Shown here one piece after another: positions 1 to 64,000 of a stretch of DNA of 64,000 nucleotides. Each line of letters begins with the position of its first letter. The stretch's first letter is position 1. The notes beneath the pieces were generated by a model that saw only the letters and a program-made list of their open reading frames with translations, was not told the origin of the DNA and did not search any database. The translations under genes were made by a program, and so were the position numbers. This stretch comes from Marsupella aquatica (taxonomy: Eukaryota; Plantae; Marchantiophyta). Location: positions 11,934,834 to 11,998,833 of the forward strand of contig OZ316899.1 in the NCBI GenBank assembly GCA_973895155.1, in the 5' to 3' direction.

Positions 1-1307
1 GGTTGCATAGGAGAAGGTCGTCGCTTCTTATGGGAGTGACGTTCACGCTGAGGTGAGTACCTCTCTCTTTTGTCTGCCCTTGCATCTCCCTCTGTTCTTC
101 TTCTTTTGTATCTGCTTCTACTATGTGTATCTACATCTCTATGCTCCTTCCCTTTCCCCTTTTGTCTTCTCTCATCAAGGCTGCTATTGCTGCTGTGTGG
201 TCTATCACGATGCCTCCTCTGCCTGCGAGAGTCCCGATCCTAATCAGGCTGGAATCTGTCATGTGCTACCCTGACCACGCTCTTGATTGGGGTCCCACTA
301 GGTGCCTGAGAATCAGGCTGCATTCCACTGAAGGCAGGATTGTCCCGCCCATCATTTGGTAGGGACAGGAAGGAGTTGAGAGCATCAATCGAAGGCCCCC
401 AACCTCCCCCAAGAGCGTTGCATCTTGTCACGTCGTTAGCCTAGGCCTTAACCCAGCTTTGGGTTGGACAGGCACATCCTTTGTGAATATGAGGGTTCGG
501 GCAGGGAGGGACGCACGGAATGGTCCTAATTCACGTAAACTAGCGCTAAGTGCGCTTACTGTTATGTACAGACACCTCCTAGGTATAGTTTGTGTTCCAC
601 CGCCAAAACGTACCTTAGTCAACATGGGGTCAACCCTGGCTCACGGACTTCTAAGCCTTCGTGTTACCGCCTTCGATCCGGATCCGTTAGTACAAGAGCT
701 CAACCCGGGCTCGCAAGCCCGTACCCGTATCCTGCACCCCGTGCACAGTTGGCATAACGTGTTTGGCCCGGCATTGATACTTGCACACGAGACTCATACA
801 TGCATACATACATAACAGAAATCTCGATTTACACGAAGGAATTAAGGAGAAAGGATTTCATTCATTTATGATCATACACTTTACAATTGGTTGACCCAAC
901 ACCTCCTGAACGATCGGGCCCAAGGCTGAGGAGTATACACTACAACAGAGCTCGGCTCCGCACTTGCCCAACAAGCTTAGTCGTATACCCTCCCCTTGGT
1001 ACTCCGATACTTCACCTAGTTTGGGACTCCCCGTGCATACTGCGAATGGCCAACTTCCGAGTCTAAAATCCCCCTCCCTAACCTCTACTAGGGGGGCCGC
1101 TAAATACTAAGGGTTGAGGACCGGCCTGGCCTCGTGCCCAAATCTACGCTAACTTATATCCCTACTAAGCTGGTGCCTGCTTGTCCTATTAGTCTAACCT
1201 ATTCTACATAGGCTGGCTAATGTGTCAGCGCCGCTATCTTCTGGCCGGCACTTGTCCTACTAGCCTATTTTAGCTACTCCTAAGTCTATTCTAAGCCTAA
1301 CCCTCTG

Positions 1308-3467
1308 CTAATGTCTGGTGCGCTTGCCAGAGCCGTCCAAGTGGGAGCGGCCATCCCGCTGCCTACAGAGTCTGTCGTTGTCCGCCTTGAGGAGCTGGAC
1401 TTGGTCCAACAGAGATTTGTTTTCTCGCTTCGCCTCGTCCGTCTCCTCAGCTGCCTCTTGGCATGCCTCTTCCAGTTGCTGGGCGTTGCTTGTCAGCTTG
1501 TCCACCACCTGGGTCTGTTTCTTGGCTTTGGCTTGAAGCCGTGCCACTTTGGCCTGTAGGGTGGCAATCTCCGCAGTGTCACATTGGGCTCGCTCTTCGG
1601 CCTCCTCTAGGTCTTTATGCCAAATGATAGTTTGGTTCTTCAAATTGTCAACCTGAGTCCGGAGCGTGCAATCTCGGCCTCCTTCCCGGCTTTGGCTTGT
1701 TTGGCCAAGGCGGTAAGGGCATGCACATTTGCTAACAACTCATCAACGACTACAACCTTGGGTCGTAGTTGTAGAAGCTCAGCCTCTTGAGCTGCAACTT
1801 CATCCTTTAGGTACACGGATTCAACCTGGTACCGCTCTATCCGCTGAAGGGCCTCCAACTAAGCCTGACCTGCTTTTACTGCGGTAACCAACTCTTGATT
1901 GAAGAAGTAGGCTACCTTCCAAGCCATGAACTCCCCGGTATCCCGAGCTATCTGTTGGGAGAAATCTCCCAAAAGCCCATTTAGAAATATACCCGGTACG
2001 AAGAGTTCCGGGTGGTCTAGGTTATGCCCGTCTGGAGTTGGGCACGGGCAGACGTTAACTCGCGTGGGAGCCGGGGTAGTGACATCCAGCCCTGGGGATG
2101 TAGTGTTGGAAGGGGCTGGAGTGTCCTCCTCCACCATTGGGCCGTCCTCTGGAATAGCCACTGGTGGGTCTTTTGGACCTTCGGGCTCGGGCAAGGCCTC
2201 CACCACCCCGACTTCTGCACCAAGCCTGGCCTTGTTGATCGCTTCTAAGGTTACGATCACTGCCTCTTCCGGTACTTCTTCGGCCACGGCTACCGCTACC
2301 TATGGAGGTTGGATGGGTGAGGCCTGCGTCGCCGCCGGACTTCGGGCCTCGGGTTGAGGCCGTCTCTCCAAGGCCGGGAAGATCCACTTAGTTGGGACCA
2401 ACTTAGTTACGTTGACCCGGGGGAGGGTTCGTCAATCAAACCAAGCGTACCACTTGAGAATGATCTCGATGTGGCTCGCAAAATATGCCTTCCCGCCAAT
2501 GTATAGTGACTTCTTTTGCCGCTCCATCTCTTCATGGAACTTCTTAGCAAACTACGAAGCCCACTTCCTAGGTCGATAGTTCTCAACCTGGATAACTTGG
2601 GCAGCGGAGATCTCGCCCCGGGGTTCCATCATGTGGAGGGCGTACCTTTGGAACTCCAGCCGCTCAGCTATCTCGGTGATGAGGCAGGTCCTCATCACGA
2701 ACCCGTTGTCCACTGACCCCTTGGAGGGAAAACTCAAAGATTGGTACTTAGCTCCCTTGCCCCCGGGAGCCCGTGATTTGACTTGGTGATCGCCTTTGGG
2801 TAGCCCGAAGATCATCCTGAGCCGTTCCTCTATGAGGGACATATTCCTCCCCCGGAGCCAAGTATGCTGACGGACGTCGTCATAATTCTTGATGAACTCC
2901 GTCATGTCCTCCCCGTAGTATCGGCAGGTGTTCTAGGGGAGAGAGGCGAGGTGCTCCAACCCCTGAGTCTTCAAGTACACCGCATGTTTGGGGTGGAGGA
3001 TGTTCTTATGCACGTTTTCCCCCATGCGGTGCATTGTTACCTTGGCCGCAGCTACCGTGGCCATGGGTAGCCTAGATATAGCTACCGGTTCCTTCCTCTT
3101 CCTTCCCCAAGACTGGCTCGGGGAAGGTGACACCTCCCCATCCTCTCGATCGGGTGTAGGTAGTGCCACCGCCATTAGTATTGGGGCCAGGGCGGCTACG
3201 GTCATCGTGTTGTCCGTTGGAGCCACTACTTTGGTCCGGGCCTGGGGAAGGGGCGATGTAGTGTCGGCTCCCTGGGTACTTACTCCTCTAGGCTGCCTGA
3301 GCAGGGGTAAGGTAGCCTCTTTGTCGTCACTGAGGTCCACAGCGTTGATGACGGATCTCACCTGTAGGGGCGGGGGTTGGCTAAGTTGAGGCGGAGCCTG
3401 AGCCTAAGCTGGTGCTGGTGCGGGCATGGCTAGGCTGGCACCGGTGGTTGATGGTGTGGTTGCCATG
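1308..3467 (-). pseudogene. About 720-aa retroelement accessory ORF: Pro/Ala-rich N-terminus, putative plant-transposon-protein-like domain, C-terminal coiled coil
   Basis: ORF-track pieces 3404-3736, 2933-3361, 2552-2905, 1859-2287 and 1640-1858 share one frame, separated by in-frame TAG/TGA stops; one frameshift near 1643. Motif FIKNYDD..LRGRNMSL..RLRMIFGLPKG resembles Athila/Tat extra-ORF domains. Confidence 0.6.
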
Positions 3468-3578
3468 AAATTTTGTAGGTGCCGATAGAGGTTTTCTGAT
3501 GCAAGTGTAGGCGCCCTTGTAGATTGGGTAGCGTTGGACTCACTGTTGATGATGTCCCAGACTCGAGCAAGAATGTGG

Positions 3579-3908
3579 TCAAAGTGGTGCCGCTGTAAGT
3601 CGATCGTGCCCGGGATTGAAGACCTCGTCCGGGAGCCAAAGCAATGCCTCCCAGAAGCCGATATATTTCCCTCCGTCAAAGAAGTACCCTGATATTTCTT
3701 CGGGTCGGTAAAGCTCACTCTGGGACGGGTAATCAAAGTTAAGGAGATAGTGATGGCGGCCTGCTAGGCGGATGGCTCTCTTGTACGCGCGTTCGATCTT
3801 GTATTGTCGCGGGTTGGCGTGTTTCAACAAGTCGGCCAAGTGCCCTACGATAGACAAGAACTGCATCCAAAATCGTATGGCCAAATTGGAAAGGATCGTG
3901 TACGACAT
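3579..3908 (-). CDS. 109-aa hypothetical ORF just downstream of the TATA box in the LTR-like unit
   Basis: Open ATG-started ORF about 100 bp downstream of TATAAAAA; no recognisable domain. Confidence 0.3.
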   Translation of the reverse strand: MSYTILSNLAIRFWMQFLSIVGHLADLLKHANPRQYKIERAYKRAIRLAGRHHYLLNFDYPSQSELYRPEEISGYFFDGGKYIGFWEALLWLPDEVFNPGHDRLTAAPL

Positions 3909-4006
3909 TCAGAGGAGATGGAAGGCGACTAAGGATAAGCAAGAGAACTAGGGTCGAAGCTGGCGCGTGGTTTGAAGAACTGGTGCACTGCAAAGGATCG
4001 GCCCCC

Positions 4007-4014
4007 TTTTTATA
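4007..4014 (-). promoter_or_regulatory. TATA box of the LTR-like unit
   Basis: Minus strand reads GGGTATAAAAAGGGGGC, about 360 bp inside the right terminus and upstream of the minus-strand ORFs. Confidence 0.5.
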
Positions 4015-4373
4015 CCCTGAGAGCTCGTCAATTGCTCGTCGCCTCCTCGTTGCTTATAGGCTGAGACTTTCACGCTTGTAGTGTACCGGCCACTCTGCCA
4101 ATCCGGGTCAGCACGTGTCAGTGGCCGCCTCCCGAAATTTGTTATACGGACCCGAGGGGAAAGAGTGGAGGGCCCATTACACATTCGCAACCCGGGCGTG
4201 CAAAATGGCGACCCGCTGCCAGCCCGAACACAAACGTCCCTTATTGACTAATGATTTCCTACTCATAATGGCTACCTAAATATTGTCGTTATGCTAATAA
4301 TTATGGCCTAAGATACCCCCAACGCGCGTGTTAGACCGAATCACTCATTACCCATTGTACCGGCGGTGTCACA

Positions 4374-4626
4374 CATCTTCAATTTCCACGTAATCATTGA
4401 GGGCAGGAGCATTGGCCTCTATATTTTCCAGGTACTCCAAAAACTGAGACTCCTTGCTTCCTTTTCCTCCCAAGAACTTCCAACTCTGGTTGAAAGCATG
4501 TATCAGCAAATGTGTCGATAGCATAGCTAAACACACCTTTTCTAACTCGCCTGGATCATCCATAGCCACCAAGTCTGCATCAAAATCTCCACTGGAAGGG
4601 AGATAGCTTGGATGAGCCATAGTCAT
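4374..4626 (-). pseudogene. 5' part of a CACTA cargo ORF split by the 426-4373 insertion; continues, decayed, below position 420
   Basis: ORF MAHPSYLPSSGDFDADL...EIED rejoins across the TSD into ATLLGRLGAFD*, followed by many stops. Product unknown. Confidence 0.35.
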
Positions 4627-5044
4627 TCACTGTTAAGATAGGAGGTCAAGAGGGGGAGAGAAGAAGTGTTGAATGTTGAATGTGAGTCACATTCGAGTCA
4701 CGACCCGATGTTTAGTTAAAGGAAAACAGCTAGCCGCAGCCCAGGACCTTGGAGACCCGCCGTTACCCTAATTTAACGTTGCCACTTATAACGTTAACTA
4801 GGGGTGTAGGGTTTAGGGATGACGTTACCCCTATTATCGTCCTACAAAACAACGTTAACTGATTAAATATGTAGTACAAAACTACGTTAATTAAATTCAG
4901 CAATTCACCCGCAACCTCAAAGACGACGTTAATTGGTGAAGAACGTCATGTGGCTAAACGCTATTTGGGTTAACATTGCGGGATACGTTGATGCTTGGGG
5001 TTTAATATGTTGTGGGGGCCTTTGTAAAATTTCTCACAGGGGAC

Positions 5045-6578
5045 ATGGCAACCTATGCATCGGACCATGATGGGGGCAGGCATTGTCGGCACAGATACCA
5101 TCATCATCATAGGGGGACATACAAATCGTCGGATAGGGGAAGGGATGACTTGTCTGACGATGACGATGAGCATGGTGGTAGTTCTCACCAACACAGACAC
5201 CATCATCGGCATAGGGGGAGTTCAGCTTCATCGGGCTATAGGAGCAATGACGAGCGGCGGAGGAGGAGGGATGACGAGGGAGTGAGGAGGAGGGATGACT
5301 CATCCTATGAGGACCATGGTGGGGGTACTTACACCCGACGCAGAGACAACCATCATCATAGGGGGAGAAACGACCTGTCGGACCGGGAGAGAGATTACTC
5401 ACCAGACATGTATGATCAATGTAGGCATCACCGATCCAGGCGTCATCAATGTAGACATCGTTCCGAGGGTAGGATGGGCTGGAGCCCCCATTGTGCGGGT
5501 GGATTTGGAGAGGCCATGGCTGCTCTTCAGGGGATTGGGCCAATTCGCAAGATGCCCCTTGCCCTTGCAGACGATGCAAGGGTGTTGTCTTACATGAGAG
5601 GACCACTGTCCTCAGCCATTTAGGGATCCATGGTCGTTACATCCCCCCGACCCGAGAGGTAATACAATTTTATTGGGTATTGCAATTATGATAACATCTC
5701 CTTCCTTGAATTATTTTTTGATTGTCATATTCTAAACTTGTTTTGGTGAACATGTGGAACAGATTCCTGTTGTAGTGCGATCTTTGCCTGTGGACCGCTT
5801 GAGAGACATTGCATGTTGTGCGCTCGCACCACTCGTCCATCCATCCGCATTGCCAGCCACATTGAGGGCAATAGACCGTGTATTTTGTAGGAGGAGAGTG
5901 TTTAGGATGCACCCTATTGAGAGGGGAGTAGTGGTGACCACTAGACCCCGATCGATTGACTCTCGTCCACCTAGGATTGTTCCGCCCCGATGCCCTTTTC
6001 TTGATGCATCGGTGTCCCGGGCACCAAGAGAGTTGCGAGGGAGAGCCTTGGACATCTTAAAGGACTCCTTCCTAGCCCAATTTGGACTCCCTATGGACCT
6101 CCCGCTTCAGGAGCCTATTATAGTTTGGGACCACCCATGGGTCATCCTCCCCTCCACATTGGGGACTCATGTAGGACTTGGAGTATTTGCTCTTGTGGAT
6201 ATCGTGGTCCCTACCGGTTGTGCACCCGGTGATTTGCCTTAGTTGTTTCCATTCTATGGGCCAAAGTATTCGGCGGCGAGATGGCGCATCTTGTCCCGAT
6301 AGTGTCCAACCTTTAGTCGATATGGCATGTCACTAAAGTTGGACCGTAGGTATGCTCAAATTGATGGTTACCTGCCTCGCACGGGGAACTTGGCGGGTTA
6401 CATCAACAACACTATTGGTTGTCGGCATTTAGGGTTTAGGCCAAACGTTGAGTGGCACAAGTACTATGACCATAGTCACCCTCGTTTGCCTGTAGCATGC
6501 ACGCATTACATCTTGACACATGCTACCCACACCATTAGAGCAGGGGAAGAAATTCTTGTAGATTATGATTGGCATTGA
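5045..6578 (+). pseudogene. SET-domain (lysine methyltransferase-like) gene carried by the CACTA; Arg/Asp/His-rich N-terminus; probable intron at about 5659-5763
   Basis: In-frame read-through from about 6143 to 6578: ILPSTLGTHVGLGVFALVDI...*LFPFYGP...*..YGMSL..IDG..GNLAGYINN...PNVEW...THATHTIRAGEEILVDY. This matches the SET motifs GxG, GNxAxxINH and IxAGEELxxDY. Two TAG stops (6240, 6300). Confidence 0.75.
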
Positions 6579-6747
6579 TGTTTACATGTGTACATGACAT
6601 ATTCATTATGGGGTGACCCTTGCATTTTTCATTATTGATGTTTCATTGTAAGCTTTATCACGGAAACCCTTTCTCTAATTGTGATATGTCATTGCATATT
6701 GAGAACTCTAGGATGGTGTACATATTACTCCCACACCTCACCCATCA

Positions 6748-7161
6748 ATGGTGACTACATCAGCCTGTGCCTTTCACGTACGTGCCACCTTAAATTTCTC
6801 AGACGAGGAGGATGCTGAGGGTCATCCCCTTGACCATGATGAGATGGACAATCAGAATGAGGAGTACCATGATGCATATGATGGAGAGTTGGATGATGAT
6901 GGAGAGTTGGATGATGATGTTGACGATGAGGGAGACGAGGGAGATGACCCTATCCTTGAAGAAGATGCCTTTTCCCACCTTGTTGACGTTCACTTTGGAC
7001 CTCATGCACCTGACGCCGAGCACCCTATCATGGAAGTGGCCTGGATCAAGAAGATTGGGATCACTTGGAAACTGAAGCCAAAATACCACTATTTGAGGGA
7101 TCTCCATCCTCATGGTAAGGTTGTCCTTAAAGTATCACAACTCTGGAATTTCATCCATTGA
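6748..7161 (+). pseudogene. Acidic (D/E-rich) hypothetical CACTA cargo ORF fragment
   Basis: 137-aa ORF with a D/E tract followed by a basic/aromatic segment; no domain recognised. Confidence 0.3.
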
Positions 7162-7632
7162 ATATTGGGCAGTCTAAGTTGTAGTGCCAGGCATGCCATC
7201 TAGCTACCCAGACTAATTGCAAAAAGTCTGGTTTTTGTGGTTTTGCAAATACAGGTTGGGTGCAACTTTGTTGATGTTGAATTTGCAAGGAGTTTTCAAT
7301 GGTTTGGATGGCCATACAGATGCACTCTTCCAATTGTTCCACACCAAACTCTTGCCCCAACCAAACACTCTCCCTAGATGTGTGAGGGAGGCTAAGTAAG
7401 AAGTTGTTAGCCTCAATTGGATTAAACTATATCCGCGCGACGTTAATGACAGTGGTGACATTAATTGGCACATGCATTCAAAGTGAAAAACATGAGGGAG
7501 TCTTTATTCAGATTAAGTATGATACAGAGATACAAAGGTCCTAGAAAGCACATTGCATGTCCACCACAAAGCGACTCTAACCTAGCCAAATCACTAAACT
7601 CCCTCATCCGCTGACTTCCAGATTGTTGCTAC

Positions 7633-8410
7633 TTAAGGAGTTCCTTCACCAGACCAGTAGTACTCCTCATCTGCCTTCCTTGTTTTGTACGAATCACGCC
7701 TCTGCCTCTGGTTCCATTTCTTCCGGACGACCTCTTCCCCAGCCTTTAGCCTTTCAACCTCAACCTCAGTTGCACAACTTTCCTTGTAATCATACAAGAC
7801 AATGTGAAGCTCAGTCGGAGACAACTCACATTTGGGCAATGTAGGTGGATATGCCTCCCCATCATCTGGGTTGGGTGACTCATCCAACATCTCATCATCA
7901 CCTGGGTGCAGCAAGAAGTCTCCTGGATCCAACTGTTTGTTGGCTAGAATTGAGCACTCTACCCAATGGATAAAAATGAAATGAACTGTCTCTGCAAAGT
8001 GCTTGATCAATCCATGGTAGTCACTGAAGTGCTCAACAACTTCTTTCCACGTATAGGCTAGCAAGTAGTCTGAATCTGAGGTACACAACTTCTCGATAAT
8101 GCCTCCCCGACAAAAGAACTCGCAAAAGTACCCACGGACAGTCTTGTCCTCTTCACCAAGTGGAAGGAAGCAACAATGCACATCCTTGAAGAACTTGTGC
8201 ACCATGATTGAACACTAAGTCTATCCCACACTGCAATTTCTCTATACTCAGGAAGAGTGCATTCTCCAAAAATCACAAATGCAAGCCTACTTTGGTCTCA
8301 GCAGTCTTAAACCAAAATCCTCCCATAGAAAACCCAAGCTATACTGGAGTCAGCATGGACTATTCCTCATTCAAGTCGTCCAGACCAATCTACTTGACGT
8401 CTAACATGGC
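7633..8410 (-). pseudogene. Hypothetical CACTA cargo ORF, frameshifted
   Basis: Overlapping ORFs 8058-8276 and 7633-8205 have protein-like composition; no domain recognised. Confidence 0.3.
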
Positions 8411-8749
8411 TTGGTTCATCTGAAACGTCCTACAGAACAACGTCACGTTGTTTACGACTTCTTCTACAACGTAAATATTAACAACGTGACATTCTACACA
8501 AATCACATCCTCTCCTACGTCGTTAATAACAAACAACTTTCAAAACAACGTTCATGAAAGCTCATCCAGCAACGTTAAGTTTAACAGTGTTTCAAACAAC
8601 ATTAACTTGGAGCAATTGGCGCTTAGATTTCTACGACGTCTTAGTTACGTCGGATGTAGTTGTAAACATAGTCATGGTAGTTGTTAATGATGGTAACGAC
8701 GATTATCAGCAGGTATTGTTAGCATCCGACGCAACAAAATCTAGTAGTG

Positions 8750-9400
8750 TACCGAGGCTGAGTACATGGCTGCTTGCAAGGCAACCAAGGAGTTGATCTA
8801 GCTACAAAGATTGGTGAGTGATTTGGATCTTTCACCTGAAAGACTGGTGCTGTTGTGTGATAGTCAAAGTGCTTTGCATCTTGCTAAGAACTCTGTGTTC
8901 CATGCTAGGACAAAACACATTGATATTTGTTATCACTTCATCCGTGAGGTGATTGAGACAAAGCAGATGTTTCTGGAGAAGGTGGCTTCAGAGGAGAATG
9001 CGGCAGACATGCTTACCAAAGTTTTACCTACCAATAGCTTTAGTTATTGTGTGGATATAATTAATGTTAGGGCCAAACCGGAGACTATGTAGATATGTTA
9101 CTTAGTTATATATTGTATATCACCTGACTCATTGTGTGAACTAGAGTCAAGGTGGAGATTGTTATGAATTGACTTGAGTTCCCGACTATAGTTAGTTTGG
9201 CCTTACTAGGGTTAATTGACCCTTGGTTAGTTTAGGATAAGATCCACTTATTTAGGCCCACACATCTTAGTTCCCCTTGGGGGGTATAGGTTGGAGGGAG
9301 AGCATTCTCTCCCTCATTCTTCACATGTTCAATCTCATGAGCTATGGATCCTTCAGGAGTTTCTCCATGATCGTGGTGTCTTGTTGGTGCAGTGTGAGAT
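8750..9400 (+). mobile_element. Ty1/Copia 3' remnant: RNase H, polypurine tract and start of the 3' LTR (TG at 9160); LTR end not resolved
   Basis: TEAEYMA..., CDSQSALHLAKNSVFHARTKHIDICYHFIRE...NAADMLTK; PPT CAAGGTGGAGAT followed by TGTTATG. Confidence 0.9.
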
Positions 9401-9454
9401 TGAGCGCTCTCATGTTCCGCATTGCTGTCTAGTCTGGAGCTGGCGGTTTTGCTA

Positions 9455-9780
9455 CACAATTGCTACTCATAAGACAACATGCACATGTGCAACATCCAAC
9501 AAACACACAAGTAGTTCATACAAGAGATACATGGTTTATCTCTCTAGAGTTTACATTCATGGAACCCCGCATGGAACACATGAGAGCTTACAAAACTCTA
9601 AGTCCATTGACCATATTGAGTTTTCATATATAATTAAGCGGCTCCATAACAATGAGCCTAACTTAACCTGCTAGTGAATGTGGTAGTAATACATCTATCC
9701 TCACTTAACCAAGCACTTGACTACGGTTAGACTAACATCGGTGACATAGTAACTCTAGACCTTAGAGTAAATGCCTAACA
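9455..9780 (-). repeat. Copia-type LTR copy (same family as 10700-11027 and 20130-20477)
   Basis: Shared blocks AACCAAGCACTTGACTACGGTTAG and AGAGTAAATGCCTAACA. The 20130-20477 copy abuts a Copia PPT. Boundaries approximate. Confidence 0.55.
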
Positions 9781-9897
9781 TTGAGGCAAGTAGTTAGGAA
9801 ACATTTGAACGTCAATGGTTGACATTTTTTTTCAAGTTCCTCTTGTCATCATTTCCATTTACTTTCAAAGAATGGGCAGTCAAGCTAGTAGTAGTAC

Positions 9898-10690
9898 TTT
9901 TTTTGGTTTTTTGTTTTTGTTGAACGAAGGGGGGCGCAGGGGCCGTCAATAACACGCAAGGGGGCGAAGGCCACCCAAGAAGGAAACAAACAGGGCCCAA
10001 CCCCCGGCAGAACACCAAACCACACACCACCGACTAGTCAGGCCAATTGGTTCTACTAGTCCACCACAATATTACCAGCCATCTCCTTGACGTTCATCTC
10101 CCAACCTTGTCTCTTTTTCTTGCTATTCCAATACTTCCTATTAGTCTTGTAAGAATTTTGTCAACATTTGATGCAGCTAGTCATCACGTACCAAGAACTA
10201 ATCCCCTTGTTCTGATGTCCAATATTGTTCCTATCCTCCTTGTCATCTCTTTCTGTCTTTCCTTTCTTTGTTGTCTCTGTTGCATCTGGTAATCTTCAGT
10301 CTTTGCCGTCATCCATGGTTAGTGCAATTGGTGTCTCTAAAGTCTTCCATGGTTCAAGAAGTACCTGGAGTTGGGAATAGCCAATCGCAGCTGCTTCCTT
10401 TTCCGCTCTGAGGTACTGACCTCAAGCATCGCTTGAAGGCTTTTCGCGGTTTGTCTAAGCACCACCCAGCCTGGCATTCTCCCCGGAAATTGAGAGTAAG
10501 TCATAGCATTCCTCTCCTTCCATATACTGTAGCACATCTCAGTAACCAAAACCATAATTCTTGGTTTAAGTGGCCAACGTGGATATCCATCCTCCCTGTC
10601 CTCAAGCTCAGGAAATTAATCTCAAGTAAAGATAAATGCCCCCCTGAAATTGAAAACCTAAGCTCTAGTGCACTTTTTGTTCCACTACGG
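9898..10690 (-). mobile_element. 5'-truncated LINE (L1-type): end of ORF2, 3' UTR and degenerate poly(A) tail
   Basis: ORF 10337-10555 has the plant L1 C-terminal motif CYSIWKERN; T-rich run at 9898-9921 is an A tail on the minus strand. Confidence 0.65.
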
Positions 10691-10699
10691 TGATGGCCA

Positions 10700-11027
10700 T
10701 GCTTTCATGTGCAAGTATCTAATGAACACACAAGTAGTTAACACAACAATATGCGGCTCATCTCACTAGAAACCTGTCCACAGAAACACACAAGAGAACT
10801 CTATTGAACTCTAAGTCAATCGTCCATACCAAATCTCTATAGACTAGGCTCTCCCTATGTCCTAAATGGCTCCACAACAATGAACCTAAGTCACACTCAC
10901 TAAATAAGTCTTGCCAGTGAATATAATAGTGACATATTTAACGTGAACCAAGTATTTGATTATGGTTGGACTAACTGCCGTTATAATGTTATATAGTAAC
11001 TCTCAACCCAAGAATTAATGCCTAATG
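10700..11027 (-). repeat. Copia-type LTR copy, degenerate
   Basis: Similar to 9455-9780 (ACACACAAGTAGTT, GGCTCCACAACAATGAACCTAA, AACCAAGTATTTGATTATGGTTGG). Boundaries approximate. Confidence 0.5.
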
Positions 11028-11368
11028 CTTCCATTTGGGACAAAACACCAAAAAAGTGAATCATGTACTCAAAGTATTGTAATCTTGACAATTACCTTCT
11101 ACCCCATTTTGAGGGAGACAATTGAGAACTCTTGTGAGAAGGGATTTTTTTTAGAATCAATAAACTCTGATCAGAACCAGGCCCATGACCAAAGGTCACA
11201 ATAGACCAAACACTACGTAAATTACTGTTTTGACAACATTTTGTACAATACTTTTAACAATACACATAAAAACCATTACTTTGTACAAAACATCCGACAA
11301 TGCACATCAGAAATGAAAGTCTTGGGTCATTTTCAGGGCCCATAACAACACATGAAAAAATTTAGAGA

Positions 11369-13285
11369 TACTAAACTATAATACAAGGTTGCACCACTTT
11401 TTAGAGTGGTCGTCATTCAAATTTGCAGGGCATAAAAATTAAAAAAATGTGATCAAAAGTAAGTAATAAAATCAAAATGTGAATTGAGTTTAGTGTGACA
11501 CAAAAAGTTACCCCATTGTCCAAGACAAGCCAAATAATCACACGAGACACCCCAAAAAAGTGAAAGACTTTAATTAATGCACGAGAATCAACTCACGAGG
11601 ATCAAGGAGGATACTCCCTTCAGGTCTCCATGATCCGTATTGTACATACTTAGAGTATTCTACATATTCAATATTATGTGTAACATAGTTTTGTATAATA
11701 GTGTTAAGAGGAGTTTAATTGCTAATAACATTTTAGTCACTTGATCAATAAAAAATTGTTTCTCCCAATATTTGTGGTGATTTTTAGAGTCATTTGCACT
11801 ATCATTTTCAATGCCGAAAAACAAAAGTAATAAGGCCCAAAGACATAGTGAAACTCATGACACGGGCGTTGATGGCAAGGTGTCGGCCGAGGGGCACACT
11901 GGCAATGTAGGGCAGCCCCTCGAAGGGCTCCAGTCGCGCACGGGTGGGGAGGGAGGGGGCGGCGAGCGAGTGGAGTGATGGTGAAATGGAGAAAAGGGGG
12001 AGGTTAAGGTTTAAAAGGAACATAAGAGGAAAAAGGTTAAAAAGGGGGAAAAAACACCTCTCATTTTGTTATACTTTTGTGGTTGTCATAGCCAGTGGTT
12101 TGTGCAATGACATCTTTTATTCAAAGAATTTTTTTGTGCAAGGAGAAAAAGGAAAAAGGGAACTTTTGTGGGTGCCGTAGCCAGTATTTTGCACAATGAT
12201 ATCTTTCACTCAACAAAAAGTTTTGTGCAATTTTTTATTCAACGATATCTTTTGCACCATGAGCTATTTCTCAACAACATCTTTAACCAAACAACATCTT
12301 TTATGCAACGCACGGGGATTTGAAAAGATATCGATAGAATGGTCATCTTTGCTAAACCTTAAACCTTAAACCTGAAACCGATAATATAACATTGCGCCAA
12401 TGTATAGAGTGGTCGCCATTCAAATGCAAGGGCATTTTGGGTAAAAAACAAACAAAGAAAAAAACTTGCTCCTTCTCTCATTGACTTTTTATTTCATAAC
12501 ATCTTTCACATAATAACAACTTGGATGAAACGACACCTTTTTTTTCTTTATAACATCTTTTACTTCACAATATCTTTGGCAAAATGACACATTTTTCTTA
12601 TCAACATCTTTCACATAATGGCATCTTTGGCAAAATGACTTCTTTGGCAAAATGACTTGAAGCTAGGACATCTTTTGTGCAATGCACGGGTATTTTCCCT
12701 CAATGATGTCTTGGCCGACACGACATCTTTTCCCTCAATGTCTTTGCCGACATCTTGGCCGACATGACATCTTTTTTTTCAACGACTTCTTGGCCAAGAT
12801 GACATATTTTTTCTCAGCGACCTCTTGGCCGACATGACATATTTTTTTCTCAATGACTTCTTTTCTCTCAACGACCTCTTGGCCATCTTTTTTTCTCAAC
12901 GACTTCTTTTCTCTCAACGACCTCTTGGCCAACACAACATCTTTTCTCTCCACGACCTCTTGGCCGACACTACATCTTTTCTCTCCACGACCTCTTGGCC
13001 GACACTACATCTTTTCTCTCCACGACCTCTTGGCCGACACTACATCTTTTCTCTCCACGACCTCTTGGCCAACACAACATCTTTTCTCTCCATGACCTCT
13101 TGGCCGACACTACATCTTTTCTCTCCACGACCTCTTGGCCAACACAACATCTTTTCTCTCCATGACCTCTTGGCCGACACGACATCTTTTCTCTCAATGA
13201 CCTCTTGGCTGACACAACATCTTTTTTCTCAACGATATCTTGGCCGACATGACTTCCTTTGTGTAACGCACGGGTATTGAGCTAG
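11369..13285 (+). mobile_element. Probable non-autonomous Helitron ending upstream of the CID gene
   Basis: 3' end GTGTAACGCACGGGTATTGAG-CTAG|T (13261-13286) fits the plant Helitron hairpin plus CTAG terminus. The GCAACGCACGGG motif recurs near 12305 and 12678. The 5' end (ACTAAACTATAATAC) is tentative. Confidence 0.45.
12700..13255. repeat. 35-bp minisatellite (CTTTTCTCTCCACGACCTCTTGGCCGACACTACAT), about 15 units, decaying leftwards to about 12540
   Basis: Exact 35-bp period visible at 12941, 12976 and 13011; no unique spacers. Confidence 0.9.
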
Positions 13286-13866
13286 TGAGCAATCATGGAC
13301 TGCCAAGGAGGTTCATAACGATACATTTAATTAAGAGGACACCGATCCTTACTTCCTTCCTTATGTCGTGTGCATTAGTGATTAACGCAATTGTGCCTTC
13401 ATGACACAAATGTAATGAGAAGTCAGGTGAGAAAGTTCCGTGTGGTGTGGGCCCCAAGGCTTTCTCATCTAGACTGGGGATCGACGAGCTACCCACTCAT
13501 CGTAATTTTGAACTCACGACTAGTTAGTCTACGTCTCCACAGTTACGCAGGGACTTTGCAAACTGTGAGATCTTTGCAAAAGGCCGCACGGGATCCAGGA
13601 TATGTGCACCTTTCCCAAGTTTTCGAGTGTGGACTAGGCCACGAGGATTGTGGAAGCTCTTTCCGAGGGTCGGGCTTAACTCGAGAGTAAGAAGGTCGAG
13701 TCGAACGCTGGCGAACCGAGCCGGCGGAAGCTAGTTTCGGAGTAGAGATGATATTTTTGAGATTGGAAACAGGCAGGCTGTGATGGATCTCATGAGAAGA
13801 GTGGAGGGCAGGGGTCACGACGGAGTGGATGGGTCGAAATAATTGGAGTTGGTTTGGGAGGAAACA

Positions 13867-16800
13867 ATGGCAGTTGCGGACAATGCAGGGGTGGAGAGCT
13901 TGGGTATTGGCATGGGTGTAAATATGGGGGTAGGTGTGGGACACCACCCCGTTCCCGTGATGAGAACTTATCCACTACCTTCTGTGGATGCATCGGACAG
14001 CTCTGTGAAACAAGTGTTTGATCCTTCGCGTTTGGAGCAGCAACCACAGCATCAACATCTCCAAGTGCTTCAGCAGACGCCAGATACGGTACAACACATT
14101 CAACAATCGAAGCAGACGAGATCGGGTCCCCATCCTCCCAAACAACAGGTTCCGCCTCAGCATACCGCATCACGTTCAAATGGAGTTATTTCCCGGGACC
14201 CTGAGGCAGTTGAAGGGGTTCCTGCAGTAGATTCTAGAAGCAATGTTAGCGACGACAGTATGCGGGAGCTAGAAGATCTTCTGACGAAGCTGAATCCTCT
14301 TGCCCAAGAGTTCGTTCCTCCGTCTCACACCGATACAAACTCCATGGTACTCCCAGCCACATCATCGAAAGGAAATGTGCGCAGGGTAAGTAAAGCTGCT
14401 CATTGAGCTTTTGATCAAATGACGGCGGAAGGCACCTATATGTACTTGTTGGAAGAGTATCTTATTGTCAATCAATGCCTTGTGAATTTGTTTCTTGTGC
14501 AGCAGAAGAACGGATACAGCAACCTTGGAAAAAGACGAGCGAACAGCCGAACGAGCAGGGCACAGCGGGAAGACAGTATCCGGAGAACTGTGTACGTGTC
14601 CGACATCGACCAGCAAGTACGTTCTTCTCACTGTATGCGGGGCTTTCAAACGTTCACGTGCATGAAGTCACACTTCTTTGGGATCGGTCGGATGTTTTTC
14701 TAGAAACCCGATTTTTTCTATGGATCCTCGATGCCGAATGATGATGTTTCAGCACTACAGCTTTCGCAAAGAGTTATGACCTATCCTGTATGCAGTTTAT
14801 CTTGTAATGCCGCACAAACACCCGCGATAGGCAATTCCCGATGAGCACTAGGATGTTCAAGAATCTAACCATCGTTTTGAGATCTAGTACGTCTTGAATT
14901 TGTCCTGATTTTTTTCTGAGATAGATCAGCCTTCTGTTAAAACTTGATGACTTGTTCCTCCGCGGCTTGTGGAAGGTTACCGAAGAGCAACTTGCGGCTC
15001 TTTTCATCACGTGTGGACAGGTAATACTCGTTCCGCTGGCAGCTCTTTAAAGGCAGTCTTAGATCCTGTCCAGGTATCCGTGTAACGTGATTGCTGTGCT
15101 GCAGGTTGTTGATTGTCGCGTTTGCGGGGACCCAAACTCTGTCCTTCGCTTTGCGTTTGTCGAGTTCACCGACGAGGGTAAGCTATTACGGCCCTCTCGA
15201 AATAGACAGGTGTAGGCAGGTTAGTCAACCAAGAGATCTGCCTCTGGCAACTTTATTCGAGTACTTTCCTGTAGTCTATTTTGACAATCCATGGTGATTT
15301 TGTGGATGTCATGTGCCTTTGGATTTTTTCGGGGTGTTGTTTAAATGCAGATGGTGCTCGTGCTGCACTAAGCCTCGCTGGAACAATGTTGGGATACTAC
15401 CCTGTTCGTGTTTTGCCTTCCAAAACTGCAATTGTACCTGTGAATCCAACATTTCTTCCTCGGGTGCGCTCCTAGTTTCCTCATTGACAACTTTCCGCTG
15501 ATCTGTACAATGTTGAGTTGGGGTCTTTCTCATGATATTGGTCCCTTTCTTTGCCCTGGTGAGTAATGTTGGTCCTACTCGGTGGGGTTTGATTTCTACC
15601 ACTGATCAAGATTTCTGGTGATGCATTGGAATTGGTTGCGCAAGTTGTCAGGAGTCCAGTGGAGGACATGTTGCACGCTTTAACATATTATCTTTCAATA
15701 TACTTTTATTCCATTTCAGTCCGAAGATGAGAGGGAAATGTGCGCGCGCACCATTTACTGTACGAATATTGACAAGAAGGTGAAGTGGATATAGATAGGC
15801 ATGTTATTACTTCCTGAGCAGTGAAGGTGAGGTCACGCATATTGTGATTGAATGGTTCTGTTGATAGGGAAGTTCATGTGCAACAAGATATTTATCTTCT
15901 GTTTAGGGGTACAACTCCGTCCTTCATGGTTTGCGAATGTGCAATCATTGCGCTAAGACTGCTGTGTTGCATGCAGGTATCTCAGGCAGACGTGAAACTG
16001 TTTTTTGAATCATTATGTGGGGAGGTACTGTCCTATTCTGTTTATTCGTAATCAACTAGGGCCCCTACTTCGTCTACTGTTGTTTCCAACTACAATATTT
16101 TCCTGTAGTGTGAGTTTAAGGTCGAGATTAGAATTCTGTTGGCCAAATTTGTACCGTAATTTACACTTCGTGGGTTCTGCAGGTTTCTCGGTTGAGATTA
16201 TTGGGGGACTACCATCATTCCACCCGCATCGCTTTTGTTGAGTTTGTGATGGTAAGTGGTTTTGATCAATATTACACTTCGGCAGTTGATGAAAGTAGAC
16301 CGCACTGTGGAGTTTGTGAAGTTGGCTTACTGGAAGCGATGTGCGCAAAACTAAGCGTACTGGTTCGTTACTGAAGAGTGTATCCCATTAAAGAGGTTTT
16401 TATTGGTGGATGCATACTCGTTTTCGATAGTTCATACTAAGGCGAGCATTGTGAAAGATGGAATATTTAGGATTAAGAAAACAATGCCGGAGGAACTCCT
16501 TGTGACAAAATGTGACAAATTGCAAACAGATAAAGGTTGTGTAGGGCAACTGTATGACATTCTTTGTTTGGAATTATTTTTTACACATGCTGAAGTTGTC
16601 TTTGAAAGGAACTTCGAAACATTCTTGTATCAGTCATATCCAAGCTTCTGCCTGTGGAAAAATGAATCACGTCGTGTGTTTTGCAAATAACAGGAGTTCA
16701 ATAGAGGATATCTTGGGGTAGACCTTTTGACAGACTGTCATTCTACCTCGTCTTGTATTGAGAACTGTATTTTTCTTTGTCTATGTTTGTCGTCGCTTGG

Positions 16801-17205
16801 TGCTCTTGCAGCAGTGTGGATTGGTGTTGTGGAAGGTTGGATTTGGATCTGTTGCGTTTCTTCGTTTGGCCAAGCTAATTCCGGACAACATTTTTTATTA
16901 CACTAATTTGGATGTCTTGGAAAGTATGATCAACTTGACTCTAACCTGAACCGAAATGCTTGCTTTGAAGGCTGAGAGTGCAATGGCAGCTCTTAACTGT
17001 AGTGGTGCTATTCTTGGCTCGCTTCCAATCAGGTACTCTAATGGCTTGGTACACATCTGCCGTCTATGCTATTAGTGAACGTTTGCATTCGACCCAGTAA
17101 GCTCGGATTGGAGCTTTCTTGCTTATGCTTTCTCATTTGTTGTCCAGGGTGAGCCCATCGAAAACCCCAGTGAGACCTCGTTCACCACGTGCTCTCCTCC
17201 ATTGA
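13867..17205 (+). CDS. CID: Poly(A)-binding-protein-interacting RNA-binding protein, CID8-13/RBP37 family (PAM2 + 2 RRM), 386 aa; exons 13867-14385, 14503-14616, 14976-15020, 15105-15177, 15351-15463, 15720-15779, 15977-16024, 16183-16251, 16971-17032, 17148-17205
   Basis: PAM2 motif KLNPLAQEFVP; RRM1 RRTVYVSDID..VVDCRVCGDPNSVLRFAFVEF; RRM2 RTIYCTNIDKK..RLRLLGDYHHSTRIAFVEF; C-terminus RVSPSKTPVRPR. All introns are GT-AG and the 1161-nt spliced CDS stays in frame. Confidence 0.95.
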
Positions 17206-20129
17206 CCGGTGTTAAATGAGATGAAATCGACGCATGCCAAGTGACTGTTCGACTTAGGTTTGCAGTCCTGGAAGGTTTATTTTATGCAGCCTCATCACTG
17301 AAGTTGATGAATGCTGGTCTTGTGGGCGTTTGGTCAGTAAAAATGGGGCCTGAAGCTATCCTCTGTGCGTAGGATGCAGCGATGGAGATAGCCAAGTCAT
17401 AGTCTCCTGAAGTCCTGGTATTGCACACTTGTCACTTCAAAAGTGTAGGTTGGTTATTTATTTGTTGCAAAGATAGTATCATGAAGAATCAACGGCTCCC
17501 AGCCTAGGTTGGGGGAGGGGTGACTAAATATTTTTTCGACAGTGACTGAGATTTGTAAACCAACTTTAAATTGATGTAAAAAGATAACGTGGTTGGACCA
17601 ATTATTGATGGTACTCAGGGTCTCCCTAGGTGCATAGCTGGGAAGGTAGATTAGGGGAGAGAAGCCAGTAGGGTGGCTTCCTATTGTCGTTATCTCAACG
17701 TTGGCCTCTGTAAAAGCCCAAACTCATATTGGTTCATGTTACTCTACTATTGCAAGAGGTAGGGTTCCTGCAGGAGGAACTGTACTATTGCAAAGAAGTC
17801 ACCAGTTATAGTTTGTTGAAGTGCTGGTATTGCAGACTTTGTACCTGGTAAGAAAGAGGGCCTGTGGGCCTCTTACGTCCACATCTTATTCTACAAATTA
17901 CCGGACAATATGTTTCACATCACCCCCAGGTATCTAATCCCAGCTTGGTGAGTCGTCGTTGTGGTATTGCAATGAACAATGTTCTGGGGTATGTATATGT
18001 AGAAACCTTTCAGGAGCTCCTTGTTCACTTGAAGGCCCTGTGACTGTAGTGCCTGGATATAAGTTGGCTAATTGATTATTGATTAGTGTCAACTGGGATG
18101 ATGCGGCATGCAACTGCAGTCAGCACTATCTTGAAAATCAGCGTGCCCATTGATATCACCAAGGAAAGCTCATTGACATCACCCAGGTAGACTCATTTCT
18201 AGGATTCTGCAATTATGACTAAGTCTAAGCCTAGCATCACTACAAGTCCACTTGCAAGTAGGTGAAGTCGTCCTTGCACTATCTGAAATGTTTCTTGTTC
18301 TTATCCTTTTTCGCCTAGCTTGACTCATTCTCAAAGGATGAATCTTTCGATTTGTAACGTTTCTTTCTACTTTTGAATCAACATCAATATAAACTTGAAT
18401 GTCACGAATCACCCTGTTTGCAAATTTGGGCTTGCCCAGTGGATTGCGAAATTTCGCCTTAGGTCTAGAGTTAGGATTGTTATTGTAATTAGTGTTAAAC
18501 CTTTGTTGTAAAATTGATTTGGTTAACTGTATTGCAAAGTATATCCCAAACTATGTTTGTCTAGATAAGATAAATTAAGATTCATTATTAGGGAATCATT
18601 TGACAAATAGAGAGATCTTGTGTTGTGTACAAATAGAGATCTTGTATTGTGTACAAATAGAGAGATCTTGTATTGTGTAGACTGAGCATGAGCATGACCG
18701 ATGGAGACTGAGTGCAACTAAGTTCTCATGTGTCCATGCAACTAAGTTCTCATGTGTTCCTATGGACATAATTTTAACTGAAATTAATAATGTATCTCTA
18801 TGTTTGGATTACTTGTGTTTGGATTACTTGTGTGTGGGATGAACATGGCCTTCTTGTTACGAATATCTTTTTTGTTCAATAGTTGTCACTAAACATGCCT
18901 AGGAGATGACCAAAAAAATGCATGATGATTTTTTTCCCAGTATTTAATATTGATGGTTTATTTGGAGTTTAGTTGCACGAAATTCAAATTTTATAAACTT
19001 AATAGATAAATAAATGCAAGTAATTTCTGATGGTGCATAGAAATCATTGATCATTATCTATGGTGAAATCATTCTTTAATTTTTGGTTAGATTTTGTGTT
19101 TGATGGTTCTTGCGAAAGAAAGACCAGATTGTTTTCTTGACAGTATGAGCTATGTGGTACAAGAGGCTTCACATGTTGTAGCTCCCCTTTTAGCTCGAAA
19201 CATTTTGGTAGTTTGTTTGTTGTCGAGTGTGTATCAAGTGTGACACAATAAGCAAAAGAGGGGAATATACTGTCAAAAGAGGTTTTATGGAATTTATTTT
19301 TGCCTGAATTGGGCTTTTCATTGTCATGCTCACCTCGGAGGAAGAAATGTGAACTGCTAAGGCCCAACAAAGAGTTTGCATTGAGACGATAATTTGTAGT
19401 CCTGGATTGACACTTGATATTGAGAGAGTGTGACATGATGAAATTTTTTCTCTGTCGACGATGCCGGTGAAATTCAATAACTTTTTCCCGTCATCAATTG
19501 GCACTTTTCTCATTTGAATCAGCAGTGGTAAAGTTGTGCGACCCGACAAATTTCTTTTTTTAGGGTAAAAATTCTGTTTTAGGGGGGTTTTGTGGCTCTT
19601 TTATGTGTGATCCGCATGCGTATCATGACAGACCCCCGACCGGGCCCTATATGGTGCATTTTTCTTTTACGCCCAATTATTGATTATAGTCCTTTAGGGC
19701 CCGGATTTTACTTGTTTCCCTCTATTTCTATTGGTTTGTGGTTTTTTCTTGGGACCTATCGTACTCCACTTTAACGGCTTGGATAGGGGAAACAACCCCA
19801 TACGAGACCTGCTATAGTGTGCAGGAAAAAAAATGTTGTTTTTGGCCGTCCATAAAAAATTTGCTTTACTAAGCGATTATTTTTAAATTTTTCTTTGGGG
19901 AGATCATAGCCACCTACGTTAGTAACATGGTGCACCAATCAACTTGTGTTTCTGATGATAGGTGACACTTTGCATTTTGATTATTCTTTGAGGTGGTGAA
20001 ATGGAGGAGTTTTCCAAGATTTTACCCATCTCAATCAAAAAGTCAATAAGTTTTAGTCAAATTTTGGTTTCACTTTGGGTTTTCAACGGTAAATAGCTAA
20101 CCTTGTCGGCTATGCGACGGTGATTAGTT

Positions 20130-21727
20130 TTGTTGAACATAGTTGACAATCGCAACGATAAGCACATGACACATCCAACGTGAAAATAGTCAACACAAGA
20201 GATATACGTGGTTCATCTCCTCAAAGATTATGTCCATAGGAACACACAAGAGAGCTTTACTGAATTCTAAATCCGTCGATCATACCAAGTCTCCACAATA
20301 TAAGTTCTCCTCATCTCTCAAGTGGCTTTGTAACAATAAGCCTTAGTTTTACTTATCCTAACAAGCACCATTTAGGATATAGTGTGTAACTTAGTTAGCC
20401 TAACCATGTCTTGATTACGGTTAGTCTAAGTATGGTTACATGTCGTAACCCTAGACATAAGAGTAAATATTTAATAATGTCCCCCTTGACTCTGGTCTAG
20501 GGGAGGATAATACTTCTAATCTATATGAGTCCTCAACGGAAAGTTATGGACGAAAACCAAACTGGTTTCTCCTCTAGCTAGAGCAAACCAGAACTAAATC
20601 ATAACCTAGAACATAACAATGAGAAAGGACATCTATCAATAATTACAATGAGTGTTACGAAAATCCTACTTGTGATGCAATTGTAAAATTTGCAACACGT
20701 CATGGTGTCTAGAAAAACTCTCCAAAAGAATCACTTTGGTAAATATGTCAGTTGGGTTGAGTTTACAGTCAATCTTGACTAGCTCAATCAAATTATCAAA
20801 CACAATCTGCCTGATAAAATGATATATGACGTCTATGTGCTTCATTCCATTGTCCATCACCTGGTTCACAGCAAGGTGGAGCGCACTCAATCTGACTATC
20901 ACAATGGAGCTTTACATTCCCCTTTAGCAAATCTCATTTCAATGATAAATCTATCCAGCCAAATCACTTCTTTTGTTGCTTCTGTTGTTGCAACACACTC
21001 CGCTTCTATAGTATACTGAACTATACACTTATGCAAAATAGACCTCCAACTTATGAATCCACCGTCAAGTATGAACACATACCCTTTTATTGATCTCCTC
21101 TGGTCTAGATCTTGTCAATAGTCAGAATCTACATAGTCAATCAATGATCTAACATTCTTTGCATTTTCATCAAACAAAAGACCATGATCCATGGTATCTT
21201 TCAAGTACTTGATAATCCATTGATAATTTGCTTCACTACTTTTCAGTGTACCTTCCTTGGATTTGACATATACCTGCTCACCTTACCTATAGTCATGGCA
21301 AGATCAAGTCTAATGCAAGTCATCACATACATGAGATTCCCCACTGCCTTATCATAAAGAACTTTGATATCAGCCCTTTCTTTGTTGCATCTATGAGACA
21401 AAGTGTTGATGATAAATTGAAGTGTGCAGCCAAAGGGGTACTTACTGGCTTGCTATCCCCCATGTTGAACCTAACAATTAGCTTCCTTGTATAACTGCCT
21501 TGCATCAACCATAACTTACCAACTTCCAAGTCTCTAGTGATCTCCATACCCAAAATCCTCTTAACTGGCTTGGGTCCTTCATCTTAAGCTCTACACTAAG
21601 TAGTGTCTTAAGTTTAACAATCTCAGACCTATCATTGGTCGCAATAAGCATGTCATTGACATAAAGTACTAAAATAATGAACCTAAAAACAACATTCATT
21701 ATCGGTTTGAAATATACACAAGGGTCA
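20130..21727 (-). mobile_element. Ty1/Copia 3' remnant (RT C-terminus, RNase H, PPT, 3' LTR)
   Basis: HDPCVY..LVLYVNDMLIA; MKHIDVIYHFIRQ..NPTDIFTK; PPT GTCAAGGGGGACAT next to the LTR near 20478. Confidence 0.85.
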
Positions 21728-23289
21728 TGTTGTATGGCCGAAAGAACACAAAGTAACAATATAACCTTAAAACCTCGGAATTTGATCCCTTTAAGAACAG
21801 ATTGGAAGTAGATTGAATGATTTAATAAATTTGGATGGTTTAGAGCTCTTGCTCTAAAACTTTCAATTTCAAACAAAGAATGAAATTAACAAAACACAAG
21901 GAAAAGTTAACTCTTGAGTTATAAATCCAAAGGAAGGAGGAATCTATAAACTGATTGGTTTTAACATGCTATTGCCACTCCTTCAGGAAGGACTATGGAC
22001 TCAATATAGATAAAATTAAAACTATCAAGTCAAATCCTCTGTTTTCTTCTGGAATCATAAAGATGAAAAATAGAAGGATTCTCTTGCTCACCAAACCCAC
22101 ACTACATTTATGGCAGATTTACTGAGATATATATTATAATGCCGTCAACATGGTTTGATTGTCAACGAAACGCAAACCAAATGAAACTCTAATATACATG
22201 TCAAAATAAAACAACGGTACTATGATACTCTTAATTTGAAATTTTTCTCCTTCAATTCAAACATCTATTCTTGCATTAGCCAACGAATCTTAACACAGCA
22301 AGAAAGCTTAGCAGTGAATTCAATAGGAATCTCAAAAAGGTGTGATTAAAAATTCAGTCACCATAAGGAATCTCCTAAATTCATTCACACTTGATAACAC
22401 ATGCTTTACTTCCATACAAGATATTCTTGTTAAAATGGAAGGTGGAAAACCTATTCATAACTTCTCTTTCTAAATAAAGTTTGTCCCCAAAATGATGGAT
22501 AAACTGAGGTATCTTATAGGTGTAAACTTCTAATCGAAAAAAATTGAAGGGGTATAACTTTTCAAATCTCAATATCTAAAAGGGTAGTCTCATAAAAGAT
22601 GAAATGTGAAAAATGTAGTGCACATTTCAGAAAGCGTCGTTTGAGGCGAACGCTTCAAGAAGCGTCAATATTGACAGTAAAACTAATAAATAATTATCGT
22701 AATCTAATTTTGACTTCTAAACTAAAAGTCAGAATGAGGTGAAACATTTCTAGGGTATTCTACTACATATAATCTCAATGCTGGTAGAGTTTCAGACTTT
22801 CTAAGATGGCTAATGGCTTCAAATAAATTGGCGTAAGTGTCGCAATGTTATAGAAAGGAATAGAAAACCAAAAAAAATTCTAGGTGTCACAAGTTGGTGT
22901 ACGCTTCAGAAAGCGTCGGAAATACAGAAGAACTTTGTGGGCGCTTTAGAAAGCGTCGGCTGAAATATGAGATTTGGTCGCAGCGTCCATCTCCTAGCCT
23001 TTTGGGTGGGCGCCTTTGCAAAGCGTTGGGGTCTAAAGCTAATGATCTATGCCTCTTTTATGCAACAAGCTAATAATCTATGCTCCAAGGAAACTTCAAG
23101 AGATTCTTCAAGCCCATAGTTGTCAAATCTTCTCTCAATCACCGTCAATCATCTATACTCAATGGTATAACAATAGCGTCAATTTTTTGAGCATAATTTA
23201 CTATTCTAAAGCCATTCCATACTAATATACCTTGTAGGTATAAAATATGCCTAGCCCTGCACTCAAACTACGATATGTCCTCATGAGTG

Positions 23290-23658
23290 GAAGACAAATG
23301 ATATTGCTTCAATCTAAAGCCATTAATTCTAGTATCTAAAGGCTGGCCATCCAAAGTAGTTAAGGAAATAGAGCCATTAGCCCAAATCTTCTCTACTCTA
23401 TAAGGTCCTATCCAATGGGTATGTAATTTCCCAGGAAAAATCATATGACAATAATCAAATACTAATGCTAAATCTTCCTCTGCTAACTAAGTGGTTTTAA
23501 TCTTCTGATCATAAGCTTGTTTTTGTTTTCCTTGAACTAAAACTGTATGTTCTAAAGCTAATAATCTATGCTCTTCTGACTGGTTAATGATAACTAATCT
23601 ACAAGCAAGACTTTCCTCAGAAGGTAGTCGGTCAGGAACAAGTAACCGTTCAGTAGGT
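23290..23658 (-). mobile_element. Ty3/Gypsy integrase C-terminal remnant; 21728-23290 is probably its 3' non-coding region/LTR
   Basis: Minus strand translates to FPGKLHTHWIGPYRVEKIWANGSISLTTLDG..RINGFRLKQY (GPY/F region). Confidence 0.75.
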
Positions 23659-24739
23659 TGTCACGCCAAAAGATTCATCCTTAATTGGATTTCAGCTTAG
23701 GCGGCCATAAACTCCATTAATATTGAGGTTCAGGCAAGGAGGGACGTGCATATGATACCGTGTTCCCCTAACTTGACACTAAATGTGCCCAATCCTATTC
23801 TTACCCGTATCATAGGTATACTTTGTATTCCACCACCGGAACATACCTCAAGTTGATAGCGGGATCAACCCCGGTTTAAGGACTTCTAAGCCTTCGTGCT
23901 GTCCGCCTACAATCCGGATCCGATGATACGGGCATTTAACCCAGACTTGCAACCATTATCCGCAGCCATCACCCCGTGCGCAGCTCGTACAATGCGTTCG
24001 GCCAAGCATTCCATACATGTATACGAGACTAATGAACATAACAGCTTACACACATACAGTCTCGGTTTACACAAAGGAAATGGTGGGGAAAAACTTTCAA
24101 TTAATAAATCCGTCATATGTACATATACAGTTGACTCGACTTCTTTGAGAATAAATAGCCCAACGACAATGAGGTGTACACTACAACGGGGCCCGGCTCC
24201 GCACTTGCCCAACGAGCTTAGTTGTACCCTCACTCCACCGTACTATTCTATTCACTAAGGTCAGGACTCCCTGCACATCCGCAGATACCCAATTCAAAAC
24301 CCAAAGTCCCCCCCCGCTACCTCTACCGGCGGTGCACTAAATACTAACTAAGAGCCATGGCTAGGAGTGGTCACGTGCTCGAGTTCTAGCCCATGCTAAT
24401 CATAGCTAAACGCCAGTCCACTAAATGGCTTGTCGTTACCCTAAGATGCTATGCTAAGAAAGGTTGTCAGCACTGCTCTAACTAGTTTCGGCGCTTGTCG
24501 ATAGTGTCCTACTTCCATGGATAAACCTACGCTACTCTAAACTATCGGTGCCGCCTAATGTCTAGCCCGCTTGTTAGATCCGCCCGAGTGGGACTTGGAT
24601 CGGCCGTCTCGCTGCCTCCTCAGCCCGTCGACGTCCTACTTGAGGATCTGGACCTGGTCCATGAGAGAATCATCCTCTCTCTTCATTGCGTCTATTTCCT
24701 CCGCGGCCTCCTGGCACACCTCTTCCAATTGCTGACCGT
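23659..24739 (-). mobile_element. Truncated, diverged second copy of the large LTR-like unit at 426-4373
   Basis: Starts TGTCACG; shares GGACTTCTAAGCCTTCGTG, GGCTCCGCACTTGCCCAAC and the end of the coiled-coil ORF (GAGGATCTGGACCTGGTCC). Cut by the LTR at 24740. Confidence 0.75.
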
Positions 24740-25206
24740 TGTCGTGCGCATAAACATTGCTACACAACATACATCGCTTGTCACACATATCTAAACATAG
24801 TCACAATCAACATCACAAACATAAGAGAATGGAGTACTAGTGGAACTCCTATCCACACATGTCCAAAACCCACAATAATCATCAAGAGCAATCGAACAAC
24901 AATTGATGCCAATCAAACACACAATCCTGTCCGACGCAATCACACACTTATGTCAAGCCAAACACACCTTGCACCTCAAGGAATCCACGTTACGTACACA
25001 CAACCTAGACAGCCACACCATAGCCGCTAGAGTTTGTGCTCGAAAGGCTCAACATCAAAAGATGAGACCTTTGAGCCAACACAAAGAGATATATAACTAT
25101 CCCTCACAAACATACACTAACCCTAAAACACTTAGATAACACACATATAAAAGCCTCAAACCTACATAGTCCAATATCCTATACTACCACTCATAATGGT
25201 GTGACA
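24740..25206 (-). repeat. 467-bp LTR (TGTC...GACA), same family as the LTR beside the DNMT-Gypsy; no TSD
   Basis: Inverted TGTC/GACA termini; colinear with 27392-27844. Confidence 0.75.
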
Positions 25207-26044
25207 AAACCACTACTCTGCACATCATTACTTACTGTTGATTACATTCATTTGAAGCTCATAAAATATTCATGGCTCTCTTTCACTTCACGCTGAATTG
25301 ATAGCCTTGACATATACCTGGCCTGAATATAGGTTCAAGCTTGGTGCTGGCATAGTCCACATGCCACTCCAAGTCACCCCTGAATGTCTCAACTGTGACA
25401 AAATTAGCCAGAAGTAGCCAGTACATAACGCTCACAAATTGACGTTGAGGCTCCATGGTGCGGATTCAAAGGAGAGAAGCTAACTGGCGAGGGATGACGC
25501 TTAGGGACTGACAGAGGCCATGATCGGACAATATTATGAGTGAAGAGTATGGTTAAGTGCAGGAATAGGTCGTAGATACTTACTGTAGGAGTACAAGGAG
25601 AAAGGAGGAGCAAACACTTGAAACTAAGTAGCTCAGAGGAGGAGGAAAGGAAGGACAAGAAATGGCAACGCTGAAGTGTTGGTTGAGGGATCTGATTGTT
25701 TGTGGACTATGGACTCCTTTAATAATCCTCCCCTACTTCCTCGATCATAATGCATACTCCCAGTGCGATGGTTGTCCAAAATGCACTGGCTAATCGATTT
25801 AATTATTTCCTGGGGACGCACACCATGGAGAGGGAAGAGAGAATTTATCTGACGAGGGAGGATCCTCTGCAAGTCAGACAGCAAAATTCAGTCCACCTGT
25901 GTTTCAAACTAAACTGACCGGCGTGAAGTTTTCAACTGTAAGTTCCATTTGTCCCCATCAATCTCAATCTATAGAGACCTGTCTCTCGCTGCAGATTTCC
26001 TAGAGTGATGTTGCAGTGCAGTCGTCGTGGGGTGATAATGTGCA

Positions 26045-26330
26045 CATCCATGTTCCTCTTGTAGTCATACCTACAAGAGGTTAAATTGGACACAACGCTG
26101 AGAATTTCAGAACTAGGTATTTCTAAGAACTCTAGCTCAAGCAATAAAATAAGACCCCGCTCTTTCCTTCCAAGATTTTGGAATTTATCCTCGCAATGGG
26201 CCCAATCCTTGGCCAGTTGAGCCAGACCAGTAGGAAGCTATCCTACTTCAGTTGGTTTGATTTGGTGTTTTGCTCTGGTCTTGACACTTTTCTCAAGGTG
26301 AATAGGTCATCTTGACTCTTTTGGTATACA
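26045..26330 (-). pseudogene. Decayed trihelix/Myb-SANT-like gene fragment
   Basis: Minus strand gives QLAKDWAHCEDKFQNL and, further on, YDYKRN, resembling the third helix of trihelix domains. Many disruptions. Confidence 0.35.
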
Positions 26331-27391
26331 CAAATTTATGTAAGGCTTTTGTCCTGTACAAGAGCATACTATTTCATCCTACTACTCATTACAGGAAGTC
26401 AGTAATGAGTAAACCTGTAGACATGATGACTAGGACAAAGGAAAGTGGAAGGTACCAAACAAGTCTAAGTATATATTTAAACTGAACAAGCAGGAGCATC
26501 ATACCATCATATCCTTGTCCGAGGATGATTCCTGGTTGAAAACAAAACACTGTTCAAAAAGGAAACCATCAGATTCTCTCTATGGTCTATATTAAAGAGG
26601 ATCTACATTGTCATAAAGCAGTTGTAATCATTATCCGGACAAAATACTACTAAAAGTAGCCTGTTCAGACCTATACCATTGTGATCAGAGATTATTTATC
26701 CCAGAGCGTATCCCATTATGACATCTATTAAAGCAAATAATAACTTGAGGTGGAGAAAATATTACAGATTGAAGGAAGTCAGCAAGTACCTTCAGATTCA
26801 ATGCATTGCAAAAGATCGTACTTCATCAACGGCCTAGTTCATGCATGACACATTTTGAGGGACTGCCTCATAGCCAATTTAGTTCCATTTGAGTAACAAA
26901 CGTAGAGGGGACCGTGAGAACTCGCTATTGGACACAGACAACAGCCAATTTATTTTCTACATATCGTGCATGGTCAGTCCGCTTGAGTTTGGCCTACTAA
27001 ATAACTGCCCCTCATGTCCGGAGTAACATGACAACATAGGTAACAAGAAGTTGACGGAATGCAAGAGGAAGATCTCAGTACTATCCTGAAAATTAATTTG
27101 CTTGTTTAAATTGGATGAGACTAACAACAACTTATTATCCAGTATCCACTTACAGAATAACAACCTACTGCTTTGAAGCATAGGAACATGCTGGCCTTGT
27201 TATGTCGACACATGACTCAAATGCAGAGAGATTGTTTTTTTGTAGAGATCAGTGGCTTTCATTATTCTCTTTGATTGTTGCATGTATGTGGACACATCTC
27301 CATCAAAGCCTCCCTGGAACTCTTTGATAGAAGCATATTGTAGAGTGGACCAGTATGCAAACACACTCAATCTCTACCAGGAAATGCAGGA

Positions 27392-27982
27392 TGTCGTGCG
27401 CATACACATCGCTACATAACATATATCGCTTGTCACACATATCCAAGCATAGTCAGAATCTAACAACACAAACCTAAGAGAATGATCTACAAATGGAACC
27501 CATGTCCATACATGCCCCAAACCCACCTACTTCAATAGTGCAAATCGAACAATGATCGGTGCTAATCCAACAACGATCCAATCCGACGCGATCACACATG
27601 TATGTCAAGCCCAACGCACCTTGTGCTTCAAGGAATCCACATTACATGCACACAACCTGGTCAGCCACACCATAGCCACCAAGCTCATGCTCAAAGGCTC
27701 AACATTGAAAGATGAAGCCTTTGAGCCAACACAAGGGATAACTATCCCTCACACCAACTCAAACTAAACATAGTGCTCATATAGCACACATACAAAACCT
27801 CTATACCTAGATAGTACTTTACTACCACTCTAAATGGTGTGACAGTTGTCATGCGCATACACATCGCTACACAACATACATCGCTTGTCACACATATCCA
27901 ATCATAGTCACAATCTAACGACACAAACCTAAGAGGATGATCTACAAATGGAACCCATGTCCATACATGCCCAAAACCCACA
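27392..27982 (-). repeat. 3' LTR region: 136-bp unit (27847-27982) in tandem with a 453-bp TGTC..GACA unit (27392-27844)
   Basis: 27847-27982 repeats the first ~135 bp of 27392-27844; the PPT abuts 27982. Confidence 0.7.
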
Positions 27983-28157
27983 ATCGCCCCCCTAGTTGGA
28001 AGTGAGGTCCCCTAACTCTAGTTAGCCATGAGTTCTACAAGGTTGATATACACCTTTTTAGGTGTGAATTTCAGGAGGCCGGGTGCAAGTGAGCCTCATC
28101 GATCACCTACCTGCAATCTATATCTTCCACAAGAACACAAATGATAACTAGCTGGCA

Positions 28158-28298
28158 TCACCAGCATTGAGGACATAACCATGATCCACTAGGAATCATG
28201 TGCAAGGGTGGTGTCAAACACGGCATGTGCCATCCTCTAGAACACTGATCACAAATCAACATAGTAGCTACTCCCTGAGCAGACCCACACAACATACA
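28158..28298 (-). pseudogene. PHD finger (C4HC3) at the integrase C-terminus
   Basis: CMLC..MLICDQCSRGWHMPCLTPPL..IPSGSWLCPQC has all eight Zn ligands plus the conserved W. Confidence 0.92.
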
Positions 28299-29471
28299 CT
28301 TCAAGCCAGCATGAACATGTACCAAGCTTGGATCCACAGTACTATCAATGTTTGGAAGATGACATGGCGCACAATTACGCACATGATCCTTCCAAACTAT
28401 ACCATCACGTCCTTCCAACATAAGGACTCCATAAGACAACACTTCACGCACATGTAAGATTGTCCGCCCTGCGGTCACATCAAGCGTCGTTGGTGCTGTC
28501 TGCTACAAATAAACATAATCACCAGGATGAAATCTTCTAATCCTCGTGCGATAACCTCCTCCACAAATAGTAGCATACCACAAAGTATCACAATGTTGGG
28601 CAATAGCAAGGTTGTCAAAGGCCATGGGCATGACTCTCTCAAAAACTCATGCCCTCTCTAAACAAACCTTGACCCAAACATCTGGATCATCCAAATCCAC
28701 AATAGTTGCAACATCACGACGAATAGCTGTTGGCAAATCTGGTTCTCTACCATAGAGCAAGAAATAAGGTGAAAAGGATGCAAGTGATGCTTGTCAACTG
28801 AAATGGTAGCCCATAGCTAACCAAGGTAGTTGGAGATCCCAGTCTCCCAAATGACCAACCTGCAAGCCATACTTACGCAATCCTCTCTTCACAGTTTGTA
28901 CAACTCTCTCTGCCAATCCATCTGCTTCAAGATGATTGCGAGAAGTAGTATGATGATCAATCAGAGCTTGCTCACACAAACCCTCAAAATCTCCATGGGA
29001 TTCCGTGCCCTGATCAGTCAACACCTCAGATGGTGCTCCAAAGTGACTGAGTACTCAATCCAAAAATGTGGTAGCCACTCCTCCACTAGCTTTATCTGGC
29101 AATGCCACTAGTTCAATCCACTTGGAGAAGTGCTCCACCATAACCAAAACATACCGATTATGACGTTGGGTAAGAGGCAATGGACCATCAAAGTCCAAAC
29201 TCCATTGATATCCCAAACCCATGATTGGCAACTGATGCAACTGGGGAGTGGGAGCATTGAACGATGCCCGCGCTCGATCACAAACCACACACTTAGCTAT
29301 CAATTGTTGGACATCAGTGTGCATACCGTGCCACCAATATTGTGTCTGCAGCAAGCTATAAGTGTACTTCACCCCAAAGTGCCCTAACTCCTTGTGTGCA
29401 TGTCGCACCAAATGTACTCGTTGTAACGGTTTTGGTACAACCAACACCTTCCCATCACGTAGTACCCTCAA
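28299..29471 (-). pseudogene. Gypsy integrase (HHCC + DDE core), frameshifted
   Basis: AHKELGHFG...CVVC; WSLDF; VEHFSKW; LTDQG; ADGLAERVVQTVK. Confidence 0.92.
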
Positions 29472-29507
29472 AAGATGGTTTCCTTCCCATCAAAATCTCT
29501 TGGCTCG

Positions 29508-31287
29508 TTATAGAACCCTATCACGCTCCTTAGCATCAACATTGCCACCAATGGAGACAACATGCAAATATTCCAACACTCTCACATCGTTGTGAATATC
29601 TTGTTGTCCAAAAACTACATCACTAACATCCATATCTGAAGACTCATCATCTACTCCATCCAATGAAGTAGAGTCTACAGATCCACTACATACTGGCACC
29701 CAACAAAGGAAGGCAGATGCATGCCATCCTAGCACCATCTCCTTATCTGTCTCATCATGCCATCGACCTCCAGTCTCATCCTCTTGATTGGTACATGGAT
29801 TGCGGCTCAACCCATCCGCATCCAAATTCACTTTTCTAGGTCTATGCACAACCTGAAAATCATACTCTTGCAACAACAATGCCCATTGTGCAAGCTTCCC
29901 TCTAAGCTTGTCATACTCCATTAACCACTTGAGAGGTTGATGATCAGTGATCAAGGTGAACAATTTACTAAACAAATAGCATCTGAAATAGCAACAAAAA
30001 TGTGCCATAGCCCACACTGCCGCCAAACACTCTCCCTCATAAGAGCTGTACTTAGCCTCTACTGAATTGTTGGATCTGTTGGCATACGCCACAACAAACT
30101 CATTCCCCTCATCATCCTTCTGAGTCAACACTGCTCCAATCAGTGTGAAGCTCAAATGGTCGCCCTGAAATGGGTCTTCTCAAAATAGGTGTTGACGTCA
30201 GTCTTTCCTTCAACTCTTGGAAAGCATGCTCCTGGTCGTCTCCCCAAATCCACTCCTGGTCCAATTAAGTGAGTATAGTTAAAGGTTTAGCAAGCTGGCT
30301 AAATCCTTTAACATACCTCCTATAGTAGCTCGCCAATCCCAAGAATGCACAAACTCTGCTCACATCAGTAGGAAGAGGAATCTGTGTAATGGCCTCCACC
30401 TTAGTCTGTTGCACACCCAATCCTCCTGGGTAGATAGTATGGCCCAAATACTCAATCTTCTCTTGAAAGAACTTACACTTGCCGGGATTGAGCTTCAATC
30501 CATGTTCCCTCAATCTCTCAAACACAATCTGCAAGTATCTCTGATGTTCTTCCACAGTAAAACCCTAAACCCTAAACCCAAAATATCATCAATATAACAT
30601 CTGACAAAATCCAAACCTGCAAGGATTCAATCCATGACTCTTTGGAACTCAGCTGGTGCATTCAACCCAAATGATAAGAACAACCACTGATACAAACAAT
30701 CTTTGCCATAAGAATCAATCCCCCAGAATGTTGTCTTGGACCTGTCAGAATGCCTAATTGGCAACTGATGGTACCCCGCCCTGAGGTCCAACAAACTAAA
30801 AATCTTTGCATGCCCCACTGCATCAAAGATCTCCTTCGGTGTGGGCATGGCATATTGATCAGATTTTGCGTGACAATTAATAGGGTGGTAATTACCGCAT
30901 ATTCGCCTATCCATAAAATTGCCATGCATATCCTTCTTGGCTGGCATCACTGTGGCAGATGCATACTCCCCGTATGAAATCTCCACCAAACCAGCTTCCA
31001 ACAAATCTTGAGTTCTACTCCGGATCAATGCCCTCTCCATATCACTATATCGGTATGGTCGTCGAAAGATTGGCGCATCACTAGCCAATTCCATCTAAAT
31101 ACCAGGGCCCTTCAATGTTCCCAAATCCTTCATGCTAAATGCAAAACAATTCCAGTAACTCTTTAAGAATTGATGCATTCGACATCTCTCACCCCTTGTC
31201 AACTTAGGGCCAATTTGTGGCTCCCAACTCTCCATCAAAGCTGTGATGTCTTCCTTTGGGATTGAAGAGATAGTCGGTGGTTGCTAT
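29508..31287 (-). pseudogene. Gypsy reverse transcriptase + RNase H, disrupted
   Basis: LDLRAGYHQ, FGLNAPAEFQR, YIDD, FLGLASYYRRY, GAVLTQ, YSSYEGECLA, TDHQPL, DADGLSR. Confidence 0.93.
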
Positions 31288-32429
31288 TTAGCAACAATAG
31301 CTTTTAACTACATTGCCACCAAAGATGTGGCAAATTACAATACTGCCACTATTTTTAGAGTATTTATAATACTGCCACCCTTTTTGTATCCATGTAACCA
31401 TACAGAGAGGAAGGGTAACCATGGGTCATGTTCCATCCCGCGATGGACACTTGTTGAGTGCTGGTGCATTCCGTTTGAATGTTTCATCCCCCGACTACAA
31501 GCTCACCGTAAACCACGTCAATTTTAAACTACCCTCCAAGTCGACCTTTCAACACAGCCTGGGCAGTATCCTTTGTGCGGGAAAGTTTGTTTGTGCACTC
31601 CAACGTTAGCTGCGCAGTGGAGTTCAAGCAATCTGGGCAGTGGATCGAGTTTGACCACTCTGGGTAGTGGAGTTGAGCGCGAGCAATCTGGGCAGTAGAG
31701 TTTGAGCCATCCGGACTGTGAGCGCGAGTCCCCCCGCCAGGTAAACATGTGCATTACTTTGCTTGTACATTGTGGATGACTTTTTCACAACTTGGTTTCT
31801 CATTTTGTGACTTGAAATCCTACGAAAATTGGTGGTCGTAGGGTTTACATTAGTGTCACATAGCTCAAACGATGCAATCGCCAGTTTGCTCAGTACCGCG
31901 CACATTGCTTTCTTGTTCATTTTATTTTGTGAACTCATTTGCCACGACTCCTTGGACCACACAATAGCTGGTTCATATTCATACTCCCGCCCCCACTCCT
32001 TATAAGTCAATGCTTTGGAGACCTGTCACTCTGACTGGAATCGACCATGACCTTTAAAGCTTTGTTTTCCAGGCGCAACAAAGTTGCCTCTACTCCATCA
32101 ATTATTTACGCAACGGAGCTGCCTCTGCTCCATCGATTATTTGCGCAACGGAGCTGCCTCTGCGGAATTAATTCTTTGTGCAACGGAGCTGCCTCTACGG
32201 AATAAATTTCTGCAATAGACTTCGACAGTCGTGCAACACAGGTTGGATAGCACCTCCATCCAACCATCAATGCAGCATTTTTGGTCTTGAATCCTTGAAT
32301 GATGTAGTTCCTGAATTGTGAGGCTGAGGACTTCAGGTACTCTGCGATGAGACTTGCTCACCCTTGGTACATTGTGGTATTAGTGACTCATGTTCATGTC
32401 ATGTGCACTTTGTACGTAGCACATCCAAA

Positions 32430-33257
32430 ATGGCTGCTGCGTCTTCCAATGTTTGTGGCAAGCTTGCCAAAGTCACAAATTACAACCCACTAAAAGACAC
32501 AGTGGAATCATTGCGTAAACGGATCGATCTTGCCTTCAGGCCTCAATGGGATAGGTATGTAAACTCTTGCATTAGCTTATGCAGCCAGCTTAAATTCATT
32601 GAAGTATTGAACACATTATTCGTGTATGGTGCCTCTGTTTTTCTCTGCAACTGGTTTTCTGTGCAATGTGCACTAAGTTTGAATACTATGGAACTTTTCT
32701 TAACCATTATTTCTCTGTGCTTCTCTTTCAGGTTTCCAGTGGGCAATTCCATAGAATCTTGTTGTTTTACATCACAAGCTATGAAAGATTACATAGCAAA
32801 GTATCACATCTTTGTTGCCAATCCAAAATGGAATTGGAAGCTTGTTCAGTCCACACGGGTTGACATGACCAGGGCCTGGGTACGTCCTACTCCATTTGAG
32901 TTTTGGGCAGTGGAGGAGAGCGACAACATTGGGCGGGCATTCACTTTCCGGTTTGAGGATTGCAAAATTGGCCAACAGCAAAAGATCCAGATTGGAAATC
33001 CAGCCGAGATTTTAGGAGAAGGGGAGGTCTTCAGAGATGGTGACCTTTGCTACTGTTTCCAAGAGGAGCCTGACTGTCTGCTTGTCACTGAATTGTTCTA
33101 CCTGGAGACTATCACTGGCAAGAAAGGTTTTGTTGTGTTTGGCATTCATAAGTGGGTGCCTCAGAATGTTAAAGATTGGAAATCCACTATTTCCAACCTA
33201 CTAGCCATGCATTATTTCCATGAGCAGCCAGGAAGCTTTAAGGTGTACGAGAAGTAG
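32430..33257 (+). CDS. Intact orphan MULE accessory gene, about 216 aa after splicing 32555-32731, convergent with the transposase
   Basis: Open ORF with a Kozak-like AAAATGGC start and a GTATGT...TTTCAG intron of 177 nt; no recognisable domain. Confidence 0.55.
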   Translation: MAAASSNVCGKLAKVTNYNPLKDTVESLRKRIDLAFRPQWDRYVNSCISLCSQLKFIEVLNTLFVYGASVFLCNWFSVQCALSLNTMELFLTIISLCFSFRFPVGNSIESCCFTSQAMKDYIAKYHIFVANPKWNWKLVQSTRVDMTRAWVRPTPFEFWAVEESDNIGRAFTFRFEDCKIGQQQKIQIGNPAEILGEGEVFRDGDLCYCFQEEPDCLLVTELFYLETITGKKGFVVFGIHKWVPQNVKDWKSTISNLLAMHYFHEQPGSFKVYEK

Positions 33258-34139
33258 ATTGTAGCCTACCTTACAGGCTTCGTCATTCTCATACTATAGT
33301 GGTGTTAGAAGAATATCTCTGGCCGCATATATAGCTCAGGTAGTTTGTAGCCGCACAAACATCAGACTTTCGAGGCAGACTTTTGTTCTTACACTTGCTT
33401 TGCTGCCTCCAAGACTATTTTGACTATTGCAATGTACTATGCTTGGTCTTTTTCAATGAAACCCCAAACACTTTTGTTGTTTGTGTACGTATTTACAATG
33501 TTGTTCATATAATGAAAGTGCAAGAGTCTGTTTTTAGAGTTCTGTAATACACAGCACATCCCTGAACAGATCTTTGTGTGCCTTTGTTTTTCCATATGGT
33601 CGACTTTCATTTGCTGCATTGCCTTTGCAATGTAGTTATGCTTAGGTATTGTATGAAAGTTTATGGAATGAAGGCAAGCAAATTGTTCGTTGTTTTGTTT
33701 TCATGTTTAGAGTGATCGTCCAGATCAAAAACTGCCCACACCTTACACATAGGAGTCCATCATCCATCATCAGAGTCAATACAAATAAAGGGTAAGTGTG
33801 AAGTCCCCAGGGTGTACAAAGTAGTGAGATTGGCAAGAATTTTATCATTCATTGTCACATTCATTGCCAAAAGCAAACAACACCAGGGCCACATAAGAAC
33901 CCATGTTCACAGTCACTCTCAACAAAATGTATCTTGCCAGTCCAAAATATGTTTATGACTGTAAGCAAAATCCTTCAGAAAAACTGGCTACAAGGGCACT
34001 AAATGAACCCATTTCGAAAGGGCAAGTTAAAGATGGGCCGCTTTCATTGTCGTCCTCCATGAATGGTGCTGACTGGTTTATATCCACAATGTCATCATTG
34101 TCATCTCCATTGCCAGAATCTGATATGTCTTCAAACTCC

Positions 34140-36400
34140 TCACCACAAGTGTGAGTTCTGTCCTCTCCTGCCCATGTCCAAGTTGATCCTTCTTAAGCTG
34201 GCAAGTTCGCTTGTCATGGCCCCTTTCCTTGCAGAAACCACAGGTCCTGGGCAATCAGACCCCATCCTCCTCTGGAACCTCATCCTTGGTTTCTCAGTTG
34301 GACGTCCTCGCTTCCGCCTCTTCAAAGGTGGACCACACCATGAATCAGGGTGTAGATCATCCTTCAAAATTGCAGGAAGGCTACTACTATACGTCTGTTT
34401 GAATGAATCCATAGAACAAAATGGTGAAACAAAATCGTAATGGCGAAGATGCAATCTGGTAATAGCTCTCCAAGCATGACTACATGGAATGCCCACATCC
34501 TGCCAATCACCACACAAACATTCCTTCAGTGGCTCCAAACTGACCAAGAAATGCCTGCCACTCGAATCTGTAATTCTGACTTCCGTAGGGCTTGATGGGT
34601 CTGCAACAAGTTGAAGACCTTCCTCATGTTGATCCCTTAGTATTGCCATGATGTTCGGAGGAAATGGTGTACTTGGTCAAGTGCAAGCTAGAGGGGTACC
34701 AAAGGAGTCCCCAAGGACTAGCTCAAAAAGGAGAGGGGAAGGACTAGAAATGTCATTAAGATTTAGTTGAGCACACTCCCAAAAAGGTTGGGCACACTTT
34801 CAAACGATTGGGGGCACTGCCAACAATGTTGTGCACACTTCCAAAAAGATTGGGCACACTTCTAGAATTCCCAAACATTTGGACACACTTCCAAACATTT
34901 GGCATGCATGATCTAACCTTTCAATCTCACCAAAACAATCCTGGCCATTCCATGTAACATTTTGGTCTTTTTGTCCTCTAGTGATTGCTTTTACCAAGGA
35001 CCTATGTCCTTTTGGTGGAGAAAATGGAGATCCTTTCAGTACCCCTCTAGCTTGCACTTGACCACTTAAAGACTCTGCAAGCATCCTCTTCTCATAGTAG
35101 TGCTTCATCATGTAATCCCATATCAGATTGGATTGTTTGAAGGCCACTTCTTGTTGCTCAGCCTTCAGTGCTCGATTTGTGCTCTCAGCTTGCTGGGATG
35201 TCTTGTGGCCCCACCTAATAATGACAATGCCAATAACAACATCAAAACAAAACACTGAATTTCTCTTCAAGGAGTTGAATGACTAATGCATCAATGGGTA
35301 GGGTGTATGAAGTATGACCTGGGATAGGGCATAAATGCTCTTGAGTAATGAGATGGATAAGCAGTGTTCACAATGTACTCAAATGCTGATGGGTGCTCAT
35401 GTTCAATGCGGTCTAGCCTCCGCAAGTACTGTCTGATCCTTGTTGGCAGCATACACCAGCCCATCAAATGCTTTCCTTGCTGCCTTGTTGAAGTGGGCTT
35501 GCAAATTTTTTCCCAAGTGCCATGTGCAAAAAGCATGGAATGCTAGTGGGAAGACCTCATCCACAACATTCTGCAGTCCCTTCTCTCTATCTGAAATAAA
35601 AACAGTACAACTACGAGACAATTCTGGGATTGCATCATGCAAGCACTTCAGAAATCTCATCCAAAATTGTTCATTTTCTGACTGAACCATGCAATAAGCC
35701 CGAATCAAAACAGTGTTATTAGCATCTAACACTGTGGTTACCAATAACATCCGAGGATATGCTGACTTGGTGTGAGTGCCATCTAAAGCAACGAGCGGCC
35801 TACAGTGTGGATAAGCCTTTCGAGATGCTGAAGGACACACAAAGAGAGTTTCAAAGGATCCATTTGGTGCCGTGTAGTTTGCCACAACCCCTGGATCCCT
35901 TTGTAAAATGTGGTGACAATGACTAGGAATGAGATGGAAGGACTCCTTCTCATCACCATCTAGTCGGACAAGAGCCTTTTTCTTGGCTGTATGTCCTGTG
36001 TGACATCTGGATGCCAACTAGCCTGGGCAGTGTCCCTCAAAGAGCAAGCTCTGGTTTGTCTGTTTTTAATTAAAATGTCAAAGATCAAAGTAGCCAAGTA
36101 GTCAGATGAATTATGCATTTGCCTAATGTAATAATCTACTGCACAACAAGTATGGTGATCATTCAATTGCATAATGGTAATAGTTTCCGTCTTGGAGCTC
36201 ATAATGACTCAAATGGACCACTGACATTTCTGGGTAGGGTTTTCATGCCACCACATTTTGCATTTCCCAAGAAAACATAGTCTGTCCTTTTTGTAAGTTG
36301 TAATAACCCGTTCTGTTGCCACCCCATGCCTAACAATTGCCATCTTGACATCATCCCAACACTCAAATGTCTCACCTTTCTTTAAAGAAGCAACAACCAT
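34140..36400 (-). pseudogene. MURA-like transposase (MuDR N-terminus, MULE DDE domain, SWIM finger), disrupted
   Basis: GETFECWDDVK; ALDGTH...DANN...FISDREKGL...HAFCTWHL; SWIM CLCGDWQDVGIPCSHA. Confidence 0.9.
34675..35063. mobile_element. 389-bp MITE with 25-bp perfect TIRs and a 4-bp TSD (ACTT), inserted in the MULE transposase
   Basis: GGTCAAGTGCAAGCTAGAGGGGTAC...GTACCCCTCTAGCTTGCACTTGACC; ACTT at 34671-34674 and 35064-35067. Excision restores MLAESLS-TPFPPNIMAIL in frame. Confidence 0.9.
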
Positions 36401-37840
36401 GACTGTAGTATGTTACACCCAAAAAATTTATCCTCTGCATACACACAAAAAAAGGATGTCACAAGTCAGGCCTATATAAACAGATGGGATCAAAGCATCC
36501 ATTTTGGCGTAGTTCCCCCGCCCCCAAAAATATATATATATATATAACAAAAATGCTGAAACAGATGTCCTCAGTGCACAGAGAATATGCTCAAACAGGA
36601 AAGAGAAAAGTTTTGGCTATATATGGATAGGGGTGGGGTTGAGAGCATACCAGATACTAGGCCACGCACTTCAGAGCAAATAATAAACTGATGCCTTGAG
36701 AAATCTGACAGGAAAGATAAAATGCTCAAACATATGTCCTCAGTGTACAGAACATTATCGCAGCAAGGAATCTCCCAACTCAATCTCCAAAGCCAGGGAA
36801 CTGAATTTAAGGGGTACTAAGTTGAGATAGGTACACTAGCAGAGTCAATGTTGAGCCGTGGAAATAAATAAAAACATTTCCAAGTCAACTTTTGTGTGCA
36901 ATAGAGTGTTGGGGTAATGCTTCCGTTCCCACTTCCGCAAAAGACAAAGGCTTCCAATCAGACTAAAGAAGGCCGGAACTGAACTCATGTAGTGTTTGTG
37001 TCGACAATATTAGTTTTGATGTTGGAATGTGAATGTTGCCTACGTACTGCAACACTAAGATTGCCTGTCGAGAAGGGACCTACCAAAGACCTTGCATCAA
37101 TGCCATTATAGTACGGGATAGTTTAATACCTTTGCCTTGAAGACATCCAGGGCATAGCCAATTTTCTCATAACGGCTTCAAATGCAACTGCAGGTATCTG
37201 TGTCCTCACTATGATTTGTCTTCAGCTTGCGATCACTAAACTTCACTCGCCTGAACCACTTCGGCCTGCTTCCTTCCACTAAACACGTGATGAATGTGAA
37301 ATTCAGCTAGTCAGTAGCATTTTTGACAGAGCAAAATGTAGATAATTTTTTTGTCCTCTAGGGTGCGATTGCAAGGCGGCAAGAAGGATCGAAGCATCAT
37401 TACTAAATCCCGGGACTAAAACAGTTGGCGATGACGCTCAGGGCCTGTGCGTAGTGACTTTGCACTCATCCTTCATTCCAACCCGGCCATGAACATTCTG
37501 CCTGCAGCCATGCTTATTCAAAGGCTGCTAGGGTGATTCCCACTGATTTCTATGTTGTGTTGAAATGTCTCGCCAAACTGCAGACTATGGATGAACAACA
37601 GTCCTGCGCAGTCCGGGAGGGAGAGTCTGGCTGAACATTGGACGAAAAACTTCACCATTAACAGACCTGACAGATTATTCAGCCTACGAGGGTGAGACAC
37701 ATCAACCATGGGTTTACTCAAGTAGTCCCAAGTAACCGCATACAAAAGGGTGGCAGTATTATAAATACTCTAAAAATAGTGGCAGTATTGTAATTTGCCA
37801 CATCTTTAGTGGCAATGTAGTTAAAAGCTGTTAGCAACAA

Positions 37841-39377
37841 TTTGAGCAGTCCCAACCTGCTCAACAATCTGTCTTGCCTTGGCCAATCCTGCCATAGGTC
37901 CATGGACTGTCTGCTTGCCCCCAGTTATGGTTGCTACTGTCTTAGTAGGCCGCAAGCTCACCAATGGACGATCAGTAACACCAAAAGAGCGCATCCGCAA
38001 TTGTTTAGCTAATCCCAAGTTGATAATCCAAGTCAAGCAATTCAAATCCATGGCTTGACCAAGGACCTGGCGATGTGAACTCTTTGACACAGAGGCAACT
38101 GCAGTAGTGCCTGTCAAAAATCCCATAGCATGCTCTCTTTCATCAGCAGTAGGTTCCACTAACTGCTGTAGAGTTGTATCCCATACAAGTCCAGGCCCAC
38201 CTGCTCTGAATGCATATGAAGCAGAATGACTCACAAAAGTGGGTAATGCACAACGTGGGCAACCAACTACATTGACTACTGCCAATGGTGGTCTGTCAGG
38301 CTGGGTCACACCTTGTGCACGACGCCTTGGATCCAAAATATCATCCACCACCAAGGCTGCTAAGCAAGGAATGCTATCAAATGCTCGCTTCAACACCTCA
38401 CAAGGTAACAAATTAGTCCACCATAAGCGTGGACAATGTGCACGAGAGCCCACACGTGCAACATCCAATAACATAGCAGGTCCAATCCAAGACTTAACCT
38501 GATGAACACTGGCAATAAGTTGATGACGATCATCCCCCAATAATGGCACATTCTCCAAAATGTAGGCAGGGGAATGTGTTCGATGCATCTGAAGATGATG
38601 CTAATCCCATAACATCTCCCAAAATAATGCAGATCGTGGATCATGAAGTCCATGTCCAACTCCAGCTCTAGATTGACCTTGACATGGCCAACCTGCAATC
38701 ACCAAATCAATGGGGCCAACGCGATCCAAATGATCCGCCCCCAACAATGAAATATCAGCTGGTAATGCATGCTGATAATCACGAACGGCATCCACTGGCA
38801 ACAACTGTGGGTAACGTTCGACCAACAATGCCACATTACGTAATGAGACTCTACGTGCTGTCTCATCAGTCTCCACATACAAATAACTGCACACAAGAAT
38901 GTCGGCTTGAAGAACGACAGCCAATCCAGTGCTAATTCCACCAAATAAATCCAACAAACAAATACCCTCATGTGGATATTGCCATGCAATAGGAGTAGTA
39001 TCCAGTGGTGAAAGACTCACTGGTCCATTTGCAGTTGACTGCTCTGCTCCTGATTGCGATGTAAAAGCATGACGCCATGCATCATGTATCAATCGGGCTG
39101 CACTTTGTGGCAAGGCCTGTCCAGTAGCCCATAATGGTGTCACAACACTATCAATGGGCAATCCATGCATGAAGTGTTCCTCATGTGCCTCCTCCACCGT
39201 AGGAACATCTGTTGCATGTGTGTTACCCTCAATCAAATCATCAACTCTAGTAATCAAACTACTGAATGCTGCCAAAGACAATGGTGTAGATTTGGGGCCT
39301 CCAACAGGTCCACTAAATTGCACTAGCAATTGGCTCAATCGAGCATCTCCAGATTGCCAATCGGGTTGATACGACAC
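37841..39377 (-). pseudogene. C5 cytosine DNA methyltransferase domain (DNMT3-like) within the Gypsy pol
   Basis: Motif I LLDLFGGISTG; II VETD; IV IAGWPCQGQS (catalytic PC); VI ILENV; VIII RAHCPRLWWTNL; IX EREHAMGF..GTT; X RQVLGQAM. One in-frame TAG at 38601-38603. Confidence 0.92.
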
Positions 39378-41181
39378 CGATTCATTCCAAAAATCTTTTT
39401 GAAACGATCATACCTATGGGATTCATTCCAAAAATCGGTATGGAAAACGATCATACCACGAATCCCATAGGATAGAGTCCAGTAAGATCTTTTTAGACCG
39501 GGAGTTCCTTGGTACTCCTCAAAACTTACAGATCGTTGTCGTACACCCTTCTTTTTGGGTTTGAGTGGCACAACTAATTTTGGACCAGAACGTAAATTGA
39601 CAAATACAAGTCTACTAGTAGTAGGATTTTCTACAGTTCCTACTTGATTGCTCTGCTGGATCGATGATACTCTGGCATTCACAAATCTTGATGGTGGGAA
39701 ATTGGGGGACTGGAAATCAATGAGTAAATCTCTTGGCCGAACTTCTGATTCCGGGGGTGCACTTTGCGAAGACGAAGCACCTTTCTTCTTACTTCAAATT
39801 GGCTGGATTTTCTCAGGCATTCCTCATCTCCATTTTCCCGAATGACCTGATCAAGCTAAATATCTTCACGATTCCACTGAATCCAGGATGTGCTTAAAAG
39901 AAGCGAGGAGAGATGTGATTCATGTGGCCCAATTACATAAAAATCCAGGTGATAAATACTATCACCAATTTGAATGGGTACCGCGTTGAGTTCTCCTATA
40001 GGTTTAATTAATTGTCCATTGATCCAGAACTGTGTGTAGGTAGGTAAGATTGGTGCAAGAGCTAAGTTCTGAGCCAAGCGAGAAGATAGTAGATTGATTA
40101 TGGATCCTCTATCAATGGAGACCTCTTTAACTAAGTATCCCGCCAATCTAACCTGAGATTCAAAAGAGCTTTGAATGGACCTTGCCATCGCACTGGAGGG
40201 ATGCATTGTGGACTTAACTCCGAACATGCTTTCTCAAGGCTCAAGATCTTAAAAGTTACTAGGTCAAGACTGGGGACAATCGCCTCTCTTCCTCTCTGCG
40301 AGGTGTGCCTCTAGGTACTTCCCTCTTGCTAGATGGCTTTGTCGTGGACAACAGGCTTGTCCCGGTTTGAGTCTCCTCAGCGTTGAGGTCTAGAAGACCA
40401 CAATCCCTTGAAGCACAAGGTCGGAAAAGCTGCGCCCTTGCGTATGTGTACTGCAAAATTCAGGCAGGTGCGTTGTTTTGGAGCTGCGAGCTTCAGAACG
40501 TCAAACCTCCAAAGTTCCAGAGCGTAAGAGCGTCAAAGCACCCAAGCACAAATGGCATTGAACTCTAGAGCTTCAAAACACAAAGGCGCCAAAGCACAAA
40601 AGTGCCTTAGCTCCGTAACCGTTAGATTCCAACTCTTCGTATCTGGCACTTGTCCTCTTTGAGTTCAGTACTTCGTCACTCGTTGTCTGCACTGGGTCAC
40701 CTTCTTCTCCTGTTGCCTCGTGTTTCTCTCTGGAGAATTTCACTCGCCAAATCTGCAATGGAAATTACAATGTATCTTTCTCCGGTAATTCTCCCATTCA
40801 ACCTTAATACTACTAGATGTAAATTCGCTCCTTCCCACCAAGTTATAGACAACCAATGAACTTCGCGTCTACCTCTTACACTTAGCACCCAAGTTTGCAC
40901 ATACCTATTGCGCAGATTCCTAATGCGTAAGGATCCCAAGAATCTAATGGGTGGGGGCATTCTAAAAGGGGAAATCTTCCATCTTACTCCAAGGCTAAAC
41001 TACCTGAGCTACCATCAATTGAACAGAGAGGTTTCTAATCCTCCTTAATTTAGCCAACCTTCTTTTTGGGTGAGAAATTAAGATACATTCTGCACCCATG
41101 AGTTGTTTGGCCTTACTATCTTAGCTACTTCTATCTTCTTTCAATTTTCCTTCTTCTAATTTAGCATAGGTTCCATTCCGT
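39378..41181 (-). mobile_element. Degenerate retroelement segment with a retropepsin-like domain (39856-40227); continues at 50241-50677
   Basis: EVSIDRGSIINLLS...PIGEL..VPIQIG...LDFYV..LLLSTSW resembles an aspartic-protease fold. The segment is split by the CCGT TSD of the 41182-50240 element. Confidence 0.55.
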
Positions 41182-42845
41182 TGTCTGGGGGGGAAATGTG
41201 GTTCTTGAGGAAGCATTGGGCCTATGGCTGCTAGTGTCAAGAGAGAACTTAGGTTAAGATCATGATTACTATTCTAGACTGGGTAGCAGACACCACAATG
41301 AATGGTTATGTAGATGAAAGCACAACATCATAACCCTTTTCTCCATACCTACGGACTATTGCCTCCTTGGCAGCTACCTTGGGTCGAGTTACAAAACAAA
41401 TATCTCCCAACCACAAAGAAACGGGAGGTTCGTTGGAAGAAGGTTTGTTGAGATCCATCTCAATAAGATAAAAATTGTGCAAGCCCAATCCTGCCCATAA
41501 ACTACATAAGGGTATACAATTGGCTCTATTGAATTTAACACCACAGTTGCAAATGCTTCTCCAAAGTGAAAAGTCATATGTTGACGCATTATCTCTTTTT
41601 GGAGTACATGAATTCTAATAAGGAAAGGATTAGGGAGAGGAAGAATAGGTACTGGTCTGGGCATTAAACCCTAAACCCTAAACTATCAAATATTCCACTC
41701 AACTAATATTCATTCTAATGACAAGATATAGAATCATTCAACGAAAAGACCATTCATTTCAAACAAATACTATGCATTGAGTTAACTCTAAGTATATACA
41801 TGCAAATATTTATCTTAATAAGTTTATCTTCTTTTGAATGAAAACACTATCTGAAGGTCCAACGCATACAAACTACCACTGACTGAGCTAAGCTCCAAGC
41901 CAGCGTGCATGCGTGGGTCTACTTCATAAGGGTTTCACCCAAAAGAAGCACAGGATGTTAAGCTATTGTTGAGCACTTTGCAATTCTTTAGGACTTAATA
42001 ACCATCTCCTATCAAATGATAACGCTCTTTGAAGGTCCAACTCATACAAAATATCTTTGGCCAAGCCAAAGCTCTAAGCAAGCGTGTATGAGTGGATCTA
42101 CTTCATAAGGGTTATATTCATAGAGGAGGTCATCAAGTCCAATGGATTCTCAAGGCTTCACAACTTAGTTGATGAAAGATGGGGAGTAAGGGGAGAGAGC
42201 CCTTCTCCTCTTTATTTATAGTGCTCACACTTCAAGCACACAAATCAAACATGGCACATGGATGGAAGCCATGTGTCACACATCCAAGGCAAGTAAGTGT
42301 GCTAGTACTGTAGTTACATGAGTGGAGCAACTGTAGGCAGTACACTGTAGATCGTACATTGTAGATCGTACACTGTATCATGCATACTGTAGATCGTACA
42401 CTGTAGCATGCATACTGTAGATCGTACACTATAGCATGCATACTGTAGATCGTACACTATAGCATGCACACTGTAGGTCTTGCACTGTAGCATGCACACT
42501 GTAGGTCTTGCACTGTAGCATGCACACTGTAGGTCTTGCACTGTAGCATGCACACTGTAGATCGTACACTGTAGCATGCATACTGTAGACCGTGTACTAT
42601 AGCATGCACTCTGTAGACCGTACATTGTAGCATGCACACTGTAGATTGTACACTGTAGCATGCACACTGTAGATCGTACATTATAGCATGCATACTGTGG
42701 ATCGTACACTGTAGCATGCACACTGTAGATCGTACACTGTAGCATGCACACTATAGACTACATATAATGCAAGAATTCAAACTACTATCTTATACTACTA
42801 AGTTATACTTAGAAGGAACTTACTAAACAAAGAATCCCCATGACA
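41182..42845 (-). repeat. 3' LTR (1664 bp) with a 28-bp tandem array at about 42340-42760
   Basis: Colinear with 48667-50240; array unit CACTGTAGCATGCACACTGTAGATCGTA. Confidence 0.93.
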
Positions 42846-43003
42846 TATCACCCCTACTAAACCTGTGCAGCCTCCGGTCTGCACCATACTTAATAGTCAC
42901 CCCTACTAATCTTGTGCATCTTGTAGTCTGCACCACACTTAATAGTCACCCTTACTAATTTTGTGCATCTTCTAGTCTACCCCACACTTAATAGTCACCC
43001 CTA

Positions 43004-46000
43004 CTAACCTCTTACATATTTTGTTGAAATATTCATTGAGTGAAGTAAGAGGTTAGTAGGGGCCCTCCAATGTTGTACAAATTTCTTGATCGAGGAGTGA
43101 TCTTGTCCGAGACAGCCTTCAGAGACTAAGACCCAATCCTTTTCTTGGATTGTCTTGGGTCTCAATCGATGGGTCTTGTCAAATCGGGATTTGTTAGCCA
43201 TTCTTTTTTGCTTCAATTGTTTAATAGCGCCCTGGATCTTTGTAGGAGTGTGATCAAACTGCTCTATGCGACGAAGAATCAAATCCTCTTGAGATACACC
43301 ATCCTCCCACTCTATTGCCCTCCAACTATTAATGTCTTCTTCTATTGGCATGAGTGGAAGTTGACCATTGATCAACTCTGAAGGTGCATATCCTGTTACC
43401 GATGTGCAAGTTGTTCTGTGTGCCATAAGTGCTAGGGGAAGGAAATTTGGCCAAAATGAGATTCTTCCCTTGCATGCCTTAATCAAGGCATTCACTATTG
43501 GTTGGTGTCCCCTCTCACTCTTGCCATTACCTTCAGGATTGTAAGCAGTTGTCAATTTGAGATTCACCCTAAACTTCCTGAAAAATGTAACTGCTTCCTC
43601 TGCATTGAGCTCCCCTCTATCTGCCCTCATGCAATCAAAGCATCCATACCTTGCAATGAAGTCCTCCAATACAAATCTGCATATCGCCTCGGTCTTATTT
43701 GTTGTCAAGGCTCTACCTTCAATGTAGGAGGAGAGGTCCTCAATAGCCAAGACAAGGTACTTGGCTCCTCTTACTCCTCTCGGCATGTGTACCACATCTA
43801 CAGCCCATTGGTAGTGTAGGGAAAGAGGGTACGTGGGTTTTAGTCCATCTCTATGCTTCACCTTCGAGTAGAGTTGACACACTTTGCAAGTTTCCACATA
43901 CTTGCTTAGATCTACATACATTCCTGGCCACCAATATAGTCTTCGAATCCTTTCATAAGTAGCTTCTCGCCCCTTATGTCCTGCCACGTCGGAATCATGT
44001 AAGTCATGTAAAATTTTGTGTTTCTCTTCATCTCTACCAATGACTCTTAGAAGTATGTGCCCCTTCTTCTTTGGATGCTTCCAAAGGGATCCATCTCTTA
44101 CCATGAATTGGTAAGACTTCTTCCAAATTCTGTTGAAGTCTTGCTTACTCCATGTTGAATCTTTCTGCAACGTGGCAAGGTAACGCCCTATCTGCAACAA
44201 TTCCCCAGAATAAGCTTCCTCTTCAAACCTCAATTCCCCTTCATCTTCTCCATATGTGCTATGAAGGCACATTCCCTGGTCCTCTTCATCCCTATAGCGA
44301 GCTTGGGAAAGCATATCAGCTACTGGATTATCTCTCCCAGCAATGTGCTTTAACTCAGGATTAAACATTCTGATGAATGCTATCCATCGAAGCATTGCAA
44401 TATCTGGAGTATCACAATTGGCTATCATTCCCAGCAAGGGTAGACAATCTGTCTCCAGTATTACATTTGCTCCTATCAAATAGTCTCTTTCTTGGCAAAG
44501 TGCTACCTTTGCACCCCACAACTCTCATTTTACTTGAGGATATGCCTCTGTCTTTCTGTAAATATTTTTGCCCAAACCGTGCGGCAAACCTTTGTCCTTC
44601 CTCATCTTGCCCAACTGCCCATCCAGATGCATGAGGACTTGAGTCAATGGTCACGATTATTGGGTCAATACCATTGTACTTCAGAGGTCGTAACACTGGT
44701 GAGCTGGTCAAAGCCTCTTTCAATTGTTGCATAGCCTTTGTATGGCCTGCACTCCATACAAACCTCACATTCTTCCTTAGAAGATCATAGAGAGGTTCTG
44801 CAATGTGAGCAAAATGTGGTATCCATATTCTGTAGAAGATGCAGGCCCCAAGAAATCTCCTTACCTCTGAGGTAGTTCTGCAGTTCTCCATATCCTTGAT
44901 AGCATCCACTTTTGCTTCACATGGCCTTCTTCCATAAGGGCCACAAACTTGCCCTACTACCATGATCTCTTGTAACCCGAAAGCTGACTTCTCTCCAGAT
45001 AGAGTTACTCCTACTTCCTTGAGTCTTTGTAGAATAGCTCCCACATCTTGTAAGTGTTCCCACACAAATTGTCTTAGACCATCTCCTCTAAGTGTTTGAT
45101 CCCTCTCCTTGTACAAACACCCTTTTATGGGGATGTCATCAAGAAAAGGTCTAGTCTTCTCTGGAACAAACGGTTGCAAAATCCTATTCATGGCATTTTG
45201 CATATGGGCCACTGAGTTAGTTGCACCTTGAGGAAGGGTGCACATTCTTAACAACCCTAGTGGCGTCCTCATAGCAGTAATGTCTCTGCTATCTTGGGCA
45301 AGCTGAAACTGATCATACCCTGAGTATAAGTCCCCAATGGAGTAGATTGCTCTCCCAGCAAACTCCTCAGCAAACTCATCCACCACAGGTCCTGTGCCCA
45401 CATTCCTTATGGTGACCTTGTTTGGTGGTTGCATGTCTTGAATGAACCTTAGCTTCCCATTCTTCTTTCTCACCGTGAACCACCGATTTGAGTACGGAGC
45501 GTTTGATCTCTCAAGGATTTTGGCATCTAACTTCTCCTTGAGTAACTCCACCAACTTAGGCATCAATGCTCGTGGCACATAAATTGGCTTAAGGTCCCAA
45601 GGAACATGTGGAACAGTGAAGATTACCATTGGTGTGATCTCCCTTGGATCAGCACATCCAATCTCTCCAATGGAAAAGGAAAAGGCCTTTTCATGTTTGA
45701 TGATCATCTCCTTGAAGGCTCTTCTCTCTTCCTCTAGTAAACCCTTATCACCAATCTTTAATTTGAGCAACGTCTCCTCAGTGAATTTATGCCCAATCTT
45801 AGTACGATCTCTAAGACTTGGCTCCTCCTTTGCTCGCTTCAATATTTCCTTAGCCTCAGATGGCAAGGGAACTGCTGCAGGTCGCACCTTCTTGTCCACT
45901 GTTTTGTACTTTGTGTGTACTTCTGCAAAGTGCTCAATGTAACCATACACATCCCTTTCCACCTCCACTTCTCCTTTTTCTTCCTCAATGTCTCCAATAA

Positions 46001-46258
46001 TCTCTCGAAGAGAGGGTGGTAATCCCCTTTCCTCTAGTACTCCTTCTATTCTCTCTTCAACCTTCAACACTCCTAATGTGAACAAATCTTTTTCTTTCTT
46101 TTCCAACATCTTTTGAGCTCTCATCTTCACATCACCTTTATGAAAATAGCACACTTCACTAGTCCTACTCACACCAACAAAAGAGGAATGAACCTCCATA
46201 GACGAGACTAAAGGCTTGGCGTCCTGCCTGCTTGCTTCTCTTAGCGGGACGCCTAGTC
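43004..46258 (-). pseudogene. pol: RT, RNase H and integrase (frameshift near 44500; integrase truncated at the GPY/F region)
   Basis: DLYSGYDQF, LPQGATNS, FLDD, IDSSP, ETDCLPL, LH..AGH..CKVC, AVDVV, ADRG, GKSERGH. Confidence 0.92.
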
Positions 46259-48568
46259 GAAACCCTTCATACTCTGGTTGGACCTGTACTCCTCCACCAT
46301 TCTTAATTCCCGACGATCTCTTGTACTACCTGGCCGAAGTGTGGGAAATTGAATCTTCTTCAAGTCATCCTTGCTCTTCACTTTTGCCATGTGAGTACCA
46401 TCATCAAGTACCATGGTCTCTACTCGTAATTCCGTGATGAAAGGAACACCAAGAATAAGAGGATATGGAAGTTTTTCAAATACAAAGACATTGATAGCTT
46501 CTACCACATTCCCAAGTTTGATCATGATCTCAGGACATGCTCCCCACAAGGGATTTGCCCTTGTGCCCACTGAATTGACATTCCATTTGATGTCACAGTC
46601 AATCTTCCAATGACCTTTTTGGTATGTCTCTTTAGACATTAGATTCAACTCGGATCTTGAATCTAGGAGTGCCCAAATTCCTCCTTTAGCACCAAGAAAT
46701 TGCACCTCAATCTCTGGGCAAGCTCTTGCCCAATACGGTTGGATTGTTTCCCGCAAATCCACCTCATGTAGGGCTACATTGCCATGAATACCTGAAGTTG
46801 CTTCATGGTGACTCATGGTAGCACATAATACATTTCCCTCCAATTCTTCTTCTTCATCTTCTAGATCATCTTCATAGTCATAGCTAAGAATCTTGGCAGT
46901 TAGTGCATGAGGTCCCTCCTTGTAAACCCTTTTTCTTCTTGCCCTATCCAAGATCTTGCCTTGTAAGTCTAAACGAAGACTTCCAAAAAGTTCTCCATTA
47001 GTGAACCCCCTAGCCTCTTGCTGCCAAAATTTCTCGGCAATCACCTTTGGATCAACGGTTTGCTCCACCTCTCTAGTAAGCAAATAGCCTGGGCTCTTCT
47101 TAGCACCTTTCTTTGGGGCGTTGGTATCCATTGAGCTTCCATGGGAGATTTCTTCTTGACTCTTGCTTGTGGACGTTTCAGGCTCCTCAAATCGAACTCC
47201 TTTCTCTTTGGCTTGACGTGTGAAGCGAGGTCCTGCTTCGGGTCTCTGTTGTTTTTCTCTCCTTTGGGTTTCTTCCATAGAAGTGCCTTCATACCTCCTC
47301 TTCTCTTCCACAGCGGCATTCCATGCTGCTCCTACTTCTGCAGTGATAGAGTTGATCAACACAGGCACATCCCAACCAGATTTTCTCCGGATACTTTCCG
47401 CAAGTCTCTTCCTCTCAATAATATCAAGATGTTCTATGGAAGGCAGATCCTTCTTAACTTGAAGACTGAAGACAGAAGGATCACCATACATCGCTGTAGC
47501 ACTAGAAACTCTCTCTCTCATTCTCTGTTCCACAATCTGCTTCATTCCTCCTTGGTTCACATTCATTGGTATTGGCTCTCCAGAATTAACAAAAGCAATC
47601 TTTCCTTCCACAAACTTGACATGTCGAAGTCGCAATGCTTCTTTCAGTTCTCCACAATCACTTTTGTGATGCTCTTTGCTATCACACCACAAACAATTCC
47701 AGTTTTTATTCAAGGTTGCTAGTGATGTTCCACCAGGGTTTTTGTTCTCCAAGGCTTGAATGGAAAGAGCAAGCTTTGCTATCATGTTTGTCAATGATGC
47801 TATGTCACCCCCTTCTGAGATGCTTCCTTTGACTTCTTTTTCTCCTCCATCAGTAGTACTTTTTTCTCTAACTTTTCTCAAGTCTAGAATGGGAGCTTCC
47901 GCCTCTTGATCAACTTCCCTTCTCCTCCTTTGCTTCGTCACCTTGTGGATTGCAGCTTCTGCTTGTTCCCAAGTGACTTCATCCGCATCTGGAGCAATAA
48001 CATCTAGAGCATTGTCCAACTCTACCCTCAAAGGTATATCAGCTGCACGGATCAAAAGACCTCCTCTTCTGAGACTGATTATTGTTAGATCCTTTGAAGA
48101 TAGCTGATGGTAGCGCCTATTGAATTCCCTCAATAATTCTTGAGGTCCCAACTTCTTGTTTTTCTCTTGTACCCAACCTAGGAACGTGGCTGCAGTAACT
48201 CGATCTGGATCTTCAAATCAAAACTCCTCTTTCACCCTCATTTCAAATGTTTTCCAATCCTCTTTGGCTCCTTCAGCAATCTTGGTGATGATGTCTTTCA
48301 ATTCTGATTCCACCAATGATGCAAATTCATGAATGGCAACCTTCTCACTGATCTTGTGGATGGCTACCTCTGTCCAATACTCTTTCAAGTATCGGGTTGC
48401 TCTTCTCCCGTCGAACTGCCCAAACTTTGCTAACAAAGCTTGTAAGCACTTGGTCATACAACTTGCTTCCTCCTTCTTCTGGTTCTCAGGTGCCTCTCTT
48501 CGTGCTTTGGCCTCCATCATAAACATCTCAGTCATCTCTTCCATAGTTCCTCCTACCATTGGGAACAA
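46253..48568 (-). pseudogene. gag (CCHC knuckle) fused to aspartic protease, with one premature stop at 48218
   Basis: CLWCDSKEHHKSDC; ALLDSRSELN (DSG mutated); ILGVPF. Confidence 0.88.
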
Positions 48569-48666
48569 CTTCTCCTTTGCTTCTATTTTCTATCAAGCTT
48601 CTTCTCTCATCAATATCCTTTTATCTTTGACACTAGCCTCAAGTTTCCCCAGTATGGTCGCCAACA

Positions 48667-50240
48667 TGTCTGGGGGGGGGAAATGTGGTTCTTGAGGAAG
48701 CACCGGGCCTATGGCTGCTAGTGTCAAGAGAGAACTTAAGTTAAGATCATGATTACTATTCTAGACTGGGTAGCAGACACCACAATGAATGGTTATGTGG
48801 ATGAAAGCACAACATCATAACCCTTTTCTCCATACCTACGGACTATTGTCTCCTTGACAGCTACCTTGGGTCGAGTTACAAAATGAATATCTCCCAACCA
48901 GAAAGAAATGGGAGGTTCGTCGGAAAGAAGGTTTGTTGAGATCCATCTCAATACAAGATAAAAATTGTGCAAGCCCAATCTTGCCCGTAAACTACATAAG
49001 GGTATACAATTGGCTCTATTGAATTTAACACCGTAGTTGCAAATGCTTCTTCAAAGTGAAAAGTCATATGCTGACGTATTATCTCTTTTTGGAGTACATG
49101 AATTCTAATAAGGAAAGGATTAGAGAGAGGAAGAATAGGTACTAGTCTGGGCATTATTGTACTATCAAATATTCCACTCAACTAATATTCATTCTAATGA
49201 CAAGATATAGAATCATTCAACGAAAAGACCATTCATTTCAAACAAATACTATGCATTGAGTTAACTCTAAGTATATACATGCAAATATTTATCTTAATAA
49301 GTTTATCTTCTTTTGAATGAAAACACTATCTGAAGGTCCAACGCATACAAACTACCACTGACTGAGCTAAGCTCCAAGCCAGCGTGCATGCATGGGTCTA
49401 CTTCATAAGGGTTTTACCCAAAAAGAGCACATGATGTTAAGGTATTGTTGAGCACTTTGCAATTCTTTAGGACTTAATAACCATCTCCTATCAAATGATA
49501 ACACTCTTTGAAGGTCCAACTCATACAAAATATCTCTGGCCGAGCCGAAGCTCTAAGCAAGCGTGTATGAGTGGGTCTACTTCATAAGGGTTATATTCAT
49601 AGAGGAGGTCATCAAATCCAATGGATTCTCAAGGCTTCACAACTTAGTTGATGAAAGATGGGGAGTGAGGGCAGAGAGCCCCTCTCCTCTTTATTTATAG
49701 TGCTCACACTTCAAGCACACGGATCAAGCATGGCACACGGATGGAAGCCATGTGTCACACATCCAAGGCAAGTAAGTGTGCTAGTATTGTAGTTACGTGA
49801 GTGGAGCAACTGTAGGCAGTACACTGTAGCATGCACACTGTAGATCGTACACTGTAGCATGCATACTATAGATCGTACACTATAGCATGCACACTGTAGG
49901 TATTGCACTGTAGCATGCACACTATAGGTCTTGCACTATAGTATGCACACTGTAGATCGTACACTGTAGCATGCATATTGTAGACCGTGTACTGTAGCAT
50001 GCACTCTGTAAACTGTACACTGTAGCATGCACACTATAGATTGTACACTGTAGCATGCACACTGTAGATCATACATTATAGCATGCACACTATAGATCGT
50101 ACACTGTAGCATGCACACTGTAGATTGTACACTGTAGCATGCACACTATAGACTGCATATAATGCGAGAATTCAAACTACTATCTTATACTACTAAGCTA
50201 TACTTAGAAGGAACTTACTAAACAAAGAATCCCCACGACA
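48667..50240 (-). repeat. 5' LTR (1574 bp) with a shorter 28-bp tandem array at about 49810-50160
   Basis: Colinear with 41182-42845. Confidence 0.93.
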
Positions 50241-50677
50241 CCGTCCTTCTTAATTGAATTCAGAGCTTCATCTCTTTTCTAGAACTCAATTACTTTCTTC
50301 CCTAACTTTGGAAATCATCATGTATGTCTTCTAACTTCCTATGAAGTTTCCTAATTCTACTTGCTTAACTATAAACTTCTCCTTTCTGTAATTAAATTAA
50401 GCACCTTTACATCTATCCTTCTTGGCCTTAAATTCTCTCCTCCTTCTTCTTACTGTGAGAAGGAATTCCTCCCTAATCATTTCTATAAATGAAGTTGGTG
50501 CATTTTTCATGGAGTACGGTCAGACTTCAAACACCATGAGTGGCCATTCCTCCTGTGGCTCCATCAAGGCGATGCTTTTAGACCAACTCAGATTCTATTT
50601 TGGCATTCACTGCCTGGCTCCTTCTGGAACTTTTTTCCAAGATGTTCATTATCAGAACTAAGAAAAAGGCAGCCTTT

Positions 50678-53600
50678 CACTAGTAGAAATACCCCCTATT
50701 TTTTACCATAAAATACGACTGACTATGACTAAAACCGGTCATGTATGACTGAAAATCACTGACGTCGTTCTTGCAACTAGTAGTCATAAAAGTGGTGACT
50801 TGGATTAACTTAGTCATATTATTGACTAGTGTCATTAGTCATTTTAGTGACTAGAGGGTCAAGTATTTGGAACCATACATCAGTCAAACATAAGTGTTTA
50901 GAATGACTTAGTTCGAGTCATATGGGGTTTTCCATGAGTGATTGATAACACTCAATTGACCGCACTAGTTTCCGTAGACAATGCTGTCATTCATAGTCGA
51001 GACTGAGTCATTAATGTCACAAAAGCACCAATCCAACTAACAATGGCACGATAATAACTCAAAATATGAGCAATCCATCAAAAAAAGAGTATTACCCAAC
51101 ATCATGTACTCCAAATTGTGGTCATATATTGAAACAATCCTTCACATTTTGAGTCTCAAATTGTATTTGGTACCTAACACTCTACAAATTTCTCAGGCCA
51201 CATCACAAATGATTCCACAGCATCCACAAGATGGATGTGTGGCGGATCATCTCCCTTGTTTGGAAAGGGTAGAAGATATTTGGGCTTACTGACAGCAGTC
51301 AACAACAGCACAACATGATCAGCAAGTACCTTCTTTCCATGGAAAGTACTTGCTTCAATTTGAAGTATGCCTTGCCCAACACAAACACCAGAATTATCAG
51401 TTGCCATTAGCCTAGAAGACTGTGCTACAATGCTCACTGCTGTCCCTTTTGGAGAAGTGTTATTCCTCTTCTTATTTGGTGCCTTGTAAGGCAAAGTCTC
51501 CTTCCCACTGTTTCTGGTCCTCATCTTTCCCATGTTCATCAATGGTGGGGATTGAGAAAACTCATCTCCAATACCTGGGGGAGGCTGAGAGTCTATGAAA
51601 ATCACATCATTGTCATCACTCTGCTTCTCCTGTGAATCTGAAAATTTGGTAGCCTCTAAGTTTCATCTCCTTTTCCTGCCTGCTGGATTTGGTATGCGCA
51701 CCTCCTCCTGTGCTGGCTCTGTACCTCAATAGCAGCCACAAATTCCTTCATTTACAACTAAGCATATAGGCACTAAAGCTGTCAACAAACCATCAAGTTT
51801 GCACTAATTGAACGTACATGGCATAGATACTCAACCACATTAACAGGCCAGACAGAGTCTTCAAACCAACATTTACTTACTCTCAATGACAGTTGTACCA
51901 GGTTCAATGATCTTTGGATCTGCTGCAGCCACTGCAATCTGATCACCTGATACACAATGTAACAAACCTTCAGGGTCTAGAACCTGAACCTGAACCATCC
52001 TGCATCCATGAACCTCAAATTCCTAGGTAAAGTCACACTACACTAAACATGATTTCAGATGACACGTACCACTCTTCTTTGTAGGCACAACTTCCACAAT
52101 ATTTGCAGGCTCTTCATATGGATGTGCAATTGGGTGCTCAACCCTGCCAGCAATGTGCATCGCCCGCAACTCACGTAGTTCAGCTTGTACTTCCCTTAAG
52201 GTTGATCCTTGGCTTTGAAGAAGACTAGCTATGTCCTTGAATTGACTCTTCATCTCAGTCTCTACTGATGGCCAAGCGTTCTCCACAGTCTTCAACCGGT
52301 CTGATATCTCTGTAAGGGTAGACACTGCTCCCTGCTATATATCACATACACCAACCAAACGGCTCTTCTCAGCAATTTTACAATTGCATAAGGGCTGACA
52401 GTACTGTACATCTGAAGAAGGACTGTATAACAGATTGTCCATCAATAATGCTCCTAAATTACCTGTTTAGATCCAATGCTGCCTTCATCACACTTTACCC
52501 TTTTGATTTCTGCCACAACCTCCTCTTTTGTGGGTTTCTCTCCAGTAAGCTTTTTCTGGAGCACATAAACATTGCAAGACACGTTTCTCAATGTCAATCT
52601 TGCCTAAACGTAGCGTGCTGCTACAACTACATACAGTCCACTCAAATATTGAAATGTAAATAAAGATATGTATGGCATGGGAACCCAACCAATTTGGCTA
52701 CTACTGGTGCATGTCCTCCCCTCCCTGTAAGCGTAGGATTCTTCACTGCATTTCTAGCAGCAATCATTTGTGCAGACTTCTCCTGTCCTGCCCTAGACAG
52801 AAATGTCCCTCTCAGTCGAGCCCATTGTTCTACATGAACACTTGGGGGTGCTTCAGCATGTGGTTTACTGCCATCAGCAATCCATGCTTTGTGCAATCGA
52901 TGCCTCTCTGTTTTCATGATAGTTCGTCCATACTCTGCAAGACAATCAGCACTGACCCCTTTCCCAGAATTCCCCAAATATTCCCACTTGTCTTGCATAT
53001 ATTTGCAAACCAGTTCCCAGTCAGATGGATGTTGACAATTAAAGTTAGTACAGCTAATGTCCAACCACCGTAGACACTCCATTCGCAAGTCATTGTGCCA
53101 TCTATTCTTTCCAGCACTCATCCTTGTGATCCGGCCTTCATCATCAACTTCAACAGTACCCAGCTTCACATTCTCACCTCTCCCAGTGCTCCCTGACGCA
53201 CTACTTGGTGTTGCAAATCCAGGAGTTGCTCTCCCATGGCCTGAGCGGGGTGTGATAGGGTTATCTGAAAAGAGAAACACAATTAACACCATTAATATCA
53301 TATGGTCTCTGTGAACTACCTGATTTCAATACTTTACTTAGAACTGCTGTAGAAAATACCTCCTCCCCTCCGCAGACTCTGTGTCGGTTGGACTGAAGGT
53401 GCTGGTGCTGGTGTTGGTGTTGGGTTCCCACCATACCCACCATAACCTTGCCATCTTGTCGCCATTGGGAGAGGACCTCCCATGAATTGCCCCGATGGCC
53501 CCATTGACCCTCCTTCATACATATTTGTGGGCTGCATACGGTCCCACATTGGGTCTGCCATTCACATCAGACCAGGCAAATTGTCATACTCAGACCCACA

Positions 53601-54227
53601 TCTATTGAGGAACACAATCAGCCAATTTGAGCTCAAAATACACTTGTCCACATGAAACAAATTAAAATGTTCACACTTACTTGGCCAACTTGGACCCATA
53701 TAGCTGGCAGAAGGGCCTACACCCATAGACCCGCCATAGTTATTGCCCCCCTGTCGTGCTTGCGGCCAGTTATAGTTGGGGGCATTAAATTGGGGGTTAT
53801 TGCAATTGTTGTTGCTTGGGGCTTGGGCTGAGTATACAGAGGGCGTCGGTCGAGATCTCATAGAAGTTCCCCCAGTTGCATTACTGCAAGCAGGCTTTGG
53901 TGGAGGGGTAGGATTTGGCATGTCATCATCCTCTGACATGCTAGCACTTGCATTCGGATCTTGGTCAGGATCATATTCTGTATCACCAACATCAGGCATG
54001 CAATCCTCTACCTCATTCTTATCAAGAGATTCAGCCATTGAAATAGGGGTCTTTGAAGTCAACCTCTCACTACGTCACCTAGGTACGTCAGGATTACAGA
54101 AGGTCTTCCTTCTACACTGACTCCGCTTCGACAGTGTTGGGATACTTTTGTTACTGCAACACCCACATGAAATTTGACACAGGTTATGTATGTAGTAGTC
54201 CATTACAGAAGCTACACAATGAACAGA
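50678..54227. mobile_element. CACTA element (terminus at 50678, GACTA/TAGTC subterminal repeats), cut by another CACTA end at 54228
   Basis: CACTAGTAGAAATACC terminus; dense GACT/AGTC repeats at 50715-51010. Confidence 0.8.
51174..54170 (-). pseudogene. TnpA-like gene (Transposase_24 Ptta/En/Spm domain plus TNP1-type C-terminal domain), multi-exon
   Basis: ERHRLHKAW..PPSVHVEQWARL..QEKSAQMIAARNAVKNPTLTGRGG; C-terminal FHGKKV..HVVLLL..LPFP..DAVESFVMWP. Confidence 0.75.
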
Positions 54228-55055
54228 CACTAGTAGAAACCGGGGCAATTTAGACCATACCTTATAGGACTAAGCCCACTAAGTCCTTTTTCCATACTTA
54301 AAATGACTCATACCCATTGCACCGGTTTTGTTGAAGACTACAAAAGACTATTAGTGTTTTATGGTTCACTAAAAGACTATGAGAAGTAACCTTCCTACTT
54401 TGTGAAGGATGAATAGTCTAGCACATCATGGGTAATGACCACTTATGCTGAGGAGGGGTAATTATATAAAGAGGGTGATAGCAAGGGGCATAACTCATTA
54501 AATGGCCTTATTTTGTGACCAAAAAGATTTTGGGTTTAATGAAGTGAGGTTCATGGAGGGTGGACTACAGAGGGATGGAACATGGACCGTGAACCCTAAC
54601 TTGTTTGCTGCCTTGGGAGGATCTTGAGAGCCAGAGCTTGCAAGCGGCGCTCTAAATGGATGACCCTGGCATTGCAAACATAGTGTGGCCACAGTCGAGT
54701 TGTCTTAAGCACATTAGGGGGTTTATATGTCAAGGCTAGCTAGGGGGTGGCTGGGTTTTCACTAAAGGGGGTTTAGGGGGGGTTTGATGTGAAGGGTCGG
54801 GGGTTGCATGTTAAGGGGATGGGGGTTTAGGGACCATTGGATCATCGGCATCCATCCCCACCATCAAAAAATTGCCCGTTCCCGCGTCCCGTTCCCCCTT
54901 CCCATTGTTGGAATGGCATGTCGTCCCTTCCTTTGGTCCCGATCCTTTGGTTTCCCGATACTTTGGTTGCCTGGTGCTAGGGACTTTGTTTATTGCCTCA
55001 ATGTTTCCTCGTTCTTTTGTGACAGCTTTGAGGTCGTTTGAGTAGAGTCTATCAT
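54228..55055 (+). mobile_element. Truncated CACTA terminus (828 bp), near-identical to 61066-61893
   Basis: CACTAGTAGAAACC start; constant offset of 6838 bp; only three substitutions noticed. Confidence 0.9.
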
Positions 55056-56080
55056 AGCATACTGACCACTAAGCTTTGGAGTGCCCTACCATGCTTTTGC
55101 ATTTGCTTTCTTCTTCCTTTGAAAGTACTCCCATGACTTGTTCCAACATTCAATAAACCCTATACAGGTAACCTTACCAAATTGCCAATATTTTTTTGGC
55201 TGCACGTTTGCGGTAGTTGGAAATATGTGGGTCCAAATGTAGGAATCTTTGGCACATTCCATGTCCCTAAGCCTAGACCCTTTTGAGACCATATTGTCAA
55301 TCAGTGGCAATTCAAACACAACATTCCCATTGTACTTGTTTAGCAAACATGAGACTTGCTCATGTCTGAAATCACCTGCGGATATGAACCTTGATAACTC
55401 GCTACATATGTCGACCAGTGGATTTGAGCAATGTGTCCATTGCACTTTGCCGATACACAACCTCCAACTGGTTAGAGCTCCCAGGAGTCTCACCTTTAAC
55501 GATAACATGTTGAGGGACTTTCAACTTCAATGAAGGACTTGGAGTGTGATCTCCATCTTCACTAGAAGAAATCTCCACAACATCAAATGGAACGTGGCGG
55601 ATACCTAATGGCCCTCCATGTGATCTAACCCAAAGGAGTATGAAGTCTATGCATTAAGATGCCAAAAACGTTCACCATCATCAACATTGAATGTTGCAGC
55701 ATCTTTGACATCATCATTGGATTCAACCTCTCAAACAATGGACTCAATGTCATTCATGTTCAAATCAATTCTCCCACAAGGTATCTCTCCCGGACTTGCT
55801 TGTGCGTATCTGCAAGAGATACAGGGATGGTGATAATATCTCCAGTCCCCAAGTAGGATAGAATGATAGACTGAGGCATTACAATCAAAAACTAGTATGC
55901 AACCTGAAAGTGTTTGAGACAGAAAAGTTGGTGAAAATGTGGAGCTTATACAGTTCACACCTGGGAATTTGTTGGCACCATAAATAAATTTTGTCATTTT
56001 TTTCCCGATAAGTCCGGATGGCAGACCCAAATACATCCTCATAAAGTACATTGCAAAAGCTCCAATTCACCAGCCGATGC
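55056..56080 (-). pseudogene. N-terminal (GCM-like Zn-binding) part of a MULE-related transposase
   Basis: YNGNVVFELP..MECAKDSYIW..CIGFIECWN..Y..N..W pattern recalled from GCM-like transposase N-termini; not verified by search. Confidence 0.5.
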
Positions 56081-56299
56081 GAACCAAGACTTTGCGGATT
56101 TGCAAGGTGTTCGGGGAGACTGAGGAGAGGAACAAAGAATTGCTAGTAGATGCGGCGCAATGATCCTGGACTCACCAAGGGAGATCACGAGTAGTTAAGA
56201 AACAACTCCTTTGCTATTGCGGGTTCTAGACGGGAGATGCACTTGGAGGGAAACAAATTTGGTGGAAGCGAACAGTCTAGAAATACGAACAGAGTGGAA

Positions 56300-59290
56300 A
56301 TGGGGAGATATGGTGGACAAGCCGGGAGTGACTCAACAACGTGAAGCTCTAGAGTTAATCACATTCTAACCAAGATAGGACTACGGATAAAAGGGCCAGT
56401 ATGAGGAAGAAGATCTTTGGTGCTCAAGATAGTGAGTGAATGTCGACGGTCGGCTGATACAAGGTGAGTTTGTGAGAAGCCCTTGAAGCCCGTGTTCCTG
56501 AGTGTGATAACAGTAGCTGGTTACAAAGGAGTTGGATACACAAAAGGTTTAGCATGATGGGAGAACAAGGGGTGATTACTATGGATCCTCGGGACGTTGG
56601 TTTGCTAGGGGTGGGCGGATGGCAGGTGGTCAAGCCACGCGGATGACGCAACTGCTCCCTGACGTTGCATTCAAGGGAATTTGGCTGGAAGGTGAGGATG
56701 GGGGGCAAGCACAAAATGTGGGGAGAGAGAGCAGAGGACTTGCTTTCTCTGCGCAGGATGTGCAATCGGATAGAATCAAACCAAGTACAACTTCACCTTC
56801 TGCTGGCCGGCAATTCTGTCGAGAGGAGATGGATGAGCAGGCGTGCTCGGTAAATGAAATTAGACCGGTACTGAACAAGGAGAGTGGAGAGGTGATACCA
56901 AGATCTGTGAATGACACGAGGGGAGCTGTACTGGATCATGTTGCTTTCCAGCCCTGGGGGAAGGAAACAGAGGTGAAAGGAGTGAATGTTGGTCAATGGA
57001 ACTCAACGAAGGGGAGAGCAAAGCCATGGGAGGAAAGAGAGATGCAAGGAGATGCTCAAGACAAGGGAGAATCAGAAGAATGCATCAGTGTCCTTCACAA
57101 GATTGCTATTAGATCCAAAGGTGATCTGGATAAGCGACTGTTTGCGGAGGTGGACTGGAATCTACCTAAAGCAGCACAGAATGTGAGACAACTCTATAAT
57201 TGTGCTCTCATTTGCTACTTCACTGGGAGAACACCACTGCTCACAGAATTCAGAGCTTGGGTTGAAGAAGTGATGACCATTCAAGAGAATTGGCCTGTTT
57301 TACAAGTCAAGTTTGTTGGGAAAAACTTCTACATGATTGTATTTGAGAACCCCGATCACAGGGACCTGGCTCTAAACTACGCGCCTTGGTTCATGGAGAG
57401 AAAATTTATCTATACATTCCCATGGGATCTGTCCTTTGATGTTAAATGTGAGAGCTTTACTAAGCTCTCGGTGTGGATTGAGATCCCATTCCCGGACCTC
57501 GCACTCGAAGGCTGCTGAAGAAGGATAGCTAGTTCGCTAGGGACGTTGCTTTACTACATTCAGGGGAATGAATTCAGTTCATACCCCCATGATCGAGCTT
57601 GCATTCTTTGGGATACGGATAGAGAAGTGCCTGCCAGTGTTAAGATTTGGATTCGAGATGACATTGTTATTTGGCAACCAGTAACATTCAAAAACATTCC
57701 ATAACACTACTACCGATGCAATCAAAGAGGTCTCGAAAGAGGTCATCTGGCTCGGAACTATAAAGCAAACTTGGAGGCTGATGGCATAGCACAGGCTGAA
57801 GTTGATCCGCCAAAGGAAAAAGATGATGAGAGACATTCTGAGGCGGACCATGAGGAGGTGCTCAGAGCGGAAGCAAATGCTAAAGAGCGAGCTCTCTTTC
57901 AATCTACTATTGTGCCCCCACATGAGGTGATATCCATTTCAGTTGAGAAAGAAAATGCTCAATTGGGATTGATGGTGGGCAACCCTGTACCCGGTGGTGC
58001 TACGCAGCACGCCCCAGCTTCATTACAACTTACAGTGCATCCTATGGATGAGATTGCAAAGACAGGATTGGGTAATGGAGTGATTGTTCCGTCTTTGGGA
58101 TTGGTCAACTGCATCACTGACTCACAAGCTCTTTTGGTAGCCCAAGCACCACCTCTGAATATTATTGACCCTTCACTTGGGGCACAACTCACCCTGAGTT
58201 TTACTTCAGATAGGGGAATAGACCCACCTGCTCCCAATTTGGGTGCTGGAAATGACGAGGCCTCCTCTTTCCATGAGGAATCTGATGCTGAGATGTTTGA
58301 ATATGAGGCATACATCTCACATAGCAAATTCAAGGCTCGAGCACTAAACAAGAGCTTTGCACACCGCCTTCCGAGCCGCCTTCTAAGAAGACGGAGAAGA
58401 ATCAAGGAGAGGCCAAGAAACAAAGATCACTCAGATTCTCACCCGGTGCTATGTCTGATGCAGGCAGCGCGAATTGCTTGAGGAACAATTGTTTGAGGTG
58501 GAACCTTCCAGGAGGGCGTGATAACTTGATTGGGGACCCTGGGAGTGCTCCACAAGGCGGACTGGAGGATATAGCCTCTCCCATGCGGGTCTCTCCGGCA
58601 AGGTCCATTAGTGGCTACATGAGTGGACCTATGGACCGTGATGTGACGGGGATGTCCCCTAGTGGACGTAATCAAATTTGAGAAATAGGGGACAAGAGGA
58701 GGTTGTGCTACGTACTAACCAGGGCATAGTAACGGGATGGAAGGAACATTTAGACTGACATCGTGGAATGTCTGCGGATTGTGTGAACCTAATCGCAAGC
58801 ATGTAGTTAAGAACTGGGTAAGTTTGCTGAAGGCGCCACTAGGGATACTGGCATTACAAGAAGTTAAAGCGGATAAATTTAGGCTCAATGTGGCGTTGAG
58901 AGCTATTCTACCTAGGTTTCAACATTTCTCTTATGAGCCAGATGATGGCAAAGGGGGAACTACATAATTACTTGTTCACCCTGGGCTGAAGGTGGTGAGC
59001 TTGGGAACACTGGACCTGGGAAGGGCAGTGTGGAGAGTGGTTGAGAAGGAAGCCGTGACATTCGGGGTAGCCAGTATTTATGCCCCCAACTCAGCACGAT
59101 TACGAGCACTTTTATGGAACAATTTGAAGGTTTTGTTGCCACACAACAACTGGCTATTGTGTGGCAATTTCAACATGACAGAACGTTGCACTGACTCAAC
59201 GGGTACCTCACCTTTGATTTGAGGTAGAGAGGCTGAATTCTAGAGATTTTTTTGAAGATGAGATTTAATCTTACTGATGCGTTGCTCACT
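56300..59290 (+). mobile_element. L1-type LINE, 5' half: ORF1 (DUF4283 + zinc knuckle, from 56619) and ORF2 endonuclease (from 58737), abruptly truncated; 5' boundary approximate
   Basis: ALICYFTGR..GKNFYMIVF..APWF..VWIEIP; SWNVCGL..LALQEVK..SIYAPN..WLLCGNFN (APE endonuclease). Confidence 0.85.
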
Positions 59291-61065
59291 GACATCTTTT
59301 GTCTTAGCAAGAATGTGAGTGAGGGTGGACTCATGTGTGTCTTTTGTGAAGAGAGGCCTCTCTGTATTCAAGAGTGCCCGACAAAACTATTGTATGTATA
59401 CCCTAAGCCAGGTTTCAAGACTGAGTCACATTTAATGCATATGTCCAGGTTGGCTGTGCATATGGGATTCCATGACCACCCCATTTGGAAGGGAAAATCT
59501 TGTTCTGCAAGACAGACAGCGGAAGATGTTGTTTTAGGGGTCCACAGGTTGAATCCAGTCTCAACTCTTGCACATTTGAGAAACCAGTTAATTGGGAACC
59601 TCATTTCCTTATTGCATCCTGAATCATCGGCTCAGTTGTTGAGAGGAGAACATAATGAAATTTGGAGTTTGATCGGAGTGGTTTCAACCGCTCCAAAGTT
59701 CCAAGCTATTCTTTGTAGTGTGAAGATGGATAATCCCCAAAAACAAGAACTTGACGTGAAATGCAATTGCATAATAATTTCCCTTTCGTGCAAAGGTACC
59801 TTTTTCCTGGTCAAGGAAACAGAAATGATCAAGCACATGTGTTCAAAATGAGTACAAATGGTCTTGGATCTGGTGTGGACATTTTGAGGAGCATGGAGTC
59901 TGGAGGAGTTTTGAAAGGTGCATGGGTGAGTTTTGACGTGATGCATCACATCACTACTGGATGGTTGACTTTAGCGCACACGTTTATGACCATAATTATT
60001 GCGCTCTGTGTACAATTTTCACTTGTGAGTTGAGAGTTGAAGACACAAAGTCGCTTGAGACTGTGTGGTGGTTAATGGTAGATGTCGCATCGGAGAATGG
60101 AGTGAATAATCCCATTATTGGAGGATTCATAGCAAACAATGCGGAGGCTGGCTGGATTGCTGTCCAAAGGGTGTTTTTTGGGGGTGTTAGAAATCCTATG
60201 AAAGAGCATAGTGATGCTTTCCATTTTTCTCAATCCCTCAGAAGACACACTTTGGAGGGAATCAAGGAGGGATGTCATGCGGAGCACTATAAGATGTGGG
60301 AGAAGTTAAGGATTGCTCCAACATATGTTGAAGCATATCGTGTAGCCAATGACATTAAAAAATGGTGGAAGGAAGGCAATTGTCACCCTTCCAAGCTTAA
60401 ATCACTCCAAGGGTGGATTTCATGGTGGGTTGTTTGTTGGAGACAATGGGTGAATTTTATTTGAGTGGTAAGTATTGGTCCATTATCTATGATGCATTAA
60501 AGCTAGCGAGATTGCTAGCCTAAATACTTCTTGTCATGAATGTTTTTGTCACTAACTCAAACATTAGTATGCCTCAAGATAGCGATATTGCTAGAGTGAA
60601 TACAAGTGTTAACTCTCTTTATTTTCCAGATGCAAACTGCGATGGAGTCTGCTTTGATGCCAAATTGTGCAGGAGCAAAATCTTCTCACGCATCAATGCG
60701 TTCCTGCCAGCCGAAGAAGAAAATTGCTTTGATTGAAGCCTGTGAAGTTGACCAGAATCAAGCAGTTGGACGAATTGCAGTGTTTACTGCATACTTGGAA
60801 GGGTGTCATCATGGCAATGGTCCTACAATATTTGAGCTGGCCTATAGAAATGCAATACAATGGGGTTGTTGGATGCCTATGAGAAGGCATCCAGTCTACT
60901 ATTTGAATCCTCTGGAAAATATGAGTTCTATAGAACAATGCCGTTACATGGAGACCTTAGAACAACGTCAAGAAAAAGGAAGGGTAATGCTTCCACTTCA
61001 ATTCATGAAAACCATTCTCATTGACATGATAAGATATTGCGCACAGTGGCGTCGCCATCTACCTT
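59291..61065 (+). pseudogene. Central/C-terminal part of a MULE-related DDE transposase, frameshifted, with an intron
   Basis: CVFC..C..C..HxHP; WVSFDVMH; HVYD; FIANNAEAGW (ADNA-like); DAFHFSQS (CxxH-like); W-rich WISWW..W. Confidence 0.65.
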
Positions 61066-64000
61066 CACTAGTAGAAACCGGGGCAATTTAGACCATACCT
61101 TATAGGACTAAGCCCACTAAGTCCTTTTTCCATACTTAAAATGACTCATACCCATTGCACCGGTTTTGTTGAAGACTACAAAAGACTATTAGTGTTTTAT
61201 GGTTCACTAAAAGACTATGAGAAGTAACCTTCCTACTTTGTGAAGGATGAATAGTCTAGCACATCATGGGTAATGACCACTTATGCTGAGGAGGGGTAAT
61301 TATATAAAGAGGGTGATAGCAAGGGGCATAACTCATTAAATGGCCTTATTTTGTGACCAAAAAGATTTTGGGTTTAATGAAGTGAGGTTCATGGAGGGTG
61401 GACTACAGAGGGATGGAACATGGACCGTGAACCCTAACTTGTTTGCTGCCTTGGGAGGATCTTGAGAGCCAGAGCTTGCAAGCGGCGCTCTAAATGGATG
61501 ACCCTGGCATTGCAAACATAGTGTGGCCACAGTCGAGTTGTCTTAAGCACATTAGGGGGTTTATATGTCAAGGCTAGCTAGGGGGTGGCTGGGTTTTCAC
61601 TAAAGGGGGTTTAGGGGGGGTTTGATGTGAAGGGTCGGGGGTTGCATGTTAAGGGGATGGGGGTTTAGGGACCATTGGATCATCGGCATCCATCCCCACC
61701 ATCAAAAAATTGCCCGTTCCCGCGTCCCGTTCCCCCTTCCCATTGTTGGAATGGCATGTCGTCCCTTCCTTTGGTCCCAATCCTTTGGTTTCCCGATACT
61801 TTGGTTGCCTGGTGCTAGGGACTTTGTTTTTTGCCTCAATGTTTCCTCGTTCTTTTCTGACAGCTTTGAGGTCGTTTGAGTAGAGTCTATCATTCACTGT
61901 CAATGTTGTCGCTGCCCGCCCCATTGCTGTGTGTTCAATTGAAGTTGCTTCGGCAGAGGTGATCGCTCTTGCTGCAGAAGGCATTGAACGAGAGGGAGCA
62001 AGCTTCCTGGTATTGCGGAAGGTGATTGCAACTCTTTGCGAAAGGTGATTAGTGCGGATGTGAAGGGAGGTGATTGCTTTGTTCGATCTGTAAGGTGGAC
62101 TGCAAAGCTCACAGAGGCAGTGAAACTTTAGTCACGACGCGGACTAAAGTGAAGCTTGGGAGTTTAGAGTGGGCACAATAAAAATCACTAGTTTGCAATT
62201 TTCCTTGTCAACTAGCCCATTTACACATTCTTTACAGGGTCTACAAGTCAAGCCTTGCACACATGTACATTCCCTCACAACTTCTCACTTCTAATTTGGC
62301 TTTGGAACTCAACCCTTACACTTAAAAGATCATCCAGATTGACTCGGGCCGCTGTCAACTTGGGTTCTAAAACCAAACTTAACACCAATTTGTAATCTTT
62401 TTTACAGGCCTACAAGGAGCTACTTGTAGTGTAAAATGGCATTTGCTACGTCTTCATTTTGCAGTTTCAAAATCTCACTCCCAAAAAGTGTTGCCTTCAC
62501 TACTTTGGGTTGCTTTAATTTAGGCTTTTCAAACTCTAATTAAATTCTATGGAGCTGTGGACCTAATGTCTATCTTTCACACTAATGACCCTAGTTTGTT
62601 CACTCTTTTAGATGCACTTCTTCATCACAACAAATTCTTCAGCTTTTTTATCAACTAGCCCATTTACACCCTGTTTACATATGATTTACACACTATTTAC
62701 ACCTCTGTTATAGGGTATTTAAATCCAAGCTTGAGCACCGTCTCTCCAATGGCCTGAGCCTGCGCTTGTACCTCACCTTTTGTCTTTGGTAAGGGTTTCT
62801 TCCAACCTGGCATTCACCTTACCTTTGTCTTTTCTGAGGGTTTCTCCCGACCTGGGTGACGACTTCCTCCTGTCCTAGCCACCTTCCCGCCGCTACCCAA
62901 TTTGAAAATGCAAGAGCTTGTTTCAATCACTGAAACCTGCCGTGCTCACGGCTTCCTCCTGTCCTAGCGACCTTCCAGCCGCTACCCAATTTGAAAATGC
63001 AAGAGCTTGTTTCAGTCTCCCTGAAATCTGCCCTGCTCATGAGCTCAGCACTTGCGCTAGCAAAACTGCCTAATATTTCTTACGCGTAGCTTTCATGGTA
63101 TCTAGTGGCAGTGGTGGAATATTTGAGAAGGAAGTGGATCGGGGACTCAAGGATAAGGCAGCGGCTCATTCGAACAATGCGCACCTTTGTAGTCAGAGCA
63201 AGGTCTCGCTGAATTGCACTACGACACAGAATCAGTGTTCCCTATTTTCTGCATTGTTCCATATGTTTGTGGGAGAATACAAAAGCTTTGGATAGACTTT
63301 TTCTATTTGTTTGAACCACAAATCTTGGTGTTGGAAGACTGTTTTGTTGGAAATCGATCTAGCTATGTTGATACTCTTGCTCATGCGCCCAACGTGGATC
63401 AACCTGCTGGTGCCAAAGTCGTTCTAGTGTTCAAGTTTCTTCTCAATATGGTACGTGGATTTTTTCAAGTTCCAATGTCCACACAGTGAACTGCAAAATC
63501 CATTTTTTAAATTACTCACTCGATTCTTGATGAATGTTGACAATCATTGGCTAGTTAGAATCGTCTCTTGAAGATCTTTCCAATGATGTATTCCACGCAG
63601 AATTTCATTAGGATTTGACTCGGGAATGTCAAATCGAAAATTGCTGTCAAAAAAAGTTCTGCGAAAATCTGAGAAATTCAATTTAGTGTAACTTTTTCAA
63701 ATCTTAAGTATAATCTGTGATCTTGGAGTGGTTAGAAGCGGATTTAACATATCTTTCTGATGCACCATGCCACAACCATTCAACTCTTGAAGTTTCTCCT
63801 CAGTACAGTACGTGGATGTTTTCAAGCTTCACTGTCCATACGTACAATGAACTGCAAAATCTACTTTTCAAATTACTCACTCAATTCTTGATGAATGTTG
63901 ATAATCATGGGCTCATTAGAATAGTCTCTTGAAGATCTTTCCAACGATGTATTCCACACAGAATTTCACGAGGATTTGACTCAACAATGTCAAATCGAAA
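61066..64000 (+). mobile_element. CACTA element, terminus at 61066, probably extends beyond the window; internal tandem duplications (89 bp at 62863-63040; about 360 bp at 63450-64000)
   Basis: CACTAGTAGAAACC terminus inserted into the transposase remnant; the duplications are directly visible. Internal extent is inferred. Confidence 0.7.

Follow-up and report, generated by a model that had tools for sequence, protein, structure and literature searches.

A land-plant Ty3/gypsy retrotransposon family with a DNMT3-like methyltransferase, a PHD finger on its integrase and a conserved stop codon before its reverse transcriptase

Background

The role of DNA methyltransferases (DNMTs) borne by retrotransposons has been a question since 2018. 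KnitGypsy-Dnmt3 of Klebsormidium nitens, which corresponds to the 'Gypsy-DNMT3' of streptophytes named in a preprint (10.64898/2026.05.21.726589), combines a Dnmt3-like domain in a Gypsy polyprotein with DIRS-like split repeats and purifying selection on the DNMT; this enzyme, the sole plant-lineage one tested, showed no activity in yeast, an inconclusive result (de Mendoza et al. 2018, PMC5890265). The Dnmt3-type domain of SymbioDIRS-Dnmt3 methylates CG de novo (PMC5890265), and this element, like DIRS, PAT and Ngaro, has A-coding-B-A-B repeats and integrates via a tyrosine recombinase. EpiLTRs are LTR elements in which a methyl writer for DNA, sister to DNMT4, is paired with a chromodomain as reader of histones (10.64898/2026.05.21.726589). 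A histone reader also lies at the integrase C-terminus of Tf1/sushi and plant Tcn1 chromoviruses, which prime reverse transcription by themselves without a tRNA primer (Neumann et al. 2019, PMC6317226), and a further preprint describes PHD fingers in green-lineage Gypsy polyproteins, those of Gypsy-7a_cRei and other Chlamydomonas elements, with an insertion bias to intergenic DNA (10.1101/2022.06.16.496473). In-frame UAG codons followed by CAR-YYN and possibly a 3' stem separate the coding blocks of TMV and BNYVV (type I readthrough), SIRE1, MuLV and Tca2 (PMC2754532, PMC2194720, PMC3159437).

We analysed 64,000 nucleotides of the Marsupella aquatica contig OZ316899.1 (positions 11,934,834 to 11,998,833; hereafter the window), which contain an element of a kind already known from KnitGypsy-Dnmt3, with which its family shares the Dnmt3-like domain, the split repeats and the purifying selection. 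The family differs in forming a land-plant clade whose DNMT closes ORF1 before a conserved stop. It also has a PHD finger on the integrase, a term absent from the main text and three supplements of PMC5890265 (Fig. 4c aside), and its polypurine tract (PPT), self-priming site, palindrome and 4-bp target-site duplication (TSD) do not appear in the text of that report. The DNMT sets it apart from Gypsy-7a_cRei, for which the accessible parts of the preprint give no cytosine methyltransferase, and DNMT and split repeats together from Tf1/sushi and Tcn1. Its reader is a PHD finger where these chromoviruses and the EpiLTRs have a chromodomain, its DDE integrase and 4-bp TSDs contrast with the recombinase of DIRS-like elements, and its stop falls after protease (PR) and DNMT rather than after gag or pol. 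An earlier sequence-only reading had supposed that land-plant copies might be undescribed, and our literature search found no paper on such copies, on the leaky stop or on the circle route discussed below.

Identity and state of the element

The window element almost certainly belongs to a Ty3/gypsy family of land plants with its own DNMT3-like methyltransferase and PHD finger, and is a decayed copy into which a MULE has inserted (Table 1). It shows the PR-RT-RH-INT order (RT, reverse transcriptase; RH, RNase H; INT, integrase), the YxDD motif, and the HHCC and DDE motifs of a Ty3/gypsy element; membership in DIRS/PAT/Ngaro is ruled out by the presence of the DDE integrase and the absence of a tyrosine recombinase. 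The C5-methyltransferase motifs that the sequence-only reading had placed at 37841-39377 are present on the minus strand with a PF00145 match, and its RT-RH-INT-PHD block at 28158-31287 was recovered at 31283-28161, so that a DNMT3-like domain does lie between protease and RT and a PHD finger on the integrase. The order gag-PR-DNMT-RT-RH-INT-PHD recurs across the fetched sibling loci, dozens of which have the DNMT between PR and RT, and this rules out that the domain is a piece of an adjoining host gene.

Table 1. Features of the element and its surroundings (positions within the window)
Feature	Position	Strand	Basis
Solo A-B repeat, older and detached from the element but of its family; 78% identical to A2-B2	24740..25206	-	TG...CA ends; no matching TSD
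Repeat B2, 94% identical to B1; ends GACA (element 3' end)	27392..27526	-	repeat comparison
Repeat A2, about 318 bp; starts TGTCA; hairpin conserved in siblings	27527..27844	-	sibling comparison
2-nt spacer between B1 GACA and TGTC (degenerate palindrome)	27846-27845	-	sequence
Repeat B1, about 136 bp; ends GACA	27847..27983	-	sequence comparison
PPT directly before B1, near-identical to peat-moss-type siblings	27984..27995	-	sibling comparison
PHD finger (Cys4-His-Cys3), integrase C-terminus	28161..28298	-	E 1.8e-10
Integrase	28400..29400	-	HHCC at 29396-29280; DDE motifs SLDF 29201, TDQG 29018, AERVV 28913; several stops
RNase H (PF17917, PF17919)	29750..30140	-	Pfam matches
Reverse transcriptase	30142..31283	-	YIDD at 30596-30585; 3 internal stops
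RNA stem with a long loop (predicted), its first base about 12 nt past the stop	31180..31272	-	covariation
Conserved ORF1 stop TAG (31286-31284), then CAA CCA (UAG-CAR-YYA leaky-stop context)	31278..31286	-	sibling junctions
MULE, later insertion; TIRs about 90 bp	31298..37830	.	10-bp TSD at 31288-31297 and 37831-37840
MULE SWIM domain	34143-34676	-	domain match
MULE transposase (PF10551)	35406-36017	-	Pfam match
3' part of ORF1: last aspartic protease strands, linker, DNMT3-like C5 methyltransferase (about 38990-38000), tail	37841..39395	-	motifs, PF00145, sibling comparison
Break point at the 5' side, where protease-coding DNA is locally duplicated and scrambled	39396..39483	-	loose contig end at 39395; upstream sequence unrelated

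The copy is non-functional. Its 5' end is lost: the A1 repeat, gag and most of the protease with its catalytic motif were sought within the window and not found. The remaining ORF1 part is 73% identical to protein P0250 over 525 aa and has one in-frame stop (38601-38603), specific to this copy; in each of the four runs the entire depth at 38602 comes from contigs with another letter. The MULE, whose TIRs of 89-94 bp are 97-98% identical, amounts with one TSD copy to 6543 bp, a multiple of three, and its deletion joins DNMT and RT N-terminus in frame with the junction as the sequence-only reading had written it. MULE-free siblings exist, as contigs of two runs (two from X2, one from X3) skip exactly from 31287 to 37831. 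The same reading had posited one polyprotein frame broken by TAG stops only; the frame shared by DNMT and RT N-terminus stands, but in the pol part the frame is broken twice, by an insertion of telomere repeats within the RT (about 30560-30580) and by a deletion (near 30133-30142), and there are ten internal stops with TGA or TAA among them.

Split repeats and the route of integration

To call the element an LTR retrotransposon is imprecise: it lacks two equal LTRs, and its 3' end reads B1-A2-B2. Ends in the family take the form A-coding-B-A-B or A-coding-B: the former is complete in L059 and L063, 3' ends of the B-A-B type are seen in L007, L035, L070 and the window, and that of L002 is B-A, cut by the contig end. 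The repeats have TG...CA ends, the element termini are TGTC...GACA, and a palindrome, GACA-NN-TGTC, joins B to A. Among six testable sibling loci (the window copy lacks its 5' end) the 4-bp TSD matches at all four positions in four and at three in two. About 15 loci show their 5' end, and none of them has the mirror form, A-B-A-coding-B.

Directly after A1 lies a putative self-priming site of 11 nt. Counted on sibling loci, as the window copy has no A1, and with the transcript start inferred from a TATA-like box, the best reverse-complement match of this 11-mer (10-11 of 11) lies 29-31 nt past the box in 8/14 loci; in the other six it lies elsewhere or reaches 9/11 or less. Shuffled A sequences reach 10/11 anywhere in 30 of 5000 cases. 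We consider self-priming of reverse transcription probable.

The PPT, self-priming site, palindrome and split ends fit a model in which the DDE integrase opens a circular LTR intermediate, and cleavage of palindromic circle junctions by integrase has a precedent. Such a circle route of insertion may be proposed tentatively, somewhat short of even odds. A symmetric circle model leaves the one-sided repeats unexplained. The absence of mirror forms is accounted for by an RNA-templated origin of the repeats, in which the transcript enters B2, the internal B1-A2 copy serves RT as template for finishing both ends, the integrase only trims, and the short A-coding-B form arises by B1-B2 recombination. 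Templating of this sort has been proposed for PAT/TOC1-type DIRS elements. De Mendoza et al. termed the Klebsormidium repeats DIRS-like (PMC5890265). By itself it explains neither the PPT exactly at the start of B1, nor the self-priming site exactly at the end of A1, nor the A2|B2 junction matching both RT boundaries; we regard it as a doubtful alternative that nevertheless retains appreciable weight.

The methyltransferase and the PHD finger

The motifs DLFGG (38951), YVET (38879), GWPCQ (38693) and LENV (38558), the motif VIII region (38444) and motifs IX (38141) and X (38063), all on the minus strand, give the unpermuted order I, II, IV (PCQ), VI (ENV), VIII, IX, X. The catalytic motifs are near-invariant over 50 diverse sequences, and the first Arg of motif VIII is lost in the window copy only. 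In a single-sequence search all 17 of 17 PDB matches were DNMT3A/3C, profile comparison ranked DNMT3A (E 3e-18) above DRM-type enzymes (5e-10) and HaeIII/HhaI (3e-5), and the predicted structure of the DNMT of sibling L015 (pLDDT 95, fold complete) best matched DNMT3A/B/C (E 1e-20, TMq 0.73). Ranking by sequence, profile and fold thus places the domain nearest to DNMT3, ahead of DRM, DNMT2 and the bacterial enzymes. Neither ADD nor DUF3444 is joined to it, as they are in the animal (ADD-MTase) and plant (MTase-DUF3444) host DNMT3 proteins. Where dS was measurable, dN/dS between lineages was 0.14-0.23 for the DNMT and 0.06-0.135 for the RT, ratios by which the DNMT evolves under purifying selection.

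The PHD finger occupies the integrase C-terminus, and a chromodomain is absent. PHD fingers that read H3K4me0 typically have acidic residues, which the land-plant PHD lacks. The proposed parallel with the ADD + MTase design of DNMT3 is weak, the finger lacking those residues, lying at the integrase C-terminus and being encoded beyond the stop.

As to the target of the enzyme, we lean slightly towards the cDNA of the element itself. The DNMT might instead methylate the RNA of the element, or host DNA where the element inserts or close by, or serve as a catalytically optional DNA-binding or decoy module. In this direction point the placement of the domain, which lies before RT or between RH and INT depending on the clade, the inactivity of KnitGypsy-Dnmt3 in yeast, and the CG depletion of the element (0.36-0.40), which shows no excess over that of the MULE (0.38) or a neighbouring gypsy element (0.31), although CG/CHG depletion is uninformative on methylation by the element. 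The near-invariant catalytic motifs, the complete predicted fold and the de novo CG activity of the related SymbioDIRS-Dnmt3 argue against it, and we judge it unlikely.

The stop codon between methyltransferase and reverse transcriptase

Of 80 loci, 45 span the junction between DNMT and RT under the filter applied, and removal of three exact duplicates left 42 distinct junctions, with TAG in 26, TAA in 14 and TAC in two. The supposition that the junction TAG is a decayed CAG failed here, since CAG occurs in 0/42 and a stop in 40/42, which rules out an origin by decay. The conservation rests on loci outside the window and on proteins P0037 and P0250, which terminate at the same residue as the window ORF1; the stop is common to the window, L015, the L002 family and L050 despite near-saturated synonymous sites, L015 has one further ORF1 stop and none in the pol part covered, and 19/28 PR-DNMT proteins without RT end 61-131 residues past the DNMT. 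We are therefore highly confident that the stop is genuine. In a tree from which L015 and L050 were left out, and for which the 41 rows that had sufficient flank were merged to 31 at 98% identity, TAA copies are scattered (10 rows needing 8 changes) at a rate equal to the background of G>A at other TAG sites, so the active codon is TAG; as they do not form clades, they do not discriminate readthrough from splicing.

The six bases after the stop are CAACCC in 38 junctions, CAACCA in two, CAACTC in one and TAGCCA in one. The strict CAR-YYA form, essential to readthrough in TMV, is seen in the window and L015, and the 38 CAA-CCC junctions constitute one family, so that the independent lineages number only four. 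The predicted stem downstream comprises 13 pairs with 89.7% of cells paired and two-sided changes at five pairs; on four of five measures it exceeds shuffles (equalled in 0, 11, 1 and 2 of 500, relatedness uncorrected), while the fifth is null (233/500), the RNAalifold covariation term is only -0.88, and single-sequence folding yields mostly weak z-scores (window slice offset by one base). From the conserved stop, leaky context and covarying stem, ORF1 would encode Gag-PR-DNMT, and RT-RH-INT-PHD would probably be made by UAG readthrough; with such a leaky stop the methyltransferase would probably match the particle shell in abundance. Not every member of the family needs a high dose of DNMT, because Closterium and several other relatives have DNMT and RT within one ORF; as judged from the junctions, those of the land-plant clade are not a simple single ORF.

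Alternatively the TAG could be a 3' splice acceptor, or pol could start from an internal promoter or by re-initiation at a nearby ATG, with RNA processing setting the ratio of Gag-PR-DNMT to pol. The active codon does end in AG; in the peat-moss-type, CAA-CCC family it is preceded by a T-rich stretch, and an ATG lies six bases past the stop (+7); the NCBI gene models P0010 and P0019 connect DNMT to RT; and Tca2 shows that readthrough does not necessarily occur at an in-frame stop, even one with a predicted structure. In the window and L015, in contrast, the bases ahead of the TAG are purine-rich and position +7 has no ATG; the two gene models jump beyond the stop to later points; and neither CAR-CC nor the stem is needed for splicing. 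This alternative thus appears rather improbable. A continuous DNMT-RT-RH-INT-PHD polyprotein with stops from decay and PHD and DNMT as an ADD+MTase unit draws on the frame shared after MULE removal and on single-ORF relatives in Closterium and other contigs, some with PHD (P0269, P0283, P0292), but is contradicted for the land-plant clade by the junction counts. The ends of P0037/P0250 also speak against it, as does the distance of about 1000 codons between PHD and DNMT, which lie on parts that the protease would normally separate, and we hold it to be very improbable.

A proposed replication cycle

Taken together, a decayed family copy, a leaky UAG, DNMT in particles, likely cDNA methylation and permuted ends form what we consider the best explanation, to which we assign a probability of roughly 55%. 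Transcription would start about 30 nt past a TATA box within A1; the transcript's own initial 11 nt would then prime reverse transcription just after A1 in the manner of Tf1. Most ribosomes would halt after Gag-PR-DNMT and a few per cent read through UAG-CAR-YYN, so that particles would contain about as much DNMT as Gag. Primed at the PPT ahead of B, RT would make ordinary [B-A]-coding-[B-A] DNA, whose ends would join into a circle with an A2|B2 junction; within one LTR the GACA-NN-TGTC palindrome would be the site at which the DDE integrase opens this circle before inserting it with permuted ends. The abundant DNMT would mark the cDNA, most likely at CG as in SymbioDIRS-Dnmt3, making it resemble host DNA, and the PHD may tether the integrase to H3 tails, where chromoviruses carry a chromodomain.

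The conserved stop thus predicts both dose and place of the enzyme (Gag-side, in particles), and the end structure a circle-opening role for the DDE integrase. LTR-pair finders should miss such elements, and gene counts of host DNA methyltransferases could wrongly include ORF1 models. Many Marchantia polymorpha gene models belong to the family, and in this genetic model with methylation mutants the role of retrotransposon-borne DNMTs is directly testable.

Phyletic distribution

It is conceivable, though speculative and improbable on present evidence, that an old green-plant lineage present in Marchantia and Sphagnum unites capsid-level DNMT3, self-priming, a DDE-opened LTR circle and pre-methylated, end-permuted insertion guided by PHD; if true, this would add a third route of integration, intermediate between those of linear LTR elements and of DIRS elements with their recombinase. 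Scans of viral contigs returned no relatives. The search yielded 472 clusters at E<=1e-30, with relatives in Marchantia, Calypogeia, Riccia, Sphagnum, Closterium and Haematococcus. A 67-row DNMT clade (support 87) is no proof of a single gain, because both RT trees (a quick tree and FastTree) were sampled via DNMT similarity. The RT trees group the window with Marchantia and L015 (support 98 and 99), and the FastTree one joins it to Closterium-containing PR-DNMT-RT elements (support 92), no Klebsormidium-named protein being among the matches.

Domain architecture of the window copy

The sequence-only reading had described C5 methyltransferase motifs and a separate block with reverse transcriptase (RT), RNase H (RH), integrase (INT) and PHD finger; both blocks were recovered, the methyltransferase (DNMT) with motifs I, II, IV, VI, VIII, IX and X following the canonical arrangement. 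The MULE lying between them and one copy of its target duplication account for 6543 bp, and therefore the DNMT and RT halves fall in one frame; contigs of two public runs skip exactly these 6543 bp. The proposed shared frame holds once the MULE is removed, but the stop between the halves is conserved in siblings. Read depth, which is no measure of copy number, is far greater over the element's parts than over the MULE. The window copy is dead, with one internal stop in the DNMT, 10 in pol and two frame breaks; the A1 repeat, gag and the catalytic protease motif were sought across the window and not found.

Features of the element and of its surroundings in the window
Feature	Position	Strand	Remarks
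Aspartic protease end, linker, C5 methyltransferase	39395-37841	minus	motifs/domain matches
RT (YIDD), RNase H, HHCC/DDE integrase, PHD finger	31283-28161	minus	
Junction stop (TAG)	31286-31284	minus	between ORF1 and pol
MULE	31298-37830		TIRs 97-98% identical; transposase; 10-bp target duplication
Likely MITE	34674-35064		inside MULE; ~390-bp insert, 40-bp inverted ends; skipped in contigs of public runs X1, X2, X3
309-codon open frame	32328-33257	plus	inside MULE; no Pfam match
Telomere repeats, ~2, TTTAGGG-type	30560-30580		inserted directly 3' of YIDD motif; absent from sibling contigs
Repeat A hairpin	27640-27740 region		in A2
Second gypsy element, near-intact	41182-50240		LTRs ~1.6 kb, 89.5% over alignment; 14/28-bp tandem arrays; TG...CA ends; CCGT target duplication
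828-bp direct repeats	54228-55055; 61066-61893		99.6%; start CACTAG; enclose ~6 kb
DUF4283 frame	56553-57515		between the 828-bp repeats
Old direct repeats	577-1488; 23810-24741		67%; possible LTR pair from a large nested element
Copia-type RT fragment, weak	21508-21885		
35-bp tandem array	12700-13300		

Relationships and domain orders

The element in the window is genuine, though dead, and its type is already known; two of its conserved features, the junction stop and the end structure, alter how it should be read. Gene models from Marchantia, Calypogeia, Riccia and Sphagnum are among the relatives that share 40-74% identity, and more distant ones come from Mesostigma, Closterium and Haematococcus; a profile search (E<=1e-30) yielded 472 clusters. 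Most of the 80 metagenome loci examined keep the order gag-PR-DNMT-RT-RH-INT-PHD, whole or in part, and therefore the DNMT is not merely an adjacent host gene, an alternative raised by the sequence-only reading and hereby ruled out. The DNMT precedes RT in land plants and Closterium, and lies between RNase H and integrase in Haematococcus and many other contigs; a PHD occurs in 6/23 single-ORF proteins of the first order and in 80/92 integrase-reaching proteins of the second. Sequence, profile and fold rankings all place the DNMT nearest to DNMT3, and approximate RT trees group the window with Marchantia and sibling locus L015. Values of dN/dS for the DNMT are 0.14-0.23 between lineages and 0.43-0.69 within the young family, the latter fitting decaying copies.

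The land-plant clade holding the window element is apparently not yet described. A recent account (10.64898/2026.05.21.726589) names "streptophytes (Gypsy-DNMT3)", and the accessible part of its text lacks "Marchantia", "land plant" and "bryophyte"; PMC5890265 does not use the word PHD in its main text or in three supplements, and its Fig. 4c may already display a PHD or an ORF break. No literature on land-plant copies, the junction stop or a circle route was found in listings of largely open-access work (sources consulted: PMC12344493, PMC10952607, PMC6317226, PMC6453930, PMC11982613, PMC9033089, PMC2754532, PMC2194720, 10.1101/2022.06.16.496473, PMC3159437, PMC1180852).

As a separate observation, 49 proteins (P0028 and P0030 among them), mostly of RT-RH-DNMT-INT-PHD order, carry an extra C-terminal domain with DP(W/F)xGxG in 27/49 and PP(F/W) in 5/49, reminiscent of amino-methyltransferases and without Pfam support. 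Such a set of DNMT3, amino-MTase and PHD, if real, would differ from the EpiLTRs as far as these are described (10.64898/2026.05.21.726589).

A conserved stop between ORF1 and pol

The junction TAG had been taken for what was probably a decayed CAG, a codon found in none of the 42 distinct sibling junctions, which have TAG (26), TAA (14) or TAC (2). The six following bases are CAACCC in 38, CAACCA in two, and CAACTC and TAGCCA in one each; the 38 CAACCC junctions form one family, and therefore the independent lineages number four (window, L015, the L002 family and L050), all with a stop and with synonymous sites near-saturated between them. The closest proteins, P0037 and P0250, terminate at the very residue where window ORF1 does, and of 28 PR-DNMT proteins that lack RT, 19 stop 61-131 residues beyond the DNMT. 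These comparisons show that the stop is real and not a product of decay.

We propose, with a probability of about 0.65, that pol is made by readthrough of this stop. The TMV readthrough signal is reported as CAR YYA after UAG, giving 6-10% readthrough in transgenic Arabidopsis, and 3' stems are reported to raise readthrough up to tenfold. A stem of 13 pairs is predicted to start ~12 nt 3' of the stop (89.7% of cells paired, five two-sided changes), by statistics that ignore kinship among sequences and with a small RNAalifold covariation term. Tca2, as described, is a warning case for such reasoning. Alternatively, the TAG may be a splice acceptor, since the TAA copies are scattered and consistent with background deamination. 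Under readthrough, the DNMT would be produced at the level of Gag and, going by the usual reported ratio, in about twenty times the amount of RT and integrase.

Two loci, L024 and L053, have a Tyr codon at the stop position, representing one event because their flanks are common; Tyr is the residue reported to be inserted at TMV-type UAG.

Terminal repeats and integration

Two siblings are full, L059 and L063; their arrangement is A1-coding-B1-A2-B2, and their ends are TGTCA...CGACA. The same B1-A2-B2 3' end is seen in the window, L007, L035 and L070, and L002 shows B1-A2 as far as its contig end; B1 is the last repeat in L014, L018, L026, L029 and L036, among others. Target duplications at the six testable loci match at 4/4 bases in four and 3/4 in two, and such 4-base duplications point to a DDE integrase. 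Siblings and window share a polypurine tract immediately 5' of B1; in 8/14 loci the 11 bases following A1 show complementarity to a site that lies 29-31 nt past a TATA-like box in A (shuffle control, 30/5000), a putative self-priming site like that reported for Tf1/Tcn1 elements (PMC6317226); and the B1|A2 joint is GACA-NN-TGTC, a perfect palindrome in 3/6 siblings. These three details, which go beyond the published description of "DIRS-like repeats", indicate that the RT-defined LTR is B+A, that the A2|B2 joint corresponds to two LTRs meeting end to end and that the integrated ends fall inside the LTR.

The simplest reading of the ends would be an LTR circle opened at the B1|A2 palindrome, and foamy-virus integrase is reported to cleave palindromic circle junctions. 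We hold this route only tentatively, at somewhat short of even odds: the mirror form A-B-A-coding-B is seen in 0 of the ~15 loci whose 5' end is visible, which counts against it, as does the fact that B1-B2 recombination can yield short forms. An RNA-templated route for the split repeats is a less probable but credible alternative.

The repeat A hairpin (L059, 1820-1860) shows compensating changes between the window family and the peat-moss-type family, where its 3' arm would serve as the self-primer.

Possible roles of the PHD finger and the DNMT

The PHD is most similar to those of CHD4, DPF3, KDM5B, ATXR5 and UHRF1. H3K4me3 cages contain a Trp, and acidic residues are usual in H3K4me0 readers; the former is missing here, and the latter are absent from the five aligned land-plant-clade copies. 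The PHD stands in the position of a chromodomain and does not correspond to an ADD; the suggested parallel with DNMT3 is weak. A Chlamydomonas Gypsy element with a PHD is already on record (10.1101/2022.06.16.496473). Judging by the position of the DNMT and by analogy to SymbioDIRS-Dnmt3, its most likely role would be methylation of cDNA; in yeast SymbioDIRS-Dnmt3 is reported to methylate CG and KnitGypsy-Dnmt3 to give no signal (PMC5890265). CG depletion is no stronger in this element than in its neighbours in the window. Elsewhere in the window, the CCGT duplication of the second gypsy element fits the NCGN target preference reported for Phygy elements.

Follow-up and report, generated by a model that had tools for sequence, protein, structure and literature searches.

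Chromodomains are the standard histone readers on the integrases of LTR retrotransposons. What, then, does a PHD finger do at the end of a Ty3/Gypsy integrase in the liverwort Marsupella aquatica? The finger lies within 64,000 nucleotides of contig OZ316899.1 (the window, to which all coordinates refer). A preliminary description of this DNA had placed an intact C4HC3 PHD at the integrase end, just before the polypurine tract (PPT) and where chromoviruses carry a chromodomain, and had suggested that it could steer integration or DNA methyltransferase (DNMT) activity to chromatin unmethylated at H3K4.

A six-frame scan of the window recovered all eight C4HC3 ligands in order on the minus strand (28298–28164), with ligand codons at 28298, 28289, 28253, 28244, 28229, 28220, 28175, and 28166; the pattern has a single occurrence across all frames and none in 100 triplet shuffles. 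The ligands, including the Trp two residues before Cys6, follow the PF00628 pattern, and the Pfam match scores 41.1 bits (cut-off 24) over the entire profile (1–47 of 47). The finger shares its reading frame (29486–28161) with the integrase H2C2 domain, core, and C-terminal region; that frame contains four stops 5′ of the PHD and none inside it, and it is followed by a single Trp and then a TGA stop (28160–28158, minus strand). These data bear out an intact PHD at the integrase end, in which "intact" describes the finger and not the element, which is dead. The PHD stop is followed, after 162 nt, by a G-rich tract that starts at 27995, and the same tract is found 86–345 nt 3′ of the PHD in many relatives, so that "just before the PPT" is a fair wording.

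The PHD fold is present in the AlphaFold model of the last 113 amino acids, predicted with a mean pLDDT of 81 (79–92 per ten-residue block in the PHD). Foldseek comparison of this model returned PHD-containing chains of DPF3, DPF2, MORF/MOZ, BHC80, ATXR5, UHRF1, ORC1b, and BAZ2A, with rmsd values of about 0.8–2.6 Å over about 47 columns; the N-terminal domains of PHF1 also ranked high, with poor rmsd. Upstream of the finger lies a conserved His...Cys-x-x-Cys-His linker (28343–28375, minus strand), whose first Cys is present in 117 of 186 scored proteins and whose final Cys is invariant in the alignment designated A2. This linker could add a zinc half-site.

The element that carries the finger is a dead, 5′-truncated Ty3/Gypsy copy, inactive now. 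On the minus strand, it reads DNMT3-like methylase, a Mutator (MULE) insertion, reverse transcriptase (RT), RNase H (RH), integrase (INT), PHD, and repeats B-A-B, collinear with the full-length relative P0086 (gag-PR-DNMT-RT-RH-INT-PHD) and with the RT-RH-INT order, DDE integrase, and PPT of a Ty3/Gypsy element. The DNMT3-like C5 cytosine methyltransferase (38001–38972, minus strand; Pfam DNA_methylase, one in-frame stop) belongs to the same polyprotein, has its motifs at 38951, 38693, 38555, and 38444, and finds its best PDB matches in DNMT3A (E 1e-6). Between it and the RT sits the MULE, a DNA transposon inserted later (31296–37832; Pfam MULE and SWIM) and bounded by 89-nt TIRs (98% as an inverted repeat) with a flanking duplication of 9–11 bp. 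The RT and connection region (30130–31277, minus strand; tblastn with P0086 and P0002, Pfam RVT_1) is interrupted by stops and by two frameshifts, one near 30579/30558 and the other near 30140/30130. RNase H (29862–30140, minus strand; Pfam RT_RNaseH, 90.8 bits; tblastn 76% to P0002) is followed by the integrase (28299–29486, minus strand; Pfam Integrase_H2C2 and rve), which comprises the H2C2 domain, DDE core, β-stranded C-terminal region, and Cys-His linker and holds the four in-frame stops; the PHD itself (28164–28298, minus strand) is assigned from PF00628, the ligand codons, and PDB sequence and fold matches. From RH through INT to PHD, the window copy is 65% identical to P0002. The junction sequence places the 5′ break at approximately 39395–39407, with no protease, gag, or repeat A1 beyond it; tblastn with the gag and PR of P0086 found neither in the window, nor was an upstream A copy found there.

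The 3′ end has the form B1-A2-B2, unlike a plain LTR. The PPT (27985–27995, minus strand), assigned by its position and by the same motif in relatives, lies directly upstream of B1 (27847–27983), whose CA end is separated by a 2-nt spacer from the TG start of A2 (27527–27844); B2 (27392–27526), 94% identical to B1, closes the element with its own CA end. Relatives L013, L016, L049, and L064 share this arrangement and show the full form, A1...B1-A2-B2 with TG/CA ends, of which the window copy is missing A1. Target duplications of 4 bp in L005, L013, L016, L025, L049, and L064 point to DDE integration. In the window (27392–27995) and in these six relatives, the integration ends (TG, CA, and the 4-bp duplication) coincide with the B|A junction and not with the start of the repeat that follows the PPT, and copies take the form A...B-A-B or, in L005 and L025, A...B with a target duplication. 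These forms fit integration from one- and two-LTR circles that had been opened at this junction, or recombination between B1 and B2 at a later time. The window also contains an older A+B remnant of the same family (24733–25206), 78% identical to A2-B2 and with no clear target duplication.

The position of the finger raises the possibility that the element is a chromovirus with a PHD in place of its chromodomain, a reading that we consider quite improbable. The positional analogy holds, but we see no sign of a chromovirus with a swapped domain. A GPY/F motif in the integrase C-terminal region is a chromovirus feature, and the GP[YF] pattern was not found in that region of the window integrase. 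Pfam scans detected no chromodomain in the window, nor in any of 83 related proteins collected with the integrase core alone as query. Split repeats are, to our knowledge, no chromovirus trait. We also built an RT-RH tree with FastTree from 174 rows, comprising 172 proteins that cover most of the query and two window elements; it includes few outside Gypsy rows and is without curated chromovirus references, which leaves some room for the chromovirus reading. The main PHD/DNMT group (support 0.919) excludes the outside rows, among them Chara CBR_g32130, which has a weak Tf2-type SH3 match, and animal Gypsy elements. Within this group, the window copy clusters with proteins of Calypogeia and Marchantia (0.99), beside P0002 and a Coleochaete transcript; among named relatives, liverwort elements are the nearest. 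The Marchantia records Mp2g26090 and MARPO_0091s0058 have DNA_methylase with RT and RH. Four divergent rows with a PHD are placed under a long-branch root, apart from the main group.

The window copy most likely belongs to the lineage of KnitGypsy-Dnmt3 from Klebsormidium nitens (de Mendoza et al. 2018, PMC5890265), because it matches that element in its DIRS-like repeats, Gypsy domains, and Dnmt3-like enzyme within Pol. The Klebsormidium protein KFL_009030040 matches the window DNMT (43% identity), RT, and INT; the tree puts it in the broad RT-RH group of the window copy (0.919) but on another sub-branch, with weak links between branches. Its record is partial and ends before the PHD position; another Klebsormidium relative, P0409, has the finger. 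The main text and searched supplements of PMC5890265 make no mention of a PHD, although Fig. 4c may show one, and the window copy, placed with liverwort elements, lies outside the range that the accessible text of that study gives for KnitGypsy-Dnmt3. We also considered the Selgy elements of REXdb and rejected this identity: Selgy elements measure 4.4–6.7 kb and are described without an extra polyprotein domain, compared with about 9 kb for the DNMT- and PHD-bearing relatives, and the text of PMC6317226 and its searched supplements do not mention a PHD in them.

The finger is a conserved trait of the family, not private to the window copy. PF00628 is present in 66 of the 83 proteins found with the integrase core; of the remaining 17, five have a degenerate or cut PHD, seven end before it, one is an unrelated Gypsy, and four are truly without it. 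Among 80 loci fetched by integrase-core patterns with no use of the PHD, 67 have it downstream of INT, 10 end too early, and three are without it; many of these loci are seemingly the same genomic place assembled repeatedly, so they are not independent. Queries that included the PHD gave it in 32 of 33 homologues, and in most of the best 150 clusters (50% identity) the alignment extends across the finger, both figures being biased by the query. Relatives in Pleodorina, Tetrabaena, Klebsormidium, and Coleochaete have the PHD on record, and PHD-bearing relatives span chlorophyte, charophyte, and bryophyte-type sequences; the records of Closterium, Calypogeia, Marchantia, and Sphagnum relatives are without a PHD or stop before it. 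The preliminary description had held that absence from sibling copies would count against a role for the finger. The finger is present in them: contigs of close siblings in four sequencing runs cover both the PHD and the integrase, at summed depths (not copy numbers) that agree in order of magnitude, some contigs span from the INT C-terminal region into the PHD, and none of 10 listed sibling differences falls in a ligand codon. One family member, P0051 (in the cluster of P0004), is labelled in public databases as a protein of an uncultured cyanobacterium, probably a binning artefact.

That the PHD is a chance capture in the window copy, or a functionless passenger, we regard as hardly credible. 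The finger recurs across chlorophyte, charophyte, and bryophyte-type relatives and is under purifying selection between intact ones: in the stop-free pair L001/L002, dN is 0.069 and dS 1.58 for the PHD (core, 0.020 and 0.91), and in the pair L001/L003 the PHD values are 0.019 and 0.153, so that PHD dN/dS between stop-free families is about 0.04. What speaks for a passenger is that pN/pS for the PHD is near 1 among decayed copies of one family (five pairs, 0.42–2.28, versus 0.27–0.47 for the core). Together with pooled dN/dS values over 20 pairs (PHD, 0.41; core, 0.21), these ratios indicate that constraint on the PHD is weaker than on the core. The finger can also be lost. A Closterium-containing subclade of eight proteins (P0166, P0174, P0179, P0342, P0370, P0390, P0407, and P0412) has a short, often basic tail instead, which indicates that the PHD is dispensable there; two of the eight (P0166 and P0342) keep the DNMT in the same record.

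To consider what the finger could bind, we compared it with characterized PHDs. The nearest solved PHDs by sequence are those of CHD4, DPF3 (PHD2), KDM5B and KDM5A (PHD1), ATXR5, BHC80, UHRF1, and BAZ2A, and several of the matched structures are titled as complexes with unmodified H3. Because the family PHD rows were picked by ligand pattern, ligand counts are circular and the non-ligand positions alone are informative. Two positions before the His ligand, where we take an aromatic residue to form part of the K4me3 cage, the window has Gly, as do 174 of 206 family fingers, and an aromatic is found in only 2 of 215. A K4me3 cage, a concept drawn from the accessible text on KDM5A PHD1 for H3K4me3-reading PHDs, is thus unlikely.

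According to the same text, D312 of KDM5A PHD1 binds R2 and is essential, and P331, G333, and W335 hold the free N terminus and A1. The equivalents of these residues are well kept in 13 close proteins, that is, the window copy and its 12 closest (D312 and W335 in 13 of 13, P331 in 11, and G333 in 10). The acidic side of the pocket is not. D292A and E305A are each described as lowering KDM5A affinity about 6-fold, with the acidic residues tied to K4 and R8. At the positions of D292, E305, and D306, the window has Ala, Val, and Ala; no acidic residue occurs at the E305/D306 positions in the 13 close proteins (0 of 13, versus 122 of 202 in the rest), and acids just before Cys1 (2 of 13 versus 131 of 202) and at the D315 equivalent (0 of 13 versus 24 of 202) are similarly depleted. 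Mean net charge of the PHD is +2.2 in the close subclade, as opposed to −2.4 and −4.1 in the others. The best-matching fingers (KDM5 PHD1, DPF3 PHD2, BAZ2A, ATXR5, and UHRF1) thus share the A1/R2 residues and the missing aromatic cage with the window copy, whose subclade, unlike the KDM5 PHD1 class, is without the acidic patch before the first β strand and without the N-terminal Asp.

For the proposed reading of H3K4me0, this outcome is mixed. The retained A1/R2 pocket, the missing K4me3 cage, and the likeness to PHDs of unmodified H3 favor it, but with the acidic K4/R8-side residues gone, strict H3K4me0 reading is uncertain, and weaker or more A1/R2-dependent binding is predicted. In KDM5A and PHDs like it, main-chain carbonyls are described as making part of the K4 contact, with no need for an acidic side chain, and a preference for unmethylated K4 may survive for that reason. 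The same residues bear on a non-histone role, in which the finger would bind DNA or a host protein or stabilize the integrase C terminus. The neutral-to-basic pocket without E305/D306 acids in the 13 closest proteins, seen in sibling copies too, would suit such a role, as would the short, often basic tail at this place in the PHD-less subclade; the conserved R2-binding Asp and A1-pocket Pro, Gly, and Trp argue against it, as does the partly main-chain character of the K4 contact. We judge a non-histone role unlikely, while taking it seriously.

Our preferred explanation, held with no more than moderate confidence, is that the PHD binds the unmodified H3 tip and tethers the integration complex away from H3K4me3 promoters. 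Given the biology of Ty3/Gypsy elements, the mature integrase would keep a C-terminal finger after polyprotein cleavage. The retained PHD would then bind the free, unmodified tip of H3, which would hold the integration complex on nucleosomes outside promoters marked by H3K4me3 and bias the choice of insertion sites. The preliminary description had also taken the TE-dense location as a fit for such targeting. We do not count this location as evidence, because the MULE and other elements entered the PHD copy afterwards, which makes the surroundings uninformative, and targeting cannot be separated from later insertion or selection.

The alternative half of the original proposal, that the finger guides the DNMT, fares less well. 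The PHD could be a reader for the element's own DNMT3, as the ADD domain is for animal DNMT3, guiding methylation to the new copy or to chromatin that lacks H3K4 methylation. DNMT and PHD do occur together across the clade, in one protein record in 42 of 96 proteins and also in many loci; retrotransposon DNMTs methylate CG de novo (PMC5890265), and algal and protist DNMT3s are described as lacking companion domains (PMC12344493). Other observations speak against this role. The PHD is always 3′ of INT, whereas the DNMT precedes RT in one set of relatives (PR-DNMT-RT in P0086, KFL_009030040, and loci) and occupies the RH-INT gap in another large branch, with the PHD unmoved. In P0086, about 1,100 residues separate the PHD from the DNMT, which is flanked by PR and RT and would probably be cleaved away, and DNMT-bearing members without a PHD exist (P0166 and P0342). 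With the PHD fixed behind INT, the DNMT found in two places, and one subclade possessing a DNMT but no PHD, we think it more plausible that the finger steers the integrase than that it steers the DNMT, and we rate a reader serving the DNMT as improbable. The two activities could also complement each other. On a more speculative reading, a large, unnamed Ty3/Gypsy clade, extending from chlorophytes to bryophytes, may have an integrase PHD that picks H3K4me3-free nucleosomes and a co-packaged DNMT3 that methylates the new copy or its site; we offer this only tentatively.

Other members of the family carry further sequence beyond the finger. Tails of more than 80 amino acids follow the PHD in 157 of 215 PHD-bearing proteins (e.g. 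P0017, P0024, P0182, P0199, and P0203). Most members of the branch that includes Tetrabaena and Haematococcus proteins have the DNMT in the RH-INT interval; in this branch, a segment with weak Tudor likeness (PF21743, E 0.001 in P0020) comes after the PHD, and beyond it a region that by eye resembles an N6-adenine methylase, with DPFxG and SPPF/SPWF-like motifs that we take to be marks of such enzymes. An ESM Atlas search with the algal tail gave only leads under 0.9, including a weak MTS lead at 0.87. These long-tailed algal members may be further multi-methylase elements similar to the EpiLTRs considered below.

REM1 of Chlamydomonas, a Gypsy element with a PHD, reportedly carries this finger in a separate antisense ORF with a chromodomain. 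As with REM1, a role in limiting harmful insertions is proposed for the PHD of Gypsy-7a_cRei (PMC9940879), a Chlamydomonas Gypsy whose insertions are 2.6-fold enriched in intergenic DNA and whose LTR is drawn in subparts. The legend for Gypsy-7a_cRei lists no DNMT and names the PHD before INT, unlike the order in the window. With chromoviruses such as MAGGY, in which the chromodomain guides integration (bioRxiv 10.1101/2021.11.30.470311, PMC6673714), the window element shares a histone-reader fold at the integrase C terminus, upstream of the PPT; it differs in having a PHD, a predicted ligand at the H3 N terminus and not H3K9me, a DNMT, and split repeats, and no GPY/F motif. The EpiLTRs of Cymbomonas and Euglena likewise combine a DNA methyltransferase with a chromatin reader on an LTR element, but these are a chromodomain, DAM, and a DNMT4-related enzyme; the accessible text calls them distinct from streptophyte Gypsy-DNMT3 and mentions no PHD (bioRxiv 10.64898/2026.05.21.726589).

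PHD–TE fusions are described as common in a eukaryote-wide survey, and chromatin targeting by PHD-bearing retrotransposons has already been proposed (PMC6673714, PMC9940879). PHDs in Gypsy elements and Gypsy-DNMT3 elements are thus each published, and what looks new is the family-wide pairing: neither an INT-terminal PHD together with DNMT3 across a family nor its presence in bryophytes turned up in the literature searched, although figures, Repbase, or a thesis may show it. With this family, DNMT-carrying retrotransposons reach liverwort and moss genomes; an opinion paper, by contrast, describes them as absent from land plants such as tracheophytes (PMC6338049). A clade-wide PHD that is kept under selection and paired with a DNMT3 offers a small expressible domain and stop-free relatives for testing chromatin targeting. 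Natural contrasts are available too, since one subclade has lost the acidic patch and another the entire PHD. Should the proposed roles prove true, such a reader–writer pair would rebuild the logic of animal ADD-DNMT3 inside a retrotransposon and add, for plants, a second way of targeting integration to chromatin, one that needs no chromodomain.

Several other features share the window. A separate, younger Gypsy element (41182–50240) has 1.6-kb LTRs that are 89.5% alike and is itself nested in another decayed gag/protease-like stretch; its target duplication, CCGT, fits the NCGN preference reported for Phygy (PMC6317226). This younger element is unrelated to the PHD element (about 25–27% identity) and contains no PHD. 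Two 828-nt direct repeats (54228–61893), 99.6% alike and about 6.8 kb apart, mark a very young insertion or duplication, and the sole Pfam match between them is a LINE-type DUF4283 piece (56553–57518). Finally, a 35-bp tandem repeat array occupies 12713–13318, with a PAM2 motif match nearby (13843–14406).
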